Shown: piece by piece, positions 1 to 64,000 of the stretch
How the letters are laid out: each line of letters opens with the position of its first letter
Position numbering within the stretch: position 1 is the first letter of the stretch
NCBI RefSeq assembly: GCF_004010195.1
Contig: NC_057726.1
Location: 14,828,572-14,892,571, forward strand
Direction: 5' to 3'
Source of the DNA: Chiloscyllium plagiosum
Taxonomy: Eukaryota
Length of the DNA stretch: 64,000 bases
Notes under the pieces: model-generated
Seen by the model: only the letters and a program-made list of their open reading frames with translations
The model's database searches: none
Told to the model about the DNA's origin: nothing
Position numbers and translations under genes: made by a program

Positions 1-420
1 TCAGCTAGTCCCACGTGTCACCCTTCTACCCCCGAGCCTTGCAATTATTTTTCCCACGCAGGTGCTTATCCAATTCTCTTTTGAAAGCTATGATTGAATC
101 TGCCTCCAGCATTGCATTCCAGATCGTAACCACTCACTGCATTAAAAAATGTTAGTCCCACTTCCCTGCTGTTTTCCTACAGCTCTGTAAATTATCTTGC
201 CTTCAAGTATTTATCCAGTCTTATTTTAAAGGCTGCTAAGGAATTTGCATCCATCACCCCACCAGGCAATGTACTCCAAATTCACACCCATGTATAAAAA
301 ACCTTGTCGTCATGTCACCTATGACTCACTTGCCAATCACTTTCAATCTCTAATCTCTGGTTATCAACCCTTCAGCATTTCCCCTTATTTAGTCTATTTA
401 AAACCTTTGCGATTTTAAAC
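1..420 (-). mobile_element. Degenerate CR1 LINE 3' fragments (two short pieces)
   Basis: Resembles the reverse-complement CR1 3' ends elsewhere in the window (e.g. 10050-10330): ctagtccca...tctgcctcca...cattccagat...accact. Heavily decayed. Confidence 0.4.
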
Positions 421-2504
421 ACTAGGCATGTAGAACAAAATGGGAGATTTCAGATGAAATGTCACTGGTTGTATATTTGTATTTTCATGTTAAATTGTAA
501 ACAAAATGCAATATGCAATAAAAGTGCATGCTGAATCCAGCAGTGTCCAACTTATAAGTGATTCATTGTCAACACCCTGAGTAGGAATGTTTACTTAGCT
601 CTGTGACTGATTCTATCTATATCGTAAGCATAAAATTTAATTTTAAAGCTTCTATTTTCTAAAACATCATAAATGTAATGGTATGAAATATATGTGCATG
701 AATCCCAGGATGTATATATGTAATCACATATGTGTCATCTGAAAAAACTTGTAGAAGCTTTCAAACATTCATTATAATAGCCTCCAGCATGTCATGAGAG
801 TGCGTTGCTCCTCTGCTAGTCACTCAAAGGGCTATATTCCAAAGCCAACAGCAATTGGAATATCATTTACACTTGAAACTATGACAATAATGCTTCTATG
901 TTAGCCTTGTAAACATTATTCGGAAATTAAAACTAAACAGTTTTAAAGAATGTGGAATCTGTGATGAATGATTTATGTGTGATTAGGTTTTATTAAAAAC
1001 TTTGGTCCCAAAGTTGGCTTCTCTAATCCACAAGTGCTAGTCTGGTGTGGTTTCACTCTGGTTAGTTTTGCAGATCCTGATTAATTCTTCTCCCCAGAAA
1101 AGAAAACCTTGGAGCAGGGTCATATGATATGTTGTTACTATTTGAACTGGATATGGGAATAAGAATTATATAGACTGCTCCAAAACAGTTATATTAGACT
1201 CGAATGTTACCTCTGTTTCTCTCTCCATAAATACTGCCAGACCTGCTACGTTGCTCCAGCACTTTCTGTTTTTATTTCTGATCTCCTCCATCTGCAGTAT
1301 TTAGCTTTTATAGCAATATAATTGGTTAAAATCTGGCATGGTTTTTGAATTATTCCAATGGTTGATCATTTGCTCATTTCCTATCTCTGAAGGAACTAAT
1401 TAGTGCCAATGAGTTTCAACAAGTATTAATATTTATTGAACCATTGACTGTGTTGTGGACACTTCTTTTGAAAGTAAAGCATCCACGTTTCCTTGGTTAC
1501 ACTTTTGATATTTTTGCAAAACACTTCTTTCCATTGGAACCATTCTCAGATGTTAAGTAATGTACATTAGAAAACGCTTGAGAAGAGCAGTAATTGCTGC
1601 CTTTTTGTATTTTTGCTGTGGGCTGTTGAACGTGTTCAATTATTTACAGTTGCATCAACTACCCCATTCTATACCAGTTATGGGAAAATTAGTTGATATT
1701 ACGTTAACTGCAAACAGTGAAAAATATTGTGTTCTATTTTAAATAACCACTGCTAAATAGTTTAGCATGGGTGTGGTTCTACCAAACGTGGCTTCCAAGC
1801 TAAGACATACAAGATGTCATTTATTTACCTCCAATCATTTTAGAAATAAATTAACTTCAGTGATTGTGCCCAATCTCCTTTGAAATTGTGGTTTAATTGA
1901 TTAGTTATACACACTCAACGCAAACGTCCATCAAGGCATGAATGAAGCTGTTTCCTCAGGACTCTGTTGTCATCTCTGATTAAGCAAATGCTTCTAGCCT
2001 GCCTTGTTACACTGAGGTATCCCAGTTTGTGGGCTGGATACACAGAAAATAACAATACAAGATGAGTTCCAAGATACTGACCCGAAGGAGTAAGGCTGTG
2101 GCAAATACAATTTTTCTACTCAAGTCATGTGTTGTAAGATGGTGCGATGTGAGTTGTGCAGGTCCATATACTCAGCATTGTAACCTTCCTTTGTGGCACA
2201 CACTCCAGTTGTTTAAAGGGCAGCAGATTCTATATTGAATAATAGATGGTTAATGGCAAACTGTTGCCCTAGGGAAAAAAAGTTGCAACAATAAAGAGGC
2301 AGCTCCTGATAGATGTAAAATAGTCCCCACTTTTCTACCCTTTCACAGAGCAAGACCATTCGAGGGAGAACAAATTAAAACACAAAAGAAATATTGATGT
2401 GGCAACAATATTAGCCAGTTCTTTTATGTAGTGCCTCTCAAGGAAAAGAACATTCAAAACATTGTTGTGGTTCTGTTCGCCGAGCTGGAATTTTTTGTTT
2501 TGTT

Positions 2505-2544
2505 GCAAACGTTTCGTCCCCTATCTAGGTGACATCCTCAGTGC
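2505..2544 (-). ncRNA. Minimal hammerhead ribozyme motif (Penelope pLTR)
   Basis: Reverse complement reads gca CTGAGGA tgtcacctagataggggac GAAA CG TT tgc. This gives the core CUGANGA/GAAA, stem II gtc.cct/agg.gac and stem I gca/tgc. Confidence 0.75.
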
Positions 2545-2907
2545 TTGGGAGCCTCCTGTGAAGCACTTCTGTCGTGTTTTCTCTGGCATTTATAGTGGCC
2601 TGAGCCTGCCGCTTCCGGTTGTCAGTTTCAGCTGTCCGCTGTAGTGGCCGGTATATTGGGTCCAGGTCGATGTGTTTGTTGATGGTGTTTGTGGATGAGT
2701 GCTATGCTTCTAGGAATTCCCTGGCTGTTCTTTGTTTGGCCTGCCCTATAATGGTGGTGTTGTCCCAGTCGAATTCATGTTGCTTGTCGTCTGCATGTAG
2801 CCGGCCACTACAGCGGACAGCTGAAACTGACAACCGGAAGCGGCAGGGACAGGCTACTATAAATGCCGGAGAAAACACCACAGAAGCGCTTCACAGGAGG
2901 CTCCCAA

Positions 2908-2947
2908 GCACTGAGGATGTCACCTAGACAGGGGACGAAACGTTTGC
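2908..2947 (+). ncRNA. Minimal hammerhead ribozyme motif (Penelope pLTR)
   Basis: gca CTGAGGA(2911-2917) tgtcacctagacaggggac GAAA(2937-2940) CG TT tgc. Stem III is the palindromic ACGT and the predicted cleavage triplet is GUU. Confidence 0.78.
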
Positions 2948-5633
2948 AACAAAAAAAAAATTTCCAGCTCGGTGAACAGAACCACAACAACGAGCACCCG
3001 AGCTACAAATCTTCACCCAAACTTTGAACATTCAAAACAATTTCTCGGGAGCAGTTAGATAGATGCTGAACAGTAGATTGAACATTTTAATGTTAGGTTC
3101 TTAACAGGTTTCAGTAGATGGAGAGAGATATCAAAATGAGTGAAGTGGTTCAGGAAAAGGACAGAAAGATCAGGCAAAATCTCTGGAGGATCACGCAGAT
3201 AGTGGCGAGGAAGGTATTGTGGAGTACACAGTAATCAATAGGCAGGTGAACGAAAGAATGCAGGCAAGGGAAGATTTCCTGGAAGGAAGTCATGAAGGAA
3301 TTTGACAATGAGGAGAAAGATGGTGAAGTAGATGATCTGGGGCAGGAGGATTCAACGTAGATTGTGAGGATAAGCCTGGGCACTTGTACTCTTCATCGAA
3401 GGCAATAAATAGGTTTCTAAACAAATTGTAATTACTGAAGGAGGAGAAGTTGATGAAGAAGACAGTTTTTAAAAAATCAGTCTTCAATACATTAAAATGT
3501 GGGTGAAGCTTTTATGAATTAAGGGTGAAGGGCTTTTATGAATAAACAGCAATCAATTTGAGATGGAAGAAAGCAATATTGACAACAAACTAGATACATT
3601 TGTTTGATTTCTTTACCACATTGGTATCCCTCTCTTCAGCTGTGTGGGTTCCTTTCTACCTGTCTATATCTATCTCCTTCTAAAAGAAGCATTCTAAAAA
3701 CCTCCCTCTCCGAAAAGTCTTCAATCACCTGTCCTAATATCTCCTTGACCTTAGTGCTATCAGACTTTTGACCATAGGAACTCCAAAGCAGATGTTACTG
3801 GGGCCAAATTAGGACGGCCAAAAACTTTTATGAATCCACCTTTGCTGTTGCTAGGATGAGATGTGTAAACGGTTTGCAAACAGTTCCCCTTGACTGAGTT
3901 AAATAGTTAAATATGGTACAGGAAGTGGTCACAAATACTGTGTTTGTGTTTCTGCGCACAGGATTCAGGCAAACAGAGGAGGTGTGACGAGACTCACAGC
4001 AGGAGAAATGTTGCTTATCACACTCCGAACTGACGTATGGCACAAAATGCTGTGTATAAAGATAGTCACCAGTTATAGGAATGCACATTGGATTGGTCTG
4101 TCCTGTTGTTAGGATTGCTCTGGGTTCAGGAACGGGACTTAATTTAGGTTCAATTAATTCTCTAAAATCATAAATTAGTTTTAGGTTTAATTTCCTATTT
4201 GCTCAAATGTGAAGCAACAGATGAAGTTTCTCTTTTATTGCTGGGTGTTAAATCAGCAGTGGTACACTGGGGACCCATTTTACGCACAGCTCAAAGTTCT
4301 ACCTGAGAAATGAAAATGGAGAGGGATGCAGAGCATATGGCTGGTGACCAATACCCTTTCTCTGTTAAAAGTGAAAATCATCACAATATTATCTCCATGT
4401 GGTGTGGCCTCAAAGTTTATCTGATAATGGTCCTCTAAAGTGCCTTGGAAGAATTTACCACATTAGTGGATGCTAGATAAATGCAAGCTTTTATTGTTCC
4501 ATTCCATTGTAGTGTAACAGGCTCTGTAGAGTACTGGAAGTATTTAAATAGGCTGGTCATGGTTTGGATCCTCACAGTTAAGTATTTAGTATTAAAACTA
4601 CAACTTGGAACTGCATAGCATCTTTAAATAATGAAACATCCCTCGGTTTTCCAGCAGCATTATGAAATGAAATATGGCTCCAAGCTTCATAAAGAGATAT
4701 TAGGACAATGACCATCAGTTTGATCAAAGCAGTCAGATTTAAGGAGTTTCCAAAAGGAGCGAGAGAGGTAGAGATGTTTAAAGAGGAAATTCCAGAGCTA
4801 AGAGCCAAGGCAGTAGAAGGCACAGCCAACAATGATGGAGCCATGAAAATCAGAGATGCTAAAGTGGCTAGAATTGGACAAAGGCAGATAAATTTGAGGA
4901 TTGTAAGGTTGGAGGAGGTTCCAGAGTTAGTCTGAGAGGGATCAGGAAGGGATCTGACAAGAAGGATGAGAAGCTGTGGCTCTGTAGGTAGCAATTGCAC
5001 CCTGAGTCAGATATTTGCAGGTTCAAGTCTCACTCCAGAGACGGGTTTAAAATTACCGACTAACTGTCCAGTGCAGAACTAATGAATGGGGCTCTGAGAC
5101 AATCTGCAGTAACCATGTCCTCAGCAATTGTAGCTCAGTCTTTGGATTGTGTGATCCCACAGACTCTTGCCTGCTGCTTGTCTCTTCATGGATTCTACAA
5201 TCTCTTAGGCACTTGCACTCTGAGGAACTGCATGGGCTTCCTTGGCTGATAACTCTGAGTGCCTAGCATCCCTTTTTTGTCCTTTTCCTACAGCATCCAG
5301 ATCCTTTCACTCTCATCACTATTCTAACATAATATTTACACTTAGATATAGATGTTACTGAATACAACTCTCTAAAACAGTCTTTCTCTCCTGCTCCATT
5401 ACATGTTCCTCTTTACTAACATCTGCATTTGCATCATTGTCATTGTCATATCCCATTGTACCAGAAGTGGTACACCATAGGAAGTGCCGCCTACAGGTGA
5501 GAGATTAAATCAAAGTCCTAACTACTCTCCCCAGTGGACATCTACAATTAATAGAGTTCTACTTCAAAATAGAGTTGAGGAGTTCTCCTGTTCTGGTCAA
5601 TACTTGGCATCATTCAATAACACTTGTCATAGT

Positions 5634-5845
5634 CACTACCATTGTATTCTAACAGATGAAAGGCTTAACAGACAATCAATTTTTCAATGTATAATTTCAG
5701 TTACATCACACTGCAAATTTTTGCTATAAATTCTATGTTACGATCGAGTCCTCCACTGCCACCTGATGAAGGAGCCTCGCTCCGAAAGCTAGCGTGCTTC
5801 CAATTAAACCTGTTGGACTATAACCTGGTGTTGTGTGATTTTTAA
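5634..5845 (+). mobile_element. Penelope-like (Neptune-type) terminal fragment with hammerhead motif
   Basis: 12-bp TSD acttgtcatagt at 5622-5633 and 5846-5857. Contains CTGATGA a ggagc ctc gctcc GAAA GC TA at 5763-5791. Confidence 0.75.
5759..5796 (+). ncRNA. Minimal hammerhead ribozyme motif
   Basis: Intact core CTGATGA (5763-5769), perfect 5-bp stem II ggagc/gctcc, GAAA (5784-5787), palindromic AGCT stem III and CUA triplet. Confidence 0.78.
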
Positions 5846-5857
5846 ACTTGTCATAGT

Positions 5858-6057
5858 GTGGAGGTGCAGGTGTTAGACTGGAGTGGAAAAAGTCAAAAAT
5901 CACATGACACCAGTTTATAGTCCAACAGATTTATTTGAAACTGTAAGTTTTCAGAGCCCCCACTCCTAGCTGTGTGAAGAAGGAGCAGGGAGTTCCAAAA
6001 GCTTGCGGTTTCAAACAAACCTGTTGGGCTATAACCTGGTGTGGTTTGATTTTTGAC
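5858..6057 (-). mobile_element. Palindromic non-autonomous Penelope-derived mini-element (older copy)
   Basis: Inverted arms at about 5894-5966 and 5975-6056 around a tagct axis, plus a tail of about 36 nt. Same architecture as 62545-62752 in the opposite orientation. Diverged TSD ttgtcatagtg / ttgttatattg. Confidence 0.65.
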
Positions 6058-6944
6058 TTGTTATATTGCTATCTATGTGAACATTTCCTACAGCACATAA
6101 TGACTACACTTTGAAAGTGTACAATTGATTGTAAAGCTCTTTAGACAACCTGAATCACGGAATGAACAAATCCATCTTTATCTAATTTAGAAATGGAGGC
6201 ATTGCTTGACCAGGAACTGAAAGTGAGCACAGAATGAACATTCCATTATAATCAATGATTGGTGATCAGCAATTGATTATATTCATCGGGCTTACCACTT
6301 GGCAGTGAAACCTCCTGCCTGGATAGGTGTTAAATTATTTAAGTTGGAAAGCAGGTACTCATGATATACATAGGAGCCCAATTGCTACTTTACTATAGAG
6401 GTACCGCATTAACAATGAAATGGAAGAGGTCCTTGAACATTACCCGATCTTTACTACTGAACCATTTGAGGGCATATCTTCCCCTGCCTAGGTTTAAAGC
6501 ACTGAAAGTTCTTGGTTTAACTTCTCTGGGTCTCCATCTCTTTCTCTTCCTTTAAGTCATTCCTTAAAAGATATTGCTTTCAGCAAGTGATTGTTAAGTT
6601 GTCCAACATCTCCTCCAATGAAAATGGAAAGTTCTAGAAATACTCAGCAGGTCAGACAGCTGTTGTGGAGGAGGACACTAAATTAGAGTTGCCTTTTTTA
6701 TGAGGAGTGGAACAATTTTGTGATATAACAAGTCTGAATGCACATGGAATCAAGGAAAGGGAAGGGGGACAGGGAAAGAAAGGACAGAATGACAAGGTCT
6801 TGCAATATGGTGGAAGACTGGTGATGCTCAATCCTGAAAGCAGGGTGTGATTCTGGAACAAAAGAAGGAGAAATCTGAGCATGGAGGAGCTGTTAATGAC
6901 AATGGCCAAACTGTTTTGACAGCTACCGTTCGAATAAAGTTGGA

Positions 6945-7437
6945 CAATGGCTAAGACCAACCCCACTGCCCTGTGGCTAAACATTTTAACTTCCCCTCCC
7001 ACTCCACTAAAGGCATGCAGATCCTAGGCCTCCTCCAATGCCAATGCCTGGAGAAAGAACGCTTCATCTTCTGCCTTGGGACCCTCCAACCACACGGAAT
7101 CAATGTGGATTTCCCCATTTCCACATTTCCTCTCCTCCCACCTTATCCCAGTCCCAACCTTCCAACTCGGCACCGCCCTTTTTAATGGTCCTACCTGTCC
7201 ATCTTCCTTCCCACCTATCTGCTCCACCCTCCTCTCCAACCTATCACTATCACCCTCATCATTATCTACCTATTGCATTCCCAGCTGCCTTCCCCCCAGC
7301 TCCACCCCCTCCTGTTTATCTCTCAGCCCCCTTGGCCCACAAGCCTCGTTCCTGATGAAGGGCTTTTGCCTGAAACATTGACTCTCCTGCTCCTCGGATG
7401 CTGCTGACCAGCTGTGCTTTTCTAGCACCACACTCTT
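6945..7437 (+). mobile_element. Penelope-like (Neptune-type) 3' fragment: GIY-YIG C-terminus, pyrimidine-rich 3' region and hammerhead-bearing terminus
   Basis: Translates PVAKHFNFPSHS..MQILGLLQC..LEKERFIFCLGTLQPHGINVDF. CTGATGA agggcttttgcct GAAA at 7352-7375. Confidence 0.75.
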
Positions 7438-9464
7438 CAATTAAGATCCGAGATTGGTGAACTCAATATTAAGACAGAAGGCATGTTGACATGCCATTCC
7501 TTGAGCTACCTTGTTTTGAGGAGAAGGATATAGAGATCAGAGTGTGAGTGGGACCAAGAATTAAAACAATGAAAGATTTGAAGCTCTAGGGTCATGTTTG
7601 AAGACTAAAAGGCATCCTTCAAAACAAACATTGCATTGAATCTGCTCAATATGTAAGATACTGCAGCTTGAGAAGGCAATACTGTATACTACCATTCCCA
7701 GAAAGGATGTCATAATTCTAGCTTTCAAGATGCAGACTTCAGTCAACATCGACTTTTTAAAATGAACTTTCGAAAGCATGGCTGCTGACAGTCCGCAAAC
7801 CTTTTTTATGATTTTCAGTCAGATTAACTCATGTCAGGACATGCTTATGAGAATTTCTTAAAGTGTAAATGATGGTGGGTGGAAATGCCCTCTCTTGCAT
7901 AGACATTTGCAAAGCAAGACTACTTATGAATTTACACTTCCTGCAGGCTGTGTACTTACCCAAAACTCAAGTCCAGACTACATGTCTCCGTATGTGATAC
8001 TTAACAAAACAGCCATTTAATCATGAGTAGACATGAACAACCCACCCTTCTGCCCATTATGTAACAAAGGCTTCAGCTTTGAATTTCCACCCCATTTTGA
8101 GTGAACAATGGAAGCATTTTCTCTGGGTATGAAATCTGTCATCAGTGAACAAATCTTAGATTCAAAGCATCAGGGAGAAACCAGTCAGTCTGAAAAACAC
8201 CAGGTCTAATTCTGAGGCCACTTCAAGAATTCAAGATGGCTCCAGAGTGTGGTGACATTTTGTGAGCTGTTTATAGCAAATTTTATTCTTTAATTTCTTA
8301 TCATTGTTCTGCTCTTCTAAACTTCAATTCTAAGTCTATCAGAATTCTCTTAAATGTTCTCTTAAATCTACTTTCAGATTTAAAGTTTCTACAACTGAAT
8401 AGGTTCGACTTCCAATGCTGAACCCATCATGGAGGAGACCCAATGGAACCAGCCACAAGACACCTCAGAATGCTCAGGGCTGCAACAGGTGCCCAGGACC
8501 TCATTGGAAGCACACAGGTACCTCCCAGAGCAGCAGACTTCCCTCACTGACACCTCTCACGGGGAGAGTGTGGGTAAGTGACGTTAAAATGCCCATCAGC
8601 CATGATTGAATGGCGGAGTAGACTTGATGGGCTGAATGGCCTTACTTCCACTCTATTCCTTATAGTCTTACGGTCTTATGGAATTGACCAGGAGCAGCCA
8701 CCTAACCAGGAAACATGGGAGACATACTGGACTTCAGGTGAGACCGAAACTTCAGGGTTATAAGTCCCAACCACACCCCCCCACCCCCCCACCATCCCAC
8801 CCCTGGCCCCAGCATTCTCCTAGTAAACATCCAAGCCATTCAGAACAAAATGGATGAACTTAAAGTAAGACTCACCTTCCAAAGGGAATTGGAAGACTGC
8901 TGAGTGCTCTGTTTTACAGAGACTTGGCTCACTCCTGCTATACCTGACTGTTCCTCACAACCTAAGGGTTTCTCAGTTCACTGAATGGATGGCTCAACAT
9001 ACTCAGGAAAGACAACGATCAGCGGGGTTTGCTTCCTGATCACACATGATGACTCTGCCTAGTCACTGCTCTCCAGACCTAGACTATCATAAAGTGCTGT
9101 CCCTACTATCTGCCATGTGAGTTCACCTTCACTATCCCTTACTTTGTTCATTCATTTGTGGGATGTGGACATCAGTGGCTAGGCCAGCGTTTATTGCCTG
9201 TTCCGAGTTGCCCTTGAGAAGGTGATGGTGAGCTGCCTTCTTGAATCACTGAAGTCCACCTGATGAGGGTTAATCCACAATACCCTTCAGCAGGGAGTTC
9301 CAGAATTTTGCCCCAAATCCTGACAGCGGTCTACATCCCACACCACGCAGAAGTAAAAAGTGTATGAAGTATGCAACATTCCGAGCAATCTTCAGACAGA
9401 ATACCCCGGGGCTTTGCTCATCATAGCCAGTGACTCCAGCTAGGCTAACCTTAAGGACAGGGTG

Positions 9465-9593
9465 AAAGTGAGGATTGCAAATGCTGGAGATCAGAGTCAG
9501 GATTAAAGTGGTGCTGGAAAAGCACAGCAGGTCAGGCAACATCCGAGGAGCAGGAAAATCGCCATTTCGGGCAGGAGTCCTTCATCAGGAATG
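9465..9593 (-). mobile_element. Penelope-like terminal fragment with decayed hammerhead motif
   Basis: Reverse complement attcCTGATGAaggactcctgcccGAAAtggcg, followed by the same 3' terminus as 7380-7437. Confidence 0.65.
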
Positions 9594-9974
9594 CCAAAGA
9601 CATGCTAACAAAATACCATCAACATGTCTTTTGTCCCACCAGAGATCCAAACATCCTTCACCATTGAACACAACCATCAAAGACACTTACCACTCCATCC
9701 CCCATCTTCATATTGGAAAATCAGATCACACCGCTGTGCTCGTACGCCTGACTGACAAGCAGAAATTGAAACATGAGGAACCGGTATAAAAAGTAGTGCA
9801 GTGTTGGTCTGAGGCAGTTTAAGGGCTTCTATGGGACTGCTCAGAGTGGGTGGACAGGTCCATACTCAAGAACTCAGTGGCCAACCTAAACAAGTATGTC
9901 CCCTACTGTTATAGACTTCATTCGGAAGCGTGTAGAAGACTGCGAGCCAAAGAAGTTAATCCAAATTTTCCACA

Positions 9975-11712
9975 TAGAGTCATAGAGTCATAGAGATGTA
10001 CAGCACGGAAACAGACCCTTCGGTCCAACCCGTCCATGCCGACAAGATATCACAACCCATTCTAGTCCCATCTGCCAGCACCTGGTCCATATCCCTCCAA
10101 ACCCTTCCTATTCATATACCCATCCAAATGCCTCTTAAATGTTGCAGTTGTACCAGCCTCCACCACTTCCTCTGACAGCTTATTCCATTCACGTACCACC
10201 CTCTGCGTGAAAAGGTTGCCCCTTATGTCTCTTTTATATCTTTCCTCTTTCACCCTAAACCTATGCCCTCTAGTTCTGGACTACCTGACCCCAGGAAAAA
10301 GACTTTGACTATTTACCCTATCCATACCTCTCATAGTATTGTAAGCCTCTATAAGGTCACCCCTCAGCCTCCGATGCACCAGGTAAAACAGTCCTAGCCT
10401 GTTCAGCCTCTCCCTATAGCTCAAATCCTCCTACCCCTGCAACATGCTTGTAAATCTTTTCTGAACCCTTTCAAGTTTCACAACATTTTTCCGATAGGAA
10501 GAAGACCAGAATTGCACACAATATTCAAACAGTAGCCTAACCAATGTCCTGTACAGCCGTAACATGACCTCCCAACTCCTGTACTCAATACTCTGACCAA
10601 GAAAGGAAAGCATACCAAACACCTTCTTCACTATCCTATCTGCCTGCAACTCCACTTTCAAGGAGCTATGAACCTGCACTCCAAGNNNNNNNNNNNNNNN
10701 NNNNNNNNNNNNNNNNNNNNNNNNNNNNNNNNNNNNNNNNNNNNNNNNNNNNNNNNNNNNNNNNNNNNNNNNNNNNNNNNNNNNNNNNNNNNNNNNNNNN
10801 NNNNNNNNNNNNNNNNNNNNNNNNNNNNNNNNNNNNNNNNNNNNNNNNNNNNNNNNNNNNNNNNNNNNNNNNNNNNNNNNNNNNNNNNNNNNNNNNNNNN
10901 NNNNNNNNNNNNNNNNNNNNNNNNNNNNNNNNNNNNNNNNNNNNNNNNNNNNNNNNNNNNNNNNNNNNNNNNNNNNNNNNNNNNNNNNNNNNNNNNNNNN
11001 NNNNNNNNNNNNNNNNNNNNNNNNNNNNNNNNNNNNNNNNNNNNNNNNNNNNNNNNNNNNNNNNNNNNNNNNNNNNNNNNNNNNNNNNNNNNNNNNNNNN
11101 NNNNNNNNNNNNGCACCTCACCTGTGACTATCGATGATACAAATACCTCAGCAAGAGGCCAAGCAATCACTTCTCTAGCTTCCCACAGAGTTCTAGGGTA
11201 CACCTGATCAGGTCCTGGGGATTTATCCACCTTTACCTGTTTCAAGACATCCAGCACTTCCTCCTCTGTAATCTGGACATTTTGCAAGATGTCACCACCT
11301 ATTTCCCTACAGTCTATATCTTCCATATCCTTTTCCAAAGTAATTACCGATGCAAAATAATCATTTAGTATCTCCCCCATTTTCTGCAGCTCCATACAAA
11401 GGCCACCTTGCTGATCTTTCTCTCCCTAGTTACCCTTTTGTCCTTAATGTATTTGTGAAAACCCTTTGGATTCTCCTTAATTCTATTTGCCAAAGCTATC
11501 TCATGTCCTCTTTTTGCCCGCCTGATTTCCTTCTTAAGTATACTCCTACTTCCTTTATACTCTTCTAAGGATTCACTCGATCTATCCTGTCTATACCTTA
11601 CACTTGCTTCCTTCTTTTTCTTAACCAAAACCTCAATTTCTTTAGTCATCCAGCATTCCCTATACCTACCAGCCTTTCCTTTCACCCTGAAAGGAATATA
11701 CTTTTTCTGGAT
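9975..11712 (-). mobile_element. CR1 LINE (5'-truncated, spans an assembly gap)
   Basis: Minus-strand ORF pieces DKSPGPDQVYPRTLWEARE, LYRTLVR..EYCVQFWS, FTQRVV..WN. (CTATGACT)n tail at 9975-9995. Confidence 0.9.
10686..11112. other. Assembly gap (427 N)
   Basis: Run of N inside a CR1 copy. Confidence 0.99.
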
Positions 11713-12983
11713 TGGATGAACTGGTAGATCCACTCCCTACTGAAGTCCAGGTCTGAGGCTTTCAAATTTACAAATTTGCTGATGATACCACTGTTGCAGG
11801 TCAGACTTCAAACAATACCGAGACAGAGTACAGGAAAGAGATTGAGTGCATGGTAGCATGCTATAAAGACAATAATTGCTCCGTCAATGTCAACAAAACA
11901 AAGGAGCTGGCCACTGACTTCAGAAAGCGGAGTGGAGGGCACATGTCTGTCCGTATTAATGATGCTGAGGTGGAGATGGTCAAGAACTTCAAGTTCCTGA
12001 GAATGCCAAACACCAACAATCTGTCCTGGTTCATCAACACAACGGTCAAAATTGCACAACAATGTCTCTACTTCCTCAGGAAGCTAAGGAAATTCAGCAT
12101 GTCCACAGGGATTCTTACCATTTTTTTGATGCACCATTGAAAGCATCCTCTCTGGATGAGTCACAACGTGGTATAGTAACTGCTCTTCCCAAGACGGTAA
12201 GAAATTACAGAGTGAACACAGTCCAGTCCATCACACATACTAGCTGCAGCCCCAGGAAAGCAACCAACGTCATGAAAGACTTCCCGCACCTCAGTTATAC
12301 TCTCTACCATCTTTTTCCGACAGGTAGAAGACATCAAAGTTTGAATATATGTGCGAACAGGTTCAAGAACAGCTTCTTCCCCGCTGTTATCAGACTTTTG
12401 AATGGATCTCTCAAATGTTAATTCTGATCTCTTTCTCTGCAGCTGTAACACTGTATTCTACACTCTTTTTCTACCTTAATGCACTTTGTATGGTACGATC
12501 TGCCTGCATAACACGCAAAACAACACTTTTCACTTAATCTCAATACATGTGGCAACAATAAATCAATCAATCAATCAGTTTCTACAGCCAGGAGAGCAGA
12601 ATCCAGCCTAACAATCACTAACACCAATTTTGATATGTGTTCATCTTTTAGCTTCATGTTTTGCCCTCTAAAATCTGTCTTTACAGAAATCTGTTTGAGT
12701 GCATGAAGGAATGAATGCTTTTCATTGTGTTTGTGGTTGTGTGTGAGTGCATGCCATCTTTTTTTCTGGTTTAAAATTGCCCAAAAGCCTGCTGCGTACC
12801 TGTTCCTAAAAGTCACAATGTTCAAGGGTTAAAATACTCTCTCCTAATGCAGACTTTATTCCAGAAAACCCAATACCATCACTATAATAAGGACAAGTGG
12901 ACATGTTTCACCTGGACGGTGTGTCTGGGACCCTGCACAGTGAGAGAGAGAAGATAAAGGTGGATGTTCCATCTCCTGGGTTT

Positions 12984-13235
12984 GCAGAATTGGATACGAT
13001 GGAAAGGGGAGAGTTTTGGAGGCGATTGAAGAGTGGTTACCTTTCCCTTGGAAATAGTGAAGTGGAGTGAACTTTCCCTTGGGAAATATGTGAATTTTGT
13101 TCATCGCTCTTACACAAGGCATTTTTGCCAGCAGAATTGGATACGATGGAAAGGGGAGAGTTTTGGAGGCGATTGAAGAGTGGTTACCTTTCCCTTGGAA
13201 ATAGTGAAGTGGAGTGAACTTTCCCTTGGGAAATA
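12984..13235 (+). repeat. 105-bp direct duplication (12984-13088, 13131-13235) flanking a 46-bp ERV LTR fragment (13085-13130)
   Basis: The two copies look identical by eye. The spacer matches LTR 15648-15693 / 19493-19538 with one C/T difference. Confidence 0.9.
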
Positions 13236-13509
13236 ATGAAGTGAAAGGAGAGGTGAGGGTCTGTTTGATGGTGATGTTGTATTGGAGGTGGTGGAAATGG
13301 CCGATCTACTGAATGTGAAGGTCACTATTGTGGAAGGTGAGGATAAACAGAACAATATTATGGTTCTGGGAAATCAGGAAAAGGATAGGAAAAGCTGTGA
13401 TAAATGGGAGGAATGTGATCAGTTACCCTATTCAGCACAGTGGTGGCAAAATCTTAGTTGAGGTAAAAGGAAAATATATCAAAGCACCAGGTATAAAAAG
13501 TTCTATCAG

Positions 13510-15355
13510 CTGAACAGCTACAGTGTAGCAGAGAATTTCAGTTAGGATGATGACATTGTAGAAGAACATGTTAAGGTTAATAAGAAGGAGGTATTAGATG
13601 TATTAGTGGGTATAAAGGTGCATAAGCCTCCAGTGCCTGATGAAATTTATCTGGAGCTATTATGGGAGGTGAGGGAGCAGATTGCTGGGGTCCTGGCAGA
13701 GATAGTCTTACTTCGGTGGTAGGCAAAGTAATGGAAAGGGTACTGAGGGATAGGATTTATGAGTATCTGGAAAGACACTGCTTGATTAGGGACAGCCAGC
13801 ACGGATTTGTGAAGGGTAGGTCTTGCCTTACAAGTCTTATTGAATTCTTTGAGGAGGTGACCAAGCATGTGGATGAGGGTAGAGCAGTGGATGTAGTATA
13901 CATGGATTTTAGAAAGGCATTTGATAAGGTNNNNNNNNNNNNNNNNNNNNNNNNNNNNNNNNNNNNNNNNNNNNNNNNNNNNNNNNNNNNNNNNNNNNNN
14001 NNNNNNNNNNNNNNNNNNNNNNNNNNNNNNNNNNNNNNNNNNNNNNNNNNNNNNNNNNNNNNNNNNNNNNNNNNNNNNNNNNNNNNNNNNNNNNNNNNNN
14101 NNNNNNNNNNNNNNNNNNNNNNNNNNNNNNNNNNNNNNNNNNNNNNNNNNNNNNNNNNNNNNNNNNNNNNNNNNNNNNNNNNNNNNNNNNNNNNNNNNNN
14201 NNNNNNNNNNNNNNNNNNNNNNNNNNNNNNNNNNNNNNNNNNNNNNNNNNNNNNNNNNNNNNNNNNNNNNNNNNNNNNNNNNNNNNNNNNNNNNNNNNNN
14301 NNNNNNNNNNNNNNNNNNNNNNNNNNNNNNNNNNNNNNNNNNNNNNNNNNNNNNNNNNNNNNNNNNNNNNNNNNNNNNNNNNNNNNNNNNNNNNNNNNNN
14401 NNNNATTGGCGACCTTTAAGCGGCAATTGGATAGGTACATGGATGGGTGCTTAAGCTAGGACAAATGTTCGACACAACATCGTGGGCCGAAGGGCCTGTT
14501 CTGTGCTGTATTGTTCTATGTTCTATATTCTATGTTCTATACTTTGCTGGCCACAGGTGAAGTGCCAGATGATTAGAAGATATCTAATGGAGTTCCTTCA
14601 AGAAGGCAAGCAGGGATAGGCAAGGTAATTACAGATTAGTTAGCCTGATATTAGTGGTTGGGAAATTATTTATGTAAATTCTGATGAACGGGATTCATCA
14701 ATACTTGGAAAGGCAGGATTGATCAGCAATTGATCAGATTGATAGTCAGCATGGATTTGTTTGAGGGATATCCTGCCTGTTTTTTGAATAGATTATTAAA
14801 TATATTGATGAGGATAGTGCAATTAATATGGTTTATATGGACTTCAGTAAGGCTGTTGACAAAGTCCCACATGGAAAGCTGGTATCAGAAGTAAGTTGGC
14901 AAACTGCATCCAAAATTGGCTTGCAAATAGGAAGCAAAGAGTGATGGTGGAGGGTTGTTTTTGTATTGGAAACCTGCGACCAGCGGTATACCACAGGGCT
15001 TGATGTTGGGACCCTTGCTGTTTGTTATGTAGATTAATGACTTGGATGTGAATGTAGAAGGTATAATTAGTAAGTTTGCCACTGTTACGAAAATTGGTGG
15101 TAATGTTGATAAGAGACTGGTCTCATGCTACAGTCTGATATTGATCATATGGTAAATTAGGCAGAGCAATGGCAGATTCAAATCAATTTTTATGAGATGA
15201 TACCTTGTATTTGGCTCAATAAGGGAAGGATATACTCATGAATAGTGGATCGGTAGGGAGTACTGAGGATCAAAGGGATCTTGGTGTACAAGTCCATGGA
15301 TACCTGAAGATGTCAGCAAAGGTAGACAGGGTGGAGAAGGAGGCATATGGCATAC
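13510..15355 (+). mobile_element. Old CR1 LINE with a younger CR1 fragment nested at about 13704-14540; host of the ERV insertion
   Basis: SQHGFVKGRSCLTSLIEFFEEVTK..VDVVYMDFRKAFDK in the young copy, with a (TTCTATG)n tail near 14515-14540. The decayed RT continues over 14545-15355. Confidence 0.85.
13931..14404. other. Assembly gap (474 N)
   Basis: Run of N inside a CR1 copy. Confidence 0.99.
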
Positions 15356-15785
15356 TGTAATGGAAAATTAACAGAATTAAAATTTACTGTGAAATCTGAA
15401 AGAGAATGCTTTGCTAAATGTAATACTTTTCTGAACTTTGCAAACACTTTGCTGAATTCTGCAGTCGAGGAGACAGCTTTGCTGAACTTTATAAACATTC
15501 AACCTGGCCTTACGAGCAGTCGAATTCAGCAAAAGAGCTAAGGAAAACATAAAGACAGTTATGTCCACAGCAAGGGAATGAGAAAATAAGAACTCAAATG
15601 TTTCTCAACCCTTGTCCTTGAGTGCGTGATAAGAATGGTATAAAAGGAATATGTGAATTTTGTTCATTGCTCTTACACAAGGCATTTTTGCCAAGTGTAT
15701 TGGTCCTGCATGCAGAGGGTTAAAAATAAAGGTTTTTCTTTGCTCATGCTAGCTGTTGAGTCGAGTTGATTTAATTTCCACAACA
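15356..15785 (+). repeat. ERV 5' LTR
   Basis: TGTAA...CAACA, TATA box tataaaa at 15639-15645, AATAAA at 15725-15730. Matches 19196-19576 (14 substitutions plus one 5-bp indel by manual count). Confidence 0.93.
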
Positions 15786-15792
15786 GTAAACT

Positions 15793-15810
15793 TGGGGGCT
15801 CATCCCGGGA
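15793..15810 (+). promoter_or_regulatory. Primer-binding site, tRNA-Pro-like
   Basis: tgggggctcatcccggga versus the canonical Pro PBS TGGGGGCTCGTCCGGGAT, just 3' of the LTR. Confidence 0.88.
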
Positions 15811-16025
15811 CCCTGCGATTGGATGAGATTCTGAAGATTCCCAGGAGGTGCAGGTGCCAGCGCCTTGAAGGTCTTTCACTTCATCTCGAGCACAGATTTG
15901 GCCCATTTGCGTAAGAGGACTGGGAATCTGTGGATCACACCAGCGCCGGGGTTCAAATCGAATAGGGTAGGGTTAAGAGTCGTGGCTTAAATAATCCTAC
16001 ATAGAGCCTCATTCTAAAAGAATAA

Positions 16026-17701
16026 ATGAATCAGGAAGAGGGTTCAGTAAACTCTAGCACGGTATTTGAACAAAACTCAAGGGAAAGGAAATCTCAAGTA
16101 AAAGATAGATTAAATACACGTACAAACACTAGCGCACATGAAGACGCGTGCGGAAAACAACCTAACGAAGCTATACAGTGTCTTAAATCTGTTCCAGATC
16201 CTGACCTTGATGACTGCCCTCCGAGACCTACAGCCCCCCTCCAAGATTCGTCTGGTGAAGTTTCCAAGTCAGCAGCCGCCGCTTCAGGGTCTGCTGAATC
16301 ACCGATAGCAAGTCATACCTGCAAGCAATTGAAGCAAGAAGCCCAAAATGACGACGGCCACTCCAAGACGGAAAGGCATCCAGGGCCTGCTCGCGATCTC
16401 CCCACGACGGATGGTAAGTCAGACAGTGAGAGTATTGGGGTACAATCATCTAACCAGGTGGTTCTGCAAACACCAATGGTTAAAGTTGCAGGCCCAGAAG
16501 GGGGCCCAGTGATGGTCCACCAACCATGGACCATGAAGGATTTGCAAAGTGCCTATGGGCAGTTGCCTGACCCACGAGAGGTTGGAGGTAATAAGTTCGC
16601 CGAAGAAGTGACAAAGTTCTGTACCGAGTTCCATCCCACGTCACATGAGATGAGACGTCTTTAGATTAGATTAGATTACAGTGTGGAAACAGGCCCTTCA
16701 GCCCAACAAGTCCACACCGACCCTCCGAAGCAAAACCCACCCATACCCCTACCCCTACATTTACCCCTTACCTAACACTACAGGCAATTTAGCATGGCCA
16801 ATTCACCTGACCCTGCACATCTTTGGATGGTGGGAGGAAACCGGAGCACCCGGAGGAAACCCACGCAGACACGGGGAGAACGTGCAAACTCCACACAGTC
16901 AGGCGCCTGAGGCGGGAATTGAACCCGGGTCTCTGGCGCTGTGAGGCAGCAGTGCTAACCACTGTGCCACTGTGCTTCTGGGACAAAAACTGCATGCTGA
17001 TGTCACCAAAATCAAGTATAACTGGACAGCCGTAAACATTCATGCCAGATCAACTGATGCGCAAGCGGAAGAGTACGGAGACTTTAATGCTTGTGTTGCA
17101 GCGCTGGGAACCGCCTGTAGGGAGGCAATCCCAGTATGAATGGACATGACCAAAATTGTAATGTGTAAACAACGCGAAAGTGAGACAGTGTCCCAGTATC
17201 TTACATGCCTCACTGAAGTCCATAACACCCGTAGTGGACTGAAACCACCCAACGACATAACGGCGGCAGAAATCACGCCGTACGAAGTATACCTGAGGAA
17301 CAGCTTCATCAATGGAATGAAGGACGAAATAGCGAAAAAGGTAAAAGACACATGTATTACCTAAGACACGGGAAAGCTGAATTTGATAGAACAGCATGTG
17401 ATACATGCTGAAAAATTGCTTACCCAAGTGAAAACTAAAGATGGAACAGCAAGCACATAAGGCTCAGCTTACTATGCTGCAAATGGTCACCCAGCCGTTG
17501 GAAGGAGGTGCTGTAGGAAGAGAGAGAGGCAGAGGTGGTGGTCACGGAAGAGGAAGAGAAAGAGGAAGGGGTCGTGGAAGAAGCGCTGGCAGAGATAAAT
17601 CTGGCGGATGCTTTGTTTGCGGAGCAATGGACCACTGGGCCAGACAGTGCCCACACAGACAGCCCCAATTGACCCTGGAGGCTGGACAGCAGGATGACTG
17701 A
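16026..17701 (+). pseudogene. gag: Retroviral gag (disrupted by a SINE, stops and a frameshift)
   Basis: PTAP late domain (16227-16238), SPIAS motif, CA start HQPWTMKDL, MHR-like KQRESETVSQYL, RG-rich NC with CFVCGAMDHWARQC, stop GAC TGA CAG at 17699-17701. No recognisable MG matrix start. Confidence 0.92.
16662..16975 (-). mobile_element. HE1-type tRNA-derived V-SINE inserted into ERV gag
   Basis: Reverse complement gcacagtggcacagtggttagcactgctgcctcacagcgccagagacccgggttcaattccc, then the V-domain and a (TCTAA)n tail. The gag frame resumes after it (MRRL|LGQKL). Confidence 0.93.
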
Positions 17702-18105
17702 CAGGGGAAGGCTGAGGTGGAGGTGGGCAGCCCACAAGGTACAGGTAAGCCACTTTCCCCTTATGCTTGGCAATGAAGATTTGCTTATGCTAATCTCTTC
17801 TACTAACCTTATGGGCACTGAGACATGTCCCACCTCTGTATTGAGCGCTGAGATTGCAAAGTGTGGACAACATGTTCAATATAACAATGATGTGTATAAG
17901 TCAATGCCTACCTCTATGTTATATGTGGAAGGTACACCAGTTACCTTTTTGGTAGATACAGGGGCAACATATTCAGTCCTTAAATTAAGCCAGTTTAGAC
18001 AATTGACAATTAGGATGAGTGGAAAGTTCCCGAATATAATGGGTGCATCAGGAGTCGTGGTGCGAGAGAGATTTTCCACACCCCTCTTGTCCGAAACTAG
18101 TAATG
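17702..18105 (+). pseudogene. pro: Retroviral aspartic protease, C-terminally truncated
   Basis: VEGTPVTFLVDTGATYSVL (catalytic Asp codon 17955-17957) and flap-like IMGASG. Ends abruptly at the inverted LTR fragment. Confidence 0.9.
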
Positions 18106-18176
18106 GGGAAACATTTGAGTTCTTATTTTCTCATTCCCTTGCCGTGGACATAACTGTCTTTATGTTTTCCTCAGCT
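18106..18176 (-). repeat. Inverted 71-bp fragment of the ERV LTR at the pol deletion junction
   Basis: Reverse complement of 19381-19451 with one mismatch. Carries the 3'-LTR alleles (cacggc, tttccc). Confidence 0.92.
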
Positions 18177-18182
18177 ATTTAT

Positions 18183-18242
18183 TGATTATTGATAAAGGAA
18201 CAAGCAATGAATAAACATTGCTTGTTCCTTTATCAATAATCA
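18183..18242. repeat. Perfect 27-bp inverted repeat with an AATAAA loop
   Basis: tgattattgataaaggaacaagcaatg-aataaa-cattgcttgttcctttatcaataatca. Confidence 0.95.
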
Positions 18243-19013
18243 GACCATGATGATGGGTATAATATGGGCCTGTGGAGAGAAAGGGTACCACCATCTTCCC
18301 CTGGGATGGAAGGGGCGCTGATACCCCACGATACTATCCATTGGCACAAAAGTGTTCATCCCAAGGGCAGGTAACTGACGCACCCGAAGGGACATCCCAC
18401 AGCATTGGAATGGGCACACACTCGCAGACCCCTGGGCTACACCAGGAGCGAACATTGGGTGGTCTATTATCTTGGGAGCAGGAATAACGGTAGCAATAAA
18501 CAAGATTAATGGCCTCGCATATAGTGTATTATTGCTAGCTAATGAGATGGAGGAAGGCCGAGCACTCATTCACACTGAGTTAACGGCGGTTAGGGAAGCA
18601 GTGATACAAAATTGACTAGTGCTAGACATACTAACGGCCGAGAGAGGGGTGTCTGCAAAATGTTAGGTACCTCATGCTATTTTAATATTCCTGATGAGTC
18701 CCAAAATATCACTTGTGTAATAAATCATATGAAGGCAGCGAAATGACCGCCTCCCCCAGCAGGTGACGCCTGGTTCCGATGGCTCACCTCCCTTTGGGGA
18801 GGGTGGGGGTATTGGATCCTACACATTCTACTGGTTGTAGGACTGGTCTTACTCATAGTGCTTTGTATAGGACCCTGCTTGTGTACCTGCCTACACTGCT
18901 TGCTTATGAGGGCAATAGGATGTCAAATGGTAAAACTATCAGTGGCCCCATGGCAGGAAGATCCGATTACGTGGACCCCACCCTATCGTGACGTTGACAA
19001 GTGTGACGTTTGA
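18211..19013 (+). pseudogene. env: Retroviral env remnant (SU C-terminus plus complete TM), gamma-type; missed by the ORF track because of stops and a frameshift
   Basis: WACGEKGYHHLPLGWKGR*Y, furin site RTRR (18379-18390), hydrophobic IGWSIILGAGITVA, ISD VIQN*LVLDILTAERG, VCKMLGTSCYFNIPDES (decayed CX6CC), TM WILHILLVVGLVLLIVLCIGPC, stop at 19011-19013. Confidence 0.93.
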
Positions 19014-19181
19014 ACATGGGCTGTGTACAGGGCACACCAGAGAAAGTGACGATTCCACCACAAAGCTGTGTTACAGGTAGGTGATGTCCGAGGAAAGGCC
19101 TGGTGTTCCCTAAGCATTTTTGATGTATAGCTATTCTGGCTCTGTACTTTTTTTGGTTGTTGTCTTTTGTCATAAAATGAC

Positions 19182-19195
19182 AAAAAGGGGGAAAA
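19182..19195 (+). promoter_or_regulatory. Polypurine tract
   Basis: aaaaagggggaaaa immediately before the 3' LTR TGTAA. Confidence 0.88.
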
Positions 19196-19576
19196 TGTAA
19201 TGGAAAATTAACAGAATTAACATTTAATGTGAAATCTGAAAGAGAATGCTTTGCTAAACTTAATACTTTTCTGAAGTTTGCAAACACTTTGCTGAATTCT
19301 GCAGTCGAGGAGACAGCTTGTCTTTGCTGAACTTTATAAACATTCAACCTGGCCTTGCGAGCAGTTGAATTCAGCAAAAGAGCTAAGGAAAACATAAAGA
19401 CAGTTATGTCCACGGCAAGGGAATGAGAAAATAAGAACTCAAATGTTTCCCAGCCCTTGTCCTCGAGCGCGTGATACGAATGGTATAAAAAGAATATGTG
19501 AATTTTGTTCATTGCTCTTACACAAGGCATTTTTGCCAAGTGTATTGGTCCTGCATGCAGAGGGTTAAAAATAAAG
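19196..19576 (+). repeat. ERV 3' LTR, truncated just after the polyA signal
   Basis: Colinear with 15356-15731. The last ~54 bp of the 5' LTR are absent. Confidence 0.93.
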
Positions 19577-19697
19577 TGAGAACTGCCGATGCTGGAGATC
19601 AGAGTCAAGAGTGTGGTGCTGGAAAAGCACAGCAGGTCAGGCAGCATCTGATGAGCAGGAAGATCGACGTTTTGGGCATCAGCCCTTCATCAGGAAT
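19573..19697 (-). mobile_element. Penelope-like terminal fragment with hammerhead motif (GAAA decayed to AAAA)
   Basis: Reverse complement attcCTGATGAagggctgatgcccAAAACGTCgat. Same family as 9465-9593 and 7348-7437. Confidence 0.7.
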
Positions 19698-19965
19698 GGG
19701 TCAAGATTTAAAAGGGTCATAATGGGCAACTTTTTCACACAGAGGATGGTGAGTGTATGGAATGAGCTGCCAGAGGAACTGGTGGAGGCTGGTACAATTA
19801 CAACATTTAAAAGGCATCTGAATGCATATATGAATAGGAAGGGTTTGAAGGGATATGGGCCAAGTGCTAGCAAATGGAACTATATTAATTTAGGATACCT
19901 GCTCGGCATGGATGAGTTGGACTGAAGGGTGTGTTTCTTTGCTGTGCATCTCTACGACTCTATAA
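19698..19965 (+). mobile_element. CR1 LINE 3' end
   Basis: GNFFTQRMVSVWNELPEELVEAGTITTFKRHL, followed by the 3' UTR and tail. Confidence 0.8.
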
Positions 19966-20236
19966 CAAAATGGCTGCTATAAGTCACCTAACTATACAAC
20001 AACAAGTTCAAAGAGGATTACAGAGGGTTATCCCAGGCATCTAAGGATTCTCATCCATGAAATTAATATCTTATTGATGACATATTGTGAGAAGGTCAGC
20101 AGTGAACAGAACCACCAACTGGGAGAAAAACTGTTTACAAAATGGCAACATGGAACATGACAGCTTTTTGCAAAGGCCACCTTGTAACAAGTGAGCACAT
20201 TACCTGCTAATAATATAAAACTGTACAGACAAAGAG

Positions 20237-20754
20237 TTTTGAGAAGATTTGTAGCTCAGGTTGAGGTTCTGGATGTAGGTTTACTCGCTGAGCTGGAAGG
20301 TTATTTTCAGACGTTTTGTCTCCATACTGGTTAAATCTTCAGTGAGCATCCAGACAAAGCACTGCTGATGATTCCTGCTTTCTATTTATATGTTTTGGTT
20401 TGGGTTGGTGATGTCACTTCCTATGGTGATGTCATTTCCTGTTCTTTTTCTCAGGGGGTGGTAAATCAGGTCCAATTCAATGAGTTTGTTGATAGAGTTC
20501 CAGTTGGAATGCCAGGCTTCTAGGAATTTTTGTGCATGTCTCTGTTTGGCTTGTCCTAGGATGGATGTGTTGTCCCAGTCAAAGTGGTGTCCTTCCTCAT
20601 CTGTATGTAAGGATACTAGTGAGAGTGGGTCATGTTGTTTTGTGGCTAGTTGATGTTCATGTATCCTGGTGGCTAGTTTTCTGCCTGTTTGTCCAATGTA
20701 GTGTTTGTTACAGTCCTTGCACGGTATTTTGCTCAGTGAGCAAACCTACATCCA
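20237..20754 (-). mobile_element. Truncated Penelope element with a short inverted pLTR piece
   Basis: Reverse complement of the GIY-YIG/pLTR region at 35480-35957. Decayed hammerhead at 20307-20345, inverted stub at 20731-20754, and aaagag TSD (20231-20236, 20755-20760). Confidence 0.8.
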
Positions 20755-20869
20755 AAAGAGAGATTCCATTTTGAATCGTATTAAAAAACCTCTCATCAGT
20801 GTAAGAGGGTGACATCTCATAACAACTAATGGTCTGCTATAGAAAATAACTAGGCAGCAGATAACTATG

Positions 20870-21565
20870 CCTTACTGTCCTCCTCAAACACTCATGACTG
20901 GGTGGCCAAATTCAACTTGAACTCCATTTACAAATTTGCTAATGGGTCAGATCTAAAACAGAGATGAGACCGAGTACAAGGAGGAGATAGAGACCTTGGT
21001 TGTGTAGTACAAAGACAACAATCTGTACCTCGATGTCAGGAAGCTAAGGAAATTCATCATGTCCACAATGACTCTCACCAAGTTTTATAGATACACCACA
21101 GAAAACAACTTGGTGTGCAACTGCTCTGCCCAAGACCATAAGAAATTACAAAGAGTTGTGAATACAGCCCAGACCATGTTGAAAACCAGCTTTCTTTCCA
21201 TTGACTCAGTCTACATTTCCCACTGCCATGGGAAAGCAGAGAACATAATCAAAGACCTCTCCCAACCCGGTTGTACTCTCTTCCAGCCGCTTCCATTGGG
21301 TGGAAGATACAAAACTTTGAAAACACATACCAACTGATTCAAGAACAGCTTCTTCTCACTGTTATCAGGAACAGATCTCTCATACATTAGAGTTGTTTTC
21401 TTCTCCGCACCTTCTCTGTAGCTGTAACACTATATTCTGCATTCTGTTCTATTACCTTGGTGTACATTACGTAAGGTATGATTTGTCTGGTTAGCACGCG
21501 AAACAGTTATTTCACTGTATCTCGGCATGAGACAATAATAAATTAAATCAAATCAAATCAAAACT
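20870..21565 (+). mobile_element. Rex1-type LINE 3' fragment
   Basis: NCSAQDHKKLQRVVNTAQ, FKNSFF and an (AATCA)n tail. Confidence 0.75.
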
Positions 21566-21739
21566 AAATGTGCCACCATGAGGATCCAGAATCCATTAAC
21601 CATCCTAAATCAGCTGTCCTACCAAGTCTACCTGCACAAGACAATACCAACAATTCACCAACGAGCCATTGTATCTGCTGGATTTTACTTCAAGTGTTAA
21701 CTCTTTTGCAACAAGGAATTCAAACAGCAAGCCTCAATG

Positions 21740-23030
21740 AAAAGATTGATGAGGGCAGAGCAGTAGTGGCTGTTTACTTGGATTTTAGTAAAGCCTTCAA
21801 CAAGGTTCTGCATGGAAGACTAATTAATAAAGCTAGGTCACATGGGATTCAAGCTGAGCTTGCCAAGTGGATACATATTTGGCTTAACGGCAAGACAGTG
21901 GTGGTAGAAGGAGACTGGAGACGTGTAAGCAGCAGTGGATCCACAGGGATCGGTTCTGGATCCTCTTTTGTTTGTCACTTATATAAATGATTTGGATGAG
22001 AATTGTACAGCTTGGCTCGTAACTTTGGGGGCGACATCAAAATTGGTGGCACAGTAGACAGTGAAGAAGCTTTTCTAAGATTACAAAAAGATCTTAATCA
22101 AATGGGTCAATGGGCTGAAAAATGGCAGATGGAGTTCAATTTGGATAAATATGAGGCATTGCATTTTAGGTATAACAAACAGGATCAGATCTTACACAAT
22201 TAATGATAGACCCTTGATTACACAGGGACCTAAGGGTTCAGTTACATAATTCTTTGAAGTGTACATCACATATAGACAAGGTCGTTAAAAAGGCATTTAG
22301 CACAGTTGTCATTGTTGCTTAGTTCTTTGAGTATAGGAGCTAGGAAGTCATGTTGAGGTTTTACAGGACATTGGTGAGGCTTCTTCTGGAATACTGTGTC
22401 CAGTTCTGGTTTCCCTGTTATAGGAAGGATATTATTAAGCTAGAGGGGGTTCAGAAGAGATTTACCAGGATGTTGCCAGGTATGGAAGGTTTGAGTTATA
22501 AAGAAAGGCTGTATAGGCGAGGACCTTTTGCACTGGAGCATACGAGATTGAGAGGTGACCTTACAGAGGCTTAAAAAAAATCAAGTGCGGTATGGGTTTG
22601 GGTTAATGGTAGATGCCTTTTCCCCAGAATGGGAGATTTCAAGACAAGCAGGCATATTTTTGAAGTGAAAGGAGAAGGATTTAAAAAAGACATTGGGGCA
22701 ATTTTTTTACACAAAGAGTGGTTCGCATGTGGATGTGGTGGATGTGGACGCAGTAACAAAATTTAAAAGATACTTAGAAAAAGTACATGAATAAGAAAGA
22801 AAAACAAATTGCTGGGAAAGCCCAACAAGTTTGGCAGCATCTGTGGAAAGAAATTAGGGTTAACGTTTTGAGTCGAGTGACCCTTTATCAGACTCTTCCT
22901 CCTGAAATGGAAGGGTTTGGGGGGATATGGGCCAGGAGCAGGCAAGTGGGACTAGTTCAGTTTGTGATTATGTTCAGCATGGACTGGCTGGACCAAAGGG
23001 TTCGTATACATGCTGTATGCCTCTATGACA
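21740..23030 (+). mobile_element. CR1 LINE 3' half, with a minus-strand Penelope terminus (decayed hammerhead 22861-22893) inserted at about 22798-22895
   Basis: YLDFSKAFNKV, WAEKWQMEFN, YRTLVRLLLEYCVQFW. Confidence 0.85.
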
Positions 23031-23269
23031 CTACGAAAAATCGCAAACGCTTATTAAGCCTTATTCTTATCAGCATTTGTTTGTCTTTTCTGTTTTTGTT
23101 TAATTATTTGTATCTATAACTTTCATTTGATAACCTTATATATTTATTCTTAAGTGATCATCAGTAACAATTTGAAATAACTAACCTTTAACCTTCCATA
23201 AAAAAAACTGACTGCTAGTCTGCTTCACTGTAAACCTCTACAAATCAAAAAGGGGGCTGAACGATCTTT

Positions 23270-23720
23270 ATAAATTCAGTTCACTGGCCATGTGTTGGGG
23301 ACATGGCTGGTAGCCATGAGAATGACGAACAGCGTTGCTGGAGAAATAGACACAGTGAAGTCTAAGCTGGGAAGAGTTGGAGAAAGGCCATGTGAAGGAG
23401 AGAGAAGGGTGAAAATTTGAATGAAAGGTGTTGAAATTTTCCAGTTCAGGGTAAGGACATCAACCAACATTGGAACAGTCACCAATGTACCAGGGAAAAC
23501 AAAGGAAGAGGAATTGAGTAGGACTGAAGTGAAGAATGTTCCATGTAACCCACAAAAAGGAATGCATTACTAAGACCTATACAGATTTCCATAGCAACAG
23601 CTTTGATTTGGAGGAATTGAGTCGAGTCAAAGGAGAAGCTGGGTTGTTGTAACAGCAAGTTCTGCCAGCCTGATGGTCACAGTTGAAGACTGGTGAGGCC
23701 TCTGTTCAAAGATTAAGTGC
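23270..23720 (-). mobile_element. Decayed Penelope-like RT fragment
   Basis: Minus strand resembles the PLE RT (..FIQIFTLLSPSH../LDFTVSIS). Highly degenerate. Confidence 0.45.
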
Positions 23721-23829
23721 CTCAGGCCTCAAAGACAATTAACGTTTCCCCCTTACAGACCATAGCTTCCTCCTTTACTTCTGCTGGATGTCATAATAAT
23801 GCCATTTAGAACAGCATGCAACTCAAACG

Positions 23830-26520
23830 ATCATTAAAAATAGGAAAAAAAAGGAGGCAGTTCGGCCCCTCAAGATTGTTCTGCTATTCAATAGGATCTT
23901 GGCTGCTCCAACCTCCTCGCTTCTACTTTCCTGTCAATTTCCCACAATTCTTGATTCCTCTATTGATCAAGAATCCACCCATCTCAACCTTAAATATACA
24001 CGGGGATTCTGTCCCTGCAGCTCTGTGGCAACAAGTTCCAAAGACTCACAGACCATGACAGAAGAAATTCCTCCTAAATTGGGACCCCTTTATTCTGAGA
24101 CTATGCTCTTTGGTCCAGCACTTTCCCATGAGTGGAAACATCCTCTCAGCATTTGGCCCTGTCAAGTCCCTAAAGAATCGTATGTGCCTCAATGAGATCA
24201 CCTCTCATTCTTCCAAACCCCCATGAGTGGAATACCAATCTATTTAATCTTTGATTATAAGACAATCCCTCCATACAGGGATCATCCAAGCAAACCTTCT
24301 GTGAATTGCTTCCAATGAAGTGATATTTATCCCTACATAAGGGGACCAAACTGCTCACAGTGCTCCAGATGTGATCTCACCAGCATCTTGTATAAATGCA
24401 GTAAGAATTTCCTACTCTTGTACTCTAAGCAACTTGAAATAAGGGCCAACATTCCATTAGCCTTCCTGATTACCTGCTGCACCTGTGCGCTAGCTTTCTG
24501 TGTTTCGTGCACAAATATCTCCAAGTCCCTTTGTATTGCAGCTTTCTGCAGTTTCTCTCCACTTAAGTAAAATTCTTTTCTTTCGTTATCCCTTCCAAAA
24601 TGAAGAACTTCATATTTTCACACATTACACTCCATTTGCCAACTTGTTGCTCAATTACCTAACCTTTCAATACCTCTCTGTAAGCTAGGTACAATGAAAT
24701 CCAGGCATCTACAATGCATCATTGTAAAGCTTACTACCAGCAATTCAGAATAACCTCTCAGCACCCCTCACAAATCAGGGACAGTCAGAGTCTCCATGAT
24801 TATCATGCCTGGATGCTTCACAACTTTGCAAAACAATTCAACCTAGCCAAGTAAGACGAAGGGTCAATTTGCAGTCCATGTCAGAGCAAGGGATGCACTG
24901 CCTAAAAGTTTGATGCTGCAAAAATAATGGAGGAACAACAAGCACAGAGGTCAATCAAGAACACTGCAACTTTGGAAAGATGTTTTTATGAGCGGACTGA
25001 GAGAATACTTTCCAAAATACTTCCTACTTCTGCAACGATCATCAATGCCTATCCTTTGCAGTGCAGTCATTTTCACCTACTTTGTCCGAAAGCAACTCTG
25101 GATAAAATTAAAATACATAGAGTCATAGCCATCTATAGTACAAAGGCCCTTTACCCTATCACTTGCACACCAGTCAAAAACAACCAGCTGTCTATTCTAA
25201 TCCCATTTGGCAGCACTTGGCCCACAGCTTTGTTTGCTTTAACTTTATAAACACACATTTAAATATTTCTTAAATAATATGAGGGTTTCTGCCTCCACCA
25301 ACCTTACAGGATGTGAGTTCCAGATTCCAACTCTCTGGGTGAGAAAAGGTTTTCTTCACACCTGTAAGCCTTCTGCCTCCTACTTTCAACGCATGCCCAC
25401 TAATCAATGATTCCTCCCTGAAGGGAACATTTTATGCCTGTCTATCCTCTGCTCCTCATAATTTTATACACCTCAGTCGTGTCCATTCTCAATCTCCTCT
25501 GCTCCAAGGAAAGCAATTCCAATCTATCCAATTTCTCTTCTTACCTTAAACTCTCCAGCCTAGACAGCATTCTGGTAAATTTTTGTTGCACCGTCTCATC
25601 ACTGGAGAGGGTGCAGATGGTGAAATACAGCATGAACAATCTGTCATATAAGACCGCAAGAAATAGGAACAGGAGTAGGTCTTTTGGTCTCTCGGGCTGC
25701 TCTGTGATTCAATGGGATCATGGCTGATCAAACATTCCTCGCCTCCACTTTCCAATGTTATCCTTGAAATGCTTGATTTCTCTACTGATCAAGATACTAT
25801 CTCAGCCTTAAATGTACACTAGGACTCTGCCCCTGCAGCTCTCTATAGCAAGGAGTTCGAAAGACTTACAATTCTCCAAGAGAAAAAAATATGCCCCCTC
25901 ATCTCAGTCTTAAATGGACGACCCTTATTCTGAGACTATGCCCTCTGGTCCTAAACTGTCCCATGAGGGGAAGCATCCTCTCATCATTTACCCTGTCAAG
26001 TCCCTTAAGAATCCTATATGTCTCAACAAGATCACCTCTCATTCTTCTAAACACCAGTGTTTGGAGTCCCAATCTATTTAATCTTTGATTATAAGACTAT
26101 TTAATCTTTGATTATATACAGGGATCATCCAAGCAAACCTTCTATGGACTGCCTCCCATGGAGTGATATATATCCTTAATTAAGGGAACAAAAACTGCAC
26201 ACAGTACTCCAGATGTGGTCTCACCAGCATCTTGTACAGTTGCAGTAGACCTCCCTACTCTTATAGGCTAAGCACCTCGAAATAAGGGACAACGTTCCAT
26301 TAGCCTTCCTGGTTACCTGCTGCATCTGATTGCCAGATTTCTAAGCTTTGTACACAGGTTCAAGTCCGTTTGTGTTGCAACTTTGTGCAGTTTTCGCCAT
26401 TTAAATAATTTTTTTTTTGTTCTCCCTTCCAAAATGTACAGCTTCATATTTTCCCATATTATGTTCCATTTGCTAACTTGTTGTCCACTTACCTAACCTA
26501 ATTAATATCTCTCTGTAAGC
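23830..26520 (-). mobile_element. Cluster of CR1 3' fragments (about 23830-24680, 25110-25590, 25640-26520)
   Basis: Minus-strand QVIRKANGMLA..EYKS..LYKMLVRSHLE and typical CR1 3' UTRs. Confidence 0.8.
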
Positions 26521-26909
26521 TCCAGTGAGCAGAGTCCTAACTTGTTCTGCCTTTGCTCATACGACAATGCCTCCATTTTGGGTGTCAATGATGTCTTTCT
26601 GATTTGTGATATGCATTATATGCAATTTCAAGTCCTAACTCCTAAATTGAAGAAATAATGGTGCTCCGCAGTTTCCAGTGGGAAGCTGAATGGGATTAAG
26701 ATATCTCCTCCTACTTGTTCTTGACATGATCAGGCACTTGATTCGAACACCTTTGCTTTTGCCGTGACTGATTCAACCTGATTTCTCATGCACTTTTGGC
26801 CATACACAGAAATGAATGGACAGTGATGTCTCCTTGAAAGAGGAACCTTTTGGCTGTCAACACCAACCTGGTGGAAAACAGATCTCTCGGAGGTTCAACG
26901 TTCAATCAA

Positions 26910-27935
26910 ACAAGAAATATTTGCATTGTTAAAGCATTTGTCATAACCTCACTACATCCCAAAGCACTTTACAACCAGTTAAGTACTTTGGGATTATAAT
27001 CAATGTTCCAATTTGGAAAGCAAGATAACCAGTTTAGGCATGGCAAGGTTCTACAAAGTGAAATGAAATACAAGAGCAGTTAATGTGCTTCAGTGATGTT
27101 TTTGAGGAATAAGTATTGATCAGCACACCAAGAAAAGTCACATGTTCTTCACTGAAATACTATCACTTATTCTTTAGCACTCAACTGAAAAGTCAAATGG
27201 GGCCTCAGTTTAACATTTCATCCATAAAGACAGCACCTTTGACATAGAATATAGAAAAGTACAGCACAGAACAGGCCCTTCGGCCCACGTTGTTGTGCCA
27301 AGGATTATTCCTAATCTAAAATAAAATAACCTAAACTACGCACCTCTCAATTCACTGCTGTCCATTTGCATGTCCAGCAGTCGCTTAAATGTCCCGAAGA
27401 CATTTAAGACATAAGAACATAAGAACTAGCAGCAGGAGTAGGCCATTTAGCCCATCGAGCCTGCTCTGCCATTTAATAAGATCATGGCTGATCTTTTCGT
27501 GGACTCAGCTCCATTTTCCCGCCTGCTCACCATAACTGTTCATTCCTTTATTGTTCAAAAATCTATCTGTCTTTGCCTTAAAAACATTCAACGAGGTAGC
27601 CTCAACTGTGCCACTGGGCAGGGAGTTCCGGAGATTCACAACCTTTTGGATGAAGAAGTTCCTCCTCAACTCAGTCTTAACTTTGCTCCCCCTTATTTTG
27701 AGACTATGTTCCCTTGTTTAGTTCCCACCAGTGGAAGCATCCTCCTTGCTTCTATCTCATCTATTCCATTCATAATTTTACATGTTTATATAAGACAGAA
27801 AAGCTCTCCCTCAGTACTACACCTAAATATCATTCCAGACTACGTACTTACACTTCTGCAGTGGAACGTGAACCCACAATCCTCTGATTCAGAGCTGAGA
27901 GTGTTGTTGTTGACAGAATCCAGTCAGCCAACACC
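26910..27935 (-). mobile_element. Deu-domain SINE (SacSINE1-like) split by two CR1 3' fragments (about 27243-27790)
   Basis: Deu-like aaagcactttacaaccagttaagtacttt at 26961-26989. tRNA-like head on the minus strand at about 27850-27935. Confidence 0.6.
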
Positions 27936-28291
27936 ATGAAAGTAGAGAAAATGGCCTCTTATATACTGAACCCTAAAACCTGTACAATAAATGCCTGGGC
28001 ATTCAGGAGAACTATTCCAACTAGAATTGGAACATGCGCCACTCAGGGTTGTGCTGTAAATGGCACTGGAATTGTCACATGCTCCAAGGTAGACTGTTGC
28101 TCAGACACCAAATAAATAACCAATCCCAAAGTTATTCTTGACTCTTCACATTTTCCTCAGTATACAATCTTTGTCTTATACTTGGTATTTCTTTGGAAGT
28201 ACCCAGAAAGGTCACGTAGATACAGACTGAATGTTAACACATTTGAAAATTGGTGTTTCATTAAGCACTGTAAGGAATTTAGTCAATGGCA

Positions 28292-29016
28292 TGTTATGAA
28301 GTTGAAGGTGTGTACTGTACCTTTAAGAGAGAGTTGAATGCAAGCGGTTGTCATGTGACTGACTAGCAATCTCAGAGTATACTGGAAAATTGAAAAAGTG
28401 TAACATTAGGCTGTGAAACAAATACCTGAGTTTTGGTTGCTATGTTTTGACAACCAGTTGAATTTAACCATTCACTTTAAATTATGCCCCAAGATACTAA
28501 AACCAAATTTGAATTTAATATTTTGACAACATTGAACCAATTTGACAATCTGATGTTTGGAGTATAAAAAAGCCGGTATTTTGAGAGTTAGCCAGAGAGA
28601 GTGAGTAACGGCCAGCTATCAAGAGACTGCCATTCAAAATACTCTCAAAGGTACCTTTATCATATGAAACATCTCTGCAGACTGAAGATCTACATCCAGA
28701 GGAAGATCGACATCAGAGATGACAGCTGCTGTCTGGTTTTGAAAATTAAGTTGATGTAATTTTAATATGGGCTTTCATTGGAACAGAATATTGTTATGGA
28801 GCTGGAGGTAGATAACAAACCTTTCAGAGGGAGGAAACTTGGAGTTGTAAATAGTTATTGTTTAATGTTCACCTTCACAGTTAAAGAATAAATTGATATT
28901 TTTTCTTTAAATATTTGGAAGTTCTCTGTCACACACTTTAACAGATTACGATGTGAGGTGAGCTTTTTTGGGTGTTTGGTTGAATTAGCAGAAGGGTTTA
29001 CAGCTGTGTTGTAATA
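28292..29016 (+). mobile_element. Probable solo LTR (Gypsy-like), unrelated to the ERV LTR
   Basis: Starts TGTTATGA, contains tgtactgtacctttaaga, a TATA-like tataaaaa (28563) and AATAAA (28887), and ends in a decayed TGTAATA. No clear TSD. Confidence 0.5.
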
Positions 29017-29159
29017 GTTCAATGTAAATAGAAATTGGAACTCTATTTGGACTGTGTACAAACTGGGTAAAACTATTAGCAATTGCAATACACAAACAGT
29101 TAATGCATCTCTGACGACATAATCAACTTCTGTCAATATCTGACATAAAAGCCAAATCA

Positions 29160-29740
29160 TCAGTACATCTGGAGTATTGTGAGCAGTTTTGGTCCCTTTA
29201 TTTAAGGAATTATATTATTTCATTAGAGGCAGTTCAGACAAGATTCACTAGGATGATCAACAGTGTGGAGAAATTGTCTAATGAGCAAAGGTTAAACAGG
29301 CTGGGACTCTACTCATGGGTGTTTTCGAAGAATGAGATGTGATCTCATTGAAACACATAGGATTCTTAAGGGGCTTAACAAGTTAAGTGCTGAGAGGATG
29401 TTTCCCCTCATGAGGAGAGGCTAGGACCAGACGGCATAGTCTCAGAATAAAGGGGCACCCATTTAAGACTGAGCTGAAGAGGAATTTCTTCTCTTGGATG
29501 GTTGTGAGTCTTTAGAACTCCTTGCCATAGAGAGCTTTAGGGGGCAGAATCTCCATGTATATTTAAGGTTGAGATGGGTAGATACTTGATCAGTAGAGTA
29601 ACAAAGGGTTGTGGGGAACAGACAAGAAAGTGGAAGTGAGGAATATCGGATCAGCCATAACCCTATTGAAAACCGAAGCAAACTCGGGCGGCAGAACTGC
29701 CTCCACTTGTTCCTAAATCTAATGTTCTTATGGTCTTTTA
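29160..29740 (+). mobile_element. CR1 LINE 3' fragment
   Basis: HLEYCEQFWSLYL, with a 3' UTR of the same subfamily as 25640-26520. Confidence 0.8.
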
Positions 29741-29819
29741 AGTTACATGCTGTTCCTAGCTAGCATAGGGACAATCTTTATGTATACTTAAGGCTGAAAT
29801 AGATAGATTCTTGATCAAC

Positions 29820-30380
29820 TCACCTTCTGACTCCCCAAAGACTGTCTTCCATCTACCAGACACAAGTCAGGAGTGTGATGGAAGACTTCTCATTTGCCTG
29901 GATGGCTGCAGCTCCAACAACACTCAAGAAGCTTGACACCATCCAGGACAAAGCAACCCACTTGATTGACATTACATCTACAAGCATCCACTCCTTCCAC
30001 CACCTACGCTCAGGAGCAGCAGTGTATACTATTTATAAGATGCACTGCAGAAATTCACCAAAGATTCTTAGACAACATCTTCCAAATCCACAATTGTTCC
30101 CATCTAGAATGACAAAGGCACAGATATATGGGAATGCACCATCTGAAAATTCCCCTCCAAGCCACTTACCATACTATATTGAAAGTATACAACTGTTCCT
30201 TCACTGTCGCTGGGTCCAAATCCCTGAAGTCCCTCCATAACAATTTTATGATTCAACCACAGCACATGGACAGCAGAGGTTCAAGAAGGCAGCTCACCAT
30301 TACCTTCTCAACAGCAACTAGGGACAGGAAATAAATTCTGCCCAGCCAGCTACACCCACATCCCATGAACACATCAAAAC
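29820..30380 (+). mobile_element. 3' end of a second CR1/L2-group LINE family
   Basis: IYQTQVRSVME..AWMAAAPTTLKKLDTIQDKA. Related copies at 43080-44060 (+) and 9140-9320, 31380-31700, 41465-41750, 57080-57690 (-). Confidence 0.7.
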
Positions 30381-31839
30381 AAAATATGGGAATCCAGGGT
30401 TACAGGGAAAATGCAGGAAAATAGTTGTGAGGAATGTTGGCTGAGCCATAAACCTTTTGAATTGCAGTGCAGTCTTAAAGGGCCAAATAGCCTACTTCTG
30501 CTTTGGTATTTTATACTACTAAATGATCAATTGCCAAAATATCAACTTATCCTTCAGTAATAATCTGCCTAATAGGTTTTCCTCTCAATATTTCAAACTG
30601 ACAGCTGATAAACCATGAGTATGAGTAATTACAACATCACTTGCTGTTTCCAAAAGTCAGAAAGGCTATATTGAACAAATGGCTTCCTCCTATGATTTAA
30701 GTTTTTGTGACGTCATAGTCCTTTTAGAAGAAATGTTTATGACTGAAAGACAAATACATGATTAGTCTGTTCAGATTTACTCAGTTAATCAACATATCAG
30801 AGATCTGAAAGTTGCAGAACAAACAGTAGAAGCCTCTAATCCAAATGGTTATGAATGAGAAAGAAAATGACAAGTTTTAGTCAAATATGTGAAGGGTTAC
30901 TAGAAGTTTGTAACTAGATCTCATGTTGGACAAATTAAACCTTACTGGATCTATCACTTCAATGCATTGTACTCTCGTGAACTTGTACACTAGAACTGAG
31001 TCCAGTGTTGCCCCAATGAGTGTTCTCCCACCTCAATCATCATTATCATGTCAATAATTCTTTCCTCCTTTGCTGAACGAATTGGCCAGTATAAAGTTAA
31101 CTGGTTCTAAGCTACTCAATGAGAGAAACTTAATAAATTTCAGTAAAGCTATGTGTGAATTACAGATGATACAATCTACAACAGTGTCATGTTTTGCTTG
31201 AGCGATTACTCAACTGAACCTTGCTCTCTTAATTCTAAAGTCCAAATACTCCATTGTGCTTGCTATTGAAAGCAAGGCTCATCGCATTATTTCAATAATG
31301 AGAAGGAGAAAGGCATAAATAACTCCAAGCAAGAAGCTGACAACAGAAGAAATGCCGGCTTCCTTCTATTATTTATTAATGAATGTCACTGGCTGGGCCA
31401 ACAGTTTTTGCCTATCCCTAATGACACTGGAGAAAGTGGTGGTGACTTGACTTTTGGGGATTTGGGTATACACACATTGTTGTTAGGAATGAAGTTCCAA
31501 GAATTTGACCCAGCGACACTGAAGCAAAGGTGTTTAGCTTGAAGGGGGACATTCAGGTAGTGCTGTTTGTCTACATCTGCTGCCCTAGTCCTTCAACGTG
31601 ACGGAGGTCATGGGTTTAGAAGGTGCTTTTGAAAAGCTTTGGTGAGTTGTTGCAATGCATCTTGTAGATAGCACATTTGTGTTGGTAGTGGAGGGAATGA
31701 AATTTGAGAAAATTATGAGCTCAGTAGCCTCCTCGGTGCTACAGTTTCTACGTTTCCCTTGTTTCTCTGGCTTATCATTTCCCTATATCTGCAAGCTAAA
31801 GGTCCTATTGTTCTATTTGAATAAAAACAGGAGTTCCCC

Positions 31840-32187
31840 AGTGTAAATACCTTTCTTTATCCCTCAATCAACATCAACAAAAAAAACAGTAACAGGAATG
31901 CATATGCTGGAAGTCTGAAATATAAATGGAAATTGCTGGAGATCTTTATAGAAAGAGAAACCGTGCCCTTTCATCCTGTTGATGATCAGTATTTCCTGTT
32001 AGCTTTAAGTAAAAAACAGGTAATCTGGTCCTAGTCACATTGTTGCTTGTGGGACATTTTTTCTGCAAATTGGCTTCCATGTTTTCTCTACGACAATGGA
32101 GATACCATTTCAAAAGTCTTTAAATGGCTGAAAAGCACTCTGAGTTCACCTGAGATTGTGCAAGGCACTATATAAATGCAAGCCTTT
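31840..32187 (+). mobile_element. Deu-domain SINE 3' half
   Basis: ccctcaatcaacatc...ctggtc..gtcacattgttgcttgtgggac...catttcaaaagt..ttaaatggctg..aagcact..aaggcactatataaatgcaag. Confidence 0.6.
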
Positions 32188-32325
32188 CATTTAAGTCTGC
32201 ACAACAGAACTTTTAGTATTGTCATGCAACCATAGCTTTTTAAGATGCCTAACTTTTCTAGTATCCATAAGGAGATAAGAGAAATATAAACAGGAGCAGG
32301 AGTTGGCCATTCAGCCTCCATGTTT

Positions 32326-32825
32326 NNNNNNNNNNNNNNNNNNNNNNNNNNNNNNNNNNNNNNNNNNNNNNNNNNNNNNNNNNNNNNNNNNNNNNNNNNN
32401 NNNNNNNNNNNNNNNNNNNNNNNNNNNNNNNNNNNNNNNNNNNNNNNNNNNNNNNNNNNNNNNNNNNNNNNNNNNNNNNNNNNNNNNNNNNNNNNNNNNN
32501 NNNNNNNNNNNNNNNNNNNNNNNNNNNNNNNNNNNNNNNNNNNNNNNNNNNNNNNNNNNNNNNNNNNNNNNNNNNNNNNNNNNNNNNNNNNNNNNNNNNN
32601 NNNNNNNNNNNNNNNNNNNNNNNNNNNNNNNNNNNNNNNNNNNNNNNNNNNNNNNNNNNNNNNNNNNNNNNNNNNNNNNNNNNNNNNNNNNNNNNNNNNN
32701 NNNNNNNNNNNNNNNNNNNNNNNNNNNNNNNNNNNNNNNNNNNNNNNNNNNNNNNNNNNNNNNNNNNNNNNNNNNNNNNNNNNNNNNNNNNNNNNNNNNN
32801 NNNNNNNNNNNNNNNNNNNNNNNNN
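32326..32825. other. Assembly gap (500 N)
   Basis: Run of N inside a CR1 copy. Confidence 0.99.
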
Positions 32826-34304
32826 TTCCAGCAACACATTTTCAGGACCAAAATGCATGGCCTCACACTTTCCAAAATTAAGCTCCATCTGCTAAATTTG
32901 TTTTCTGCTCACTCAACCTACATATATTCCCTTGCAGATTCCTTATGTTCTCATCATGACACCCATCCTATTTTTGTACTGTCAGCAAATTTAGGTTCAC
33001 TGCATACTATCTCCTCTTCCAAGTCATTAATATAAATGGTAACTAAGCCTAGAACTTAACTTTGTTGCACTCCAGTGGTTATATCTTCCCAACGTGAAAA
33101 GGTTACAGATTTTCTGTCCTCTAAGCATTAGTCAGTCCTCAATCCATACTAATTGATCAGTCCCAGTATTGTGAGCTCCTATCTTATGCAATGACCTTTT
33201 ATATGGCGCATTATTAAATGCCTTCTGGAAATCCAAATACACTACAACTACCAGTTCCTCTTCACCAAGTCTGCTTGTTATATTCTCCAACACCTCTAGT
33301 AAACATGATTTCCCTTTCACAAGCAATGTCAACCCTGTTTGATTATGTTAGACTTTTTAAAATGTCCCATTATTTCTTTCTTAATAATGAATTTAATATC
33401 ATCACAACAGCAGCCATCGGCTAACTGGTCTATAGAATCGTGCCTACCTTTTTCAATAGGAGCATCACGTTAGCAGTTTTCCAATTCATTGGAACCCTCC
33501 TGAAATCCAGTGAATTCTGGAATATTTCAACCAATGTCTCCACTACCTCTGCAGCCACTTCCTTTAAAACCTTTGGATGTAGACCATTAGGTCCTGGTGA
33601 CTTGTCTGCCTTCAGTCGTATTAACTTGTCAAATACTTGTTCATTGTGATAAAGACTTAACACACATTTCTTCCCATTAGCACCTTGTTTATCTGATATC
33701 TTTGGGATCTTTACAGTCCTCTTCACTGTGAAGACTGATGTGAAATCTTGATTGAAATTATCTGCCTTTTTCATATTCCCCCTTATTAATTCTTCAATCA
33801 CTAATCCAAGAGTACCCATTCACTTTAGCTGCTCTCCTTCTTATTATCTACCCTAGAAGCTCTTACTGTTTGTTTTATATCTCTTGCCAATTTACTTTCA
33901 TAATCAATTTTCTCCCTTTTTATTAGCTTTTGAGTCATCTGCTGGTGTCTCCTAAAAAGTTCTCTATCAGTTTTTAACCATTATGTATGCCTTAGTTTTT
34001 GACTGGACATCATGCTTGACCACCTTGTTAACCAGGGGTGTTCATCCTTCTCATCAAATCCTTCTTTTACACCAGATTAATGTTTGTTGGGCATTATGAA
34101 ATATCTGCCTAATTACCTGCCACTGCTCATCTACTCACCTGCCCTTTAGTCTATTTTCCCAGGCCACTTTGGACAGTCTTCCCACCTCTGTAATTGCCCT
34201 GATTTAAGTTGAGGACATGGTGTTAGATCCGAATTAACTCTCCGTCAAACAAATAAGTATGAGATCTCTGGTTAATTCTCTGTCTTTACACAATACGAGA
34301 TCCA

Positions 34305-34753
34305 AAACTGCTCTGCCCAAGGCTACAAGAAAATACAGAAAGAATTGTGAACACAGCCCAGTCCATCATGAAAACCAGTTTTCCATCCATTGCCTCTGTC
34401 TATACTTCCCGCTCCTTCAGGAAAGCTGCCAACATTATCAAAGACACCTCCTAACACGTTATATTGTCTTCCATCCTCTTCATTGGGCAGAAGATTGAAA
34501 TGTTTGTAAACACATACTAACAGATTCAAGACCAGCTTCTTCCCAGCTGTAATCGGACTTTTGAACAGACCTTTCATATATTACAGTTAATTTTTCTCTG
34601 CACCTTCTCTGTCGCTGTAACACTATTTTCTGCATTCCGTTCTACAGCCCTGATATACTTATGTAAGGCATGATTTGCCTGGATAGCATGGTAAACAATA
34701 CTTTTCATTGTATCTCAGTACATATGACAACAATAAAATCAAATCAAATCAAA
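34305..34753 (+). mobile_element. Rex1-type LINE 3' fragment
   Basis: Near-colinear with 21118-21565, with an (AATCA)n tail. Confidence 0.75.
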
Positions 34754-34792
34754 TTAGCTTATTCCCAGATAGGTTGTACCACATAATGATCT

Positions 34793-35959
34793 TTGAGAAA
34801 ATGTGTAGCTCAGGTTGAGGTTCTGGATGTCGCTTTGCTCACTGATCTGGAAGGTTCATTTTCAAATGTTTTACCACCATACTAGGTAATATCTTCCAAC
34901 CCAAACTTTGGGTCTGCTACGTGGATGACACCTTTGACATCACTAAATGAAACAAATTAGAGGAAACCTTCAAGACCATCAAAAATTCCCTTACTGGCAT
35001 AAAATTCACTAAAGAGGAGAAAAATAACAACAAACTGCCATTCCTAGATGTCACAGTAAAGCAAACAGCCAATGGAAAACTTCCAACAAGGAAAACAACA
35101 CATACAGACCAAATATTGAACTACAGAAGCAATCATCTCAACATCCACAAACAAAGCTTAATCAGAACATTATTTCAATGAGCCACTACACATTGCAGCA
35201 CAGAGGAACTATGCAGAGCAGAGAAAAATTACCTATACAGTATATTCAAAAAGAATGAGTACCCAATGAAAACAGTCCACTGATTTCTCAGCAACAAACC
35301 TAAACAAGCAAACAAAATGCGTGCAGAAACCATAGCAACTCTCCCCTACATCAAAGACATCTTGGAAATGACTGCCTTGGCATCATGGTAGCCCACAAAC
35401 CCACCAACACACTAAAACAGCCCCTAATGAACATGAAAGACCCTTTACAGATAACAAGCAAAACTAATGTCATTTACAAAATACCATGCAAGAACTGTAA
35501 CAAACATTGGACCAACAGGCGGAAAACTAGCCACCAGAATACATGAACATCAACTAGCCACAAACAGACATGACCCTCTCTCACTAGTATCCTTACATAC
35601 AGATAAGGAAGAATACCACTTCAACTGGGACAATGCATCCATCCTTGGACAAGCCAAACAGAGACACGCATGACAATTCCGAGAAGCATGGCATTCCAAC
35701 CGGAATTCTAACAACAAACACATTGATTTGGACCCCATTTACCACCCCCTGAGAAAAAGAACAGGAAATGACATCATCATAGGAAATGACATCACCACAG
35801 GAATGACATTACCAACTCAAGGAACCCCAAACATATAAACAGAAAGCAGGAAACATCAGCAGTGCTTCATCTGTTGGCTCACTGAAGATGTTACCTAGTA
35901 GGGTGATGAAATATCTGAAAATGAGCCTTCCAGCTCAGCGAGCAAACCTACATCCAGAT
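34793..35959 (+). mobile_element. Penelope element remnant: inverted pLTR, RT C-terminus, GIY-YIG endonuclease, pLTR with hammerhead motif
   Basis: WVCYVDDTF at about 34909-34935, FTKEE..KLPFLDV, NVIYKIPCKNC..IGPTG..LATRIHEH. Hammerhead tca CTGAAGA..GAAA tatc tga at 35879-35918. Imperfect TSD cataatgatct/catactgatct. Confidence 0.88.
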
Positions 35960-38618
35960 CATACTGATCTAAGAAATAATCCCAAAAGCACTCTACAATC
36001 GTGTCTTCCATTTTACCCTTCCCCATCTAATTTGTCCAGTCAATATGCAGATTAAGAATGACACATTATAAATGTAGTGTCCTCACATGCACTGTATCTG
36101 ATTTATACTTTGTCCTGCAGTGAGACCACTCTTCACAGGCCTATAGATAACTCCCAGCTGTGACTTCTTTCTTTTCGTATACCTTGTTTCCAGCCAAACA
36201 GATTCCATGCATCTAATGCATCTATATCACTACTCACCACTGCATTTATATCATCCTTTATAAACAAAACTAACACATTTCCTTTTTGTTTTTGCCTTTT
36301 GTTCTGGAGCATGTTAAACACTGAGCTCCCAGTCCTGACCACTCTTAGTAGAAATCTTATGATCAATCTTAGTAGAAATGCAGCATTCTTTCAGATAAAG
36401 AGCTTTTATCCTTGTTACATATTCTGATTCTAATTTCTGCTGCACTCTTCTGTGGATATTTTCTGTACCTTACAGCCAAACTTTCATTATCAGTCACCAC
36501 TTCTCGAGCCAACACCTCTGCCCTCTTATCTCTTTTTAATTTTTAAAAAACTTGACCCTCCCCAATTAATAAGTTAAAAGCCTTATTGACAACCCTAGTT
36601 GGACGATTTGCCTGAAAATGGTTCCCATTTTGGTTTAAATGAAACCCATCCCAAACAAAATCTCTCTTTCTCTGGTACTGGTCTCAGCATCCAATAAATC
36701 AGGACCCATTTTTCCCATATCAATCTTTGTGCTACACATTTACCTTTCTAATCCTTCTTTACCTATGTCAATTTGCAAGTGGCTCAGATAGTAAGCTTAA
36801 GATTATTAACTTTATAGTTCTGCTTCCTAATTTAGCCCCAAAGTGCTCATAATCCCTCAACAGAACCTCCTTCCAAGTCCTATCTATTTCACTGGCATCC
36901 GTACGAACTTTAACATTTGAACCCTTCCCTCTCATTCCAAGTTTATCTCCAGCCAAGAGGAGATGACCTGAACCATGGCGCCCGGTAGGCAGTACATCCT
37001 TTGGCACTCTCTGTCTTTGCTGCAGAGAACTTTCAATATTTCAATATTTGTGCTGCTTTGCCATGGCTTTTCCCCTACATTTCATAATCTAAAAAACATC
37101 CATTCCAATCACCAACGTGGCACCTCCCATATCCACTTCTCACCAGCAAATTAGATTCCAGCATAAACAGATATAAGCTCCCAAGATTTTGTCTTAGTTG
37201 CTTTTCAATACTTCGCTGTAACTTGTGAGCATTCTCACATGACTGCCTGACTTAATTGCCAAATTGTTATGTTAATACTTGTGCACAAAGTATGGAGAAA
37301 TCTGTTCAAAACAGCACCACTGCAGGTATGAAATTATCAGGTGAATGCAGGTCTATGAAGCTTAATGAGACTGCTAAACACATTGTGAAATTTCAAGATT
37401 TGGCCAACAGTCAGGCAATACTCAGAAGTAAAGCAAAAGAACCTCAAGGGATCTGAATATCCCTCAGAAGCCACAGGTGTGCAAAGCACCATGCTCAATT
37501 CAAAGAACTGAGAACTTTAGAAATCCTGGGAGGAAAGCTTAAGTTGTTTACACCATTAGCTCTTGGTAAAAAGGTAGCACAAAATCCTGAGACACTTAGA
37601 CAGTTCAAGCAACATCTGTGGAGAGAGAAAAAGAGTCAATGTTTCACAGTTGACGGCTATTGTGGTTATTTTGCATTGGTTGACAACTTACCATGGTTCA
37701 CATAATAGTCACATTTCTCATTGCTGAAGATGCGCATTGACCTTTTTCATTTCCAGCAATTATGCAGTTGTCATGTGTGATATATTTGCTTTATTGGTGT
37801 AAGTTGCTTATCACATAAGACCTTCTAATCTTCTAGAAGGAATCATAGATTTGAAATTTATTCAATATTACCTTTTGTTTGCTGGGTCCGAAGGCATATC
37901 AATTCCAATGCTCGAATTCCACATCTCAATTTTAAAGTGCTGAGGTAAACTTTGCACACAGTTTGTCTTTTCTGATTTCAATAAGCATTTTTTTTGCCCA
38001 GCTAACTTAATATTAAAATAGTCACAAGTACTATGGTGCAAATAGCCATGGTTGTATCACAAATATCCATATCATCATGCATACATTTGTTGGATTGTGC
38101 AGTCATTACAGAAAGGGACAATTATTTAGAATGCATTTTCACATTCAAATACATTGCTGAAATTAAAATTTTTAAGCATTTTCTCTATGACATTGTGGCA
38201 AATTGCTGGAACCATTAGGAGTATAACTCTAAAAATTATGAGTGCAAAGTATGCTTTGAATTAAACTTTTTGAATATTTTTGCTCTCCCACCCCTGGGAC
38301 TTTTGTGATTCTGTTTGAAAAAAGCAAAAACATTCTAATAAAAAGTTTGTAATGTTTTATCTGGTTTCCAAAGGGGTGGCAGGTTGCTACACCATTGGAA
38401 GAACATTCAGGCAAAAAGTATATTTGTCTTTAAAGAAACTGCGAATATTTTTGATGTCAAAAAGCAGCGAGTTGCATTCCGTAGTGCATGTGACTTGCAA
38501 GCACATGTGTCAATTTTAGCAAATTTGGAAATTTTTTTACTCTCTGTGAAAACTGGCGGTGAGAATGGTTTGTTTTTGGAAAGGAAGAAGATGGGTTTTT
38601 TTTCCCTCCTGTTCTCAG

Positions 38619-38643
38619 GTGTTGAGGAGGAGACCTTGGCCAG
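38619..38643 (+). other. Candidate 25-nt micro-exon upstream of the CDYL2 ATG exon
   Basis: Strong acceptor ttttttttccctcctgttctcAG and consensus donor cag|GTAAGT. Confidence 0.4.
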
Positions 38644-38679
38644 GTAAGTCATGCCCAGAGATGTGTTAATGTCTCTCTG

Positions 38680-40460
38680 CTCTCGCTACTTGTCCTGTTC
38701 CTTTCCGCACGTGGGGACGGCCGTGTTAGTTTGTTAGGCGCCGCGGGATTGGATGGGGCGTTTTGTTACTTCCTCCTGTTACACTGTAGCTAGAGAGAGA
38801 GAGAGAGAGAGACGCTGGCGGCGGATTCTGCGCATTAACTCAGCCCCCCTGTATATATGTGTGTGTGTGTCTGTATGTGAATGTGTGTATGTGTATGTGT
38901 GTATATAGCAGCCTGCAAAGGAGCACTCAGTACCCGGCCGCTAAAACAACAGCAGTGGCAGCAACAACCACCACAAACAGCAGCAGTCAGCAAGCAGCGA
39001 CCAGGTCTCAAAGCGGGATGGCTTCAGGAGATCTCTACGAGGTACTGTTCTTCATTTTTTCCCTGTATATTCGCTGATCGCCTCGACCCCGGCTCCCAAC
39101 TAGATATAACACGAGGGGGAAGCGTTTGAAAGTAGCCGCAGCTCTTCCGAGGCTGGCTTCCCCCCCACCCCCCTTTCCTCCCTCCTCTCTCTCTCTCTCT
39201 CTCGCCCTCTCTTGCACACAGGGCGAAACAGAATTGAAAAGCTGCGGGATGGCAGCGCTGTCGTTCTGCTTTCTCTTTAATGCTTAAATGCATTGCTTGA
39301 TGATAGGCCTTGGGAGGGGAGGAGGAGGGAGGAAGAGCTGAGTGAGTTAGCGGTTGCCTTGAAGGGAGGTCTGGGGGCAGATAGGTGCAGCCCTAACAGT
39401 GAGCAAGAGCCTGGAGGGGAGAGGAAGGGTAGGGAGATAGGAGAAGTCCAGGTTGGTGAGCTAGGAGAGGGATCGAGTGCAGCAGCAGCAGCAGATCTGA
39501 AGTGTGCACGCACTCATTTATTGACAGGACGCCCGGTGACTTTTCCGTTCGCATCAACGTGCAGGAAGCTCAGAGTGGATGGGAGTTTCAAATCTCTATC
39601 ACTCTTTATTCTGCACTGCTTTCTCTTTTTTTTTCTTACGTAAAGCTGCTGTCAGATGTATTTACAACCCCCCCCCCCCCGCCCCTCGCGATGGTCAGCC
39701 TGGAAGACTTGTGTTGAAACAACGTACCGCAAGGTATGGGGTACCAGGGTGCACTTTTCTGATGCACACATTATTTTTTCCCCCCTCCTCAATTACTTGG
39801 TCACATTTAGCAACCCGTAAGACGTGTTTGTTACTGGGGTCCCTGGAACGTCTGTACCTCAGTTTGATCATTAATAACCCTACTTGCCTTTACTATTGCA
39901 TTTTAACACAGTGAGATCCCGAGGTCCTGTGTATTATTTTCAGGGCTGCCTGTTAGTTCTGCCAGGACAAGTCATATTTCACCCTCCCCATGGCAGTGTT
40001 GTCACAGTGTTGGGTGATGTGCATTTTTAGAAGGTGGGTCAGTTATTCTCCCATGCACAACACAAGTATGTAAGTTAGTGCATTTTATTTTAAAAAAAAG
40101 GAAAGCACCATTTTTTTGGTAGGATTCGAGCAAGGACAGACGTCAGAGAGGCACCGCCTGATGATTACTTCCTGAGGTAATTTTACAAGTGGCTTTTTTA
40201 TATTTAAAAAATAGCCTCTTCTGGAAAAGTGGGTGACCAGTCGTGGGGGCTGCCAGTGAGCTTTTCCTTTCGTTGAAATGCACCGACCCAGTTCCCCCAC
40301 CACAACCATCACCCCTGGGGAAGGGGTTGCTTGGGTGTCTGTATGTGTGAGTGAGTGAGATGAAACGGAAGGGACTGGGGCGGTGTGACCGCCTCTATTG
40401 AGAAACGCGATGGAAATAGAGCGGGCGAGCGTTCCCACATTGACGGGGCGGCGGTGGGAA
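38680..40460 (+). promoter_or_regulatory. CpG-enriched, transposon-free promoter / first-exon region of CDYL2
   Basis: CpG density is visibly higher than in the flanks. E-box CACGTG 38708-38713, inverted CCAAT 38748-38752, ETS-like ACTTCC 38768-38773, (AG)n 38792-38812, TG-rich tract 38851-38905. Confidence 0.75.
39018..39041 (+). CDS. CDYL2: Chromodomain Y-like protein 2, first coding exon (MASGDLYE); exon 2 not found in the window
   Basis: ATG GCT TCA GGA GAT CTC TAC GAG|GTACTG matches the known CDYL2 N-terminus MASGDLYE(VERIVDKR), ends in a phase-0 donor, has a good Kozak context (gggATGG) and lies in a CpG island. The paralog CDYL starts MASEELYE. Only 8 codons support the call. Confidence 0.88.
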
Positions 40461-43079
40461 GTTTGTGGGTGGGAGGGTTAAAATAACTCTCCCCACCCAC
40501 CACCATACGGACAGGAACATCAAACCGTGCCTTCTCCCCCTACCCAGTTTAAAAAAAAAACAAACTTATGGTATCCGGGTGGAGAATTGGGAATCTCTGG
40601 ATGGGGCTGTTGGTTGGAGGTTGAGGATGAGGACCTTTTTTGTTCCAAAGTGGCATCTTTAAACTGATGCCGCTGTCAACACAGATAATTGTTGCCCAGC
40701 TCAATGGGGCGATCTCTTCTGGCGGTGTCTCCCAGACTTAATGGTGCAAACCCAATGGGAAGAAATTGAAACCAAAGAAGTTTGGGGGAATCATTGGTTT
40801 GCATCACCTATTGTGTAAGACCTGCCTTTGAGTGTTGCATTTGCATGGATTTCGACGGTGCTTGCCTTTGGTACCTGCGAGTGTTTGGTTTCGTTTGTCG
40901 CTCAGTTTGTATTGGATCAGTCCTACCCCCCGGTGATACTCGGGGGATTCTCAGCATCATTCTTCTAACCACACGGTTGCCGAAGGGGAAGGTGCCTTGA
41001 TCTAAACGTTTGCAAGCAACAGCAGATAATTGACCAGGACTGTGGAACGCTGCTTTTGGAGGCCAGAGCAATTTGCAAAGGGGAGAGATTGCGCCTGCAC
41101 GATATGACCCGGGTAGAATTGACAGCAAAAGCCAATACCGCACTGTGCTTCCCTACAGAAGGAAGATACAAGTATGGATTATACAGAAGGTTTGGAAAAT
41201 GCCTCGAGGATAAATTGAAAAGGAGGATCTAAACCAACCAATTGAAGTGATGTAGATGATGAAAAGCAAGACCTCTTTGACGTGAAGCCCACGACAAACC
41301 CAAAAAAAACAGATTTCTTTTTAAAAAATCAAAATGAGACATTTCTAGCAGAAATCAATGATTAAAGGAACAGATAAATGTACATTGAGAAATAGTCAAA
41401 TAGTTCATCATTTCAAATTGGTTTCACCTTGTTGAGTTTTCAGTAATATTGTTTCCATTCAGTTTTCATTTACCCATGGTACTGGGTGTCACTGGCTCAA
41501 GCATTTATTGCTCATCTGTGGTTGCCCTTGAGAAGGTGGTAGTGAGCTGCCTTCTACAACCACTGCAGTCTACTTGCTGCAGATTGTCCCATTATGACCT
41601 GAGGGAGGGAATTCCAGGATTTTGATCCAGTGATATTTCCAAGTCAGCTTGGAGGGGAACTTGCAGGTGGTGGTGTTCCATTTATCTGCTCTTGTCCATC
41701 TAGTTTGAGGTAGTCATGAATTTAGAAGGTGATATCTGAGAACCTTTGTCTGTGACTGTACGATGTCAAAGAGTGAATGATGTTTTATGAGGCTGAAAGA
41801 GATTTGTAATCAAATTTAGCTATCTTAAGAATCTGTGTGGAATTTGTGAATGGTCAACTTTCAATTCACCCTCATGTTGTGTTGCTCCATTATTGTTCAT
41901 TTTTGCACAATGTCTTGTCAACTGTAACACAGCATGGAACTTGCAAAGAAAATGACCTGTGTTTCTTATAAACAAAAAGGCATGGGTGACAGGCCAAAAT
42001 CATTTCAAAAACAGATTGTATGTTCCATAACTCAGTCAGTGACAGTTTGTTCATATTTTACCTCCGTTTAGAAGTACATGGATCCCAGTTCTGGGCTGCG
42101 CTAGTGTTAATTTGAACTGGGCATGTGTAATTTTGTAAGGAAATACCAACATATGAAATTGACAAGCAGTAAGAGAGCAGATGTCTGCACACTATGACAG
42201 CTTGAATATCATGACTGAAACCCTTCTCATCCAGCATTGTAATTTTAACAGAGGAAGAATGCAGGGTCAGTAAGGGACAAAGCTACTTTGGAAAGTTCTT
42301 CCAGAACCAATTGCCTTCTCCACAGGCATTCATCTGCTTTCTGTATAATCTCAACTTCACCCCAGTCAAGAACTGATCCAGTTGAAGACATACAGGTAGT
42401 CAAATCCTACCACAGCAGGTACGGAACACTAGGTATGCTGTGTGATATAACTTAATAAAATAATCTTTGGGTGAAAACTTGGGTTGTGTCGAATTTTTTT
42501 GTGTGTAACTTTTATGTGGCAAAATATTATTTTGGCCCAATTACAGTATCAAATTTCAAGTGGGTTGTGTACTCAGATTATTAATACTTCTGATGCCAAT
42601 GAAAATGGAGCTACTTGTTATTTCTGAAAATGTATGAAAGGTGGACTAGCTTCTAGATTAATTATGGCTCATTTCAGATTTTTCTGAAACAGAAGTCTGG
42701 TTGTGAATAAGATGTCCTTATTTAAAATAGAGCAGCAGTAGGGTTTTTCTTGAGGCCGTGCTTTTTCTTTTCATTGCATGACCACACAGAAGGTAAATGT
42801 TTCTTTCACAGCCACATCAGCGGAATGATGGAAAGATTGTCAACAATGCTAACTTGCTTAGCGGTAAGATGCTCACTCTCACATTGGGTTTAGTCAGGGC
42901 CACTCAGTTCCTCGCCTCATTACAGCCTTGGTCCAAACATGGACAGAAGAATTGAGTTCACAAGGTGATGTCAGAGTGACTGCCTTTTACCTCCAGGAAA
43001 AATTTGGCCAAGTGTGAATCAAGGACTCCAAACAAAACTGGAATCGAAAGGAATTGAGAGGGGCGCAGAAGACCTTGCA

Positions 43080-44060
43080 CAAAGAAAGATGCTTATTATT
43101 GTTAGAGGTTAATCCTTGCAGGCCCCAGGACATCTCTGCAGGAGTTCCTTAGGGTAGTGTCCTAGAGCCAACCATCTTTAGCTGCATCATCAATGACCTT
43201 GCCTCCATCGTAAGGTCAGAAGTGGAATATTTACTGATGAATGGACACCATTGTCAGTGCTCAAATACTGAAGCAGTAAATGTCCATATACAGCAAGTCC
43301 TGGACAACTCAGACTAGGGCTCACAAATTGCCAATGATGTTCATTTCACCCAAGTGCCAGGGAATGATCCTCTCAACCATGAGGAAATCTAACTAACTTC
43401 TCTTGATGGCATTAAAACCACTGAATTGCCCATTGTCAAAATCCTAGGATTTACCATTGACCAGAAACTGAACTGGGCTGTCTAATAAATACTGTGGCTA
43501 CAGGAAAGTTCAGAGGCTAAGAATCCTGCAGCAAATAACTCCTTTTCTGTTTTCTCCCCTGCCCCCAAAGCAGGGCCAACATCACGATTTGGAATCATCA
43601 TGGAATTTTTTATCTGTCTGGATGAGTGTAGCTCCAATGACACCCAGGAAATTGACACCATCAAAGATTGGCACCTGCCCACTATCTTAAACATGCATTT
43701 CTTCCACTAATATTGCACAGAGATGGCAGCGTGTACCGTCGGTATAATGCATGGTGGCCAACTTAGGCTCCTTGAACAGAACACTCCAAACTCACAACCT
43801 CTACCACCTAGAAGGTTAAGGGCAGTGAGCACCGGAACCTTCAAGTTCACTTCCAGGCTATGCACCATCCTGAATTGAAAAGATATCGCCGTTCCTTTCC
43901 ACTGTCACTGTGTCCAAATCCTGGAACTCCCTTGCAAACAGCACTTTAGGACTGCAGTGATTCAAGAAGGCAACCACCACCTTCTCCCATGCAGTTAGAG
44001 GTGGTAATAAATCCTGGCCTACTGATCAATGTTCACAACTCATGAACTAATAATAAAAAG
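43080..44060 (+). mobile_element. Decayed CR1/L2-group LINE 3' part (intronic)
   Basis: AGVP*GSVL.PTIFSCIINDL RT motif. The 3' end matches 29820-30380. Confidence 0.7.
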
Positions 44061-46259
44061 AAAATTGCACTAAATAATTCTTTTTGACACCCAAACTGAT
44101 TTTAAAAATAAATATATAGACAGGTCATTACCTCCCCTCCCAAATTGTTAGTGGCTGTATTCCTGATTTCTTAGTACATGACTTTTAATAAAATTCTCTT
44201 CCTGGTGTAAGCTGTTGTATTTTTGGCAGCCAAAAGATAGGGGAAGATAGAGAAAGAAATGGATTGAAGATACCAGAGCAACACTAAAGAGTTGATTTAA
44301 TACATTGATTTTATTAGTATTGATATTTGCTTGTTCTATGATTTCTAATGTTTTATCTCCTTTTGCAAACTATAAATATAAACCATTGTTCAGTGGGATC
44401 GCCTTTTGTTCTTGTGTTTTGACCCTCATGCATTTCATTTCACAAAGAAGTAGAAAAATGTCAATAATTCCTTGCTAATAGTTCAAGGTAGAAAACACTG
44501 CTCTGGGAATTGGTTCTGACTTGTACTGTATCTTCTGATTAGTTGCCTGTAGTGTTAACCAAGTTTGGATACATTTTAGCTCTGTGCATTACAATCTATA
44601 TTAGTTTGGTTGTACAGAATTTGAGTTTTGCTGAAAAAGGATACAGTTTGTCAATGCTTTTCATCTTGCGTTGATCAGGACAGTTTTCAAGAATACCAGT
44701 TTCAAGGGGCTTATGTTTACACTGCACGAAAGAGAATTCTGGTAGGCAAGTGGACTTGGCAGTTCACTGTCGGTCGTCATCCATTGCTGCTGTATTTAGG
44801 CACTACCTGTACCAATCAGAGTTCACTTGCCAAACAATCAACACCTTTTTCTCCATATAATAAGAGCATATTGTTCCCCTTTACATTAGTATTTCTTGCA
44901 AATGGTCTTGACTGTAACAGAAAATGCTTCATCAAAACGTCTTTTCTTGCAGTGCTACAATTCACTTGATTTAATAATCTGAATAAAGTATTATGCATGG
45001 AAATAATTGAAGTCTGACTGCACTGCGCTTTTTTTTTAGCTCCATTCTTGAAATTTACATCAATGAACTCCATGAAGTGTTGCTGTTAAATTTGGAACAT
45101 CCTCAAACAATTCAGATCAACTCTGCAGGACATGGCAATTACAATCTTAAATCCAGAACAGCAGCAACTGTAATGAAAATAATTTCTTCCAGGAATTGGA
45201 TTTGTTGGTTTGTTTCATCTAGTGGTGCAGCCAAGAGAATTTGTACAGTGTGACCTGGAGATTTACTCTGGCTTAGTGAATTCTTCAGTCGTCCTTGTTC
45301 AGTAAATGGAGAGTAGCACTACATTTAGACCTAGTGGGGGGGGGGGGGGAATACCAGAAGACATCGTTGACTTGAAGTTCTACTAGTTGGAAAAGTGCTA
45401 TGCAAAAAAAACTGTCCACGCTGGTGTTGAGACTATACTGAATTAAAAGAATTGCAGGTGCACCTCAACATTATGTTCCCTGCCTAAAATGTGTGCAATT
45501 CATGTTTTAGTCATAATTTTGATGTTTTTTTTTTGTGTTAATTAAAACACCTCTTGAATAGTTGGAGCAACTTAGGTGGACTATTTTCGGTTCTCTCTTT
45601 GTCTATAGCTTTTGCTCCATTACTGGTTTAACTGTCGTCACACAAACAAGGTGGCAGTGGTAAAAGTGTAACAGGATCTTGTAACTTCCCATTGTGACAA
45701 GTTTTCTTCCATATTCCTGCCCACCTGTCAGGTTCTCTAGCCACCTGTTTCACGTGCTTGCTTGAAAACACCTTGGGTATAAACACTGAGCTAAGTAGTC
45801 TGAAACCAAACGAAAAGGATTTTGGTATCACTATTAAAAATGACCTCATTTCACATCTTTCACAATGAGAATTTAGTTATCTCCGCTGCTGAAAGTGACA
45901 TCCCTCTAATTAAAATTGAAAAATTGGTGCGGTGCTTGAAATCTAAAAATTTCCGATCTCCTCCATACTCCCACTTTGACCTCTCTGTTCTTGGCCTCCC
46001 ACACTGTTGTAATGAAACTGAACAAAACCTCAAAGCATTGCTCCAGCATTTGATTTAGCACTTTACAGCTTTCAGGACTCATAGCATTCAACAATTTCAG
46101 TTCATAGCCACTGCACTAATTCTTTGCAGACCGCAGCTTTTGTTTAATTCACTCATGCCATGTGGGTGTCATTGGCAAGTCTATTTTCATACATATGTCT
46201 TGGTAAGGTGGTGATTAGTTGGTTTATGGGATGCAACGGGGTGGCTTGCTCATCATGCC

Positions 46260-46745
46260 TAGTTATGAATCAACTGCATTTGGCAGTCCATTCAAACCAA
46301 GAGTGACTTCAGTTCTGGGGTGATTGATTAAATCCAGTGCAGAATCCTCCGATCTGTGAGGTGGATGTTCAGAAGTTTGTGCTCTCTCTTAGACACCTTG
46401 AATTTACCTCTACCCATTTATGGTGAAGTATCTGTTCAGAGCCTTCCTGGATGAAATTACTCCATTTTGTTCGATCACGAGCCATGAACGTCTAAGAATT
46501 ACTGGGAATGTTGGTCCGTTGCAGGATATGTTGACCTAGGAGAGGACACTGCTATTGGAATGTCTTTCTTACCTCTGGATTTGGAGGATGATGCAGAAGC
46601 ACCTGTGGTTGTACTTTGAGGTACCTGCAGTCAGTTGTCCAAGCTCCCTAAACATCTAGGAGCATGGGACATCTGCTTGGTAAACCATGACACAGAGAAG
46701 TTTCCAGTCCAAGGTGACACAAAGTAAGACTCCTGTGTTGAAGCT
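46260..46745 (-). mobile_element. Decayed RTE-like LINE fragment
   Basis: Minus strand resembles the RTE C-terminus (KYNHRCFCIILQIQR.). Degenerate. Confidence 0.4.
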
Positions 46746-47750
46746 TGACCACTTGGACTGCTTTTCGTTTTTTGTTTCTCCTCTTTTCTTTTAAAACTTT
46801 CTTACCATATCCTGGGTTTGGACAGCATCTGCGACCACAAGAGCCCAGAACATGGATCTTGAGCGGTCTTGAGCCAGGCCCATGTCCCGGATCCCAAGCG
46901 GACCCAGTCCAGAGGAGAGCGAGAGCCTACTTAATTTTCCAGAGCAAGCACAGGGCCTGGAATCAGCTGCTATGACAATGATGGGTCTGACACAGGAGTT
47001 GACAAAGCAGTGACAGTGGAGTATTGACCCAGTGCCAAAGATAGCTCCTAAGGATCAGTGATTTCAGTGTTCATTGAAGCTGGTGTAGATGATGGCAAAG
47101 CGGTGGCAGAGGAATGGCACACAGGTTTCATTGAAGGTGATGAGCTGGCTCAGGACTGACTGACTCTCTTCACACTATATCTATATATTTTTTCCTCCTC
47201 CTTAAATTATTCAAAACAGCACTGTTCCATGGTGACAAAAGAAAGCTTTTCACTGTATTTTATTGCATTTTTACTGTATTGTACATGTGACAATGAAATA
47301 AAAACCAAGACCCTGGTTTGAGATCCTAGCCCGCAAACACTGTCTTCCTCCAGTTGGCTGAAAGCTGATTGGCAAATTTGAAGGCAATAAATTTATTGGC
47401 GTAAGTCTCCTCATTGAGAGGAAGCTCCCAAGGAGCAGGAAATCGTCTGCATTGTTGATCTTAATTAACTGGAGATGTTCTACAATGGCAGCTGGTTGGA
47501 AGAGAACCTTAGTTTCCAGGTATTTGGTTCTTGACATCAAACCCCTGGGCTCACCTTGATGTCAGGAAGTCATTTTTCTTCTTTGGACTGCAACATTTTT
47601 TGATGTTGGCCATTTGAAGGAACAGAAGGAACAATTTAGCCTCTTGATCCTGATCTGTCTCCATTCAACAAGATGATGGTTGGTCTGAAACCTAAGCTAT
47701 ATACCTTCCTTTGTTTGTATTCCTTAATGCATTTTGGTAAAATCTAATCG

Positions 47751-48042
47751 AGATTAGATTACTTAGTGTGGAATCATACCCTTCGGCCCAACAAGTCCAC
47801 ATCGACCCTCCGAAGAGAAACCCACCCCGACCCATTCCCCTACATTTACCCCTACACCTAACACCTATGGGCAATTTAGCATGGCCAATTCACCTCACCT
47901 GCACATCTTTGGACTTTAGTAGGAAACCAGAGCACCCGGAGGAAACCCACCCAGACACGGGGAGAATGTGCAAACTCCTGAGGCAGGAATTAAACCCAGG
48001 TCTCTGGCGCTGTGAGGCAGCAGTGCTAACCACTGTGCTGCC
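47751..48042 (-). mobile_element. HE1-type V-SINE
   Basis: Colinear with 16662-16975. Confidence 0.9.
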
Positions 48043-51000
48043 TCCTTAGATTTAAAATGAACAATTGGTCCAGAATCATCTGCCATTTGCTAAGAGCAAC
48101 AAACATACCTGCTGCCTCCCCCCCCCCCCCCCCAAACCCCCACCAGCCCTCCCCTACAGCAGGGTTTCTGACCTGCACTTGGAAAGACCTTGTTCTAATT
48201 TTATATTATATATAGTCCTAGACTTCTGAACCAACAGAAAAGGTATACCTCCACTTACCCAATCAATTCTGCTGAATCTCTTGAAAACATGGATCGAATG
48301 ACTCCTTAACACACTAAATTCAAGAGAACGGCATCCAAGTCTTCCTGGGTATCATTTTAGTAAATATGTTGCCATTCCCTCCATACTCTGTGTCATCGTT
48401 CTCAGATGTGATGCCAAGATTTTGAATAGCTGTAATGTAATTGCTAACCTCTTGTATTCTCATTATCTGTCTGAAAGAACCAACATACCATTGGGCTTTT
48501 CTCATTTTTTTTAACCTGTATTTGTACATGGACCCCCTTGACCTCTGCTGGTTAAAGTTTTTCAACTTTTCAGCGGTGCTTTGAATTTTCATTCTTGGAT
48601 CCCAAATGGATGACTTCACTCTTATCTCTATTGAAATCCATTACCCAGGTGTCTTTAGATAATTTTTGCCTCCAAAATACAGTCTTTGCCTCAAAGACAA
48701 ACCTTGGATAAAATGATACTCTTTCCCTCAAAGTGTTGATAAAATATGGCAAATAATTGAAGCTCCAACACAGATCTTTGCAGGACACTTAGTCATATCC
48801 TGCCAAATGACAAGACTTGCCTGTTATCCCTGCTGTCTGCCGCACGCACCTCTCACTGGTGTCTGTGAATTTGCAGTGTCAGAGTGCTAAACAACTACAA
48901 AGTCAGCCATCACTTTGGAAAGAAATGCATTGCTTCACAAAATGGTGTGAACAGACCAAACACCAAGTGTGTGAAATGAAAGAGAAAAGTTGCCATTTGA
49001 AAGATGCTTCCTTCCACTCATCCAGTTTCCCAGTTAGTTCGATAAATGCTTCCAGTTCCATGGGCTTCAACTTCAGTGAACAGTCTCTTCTGAGGGAAAT
49101 TATCTGGATATCTGTATAAATAACATCAAAGTACATTATCATGTCCACAAATTCAGTCACCTCTTTGTAAGATTCAGTTAGATTCACCAGGTATCACCTA
49201 CTGCTTCAAAATCCATGCTGGGTCTCTGATTAGCTGAATATTTTCACTGTGTTTGTTGCTGTGTCCTGAATGATAGACTTTTGTAATTTCATGACAGCAT
49301 GTATTCAACATAATTGGCTGCCTCACTCACCTTGCTTAAATAGCAGAGTGACATAATTTTCCAGAATAAAGGAACTGGATTTCTTTATACAGAATTCCTA
49401 AATTCAGAGAAATTTGTCAGATTATAAGTTAGGTTGATGGGATGGAACGTCTAAGCAAATCATTCGCTACATAGCTTCGCGTTAATCTTCAAAGAGGTTA
49501 TTATTTTACAACAGTGGGGAAAGAGCCTCTGGTCCATCCAGGGAGATCTCTGCTGAACAAATGAAACATGCAGTTTAAATACAGATACACAGGCCATTTC
49601 AACTGGCTATCCTCTTAACTATTCATTCAATTATTATGTGAATGCATGATCAATGTGTGGTCAGACCTTTCCCTTCTATACCATGATGAGCAACAGACTT
49701 TGGACCAGGCTGGTACCGAGGCTTCTATCAGCATTCCTCAAAGCTGTGCCTTATCTGTCTCTGCACAAGCATCTGCTTCTGTTCCAAAGGGGCCATTGTA
49801 TACATTCTGCAAGACCCTTTGTGTGTTATCTTAATGCAGTTACTTCAATGAAGTCTGCTAGTTTAACTTCAAACAGCAAACTATGGAAACTGCTGTTTCA
49901 GCTACGAATTTTGCTCAACCGCTCCACTTTATGTCAACTGAGTACCACTTTTAGCTGGTTTATACAATGTCATCTGCACACCCTCTTCTTTTAAAACCTT
50001 GGATGTAAACCATCTAGATCTGGATATTTGTCACTTTTTGATGCTATTATTTTCTACATTACATTAATTTTAGGTGAATCTTGGTTCTGACTCAATGAGT
50101 TTTCTTAGTTCTTCTGCCAGGCTGACCTCTTCCTCAATCATAAATGCCAGTGCAAAGAGTTTATTTTTCCATTTGATTGTTCACTGTTCCTTATTGTTTT
50201 CCTTCTCCTTTATTACATTAGCACTTCTGAAAGGGCCAGTATCGCTCCTGGCTGATTCCGCCCCCCCACCTGCTCTATGAATATGATCTCTCAAAATGTT
50301 TTGTCCCATATTTTTATGGTTCTTGGAGGTTGCTTCCCATTCTTTCATAGCTCGCACTATCTGGTGTGTCACCACTTATGGCCCTTTTGCAGCCTTCCCT
50401 ATCAGTAGGTAAACATCTATTAATTTTGGGTTTTTTAAATTTGCCTTGTTTCCTTAGCTTTTGCCGTTCCTCACCTCTCTTGCCATCCTTGTCATTCTTC
50501 AGTCTTGTGTTCCTTTCTTCCTTGCACCATTGCTACCTTCTTTTGTCTTGCACTAAACATATATTTTTTTGTCATTTTAACCTCTCCTACTTTCCATCCC
50601 GTCACAGATCTGTCCTCTTCCTCTTTCCTCCACTTCACCCTGCCAACGCCCATTGTTGAGATGTGTCACATCCAGATCCTTTCCACTTCTGGTGAGCGTT
50701 GAGCAACCTGAACTCTGTCTCTTTCCCAGTGAACGCTGCCTGACCTGCTGAGCATTTCCTGAGAATTTTCTGCTTCAACTCCATGAACTGACCTTGCTAT
50801 GGAGCATACTTTCAATAATAGCAAAAGCAACAATAAAAGCGTGTTGATTTTTAAACCCAGAACGGCTTTGGTCCTCCTTCCAGAAGTCCTTCCATTATGT
50901 AAGTGTTGTGATGCAACAAAGATGTGTCAAACAATGTTTGTGTCCTCCCAAGTAAGTTGTAGATCCAGTTCAACAACTTGACTGACTAATTGGGGTGAAG

Positions 51001-51414
51001 AGGTTATTGCCTTTTTTAAGATTATTTGAAATGTTGATAACGTTACACAAGATTGATTTAAGAAGCATTTCTTGGCCACTTGATGCAAAGAATGTGTTTT
51101 TTTTTCTCTGAACCATTCTGACAGCTGGGTGGTACTGTGCACATTTCACCTCTCGCTGACTTGTTTGCCAAGAATTCTAACTTTGAAGCAACGTTCGTGC
51201 ACAATTGTCTGGTAGTTGACTTCTACCCCTTTTCGTAGATCTAGAGAAAGGATTTTTTTTTTAGTGCTTTCCCTTCATGTAGGCCATTGAAGCTGTAGAT
51301 GAGTTTGAAATTGTAGTGAGAATGGAGCCTCTGTGCTGCTTGGACCCAGACACTTTCCAGGATCAAGAACCTGCTTAGGATGACTGACTTTATTCTTCCC
51401 AATCTTGACTCAAC

Positions 51415-51900
51415 TGATTTTGATTTGATTTATTATTATCATTGCATATACCTAGGTACAGTGAAAGGTTTTGTTTTGTGTGCAGTGTACGCGGATCATA
51501 CCATTAAAAGTGCTTAAGGGTAATAGAACAGAGCAAGGGAGACAATGTTCCAGCTGCAGAGAAGGTGCACACAGTGCGAGGTCAGCATTAGATTTGCGAG
51601 GCCCATTCAGAAGTCTAATAACAACGGGCAGGAAGCTGTTCTTGAACCTGTTGGCCCATGTGTTTTAAGCTTTTGTATCTTCTGCCTGACGGTAGAGTTT
51701 GGAAGGGATTCTAACTGGGGCGGAAGGGGTCTTTGAATATGCAACGAGAAGTGTAGATAGAGTCAATGGATGGAAAGCTGTTTTGCGTGATGGACTGGGC
51801 TGTGTTCACAACTCTGTAGTTTCTTGTCCTGGACAGAGCAGTTGTCATACCAAGCCATGATGCATCTGGATAGAATGCTTTCTATGGTGCATCTATTGAT
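51415..51900 (-). mobile_element. Rex1-type LINE 3' fragment
   Basis: (TTTGA)n tail, RCTIESILSRCIMAWY. Confidence 0.7.
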
Positions 51901-51959
51901 ATAAAAACTGATTGAATTCTTGCACTTTTGAACGTCGAACTTGTGTGTGCTTCCCATTC

Positions 51960-52750
51960 TCTGAAACGAAGCCTTCTGCTAAACATCTGGAAAATTAAAG
52001 TCCTCTCTCAACCAACTGTCCGAGCAAAACTTGCCAATCTTTGAATTGACATCAACAGTGAAGTTTTGGAAAATGGGGATTATTTTCCATATCTTGGGAG
52101 CCTCTTCTCGATTAGAGGTAGATGACGGAATTCATCATTGCTTTCAGTGTGCTAACTCAACCTTCAGTTAGTTGAGGAAAAGGTTTGGAGAACTAGGATC
52201 TAAATTTGTGTGATCATCAGTGATCCCTGTATGGTTTGGAGATTTGGATGACCTACAGCAGGCACCTTTGCAAGCTTCAGTACCAAGAAAGACAATCCAG
52301 CAGCAACATCCTCTTCCAAGCCAACTTGGCCAGCAGCATGGCATTCAAGATCAGCTCTGTCACTTATGTGCCTGATACCAGACCCCAAAAGCCATTGCTG
52401 TACTCTGAACTCTGGAGACTCCCAGGTGGAGAGCAGAAGCATTGATTCTCAAAGCATTCCTGAAGAGTTTAAACAACACAACGTCTTATGATCGACCCCG
52501 GATTATGACCGTCCAAAATGGAGAAAGCTTCTTTGGGAAGGATAAAAGCACTTTGAGCAATTTCTATTAAGAATAGAATAGAGGCCAAATCAAGGCTTCG
52601 GAGGAAGCACACAAACTTCCAAACAACTCATCTATCCAACTGGTCAAGCAGCACCTGTCTCTTTCATATATGGTCACCACTGGATATCATGCAATGGACT
52701 TACCTCCTATCTCAAACCCGTCAAAATGGAACAGAAGCAAGTCAGCTTCA
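51960..52750 (+). mobile_element. Decayed RTE-clade LINE fragment
   Basis: EVLENGDYFPYLGS motif, D.RPQKPLLYSEL. Confidence 0.55.
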
Positions 52751-53604
52751 ATCCAAAAGGGCTACCTGGGGAAGCATCTTCAATTTCACCTGGCAGTTCA
52801 GCAGAGCCATGGCATCTATAAAGAAGGCATTGATGTCTTTATCTTCAGACAAAAGGAAAATAAGTGACACCTAAATTAGAGATGCATGTTAATGATTTCC
52901 CATTAGTCTGACTTGATTCAAATCAAAGCTGACATGTCTTGTTAGTTTGTCGACAGACTTTATTTCACATGAATATTGGTTTCCTTGCTAGATAATTTGA
53001 TTGAGCTTCTAAATCTACAAAGATATTTTCCTCTTGGCCTACAGTAAATTGTGCCTCATACATAAACTAGGCAGTGCATGATTGCTTTGATCTGATACAG
53101 TCTTACGGATCCTGATATAAACTGCCATGGCATATACCAGAAGTAGTTTAGATTTCTTGTGAGACAGATGAAAGTCTGTAGGCAGCCTTCAACTTAAGAC
53201 TGTTCCAGTTTTCCCTATCACAGTGTTAAGTTCACTGAATTTCTTAGATGACTGACTGGTAGCTGGTGTGCTTTTGGGAGGAGTAAATGATCACTATTGT
53301 GTAGGCATTTTCTCCAGATGAAGTATAAACCAGATCGATAAGAGTATCGCATGGCACTGTGCAGTTCCCCCTTCAGTGCTTTTTAATTGTTTCCCTCAAT
53401 ACTCAAACTGACAGAACTTCAAATCTAGAGAATTGTGCAATCCAATTGTAAATGTCCTGGTTGGCATAAAATTTGTCGTTTCATGCTATAACTGCTGGTT
53501 CACTACATTAACTCTGTGTCATTCTGTATGGAAGACAGAGCTACAGGTAATGGCACTATCCAGGAAAGTGGAGCTGTGTCTGATGTTTAATTGTAAGAGT
53601 TACT

Positions 53605-54265
53605 TGATTTGATTTAATTTATTATTGTTACATGTACCTAGGTACAGTGAAAAGTATTGTTTTGCATGCAATATAGGCAAAGCATATCTTACAAAGAATC
53701 ATAAGGTGATTTGAATAGAGTGAGATATGTAATGTTTCGGTTGCAAAGAAGATGCGTAAAAAGCAAGATTAATAGGAGAATTGAAATTTGAGCGCACCGC
53801 TCAGAAGTCTAATAACAGCAGGGAAAAATATGTTCTTTGTTGGTATGTGTATTTAAGCTTTTGTATCTCCAGCCTGACGGAAGAGGTTGGAAGAGATTGT
53901 AACGTGGGTGGGAGGGGTTTTTGATTTTCCCCAACATCGCGAGCATTCTTCCTGCATCTAGCCTGTCCAGTCCCATCCGGACTTAATATGTTTCTATGAG
54001 ATCCTCCCCTCGTTCTTCGAAATTCCAGCGAGTACAAACCCAGTCAATGTAGTCTTTCATCATGTGTCAATCCAAGGCAGTGAGAAGTGTAGATGGAGTC
54101 AATGGATGGAAGGTTGGCTTGCTTGATGGAGAGGGCTGTGTTCACAACTTTCTGTAGTTTATTATGGTGCTGGGCAGAGCAATTGCCATACCAAGCTGTG
54201 ATGCATCCAGATAGAATGCTTTCTATGGTGCAGCTGTAAAAGTTGATGAGAGTCCTTCTAGACAG
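53605..54265 (-). mobile_element. Rex1-type LINE 3' fragment containing a ~140-bp CR1 piece (about 53930-54072)
   Basis: FYSCTIESILSGCITAWYGNCSAQ..KLQKVVNTA and a (TTTGA)n tail. Confidence 0.7.
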
Positions 54266-55189
54266 TGAGTTTGTTTTAGATGTGTAAAATATGTTAAGAT
54301 TCAACTTCAACTGCACTTATATTTATTTACTCATGCGTTGTGGAAGTCGCTGGCTAAACCATCATTTATTGCCCATCTCTTACTACTCGGGAGAAGGCAA
54401 TTAAGAAGGTGTGTATTTGATTTCTTTTGTGTTTGATTTCAGTATGACTGTATCAGCTGAAGCTCCAGCAGTGTTTTCAGTACACTTTCTCTTCAGGAGT
54501 CTGACAGAGAGTAGAAACAGCCTTGGCAATCATAGATAGTAGAAGGTAGATGCAAGAATTGAAGTATCTCAGCTTCACCAGTTCTACTGATCGTATGGCC
54601 TTGGCATCTACTCCATTTAAGGAAAGCTGGATTGGCCCTAATGTTCCGTCACATGGAGAATCTGAAATTACCCACCGTGATGTGAACTCGCAAGCTTTCC
54701 TCTTCAGCATAGTGTATTTTAACATTTATCTTTGCCAGTTCTTTTCTCCACGTATGATTACCATGTTTGTAGTGGTGTTACCAAAGTGACCAAAACATCG
54801 TCATGCCTGGGGATGAGACAAATCTTACCATCTGACTGACGTGTCTGATAATTGACACTTTGAATTCTAATCACAAGCATTCTCTCTCAATCCTGGACAA
54901 CGCCACAAAGCTAACATCAGGACAAACTAATAGTTTTTGAGACCATTACTTCTGCCGTTGTTTAGTGATCGTTTTTCAGACCATGCCTCCTTGTCAGCAT
55001 CTCTCTCTTGACATTCTGTCAGACTTGTTGATGTGTGTTTGCAGAGTGCTAACTTCTTATTTACCACAATTTTAATCCACTTCTCTGTAGATGGGTCCCT
55101 GTTAGTGAACCTACACTTCTTTGAAATTTGAGCTGTAGTTTATAGAATCAAAGAATTCCTACAGTGCAGGTAGAGAACATTTGGCCCGT

Positions 55190-55445
55190 CAAGTTTGTAC
55201 AAACTCTATGCCTGTAACCCAGCATTTACCATTGCTCATACACCAACCTTGCACATCCCTGGACATTACGGTACAATTTACTGTGGCCAATCCATTTAAC
55301 CTGCACATCTTTAGACTGTGAGAGGAAACTGGAGCACCTGGCAGAAACCCACACAGATGCTGGGAGAATGTGCAAACTCCACAGTGACCCATGGGTGGAA
55401 TTGAACCCTGGGTCCCTGCTGCTGTGAGGTAGTAGTGCTCTTGGT
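55190..55445 (-). mobile_element. Older HE1-related V-SINE (another copy at about 57195-57470)
   Basis: V-domain gggagaatgtgcaaactccaca and a tRNA-like head on the minus strand. Confidence 0.7.
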
Positions 55446-55529
55446 TAATCACACCCTCAAGTTATTAAGCTTGTGTTTTCTCTGGTTCTAACAGATGATT
55501 TTCACTGTATCAGAACTTTGCAACTGTGT

Positions 55530-56130
55530 TACAACTTCATAAAACTTTGATTAGACCACCATGGATGGAACACCGTATACGTGGAGGCTCTGAAGTTACC
55601 CACAGAGACATGAACTCACAAGTTCACCTGGAAGGATGTGATTGCATTGGACAGGACGCAGAGAAGATTCACAAGGATGTTGCCTTGGATGAAAGGTTTC
55701 AGTTATGAGGAGTGAATGGGTTTGTTTTCCTTGAAACAGAGGAGGTGAAGGGGGTGATCTTACTGAAGTATGCAAAATTGAGAGGTATAAAATAGGGTAG
55801 ATAATGAGAATCTTTTCCCCATGTCAGATGTGTCTAAAACCAGAGGGCACAAATTTAACCTGAAGAGTAAATGGTTCAGAGGAGATCTGAGAAAACATCT
55901 TTTCACTCAGCGGGTTGTGGGCACTTGGAAATTGCTGCCTGAGGAGGTGATGGAGGGAGGAACTCTCAACATTTTTAAGAAGCATCTGGATAAGTACTTA
56001 AAATGCCAGGGCACAGCATGCTATGGACAACGTGCAGGTAAATGGGATTAGTGTAGTTTGATGTTCGTTGGTTGGCACAGACATGGTGGGCCGCAGGGCC
56101 TGTTTCATTGCTGTATGGCTCTATGACATC
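55530..56130 (+). mobile_element. CR1 LINE 3' fragment
   Basis: SKTRGHKFNLK..FRGDLRKHLFTQRVV..W..LPEEV. Confidence 0.8.
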
Positions 56131-58427
56131 TAACCTTGTTGTAAAGTTTGCAGTGACCATTGCAATGTAAAAGTTGTACAGCATTCATATGCTGGTTCTC
56201 TTTGATGGAGGCCATTCAGAATACTGTAGTTAGCCAGTGAAATTTTCCAAACTTTTGGAGTTGATGTAGTTCATGCTGATGCAGCTCAATGTGACATTTG
56301 GCATAGCTTCTAAATATTGCAAACAAACCATCTTATCGAAATTCATGTAGTGTGTCCACTATTCCAAAACATTCCCAGCCATTTGTTGTATAATTTTCTT
56401 TGCAGAAGCTGAGGTCAGACTGCAACATTTAATCTTGGAGCTCCTGATGCACCATGCAGGTCAAGCCAATACACCGTGGTTAGTTATCCACATTACAGCT
56501 CATTAACCTTTTGTTGTTGTCGCTGTTTCAGTTCTTGAGCTTTTCTGTAATTCTTGGAATCTGCTTTAAACCTCAGCGCAAGTGATTCATTTCAGTGGTG
56601 TATTTCAATGCCCCATTCTTCCATCATTTTAGTCTATATACCTTCTCGAAAAGAAAATGTTCAGCATTATATACATGATGTCAGAAAATATTCACATTGC
56701 TTCTGCAACAAATGACACTTAAGACTTGCTTTAACCCTAGACTGACTCCTGAGGGTTTTTTTTTGCAGATGGATTCTAACAAAAAATAACCTTGGACAGC
56801 TATTGTTACAAAAAAAATTGATTCTTGAGTTGTGGAGCACAAGATCCTTGAAAGTTGCAAATGTCCTTTTAGAACCAAGATTTCATGAGTATAAGCTGTT
56901 AAAAGCAGAACACATTTTTGGTCAAACCTATTATTGAAGGGTTGTTCATTGAAATGTATTAAATGGGAGAAAAAGAGTCAGTTGCTCCCTGTTACAATTA
57001 CTGTAATGTTGTTTCAACACACGCTGGTGTTTTGCATGGAGCTGGAAGATTAGTCACCATATTTATTTCCGTTCTCTACTCAAGAGACATGGACATCACT
57101 GGCTGGGCCAGCATTTATTGCTTGTTATTAATTGTCCTTGAGAAGGTGGTAGCAAGCTTCCTTCGTAGGCTGAATGGGATTCTATGATTCTTCTATCAAG
57201 TCCACAGTGACCCTCAGAAGCGCTTCCCATCTAGACCCACCCATCCCTGTAATTACACTGGTTAATCCACCCAGCCTGCACAATCCTGGACACTATGGGG
57301 CTATTTCCCATGGCTAATCCACCTAAGCTGCATCTCTTTGGACTGTGGCACGAAACCCATGTGGTCACAGGGAGAATGTGCAAACTGCACAAACCAATCT
57401 GCCTGAGGGTGGAATTGAACCTGGGCCCCTGGTGCTGTGAGGCAGCAGTGCTAATCACTGAGCCATTGTACCATGATTGAATCTCTGCAGTCCACATGCC
57501 ATAGACCTACAGTGCTATTAGGAAGGAGTTCTCGGATTTTGACCTAGCATCAGTGAAGGAACAGCAATATATTTCCAACTCAGGATGGAGAGTGGGTGAA
57601 CAGGAATTTGTAGGTGATGGCATTCCCATGTATCTGCTGCCCTTGTCCATCTAGATGGAAACAGTCATGGGTTTGAAAGGTGTTGCCTCAGGACTTCTGG
57701 CGGGAAATGCATGGGAGCAGCACCAGCTGCAAGCTCCCTCCAATTCGCACATCCTCTATATCTATGCTCCTTCATTGTCGCTGGGCAAAATCCTGGCTCT
57801 AGGATCAGAGGCCATAAGGTCAAATAAGGGATCACTCATTTAAGACAGATGGGGGACAATTTCTTCTCTGAGTGGGTAGTGAATTGGTGGAATTCTTTAC
57901 CACAGAAGGCTTCCAAGTTTGTGACATTAAGTATATTCAAGGCTGAGATTGACAGACTTTTAATCATCAAGGGAATCAAAGCTTTTGGAGGAAAAGGCAG
58001 GAAAGTGGAGTTGAGGATTGAGATCTGCCATGACCTCACTGAAGACAGGGCAGGCCCAGTGGGTTGAATGGCCTATACTGCATCTATATCTTACGATTTA
58101 GAAATCTTGTCGATAGTACACACTGCTGCTATTGAGCGTCAGTGGTGGAATGACTGAATGTTTGTGGATGTGGTGCCAGTCAAGCGAGCTGCTTTTTTCT
58201 GGATGGTGTCGACCTTCAGGAATGTTTAAAGTATAACAGTTCAGATCCAGAAAGTCAAGTAATGGAGGACGAAAGTGGAGCCATCCTTCACACACTTTTG
58301 TCAGACTTTAATTACCGTGATACACTTTACGAAAATGCATCTTCCAACCCAATCGGTGGTGTTTCTGCTCGTTCCTACCTCCAGGGACACAAATGAATCC
58401 CCTGTTAATGGCCAGTACCTGTATATA

Positions 58428-58596
58428 CAGAGGAACCTCGATTATCTAAACGTTTCGGGCGACGAGTATTTTGTTCACATAATCGAATGTTTGGATAATC
58501 AAATGCCGGATAACACAGTTTAGCCAAGCATTGGGACCTTGCAGTCTTGTCCAAATAATCCAAAATTTGGATAATTGAATGCTGGATATTCCTCTG
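58428..58596. mobile_element. Tc1/mariner (pogo/Tigger-like) MITE
   Basis: TA|CAGAGGAA...TTCCTCTG|TA terminal inverted repeats with a TA TSD, and reiterated ggataatcgaatg-like sub-terminal motifs. Confidence 0.75.
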
Positions 58597-59457
58597 TATA
58601 TTGAATGTATGACGAACACAAGCTTGTGCACGGCCAGCATCTCCAAGCAGCAACAGATGGAGGTCAGTGTAGATCTGCCAGCAGCTGATGGTGTGGGGCA
58701 TGTTGTAATGACCAAGATTGGAAATCTCACCCATTATGTGTTCAGAAATGTCATGCACGAAGAAGCTTGTGGTCTTTGTGGAGATGCTTATGCCACTTGA
58801 TGAAGTGTTTTTGAGGATGGAGATGAAGCAGCTGTCCTTCCTCCACCTTTTCCATTCCCTTCCTTTATCTCTCACTTTAATCCAGACTGTTTTGACTCCT
58901 CTCTTGGGAGGTGATTTCCTCTACTCCAGCTTTTAGTTGCTTTCTGCGTCAGAGTTCAGTTCCTGTTAGCAAATCCCATCATCATAATCTTCCTTACCGA
59001 AACAGTGAATATCTTTAAAGTAATTGAAACATCTGTGATTTATCATCCCCTTTACAATTTGTCTGAAATCCCCCTGCAGTTTCAGTGATACATTTCTCTC
59101 TGGTTAACAAATTATGATAAATCGTCAGATAACTTTTGCTGTTGACAGTTTTTCTGTTCAAGATCTCGGGTGAGCTAAGGAAATAAAATATTTTTAAAAA
59201 ATCATTCAATGAAGCTGACATCCTAATTTTCTGGTATATCTCCAGATAGTTCATAGCTTCTGAATAGGTTAAATCATTACTTGATCACAAAATATTATCT
59301 CTCTTGCACCTTTCTTAAGTTTAGGTTCACCATCCATGTTGGAAAATAGTCTTTGTCTCCAAGGACTCACCAGGGTCAAAGGTACCTTCTCCCTTCGGAT
59401 ATATGGCATCATTTCGAACAGTGACTGTCAGTCACCCATTAGGTTCAATGGTACAGT

Positions 59458-59860
59458 GACAAAAACAGAAATTGCTGCAAAGGCTCAGCAGGTCTGGCAG
59501 AATCCATGGAGAGAAATCAGAGTTAATGTTTCTGGTTCAGTGACTCTTCCTCAGAAATAATGGTAGCTAGGAAAAAGTTTTTTTTAATGTGTGCGTATAG
59601 AATATAGGGTTGGGGGAAGGGTCAGAGTCCAAAGAGAGGGAAGAACAGCCAGGGCAAGACAAAGGAGTGGATAACGATCAGCCTGGGAGAATGAATAGCT
59701 ATTATTGGGCAATTAGTGGCTAACGATGGGTGGTGTGTAGTAGCAGACTGTGCAATAACCACGTGTGTGTGTGTTAAGGTAAGGATATAGAAGAAGGTGC
59801 CTCCAGCCCTAAAATTGTTGAACTTGATATTGAGACACAAGGCTGTAGAGTTCCCAAGTG
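59458..59860 (-). mobile_element. Penelope-like (Neptune-type) 3' fragment with hammerhead motif at 59522-59555
   Basis: Reverse complement LGNSTALCLNIKFNNFR, then tCTGAGGAagagtcactgaaccaGAAAcatt. Confidence 0.65.
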
Positions 59861-60619
59861 TGTCCACAGCCTTTGCTATATCTAGTATCCGCAGTCAATT
59901 CTTGATGTGACATGGAGTGATTTGAATTGGCTCTCCCATCATTGAGGATGGGGATATCTATGAAAGTCCCTTTCTCTGGTTTATCACTTGTTGTTAACCC
60001 ACATTGGAGACCAGATCTGTAAGGATTGTGCCTAAAATGTTTGATTTAAGTAATTTCAAAGCACGATCCAAATTTATGAGAAAGATATGGTAACTTGATC
60101 TGTCCAGCTTTCCCATCCTTTCTCTCTGTAGCTCAGTCAGACATGCCTAAACATATTTAATGTGACTGACCTATTTTTGTGCTAATCTTAGCTGACATCT
60201 GCTGCGTCAGCGTCTCCGTTTCTATCTGAGCATGTTGGATTTGCTGCTGCAATTCAACCTGAATTGTCTCCCTCTTGATATTGAGTGACCAGCGTAAAAG
60301 GGAATGATGCTGCATTCTGACTTCATGCTTCTCTGCATGCTGATTGCTAGTGGTCTGTCAATGTGCGTGTCTCTGTGTATGTCTCTCTCTCGTTTTTGTT
60401 AGAGTTCAGTGTGTGCTATAGCCCCATTTCTCTATAGAGGAATGTTATTACAGACTGTGTAGCTCGACCCCAGTCCATACAAAGTCAGCTGGGGACCACT
60501 GAAGAGAAAATTGGAACAGGAATAAGAATGAAGTGGGAGCAGCAGCAGGCTAGACAGCCCAAGGAGCCCCTAACCATTCAGTAAGATCTCTATAACCCTC
60601 AAGCATGCTAGTCTTCATA

Positions 60620-61835
60620 TTAAGAGGATTTGAATGTAGGAGTAGGGATGTCCTGCCATAGTTGTACAGGGCCTTGGTGAGGCCACACCTTGATTACTGT
60701 GTGTAGTTTTGGTCTCCTTATCTGAGGAAGGACATTCTTGCTCTTGTCAGAGTCCAGCGAAGATTCACCAGACTGATTCCTGGGACAGCAGAACTGACAC
60801 ACGAAGAAAAACTACATTGACTGGGCTTGTACTCACTGGAATTTCGAATAATGAGTGGGGAATCTCTTAGAAATCCAGATAGGACTGGACAGGCTAGATG
60901 TGGGAAGCATATACCAAATAGAGTCATAGAGATGTACAGCATGGAAACAGACTCTTTGGTCCAACCTGTCCAATCCGACCAGATATCCCAACCCAATCTA
61001 GTCCCACCTGCCAGCACCCAGCCCATATCCCTCCAAACCCTTCCTATTTATACACCCATCCAAATGCCTCTTAAATGTTGCAATTGTACCAGCCTCCACC
61101 ACCTTCTCTGGCCTATGCCCTCTAGTTCTGGACTCCCCAACCCCAGGGAAAAGACTTTGCCTATTTACCCTATCCATGCCCCTCATAATTTTGTAAACCT
61201 TCATAAGGTCACCCCTCATCCTCCAGGGAAAACAGCCCCAGCCTGTTCAGCCTCCCCGTATAGCTCAATTCCTCCAATCCTGGCAACATCCTTGTAAATC
61301 TTTTCTGAACCCTTTCAATTTTCACAACATCTTGCCGATAGGAAGACCAGAATTGCACGCAATATTCCAACAGTGGCCTAACCAATGTCCTGTACAGCCG
61401 CAACATGACCTCCCAACTCCTGTACTCAATACTCTGACCAATAAAAGGAAAGCATACCAAATGCCTTCTTCACTATCCTATCTACCTGCAACTCCACTTT
61501 CAAGGAGCTATGAACCTGCACTCCAAGGTCTCTTTGTTCAGCAACACTCCGGGGTCACAGTCCAAGAATAAGGGATAAACTACTCAGGATTGAGATGAGA
61601 AAGAGTTTCTTCACTCAAAGTTGTGAACCTGTGGAAATTCTCTCCCACAGAAAGCTGTTGGGGCTAGTTCTTTAGATATATTCAAGTGGGAGCTGGACGT
61701 GGCCCTTGCAGCTAAAAGGAGCAGTGGGTATGGAGAGAAAGTGGGAATGAGATACTGAGATCAGCCATGATCATATTGAATGGTGGTGCAGGTTCGAAGG
61801 GCCGAATGGCCTACTCTTGCACCTATTTTCTATGC
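60620..61835. mobile_element. CR1 (+) interrupted by a younger inverted CR1 (-) at about 60917-61548
   Basis: The plus-strand CR1 3' part resumes at about 61550. The minus copy is closely similar to 9975-10685. Confidence 0.8.
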
Positions 61836-62544
61836 TTAATTTTGTGTTCTATAATTAGGAGAGCTGATCACCTAGTCGTAATGTTGCTGTGCCATTAATA
61901 CCCAGGTAATATTCAGGAGACATGAGTCAAATCCCATCATGGCAAATGATGGGATTTAAATTCAGTAAAAATCTGCAATTAAGCAATAAAAACCATCATC
62001 GATTGTCATTAAAAACTGGTTCACTGATGTCCTTTATGGAAGAAAACTGTGTATGATTCCAAGTGTGACTCCAGACTCACTACTGTGTGGTTCAGTTTGC
62101 ACTGCCTTCTGAAATGTCCGAACCATCCCTTCAGTTGTTTCAATCACCAGAAAATCTCAAAAAAACATGAAACCAGACAGATCACCTGGCACCAGAAATA
62201 ACAACAACACGCGCTGCTTCGTTGACCCGGGAGAGGCCTTCTTATTGAGGAGCTAATGGCACACATCACATTCATGGAATTGTACCTCATACAAAATATC
62301 ACAAACCACCATCACCGTCCTGGGTATATCCCGTCCCCTCAGCTTGACAGATGCAGCAGAGGTGGTGGTTCTGTGATATGCAAGTGGAGGGGAGTTTGTC
62401 CTGAGAATCCTCAAAATTGACTCCAGACCTGATGAAATCTCACGACATCAGGTCAAATATCAGCAAGGAAACTGCCTGCTGATTACCGATTACCTCGGAT
62501 CCCCTATCTCCTCTCAAGCTGATGAATCATACTGTTCCATATTG

Positions 62545-62752
62545 TTAAAAATCACACAACACCAGGTTATAGTCCAACAGGTTTGTTTGGAAGCACACTA
62601 GCTTTCAGAGCACTGCTTCCTCATCAGGTAGCTAGATGAAGGAGCAGTGCTCCGAAAGCTAGTGCTTCCAAATAAACCTGCTGAACTATAACCTGGTGTT
62701 GTTTGATTTTTAACTTTGTCCACCCCAGTCCAACACCGGCTCCTCCACATCA
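62545..62752 (+). mobile_element. Palindromic non-autonomous Penelope-derived mini-element with a hammerhead motif on each strand
   Basis: 12-bp TSD tgttccatattg (62533-62544, 62753-62764). Inverted arms at about 62545-62626 and 62634-62713 around TAGCTA, plus a ~39-nt tail. Confidence 0.85.
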
Positions 62753-62769
62753 TGTTCCATATTGGATGG

Positions 62770-63335
62770 CATTTGAAGAAAGCACAGAATACAAAAGTAG
62801 AGATATAATGATGAAACAGGAATATTGTGTGCTGTTCTGGTCACCACATCACAGGAAGAATGTAAATGCTGTGGAGAGAATGCAGAGAAGATGTTGCTGG
62901 GGCTGGAGAATTGTAGCCACGTGGAGAGATTGGGGTTGTTTTCCTTAGAATAAGAAGGCTGAGGGGCAACGTGATTGAGGTATACAAAGTTCTGTGGGGT
63001 TGAGGGAGTAGACAAAAGAACCTGTTTCCCTTGGCAGAGAGTTCAAAAGCCAGGTGGTCATAGATTCAAGCTAAGTGGCAGAAGGATTAGAGGAAAAACA
63101 TTTTTATGCAGAGTGTGGTCAGTGTCCGGAATTCGCTGCCTGAGTTGGTGATGGAGGCAAAAATCCTACTCTCTGTTTAAAAAGTACTTGGGTCTGCACC
63201 TTAAGTGCTGTAAGCTGTGGTACAAAGGGCTGGGGATATGAAGGGAGATGGGATTAGAAAAGGTATTTAGGTGTTATTGGGTTGGCATGGGAAGATGGGG
63301 CCAAATGGCCCCCTTCTGTGCTGTATCATTTCTAG
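62770..63335 (+). mobile_element. CR1 LINE 3' fragment
   Basis: EYKSRDIM..EYCVLFWSPHHRK..ERMQRR and a CR1 3' UTR. Confidence 0.7.
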
Positions 63336-63584
63336 GTTCACTGAGGGTGTTTACCAGTCCTACTGATCTAGCCTGGTCAAGTCCTAAAGGACTGAGCCGT
63401 CAGACTAATCCTGTAGCAGATGGTGAGGAACCAACAAGGGGGATGAACATTCTTGATCTCACACTCACCAGTCTGCCTGCTGCAGATACATCTGTCCATG
63501 ACAGTATTGTATATAAGAATGACCACTGCACATTATGTGTGTTGACAAAGTCCCACCTTCACATTGATGACACCCTCTGTCACG

Positions 63585-64000
63585 TCGAGTGGAAAAAACT
63601 AAAGAGATGCTTGTTGTCTTCAGGAGGGCATGGAGTGACCACTCTCCACTTGACATTGATGGCTCCCCTGTGGAGATCGTGAAGAGCACCAAATTTCCTG
63701 GCGTCCACCTGGCGGAAAATCTCACCTGGTCCCTCAACACCGGCTCCATAGCCAAGAAAGCCCAGCAGCATCTCTACTTTCTGCATAGGTTGAGAAAAGC
63801 CCCCCCCATCCCCCCCATCCTCACCACATTCTGCAGAGGGTTCATTGAGAGCACACTGAGCTGCTGCATTACTGCCTGGTTCAGGAATTGCGCCGTCTTT
63901 GATCGTAAGACCCTACAACAGATAGTGAGGACAGCTGAGAAGATCATTGGGGTCTCTCTTCCCTCTGTTACAGACATTTACTCCACACGCTGCATCTGAG
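63585..64000 (+). mobile_element. Rex1-type LINE RT C-terminal fragment (runs off the window)
   Basis: KTKEMLVVFRR..KF.GVHL..NLTWS.N...AKKAQQHLYFL.RLRK..IESTLSCCITAWF. Confidence 0.8.

What the first reader, a model, noticed from the sequence alone, without database searches (positions are those of the whole stretch)
62533..62764. TSD-flanked ~208-bp palindromic mini-element carrying hammerhead motifs in both polarities
Seen: a non-coding insert with a clean 12-bp TSD, made of two ~80-bp inverted arms around TAGCTA plus a short tail. The minus strand reads CTGATGA g gaagc agt gctct GAAA GC TA gtg. The plus strand reads CT(A)GATGA a ggagc agt gctcc GAAA GC TA gtg. An older, independent copy with the same arm/axis/tail layout lies at 5858-6057 in the opposite orientation. 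Known: Penelope-like elements carry minimal type I hammerheads in their pseudo-LTRs and often make inverted 5' ends. Inference: the shared architecture suggests a family mobilised as a unit, i.e. a small rod-like ribozyme retroelement with a ribozyme motif on each strand (retrozyme/viroid-like layout). Full fold-back would compete with ribozyme folding, so activity is not established.
Basis: partly seen in the sequence, partly recalled or inferred. Interest (0 to 1): 0.8.

Follow-up and report, generated by a model that had tools for sequence, protein, structure and literature searches.

The report
Inverted Penelope retrotransposon end fragment
This is a short, back-to-back pair of end pieces of a Penelope-type jumping gene, a common by-product of how these elements insert; only one of its two ribozyme motifs is complete, so it is most likely ordinary genomic debris, not a viroid-like RNA.

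Summary
The 208-bp insert (62545-62752), its exact 12-bp target-site duplication and its ~80-bp inverted arms are real. The two-ribozyme claim is half right. The minus strand has a full minimal hammerhead core with a damaged stem II. The plus-strand arm starts inside the core and lacks C3-U4. A rod fold beats the ribozyme fold by about 40 kcal/mol.

The layout (duplication, tail-less arm, inverted arm, 39-nt tail, duplication) is the published signature of Penelope-like element (PLE) insertions. Three insertions of two other PLE families in this window share it, with arms of 27-1063 nt; one has complete cores on both strands. The same repeat also occurs un-inverted with about 130 nt more upstream sequence. 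The older copy has a different junction, and arms group by copy (5 sites) rather than by position (1 site).

Best reading: a truncated, 5'-inverted PLE insertion made at integration, not a unit-mobilised retrozyme. Still open: both inverted copies turn within about 15 nt of each other, inside the ribozyme, so a junction hotspot or a palindromic master is not excluded (n=2; no genome-wide search was possible).

The parts
62533..62544 (+). Left target-site duplication (12 bp)
   Evidence: Exact match to 62753-62764
62545..62635 (-). Tail-less arm (91 nt): 3' part of a PLE pseudo-LTR on the minus strand, ending at the inner family boundary
   Evidence: 88.6% identical to the un-inverted copy at 5758-5845; the outer end coincides within 1 nt in 3 of 3 tail-less arms of the family
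62591..62633 (-). Minimal type I hammerhead motif: complete core (62627-62621), extra base after A9, damaged stem II, GAAA, palindromic AGCT in place of stem III, predicted cut between 62599 and 62598, 3-bp ungapped helix I
   Evidence: not detected by Rfam models; activity untested
62629..62635 (.). Inversion junction at the self-complementary hexamer TAGCTA; these bases align with the repeat's own sequence just upstream of the core
   Evidence: Young tail-less arm and un-inverted copy align through this stretch with one substitution and one indel
62636..62713 (+). Tailed arm (78 nt): the same pseudo-LTR part on the plus strand, starting inside the hammerhead core; intact 5-bp stem II but no C3-U4
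62714..62752 (+). 39-nt A+C-rich (69%) tail, present at one end only
   Evidence: homologous tail in the older copy; 30-40-bp tail described for PLEs (PMC8557442; PMC11167929)
62753..62764 (+). Right target-site duplication (12 bp)
5858..6055 (-). Older two-armed insertion of a related subfamily, opposite orientation, different junction, both cores broken; flanked by a 10-of-12 duplication (5846-5857, 6056-6067)
5634..5845 (+). Un-inverted, tail-less copy of the same repeat with about 130 nt more upstream sequence and a complete core at 5763; exact 12-bp duplication (5622-5633, 5846-5857)
2448..3039 (.). Comparator: unrelated PLE family, 14-bp duplication, 339-nt tail-less arm with endonuclease remnant, 190-nt tailed arm, 35-nt tail, complete cores on both strands
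34782..35970 (.). Comparator: third PLE family, 10-of-11 duplication, 75-nt tailed arm, 1063-nt tail-less arm with coding remnant
20231..20760 (.). Comparator: same family as 34782-35970; 464-nt tailed arm carrying a GIY-YIG reading frame, 27-nt tail-less inverted arm; only a 6-bp candidate duplication

Best explanation
A dead, severely 5'-truncated and 5'-inverted insertion of a Penelope-like retrotransposon, built at the moment of integration. Proposed steps: (1) the element's GIY-YIG endonuclease nicks both target strands 12 bases apart [shown here: the 12-bp duplication; both-strand nicking and extension shown in vitro for an anole PLE]; (2) each nick primes reverse transcription on the pseudo-LTR RNA, one at the outer and one at the inner of two start sites, so one arm has the 39-nt tail and the other lacks it [shown: the ends; inferred: the assignment to two priming events]; (3) both cDNAs stop early, near the 5' half of the hammerhead, and are joined there by 1-4 nt of microhomology or by the self-complementary hexamer, giving head-to-head arms [inferred]; (4) the hammerhead letters appear on both strands only because each arm is a copy of the same pseudo-LTR [shown]. 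A fold-back (self-priming) route to the second arm is a variant of steps 2-3 that I cannot exclude. The copy is now decaying and a transcript would fold as a rod, not as a ribozyme.
For: One tail at one end in 5 of 5 two-armed PLE-type insertions found in the window, from 3 families; tail-less/tailed arm lengths 91/78, 91/70, 339/190, 1063/75, 27/464. The comparator families carry endonuclease remnants: the frame at 20389-20745 is GIY-YIG-like (Atlas score 0.94, 203 of 256 features; Pfam gave no hit) and 2650-2799 is 71% identical to it. The same repeat occurs un-inverted with a longer upstream part. One outside record (P0002, E 3.9e-12) translates tail plus arm and continues through the core into other sequence instead of folding back (inferred from amino acids only). 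Informative sites among the four arms: 5 by copy, 1 by position, 1 crossed, of 62 columns. Junctions differ between the two copies. Literature: inverted 5'-truncated copy plus 30-40-bp tail at one end (PMC8557442); two reverse-transcription starts flanking the tail, both strands nicked and extended (PMC11167929); palindromes at inverted junctions and 8-10-bp duplications (PMC3846280); minimal hammerheads 100-700 bp apart on opposite strands (PMC4209133).
Against: The two inverted copies of this family have nearly the same arm lengths, much closer than the spread in the other families would suggest. Under one of two alignments their tail-less arms end at the same base. The best-fit junction test lets both breakpoints vary, so it can never score below the fixed model; the margins are only about 2-5 matched bases. 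Grouping of arms by copy would also arise if a palindromic master were homogenised by conversion. No reading frame links this particular family to a PLE protein in the window. The young copy's arms differ by a 2-nt indel that the un-inverted copy shares with one arm: this needs two templates or later slippage.
Confidence: 0.78

Rival explanations
1. A palindromic non-autonomous PLE parasite: one inverted insertion became a master that is transcribed and re-copied whole by the PLE protein from the tail, the hammerhead letters being passengers. Central deletions came later.
For: Both inverted copies turn within about 15 nt, and both retain AGCT near the centre. The young copy equals a perfect palindrome centred on TAGCTA with 3 nt missing (sequence). 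Pseudo-LTRs alone can mobilise sequence in trans (PMC3846280).
Against: Junctions are not identical; diagnostic bases group by copy 5 to 1; un-inverted copies exist (P0002); reverse transcription would have to cross a rod of about -120 kcal/mol.
Confidence: 0.15
2. One reading: a rod-like RNA with a working hammerhead in each polarity, processed and circularised like a retrozyme or viroid.
For: Rod fold; core letters recognisable on both strands; one complete core.
Against: Plus core lacks C3-U4, and C3 changes abolish cleavage in a PLE hammerhead (PMC11167929). Minus stem II is damaged. The hammerhead-compatible fold costs about 40 kcal/mol. On either strand the antisense arm is made first, so prefixes ending just past the cut site already fold back. 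No tandem unit. Single minimal hammerheads showed no cleavage (PMC4209133). The ends are not at cleavage sites.
Confidence: 0.04
3. A miniature inverted-repeat DNA transposon (MITE) or a microRNA hairpin.
For: Short, non-coding, inverted arms, duplication; Rfam microRNA models match weakly.
Against: The repeats are not terminal (39-nt tail outside one arm); arms are PLE-type repeats with a hammerhead; all 6 Rfam matches are far below their gathering scores and reflect the hairpin alone.
Confidence: 0.03

Closest known systems
Endonuclease-bearing Penelope-like elements (Penelope/Poseidon/Neptune type): 5'-truncated copy with adjacent inverted copy and tail (Craig et al. 2021, PMC8557442; Arkhipova et al. 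2013, PMC3846280)
   Same: Head-to-head inverted pseudo-LTR pieces, 30-40-nt tail at one end only, short duplication, palindrome at the junction, hammerhead in the repeat.
   Different: Extreme truncation: no coding sequence in either arm; the junction falls inside the hammerhead. Clade not assigned because no reading frame of this family was found.
Minimal type I hammerheads of metazoan PLEs (Cervera and de la Pena 2014, PMC4209133)
   Same: Core, unpaired base between 9 and 10.1, short helix I, palindromic 15-16 region in place of stem III; pairs on opposite strands already reported 100-700 bp apart.
   Different: Here the two motifs abut, one is cut in the core and the other has lost G10.1-C11.1; stem II is 5 bp against 7-8 bp in the schistosome examples.
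Poseidon element of the green anole, PAc (Frangieh et al. 2024, PMC11167929)
   Same: Two reverse-transcription starts bounding an A+C-rich tail downstream of the hammerhead; both strands nicked and extended.
   Different: Joining of two cDNAs into an inversion was not shown there; no sequence homology with this family was tested.
Metazoan non-LTR retrozymes (PMC7229834; bioRxiv 10.64898/2026.07.22.740005)
   Same: Small, non-coding, type I hammerhead, related to PLE pseudo-LTRs.
   Different: Retrozymes are head-to-tail tandem repeats with a same-strand hammerhead in each unit; this is a single head-to-head pair with no tandem.
Hammerhead viroids (recalled, no call)
   Same: Rod-like fold, hammerhead letters in both polarities.
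   Different: Genomic insertion with duplication and PLE ends; one core broken; no unit-length processing sites.

Membership tests
Penelope-like element insertion | Target-site duplication | tested here: met
   Exact 12 bp
Penelope-like element insertion | Inverted 5'-truncated copy adjacent to a direct copy | tested here: met
Penelope-like element insertion | 30-40-nt tail at one end only | tested here: met
   39 nt, 69% A+C
Penelope-like element insertion | Minimal type I hammerhead in the terminal repeat | tested here: met
   By motif inspection; best preserved in the copy at 5763; Rfam does not detect it
Penelope-like element insertion | Repeat belongs to an element encoding telomerase-like RT and GIY-YIG endonuclease | not testable with these tools
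   No coding remnant of this family in the window (profile search); no genome-wide or eukaryotic DNA collection on hand; shown only for the comparator families
Non-LTR retrozyme | Head-to-tail tandem units, each with a complete same-strand hammerhead | tested here: not met
   No tandem in 61500-64000 except a 9-bp unit elsewhere; one motif per strand
Non-LTR retrozyme | Self-cleavage and circular RNA | not testable with these tools
   Needs bench work or RNA data; predicted fold argues against
Two-polarity ribozyme RNA (viroid-like) | Complete hammerhead core on both strands | tested here: not met
   Plus core lacks C3-U4
Two-polarity ribozyme RNA (viroid-like) | Unit ends defined by cleavage sites | tested here: not met
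   Predicted cut sites lie more than 50 nt inside the ends
Unit-mobilised palindromic element | Identical junction in independent copies | tested here: inconclusive
   2 copies; junctions within about 15 nt but not identical
Unit-mobilised palindromic element | Arm differences shared by position across copies | tested here: not met
   1 site by position, 5 by copy, 1 crossed, of 62 columns; small sample, conversion not excluded
MITE | Terminal inverted repeats reaching both ends | tested here: not met
   39-nt tail lies outside the right arm

The most novel reading that the evidence does not exclude
This family has a strong inversion hotspot, or a true palindromic master, centred on the 5' strand of its hammerhead: a 200-bp hairpin parasite that a Penelope protein copies as a unit, or direct genomic evidence that the folded ribozyme or its self-complementary hexamer stops reverse transcription and joins the two cDNAs. 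Either would give a testable handle on how PLE inversions form.
Probability: 0.2. Interest if true: 0.55.

Novelty: new member of a known kind. Interest (0 to 1): 0.17.

Why it matters
As read here it matters little: it is a tidy example of the published inverted-plus-tail PLE insertion, and a warning that ribozyme motifs on both strands of a palindrome follow automatically from inverting a PLE end. If the junction proved sharply peaked over many copies, it would bear on an open question, how PLE inversions are made (two-strand priming or self-priming) and whether the hammerhead plays a part, and a unit-mobilised hairpin would be a distinct kind of non-autonomous PLE.

Tried and rejected
Rfam: no match at gathering score in the whole window; E-value searches of the insert, of the isolated minus arm and of the un-inverted copy gave 6, 6 and 3 weak matches, none a hammerhead. 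More copies: a profile search of the window found only the five arms it was built from, plus one match at E 4.9. Bacterial/archaeal genomes: 0 matches to a 30-mer; 2 matches to a 20-mer, both limited to 20-24 nt and judged chance. Phage and plasmid collections: no match. Reading junctions from spurious proteins: two word-based searches found nothing; the full scan gave 3 hits, of which one (P0002) is a real homologue and two are low-complexity bacterial matches that I dropped; a search with P0002 found only itself. No paper holds any of four 16-base words of the repeat. An empty-site homologue spanning the insertion was not found in the window. tRNA-derived head: none. Two rows (the tailed arms) were mis-anchored and redone; two of the four crossed sites were alignment-edge artefacts, and repeats the count on the unambiguous 62 columns. 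Lunse et al. on PLE hammerhead dimers was not available. Unchecked: the genome outside this window, metagenome and viral contigs, Repbase/Dfam, RNA data, the preprint's supplements, and the figure supplements and GenBank file of PMC11167929 (text search empty); these could name this family or show its junctions.

Full report
Observation. The insert is real. An exact 12-bp duplication at 62533-62544 and 62753-62764 flanks 208 bp; chance is 8e-8 at fixed boundaries. It consists of a 91-nt arm on the minus strand (62545-62635), a 78-nt arm on the plus strand (62636-62713) and a 39-nt tail. The arms match at 70 of 78 bases with one 2-nt indel. Both strands fold as rods (-116.1 and -127.9 kcal/mol; 0 of 200 shuffles). 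The window is a repeat-rich eukaryotic region with three N gaps. From recall only, with no call behind it, the repeat landscape resembles that of shark assemblies.

Ribozyme motifs. On the minus strand the core is complete (62627-62621), followed by an unpaired base, a stem II with G-U at the conserved first pair and one mismatch, GAAA, a palindromic AGCT and a 3-bp ungapped helix I. This is the minimal hammerhead of metazoan PLEs as described in PMC4209133 (parts 1-2 of 4 read). On the plus strand stem II is perfect (5 of 5), but the arm begins inside the core: the 7-mer reads TAGATGA, or needs an inserted base and then has a G-G mismatch closing helix I. So neither motif is fully intact. C3 substitution abolishes cleavage in a PLE hammerhead (PMC11167929, parts 1-2 of 4 read). 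Holding the minus core open costs about 40 kcal/mol against the rod. Because the arms are head-to-head, either transcript makes the antisense arm first, and prefixes ending just past the cut site already fold back. Rfam finds no hammerhead here; I infer that its models do not cover minimal forms.

Other copies of this family. A profile search found five arms in three insertions. The older two-armed copy (5858-6055) has a 10-of-12 duplication and broken cores in both arms. A third insertion (5634-5845) is not inverted, has no tail, carries about 130 nt more upstream sequence and a complete core, and has an exact 12-bp duplication. Its upstream sequence aligns with the young copy's 'axis' with one substitution and one indel, so the hexamer is best read as the repeat's own sequence. 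All 3 tail-less arms end within 1 nt of each other and the 2 tailed arms within 4 nt. One outside record, P0002, encodes tail plus arm in translation and runs through the core into different sequence rather than folding back; only its amino acids were seen.

Unit or independent events. Over 62 unambiguous columns, 5 informative sites group the arms by copy, 1 by position and 1 crosswise. A unit with fixed arm differences predicts grouping by position. Fitting both breakpoints against window-derived templates put the young junction at about -7/+2 relative to C3 and the old one at about -13/+16, in 8 of 8 trials; a second fit that keeps the young tail-less end and starts the other arm at +7 to +13 scored slightly lower. 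The free fit cannot score below the fixed one and the margins are 2-5 bases, so I take from it only that the junctions differ and lie within about 15 nt. That closeness is the main point against my reading and is unexplained.

Comparators in the same window. Three insertions of two unrelated families show the same plan. At 2448-3039: 14-bp duplication, 339-nt tail-less arm, 190-nt tailed arm, 35-nt tail, arms 95% identical, complete cores on both strands. At 34782-35970: 10-of-11 duplication, arms 1063 and 75 nt. At 20231-20760: arms 27 and 464 nt, duplication uncertain. These carry endonuclease remnants (GIY-YIG by Atlas; no Pfam hit; 71% DNA identity between families). In 5 of 5 two-armed insertions the tail is at one end only. 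Hammerheads in both polarities are therefore a routine result of PLE inversion.

Mechanism. PMC11167929 shows that a PLE protein nicks and extends both target strands and starts reverse transcription at two sites bounding the tail, and that hammerhead activity is not needed for insertion in vitro. I infer that the two arms are two cDNAs primed from the two nicks, one at each start site, stopped near the ribozyme and joined by microhomology or the self-complementary hexamer. The joining step is not shown in that paper. PMC3846280 (passages) reports palindromes at inverted junctions and explains them by self-priming, which remains possible. The 2-nt indel shared by one young arm and the un-inverted copy, but not by the other arm, fits two templates better than a fold-back, though slippage could explain it. 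Confidence in formation at insertion: 0.78.

Comparison with known systems. PMC8557442 (passages) describes the inverted 5'-truncated copy and the 30-40-bp tail at one end as typical. PMC8969392 (passages) and PMC2377424 (passages) say the same, the latter noting inverted repeats that vary in size between copies. PMC4209133 already reports minimal hammerheads 100-700 bp apart on opposite strands. PMC6765202 (passages) notes cleavage as dimers and insertion next to existing copies; the primary dimer paper was not available. Non-LTR retrozymes are tandem repeats with a same-strand hammerhead per unit (PMC7229834, passages; bioRxiv 10.64898/2026.07.22.740005, parts 1-3 of 5 read); this insert fails that test. 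Short non-autonomous Penelope elements are mentioned for butterflies without structure in the passages seen (PMC6685494). It works like, and meets 4 of 4 testable structural features of, a PLE insertion; the link of this family to an RT-endonuclease gene could not be tested.

Novelty. Nine literature searches (listings and abstract openings only, apart from the papers named above) turned up no description of this family or of a unit-mobilised palindromic PLE derivative; Repbase and Dfam could not be checked. Verdict: a member of a known kind, interest 0.17. The novel reading not excluded, a junction hotspot at the ribozyme or a hairpin master, has probability about 0.2 and would deserve about 0.55.

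Noticed in passing
window 5622-5633, 5846-5857, 6056-6067: The same 12-mer target occurs three times: the older palindromic copy and then the un-inverted copy appear to have duplicated the same site, suggesting target preference or insertion beside an existing copy.
   Followed up: partly
window 2448-3039: A younger PLE insertion (arms 95% identical, 14-bp duplication) with complete hammerhead cores on both strands; its junction lies at a short palindrome near 2800-2805. A better 'both polarities' example than the finding.
   Followed up: partly
window 34782-35970 and 20231-20760: Two inverted insertions of one PLE family with GIY-YIG coding remnants; the tail sits on the short arm in one and on the long arm in the other.
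   Followed up: partly
window 7340-7437, 9495-9593, 19607-19698: Copies of a further repeat with hammerhead-like cores (7352 plus, 9588 minus), apparently un-inverted PLE ends.
   Followed up: partly
window 62594-62599 versus 62660-62665: A 2-nt indel just after the predicted cut site is shared by the young tail-less arm and the un-inverted copy but absent from the other three arms: two templates in one insertion, or slippage.
   Followed up: partly
window 15349-19576: LTR-type element: two ~380-bp repeats 95% identical (15356-15731, 19196-19576), an aspartyl-protease frame at 17673-18185, an inverted 75-bp piece of the repeat at 18106-18180 and a 27-bp-arm palindrome at 18183-18242.
   Followed up: no
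window 62200-62532 and 62765-63100: The insert sits in decayed LINE-like sequence; the right flank matches other repeats in the window. No copy spanning the empty site was found.
   Followed up: partly
window 38800-41200: Slightly GC-richer stretch with GA and TC simple repeats in opposite orientation, possibly a promoter or first exon.
   Followed up: no
window 10686-11112, 13931-14404, 32326-32825: Three assembly gaps (N runs); at least the first two lie inside reverse-transcriptase-like frames.
   Followed up: no
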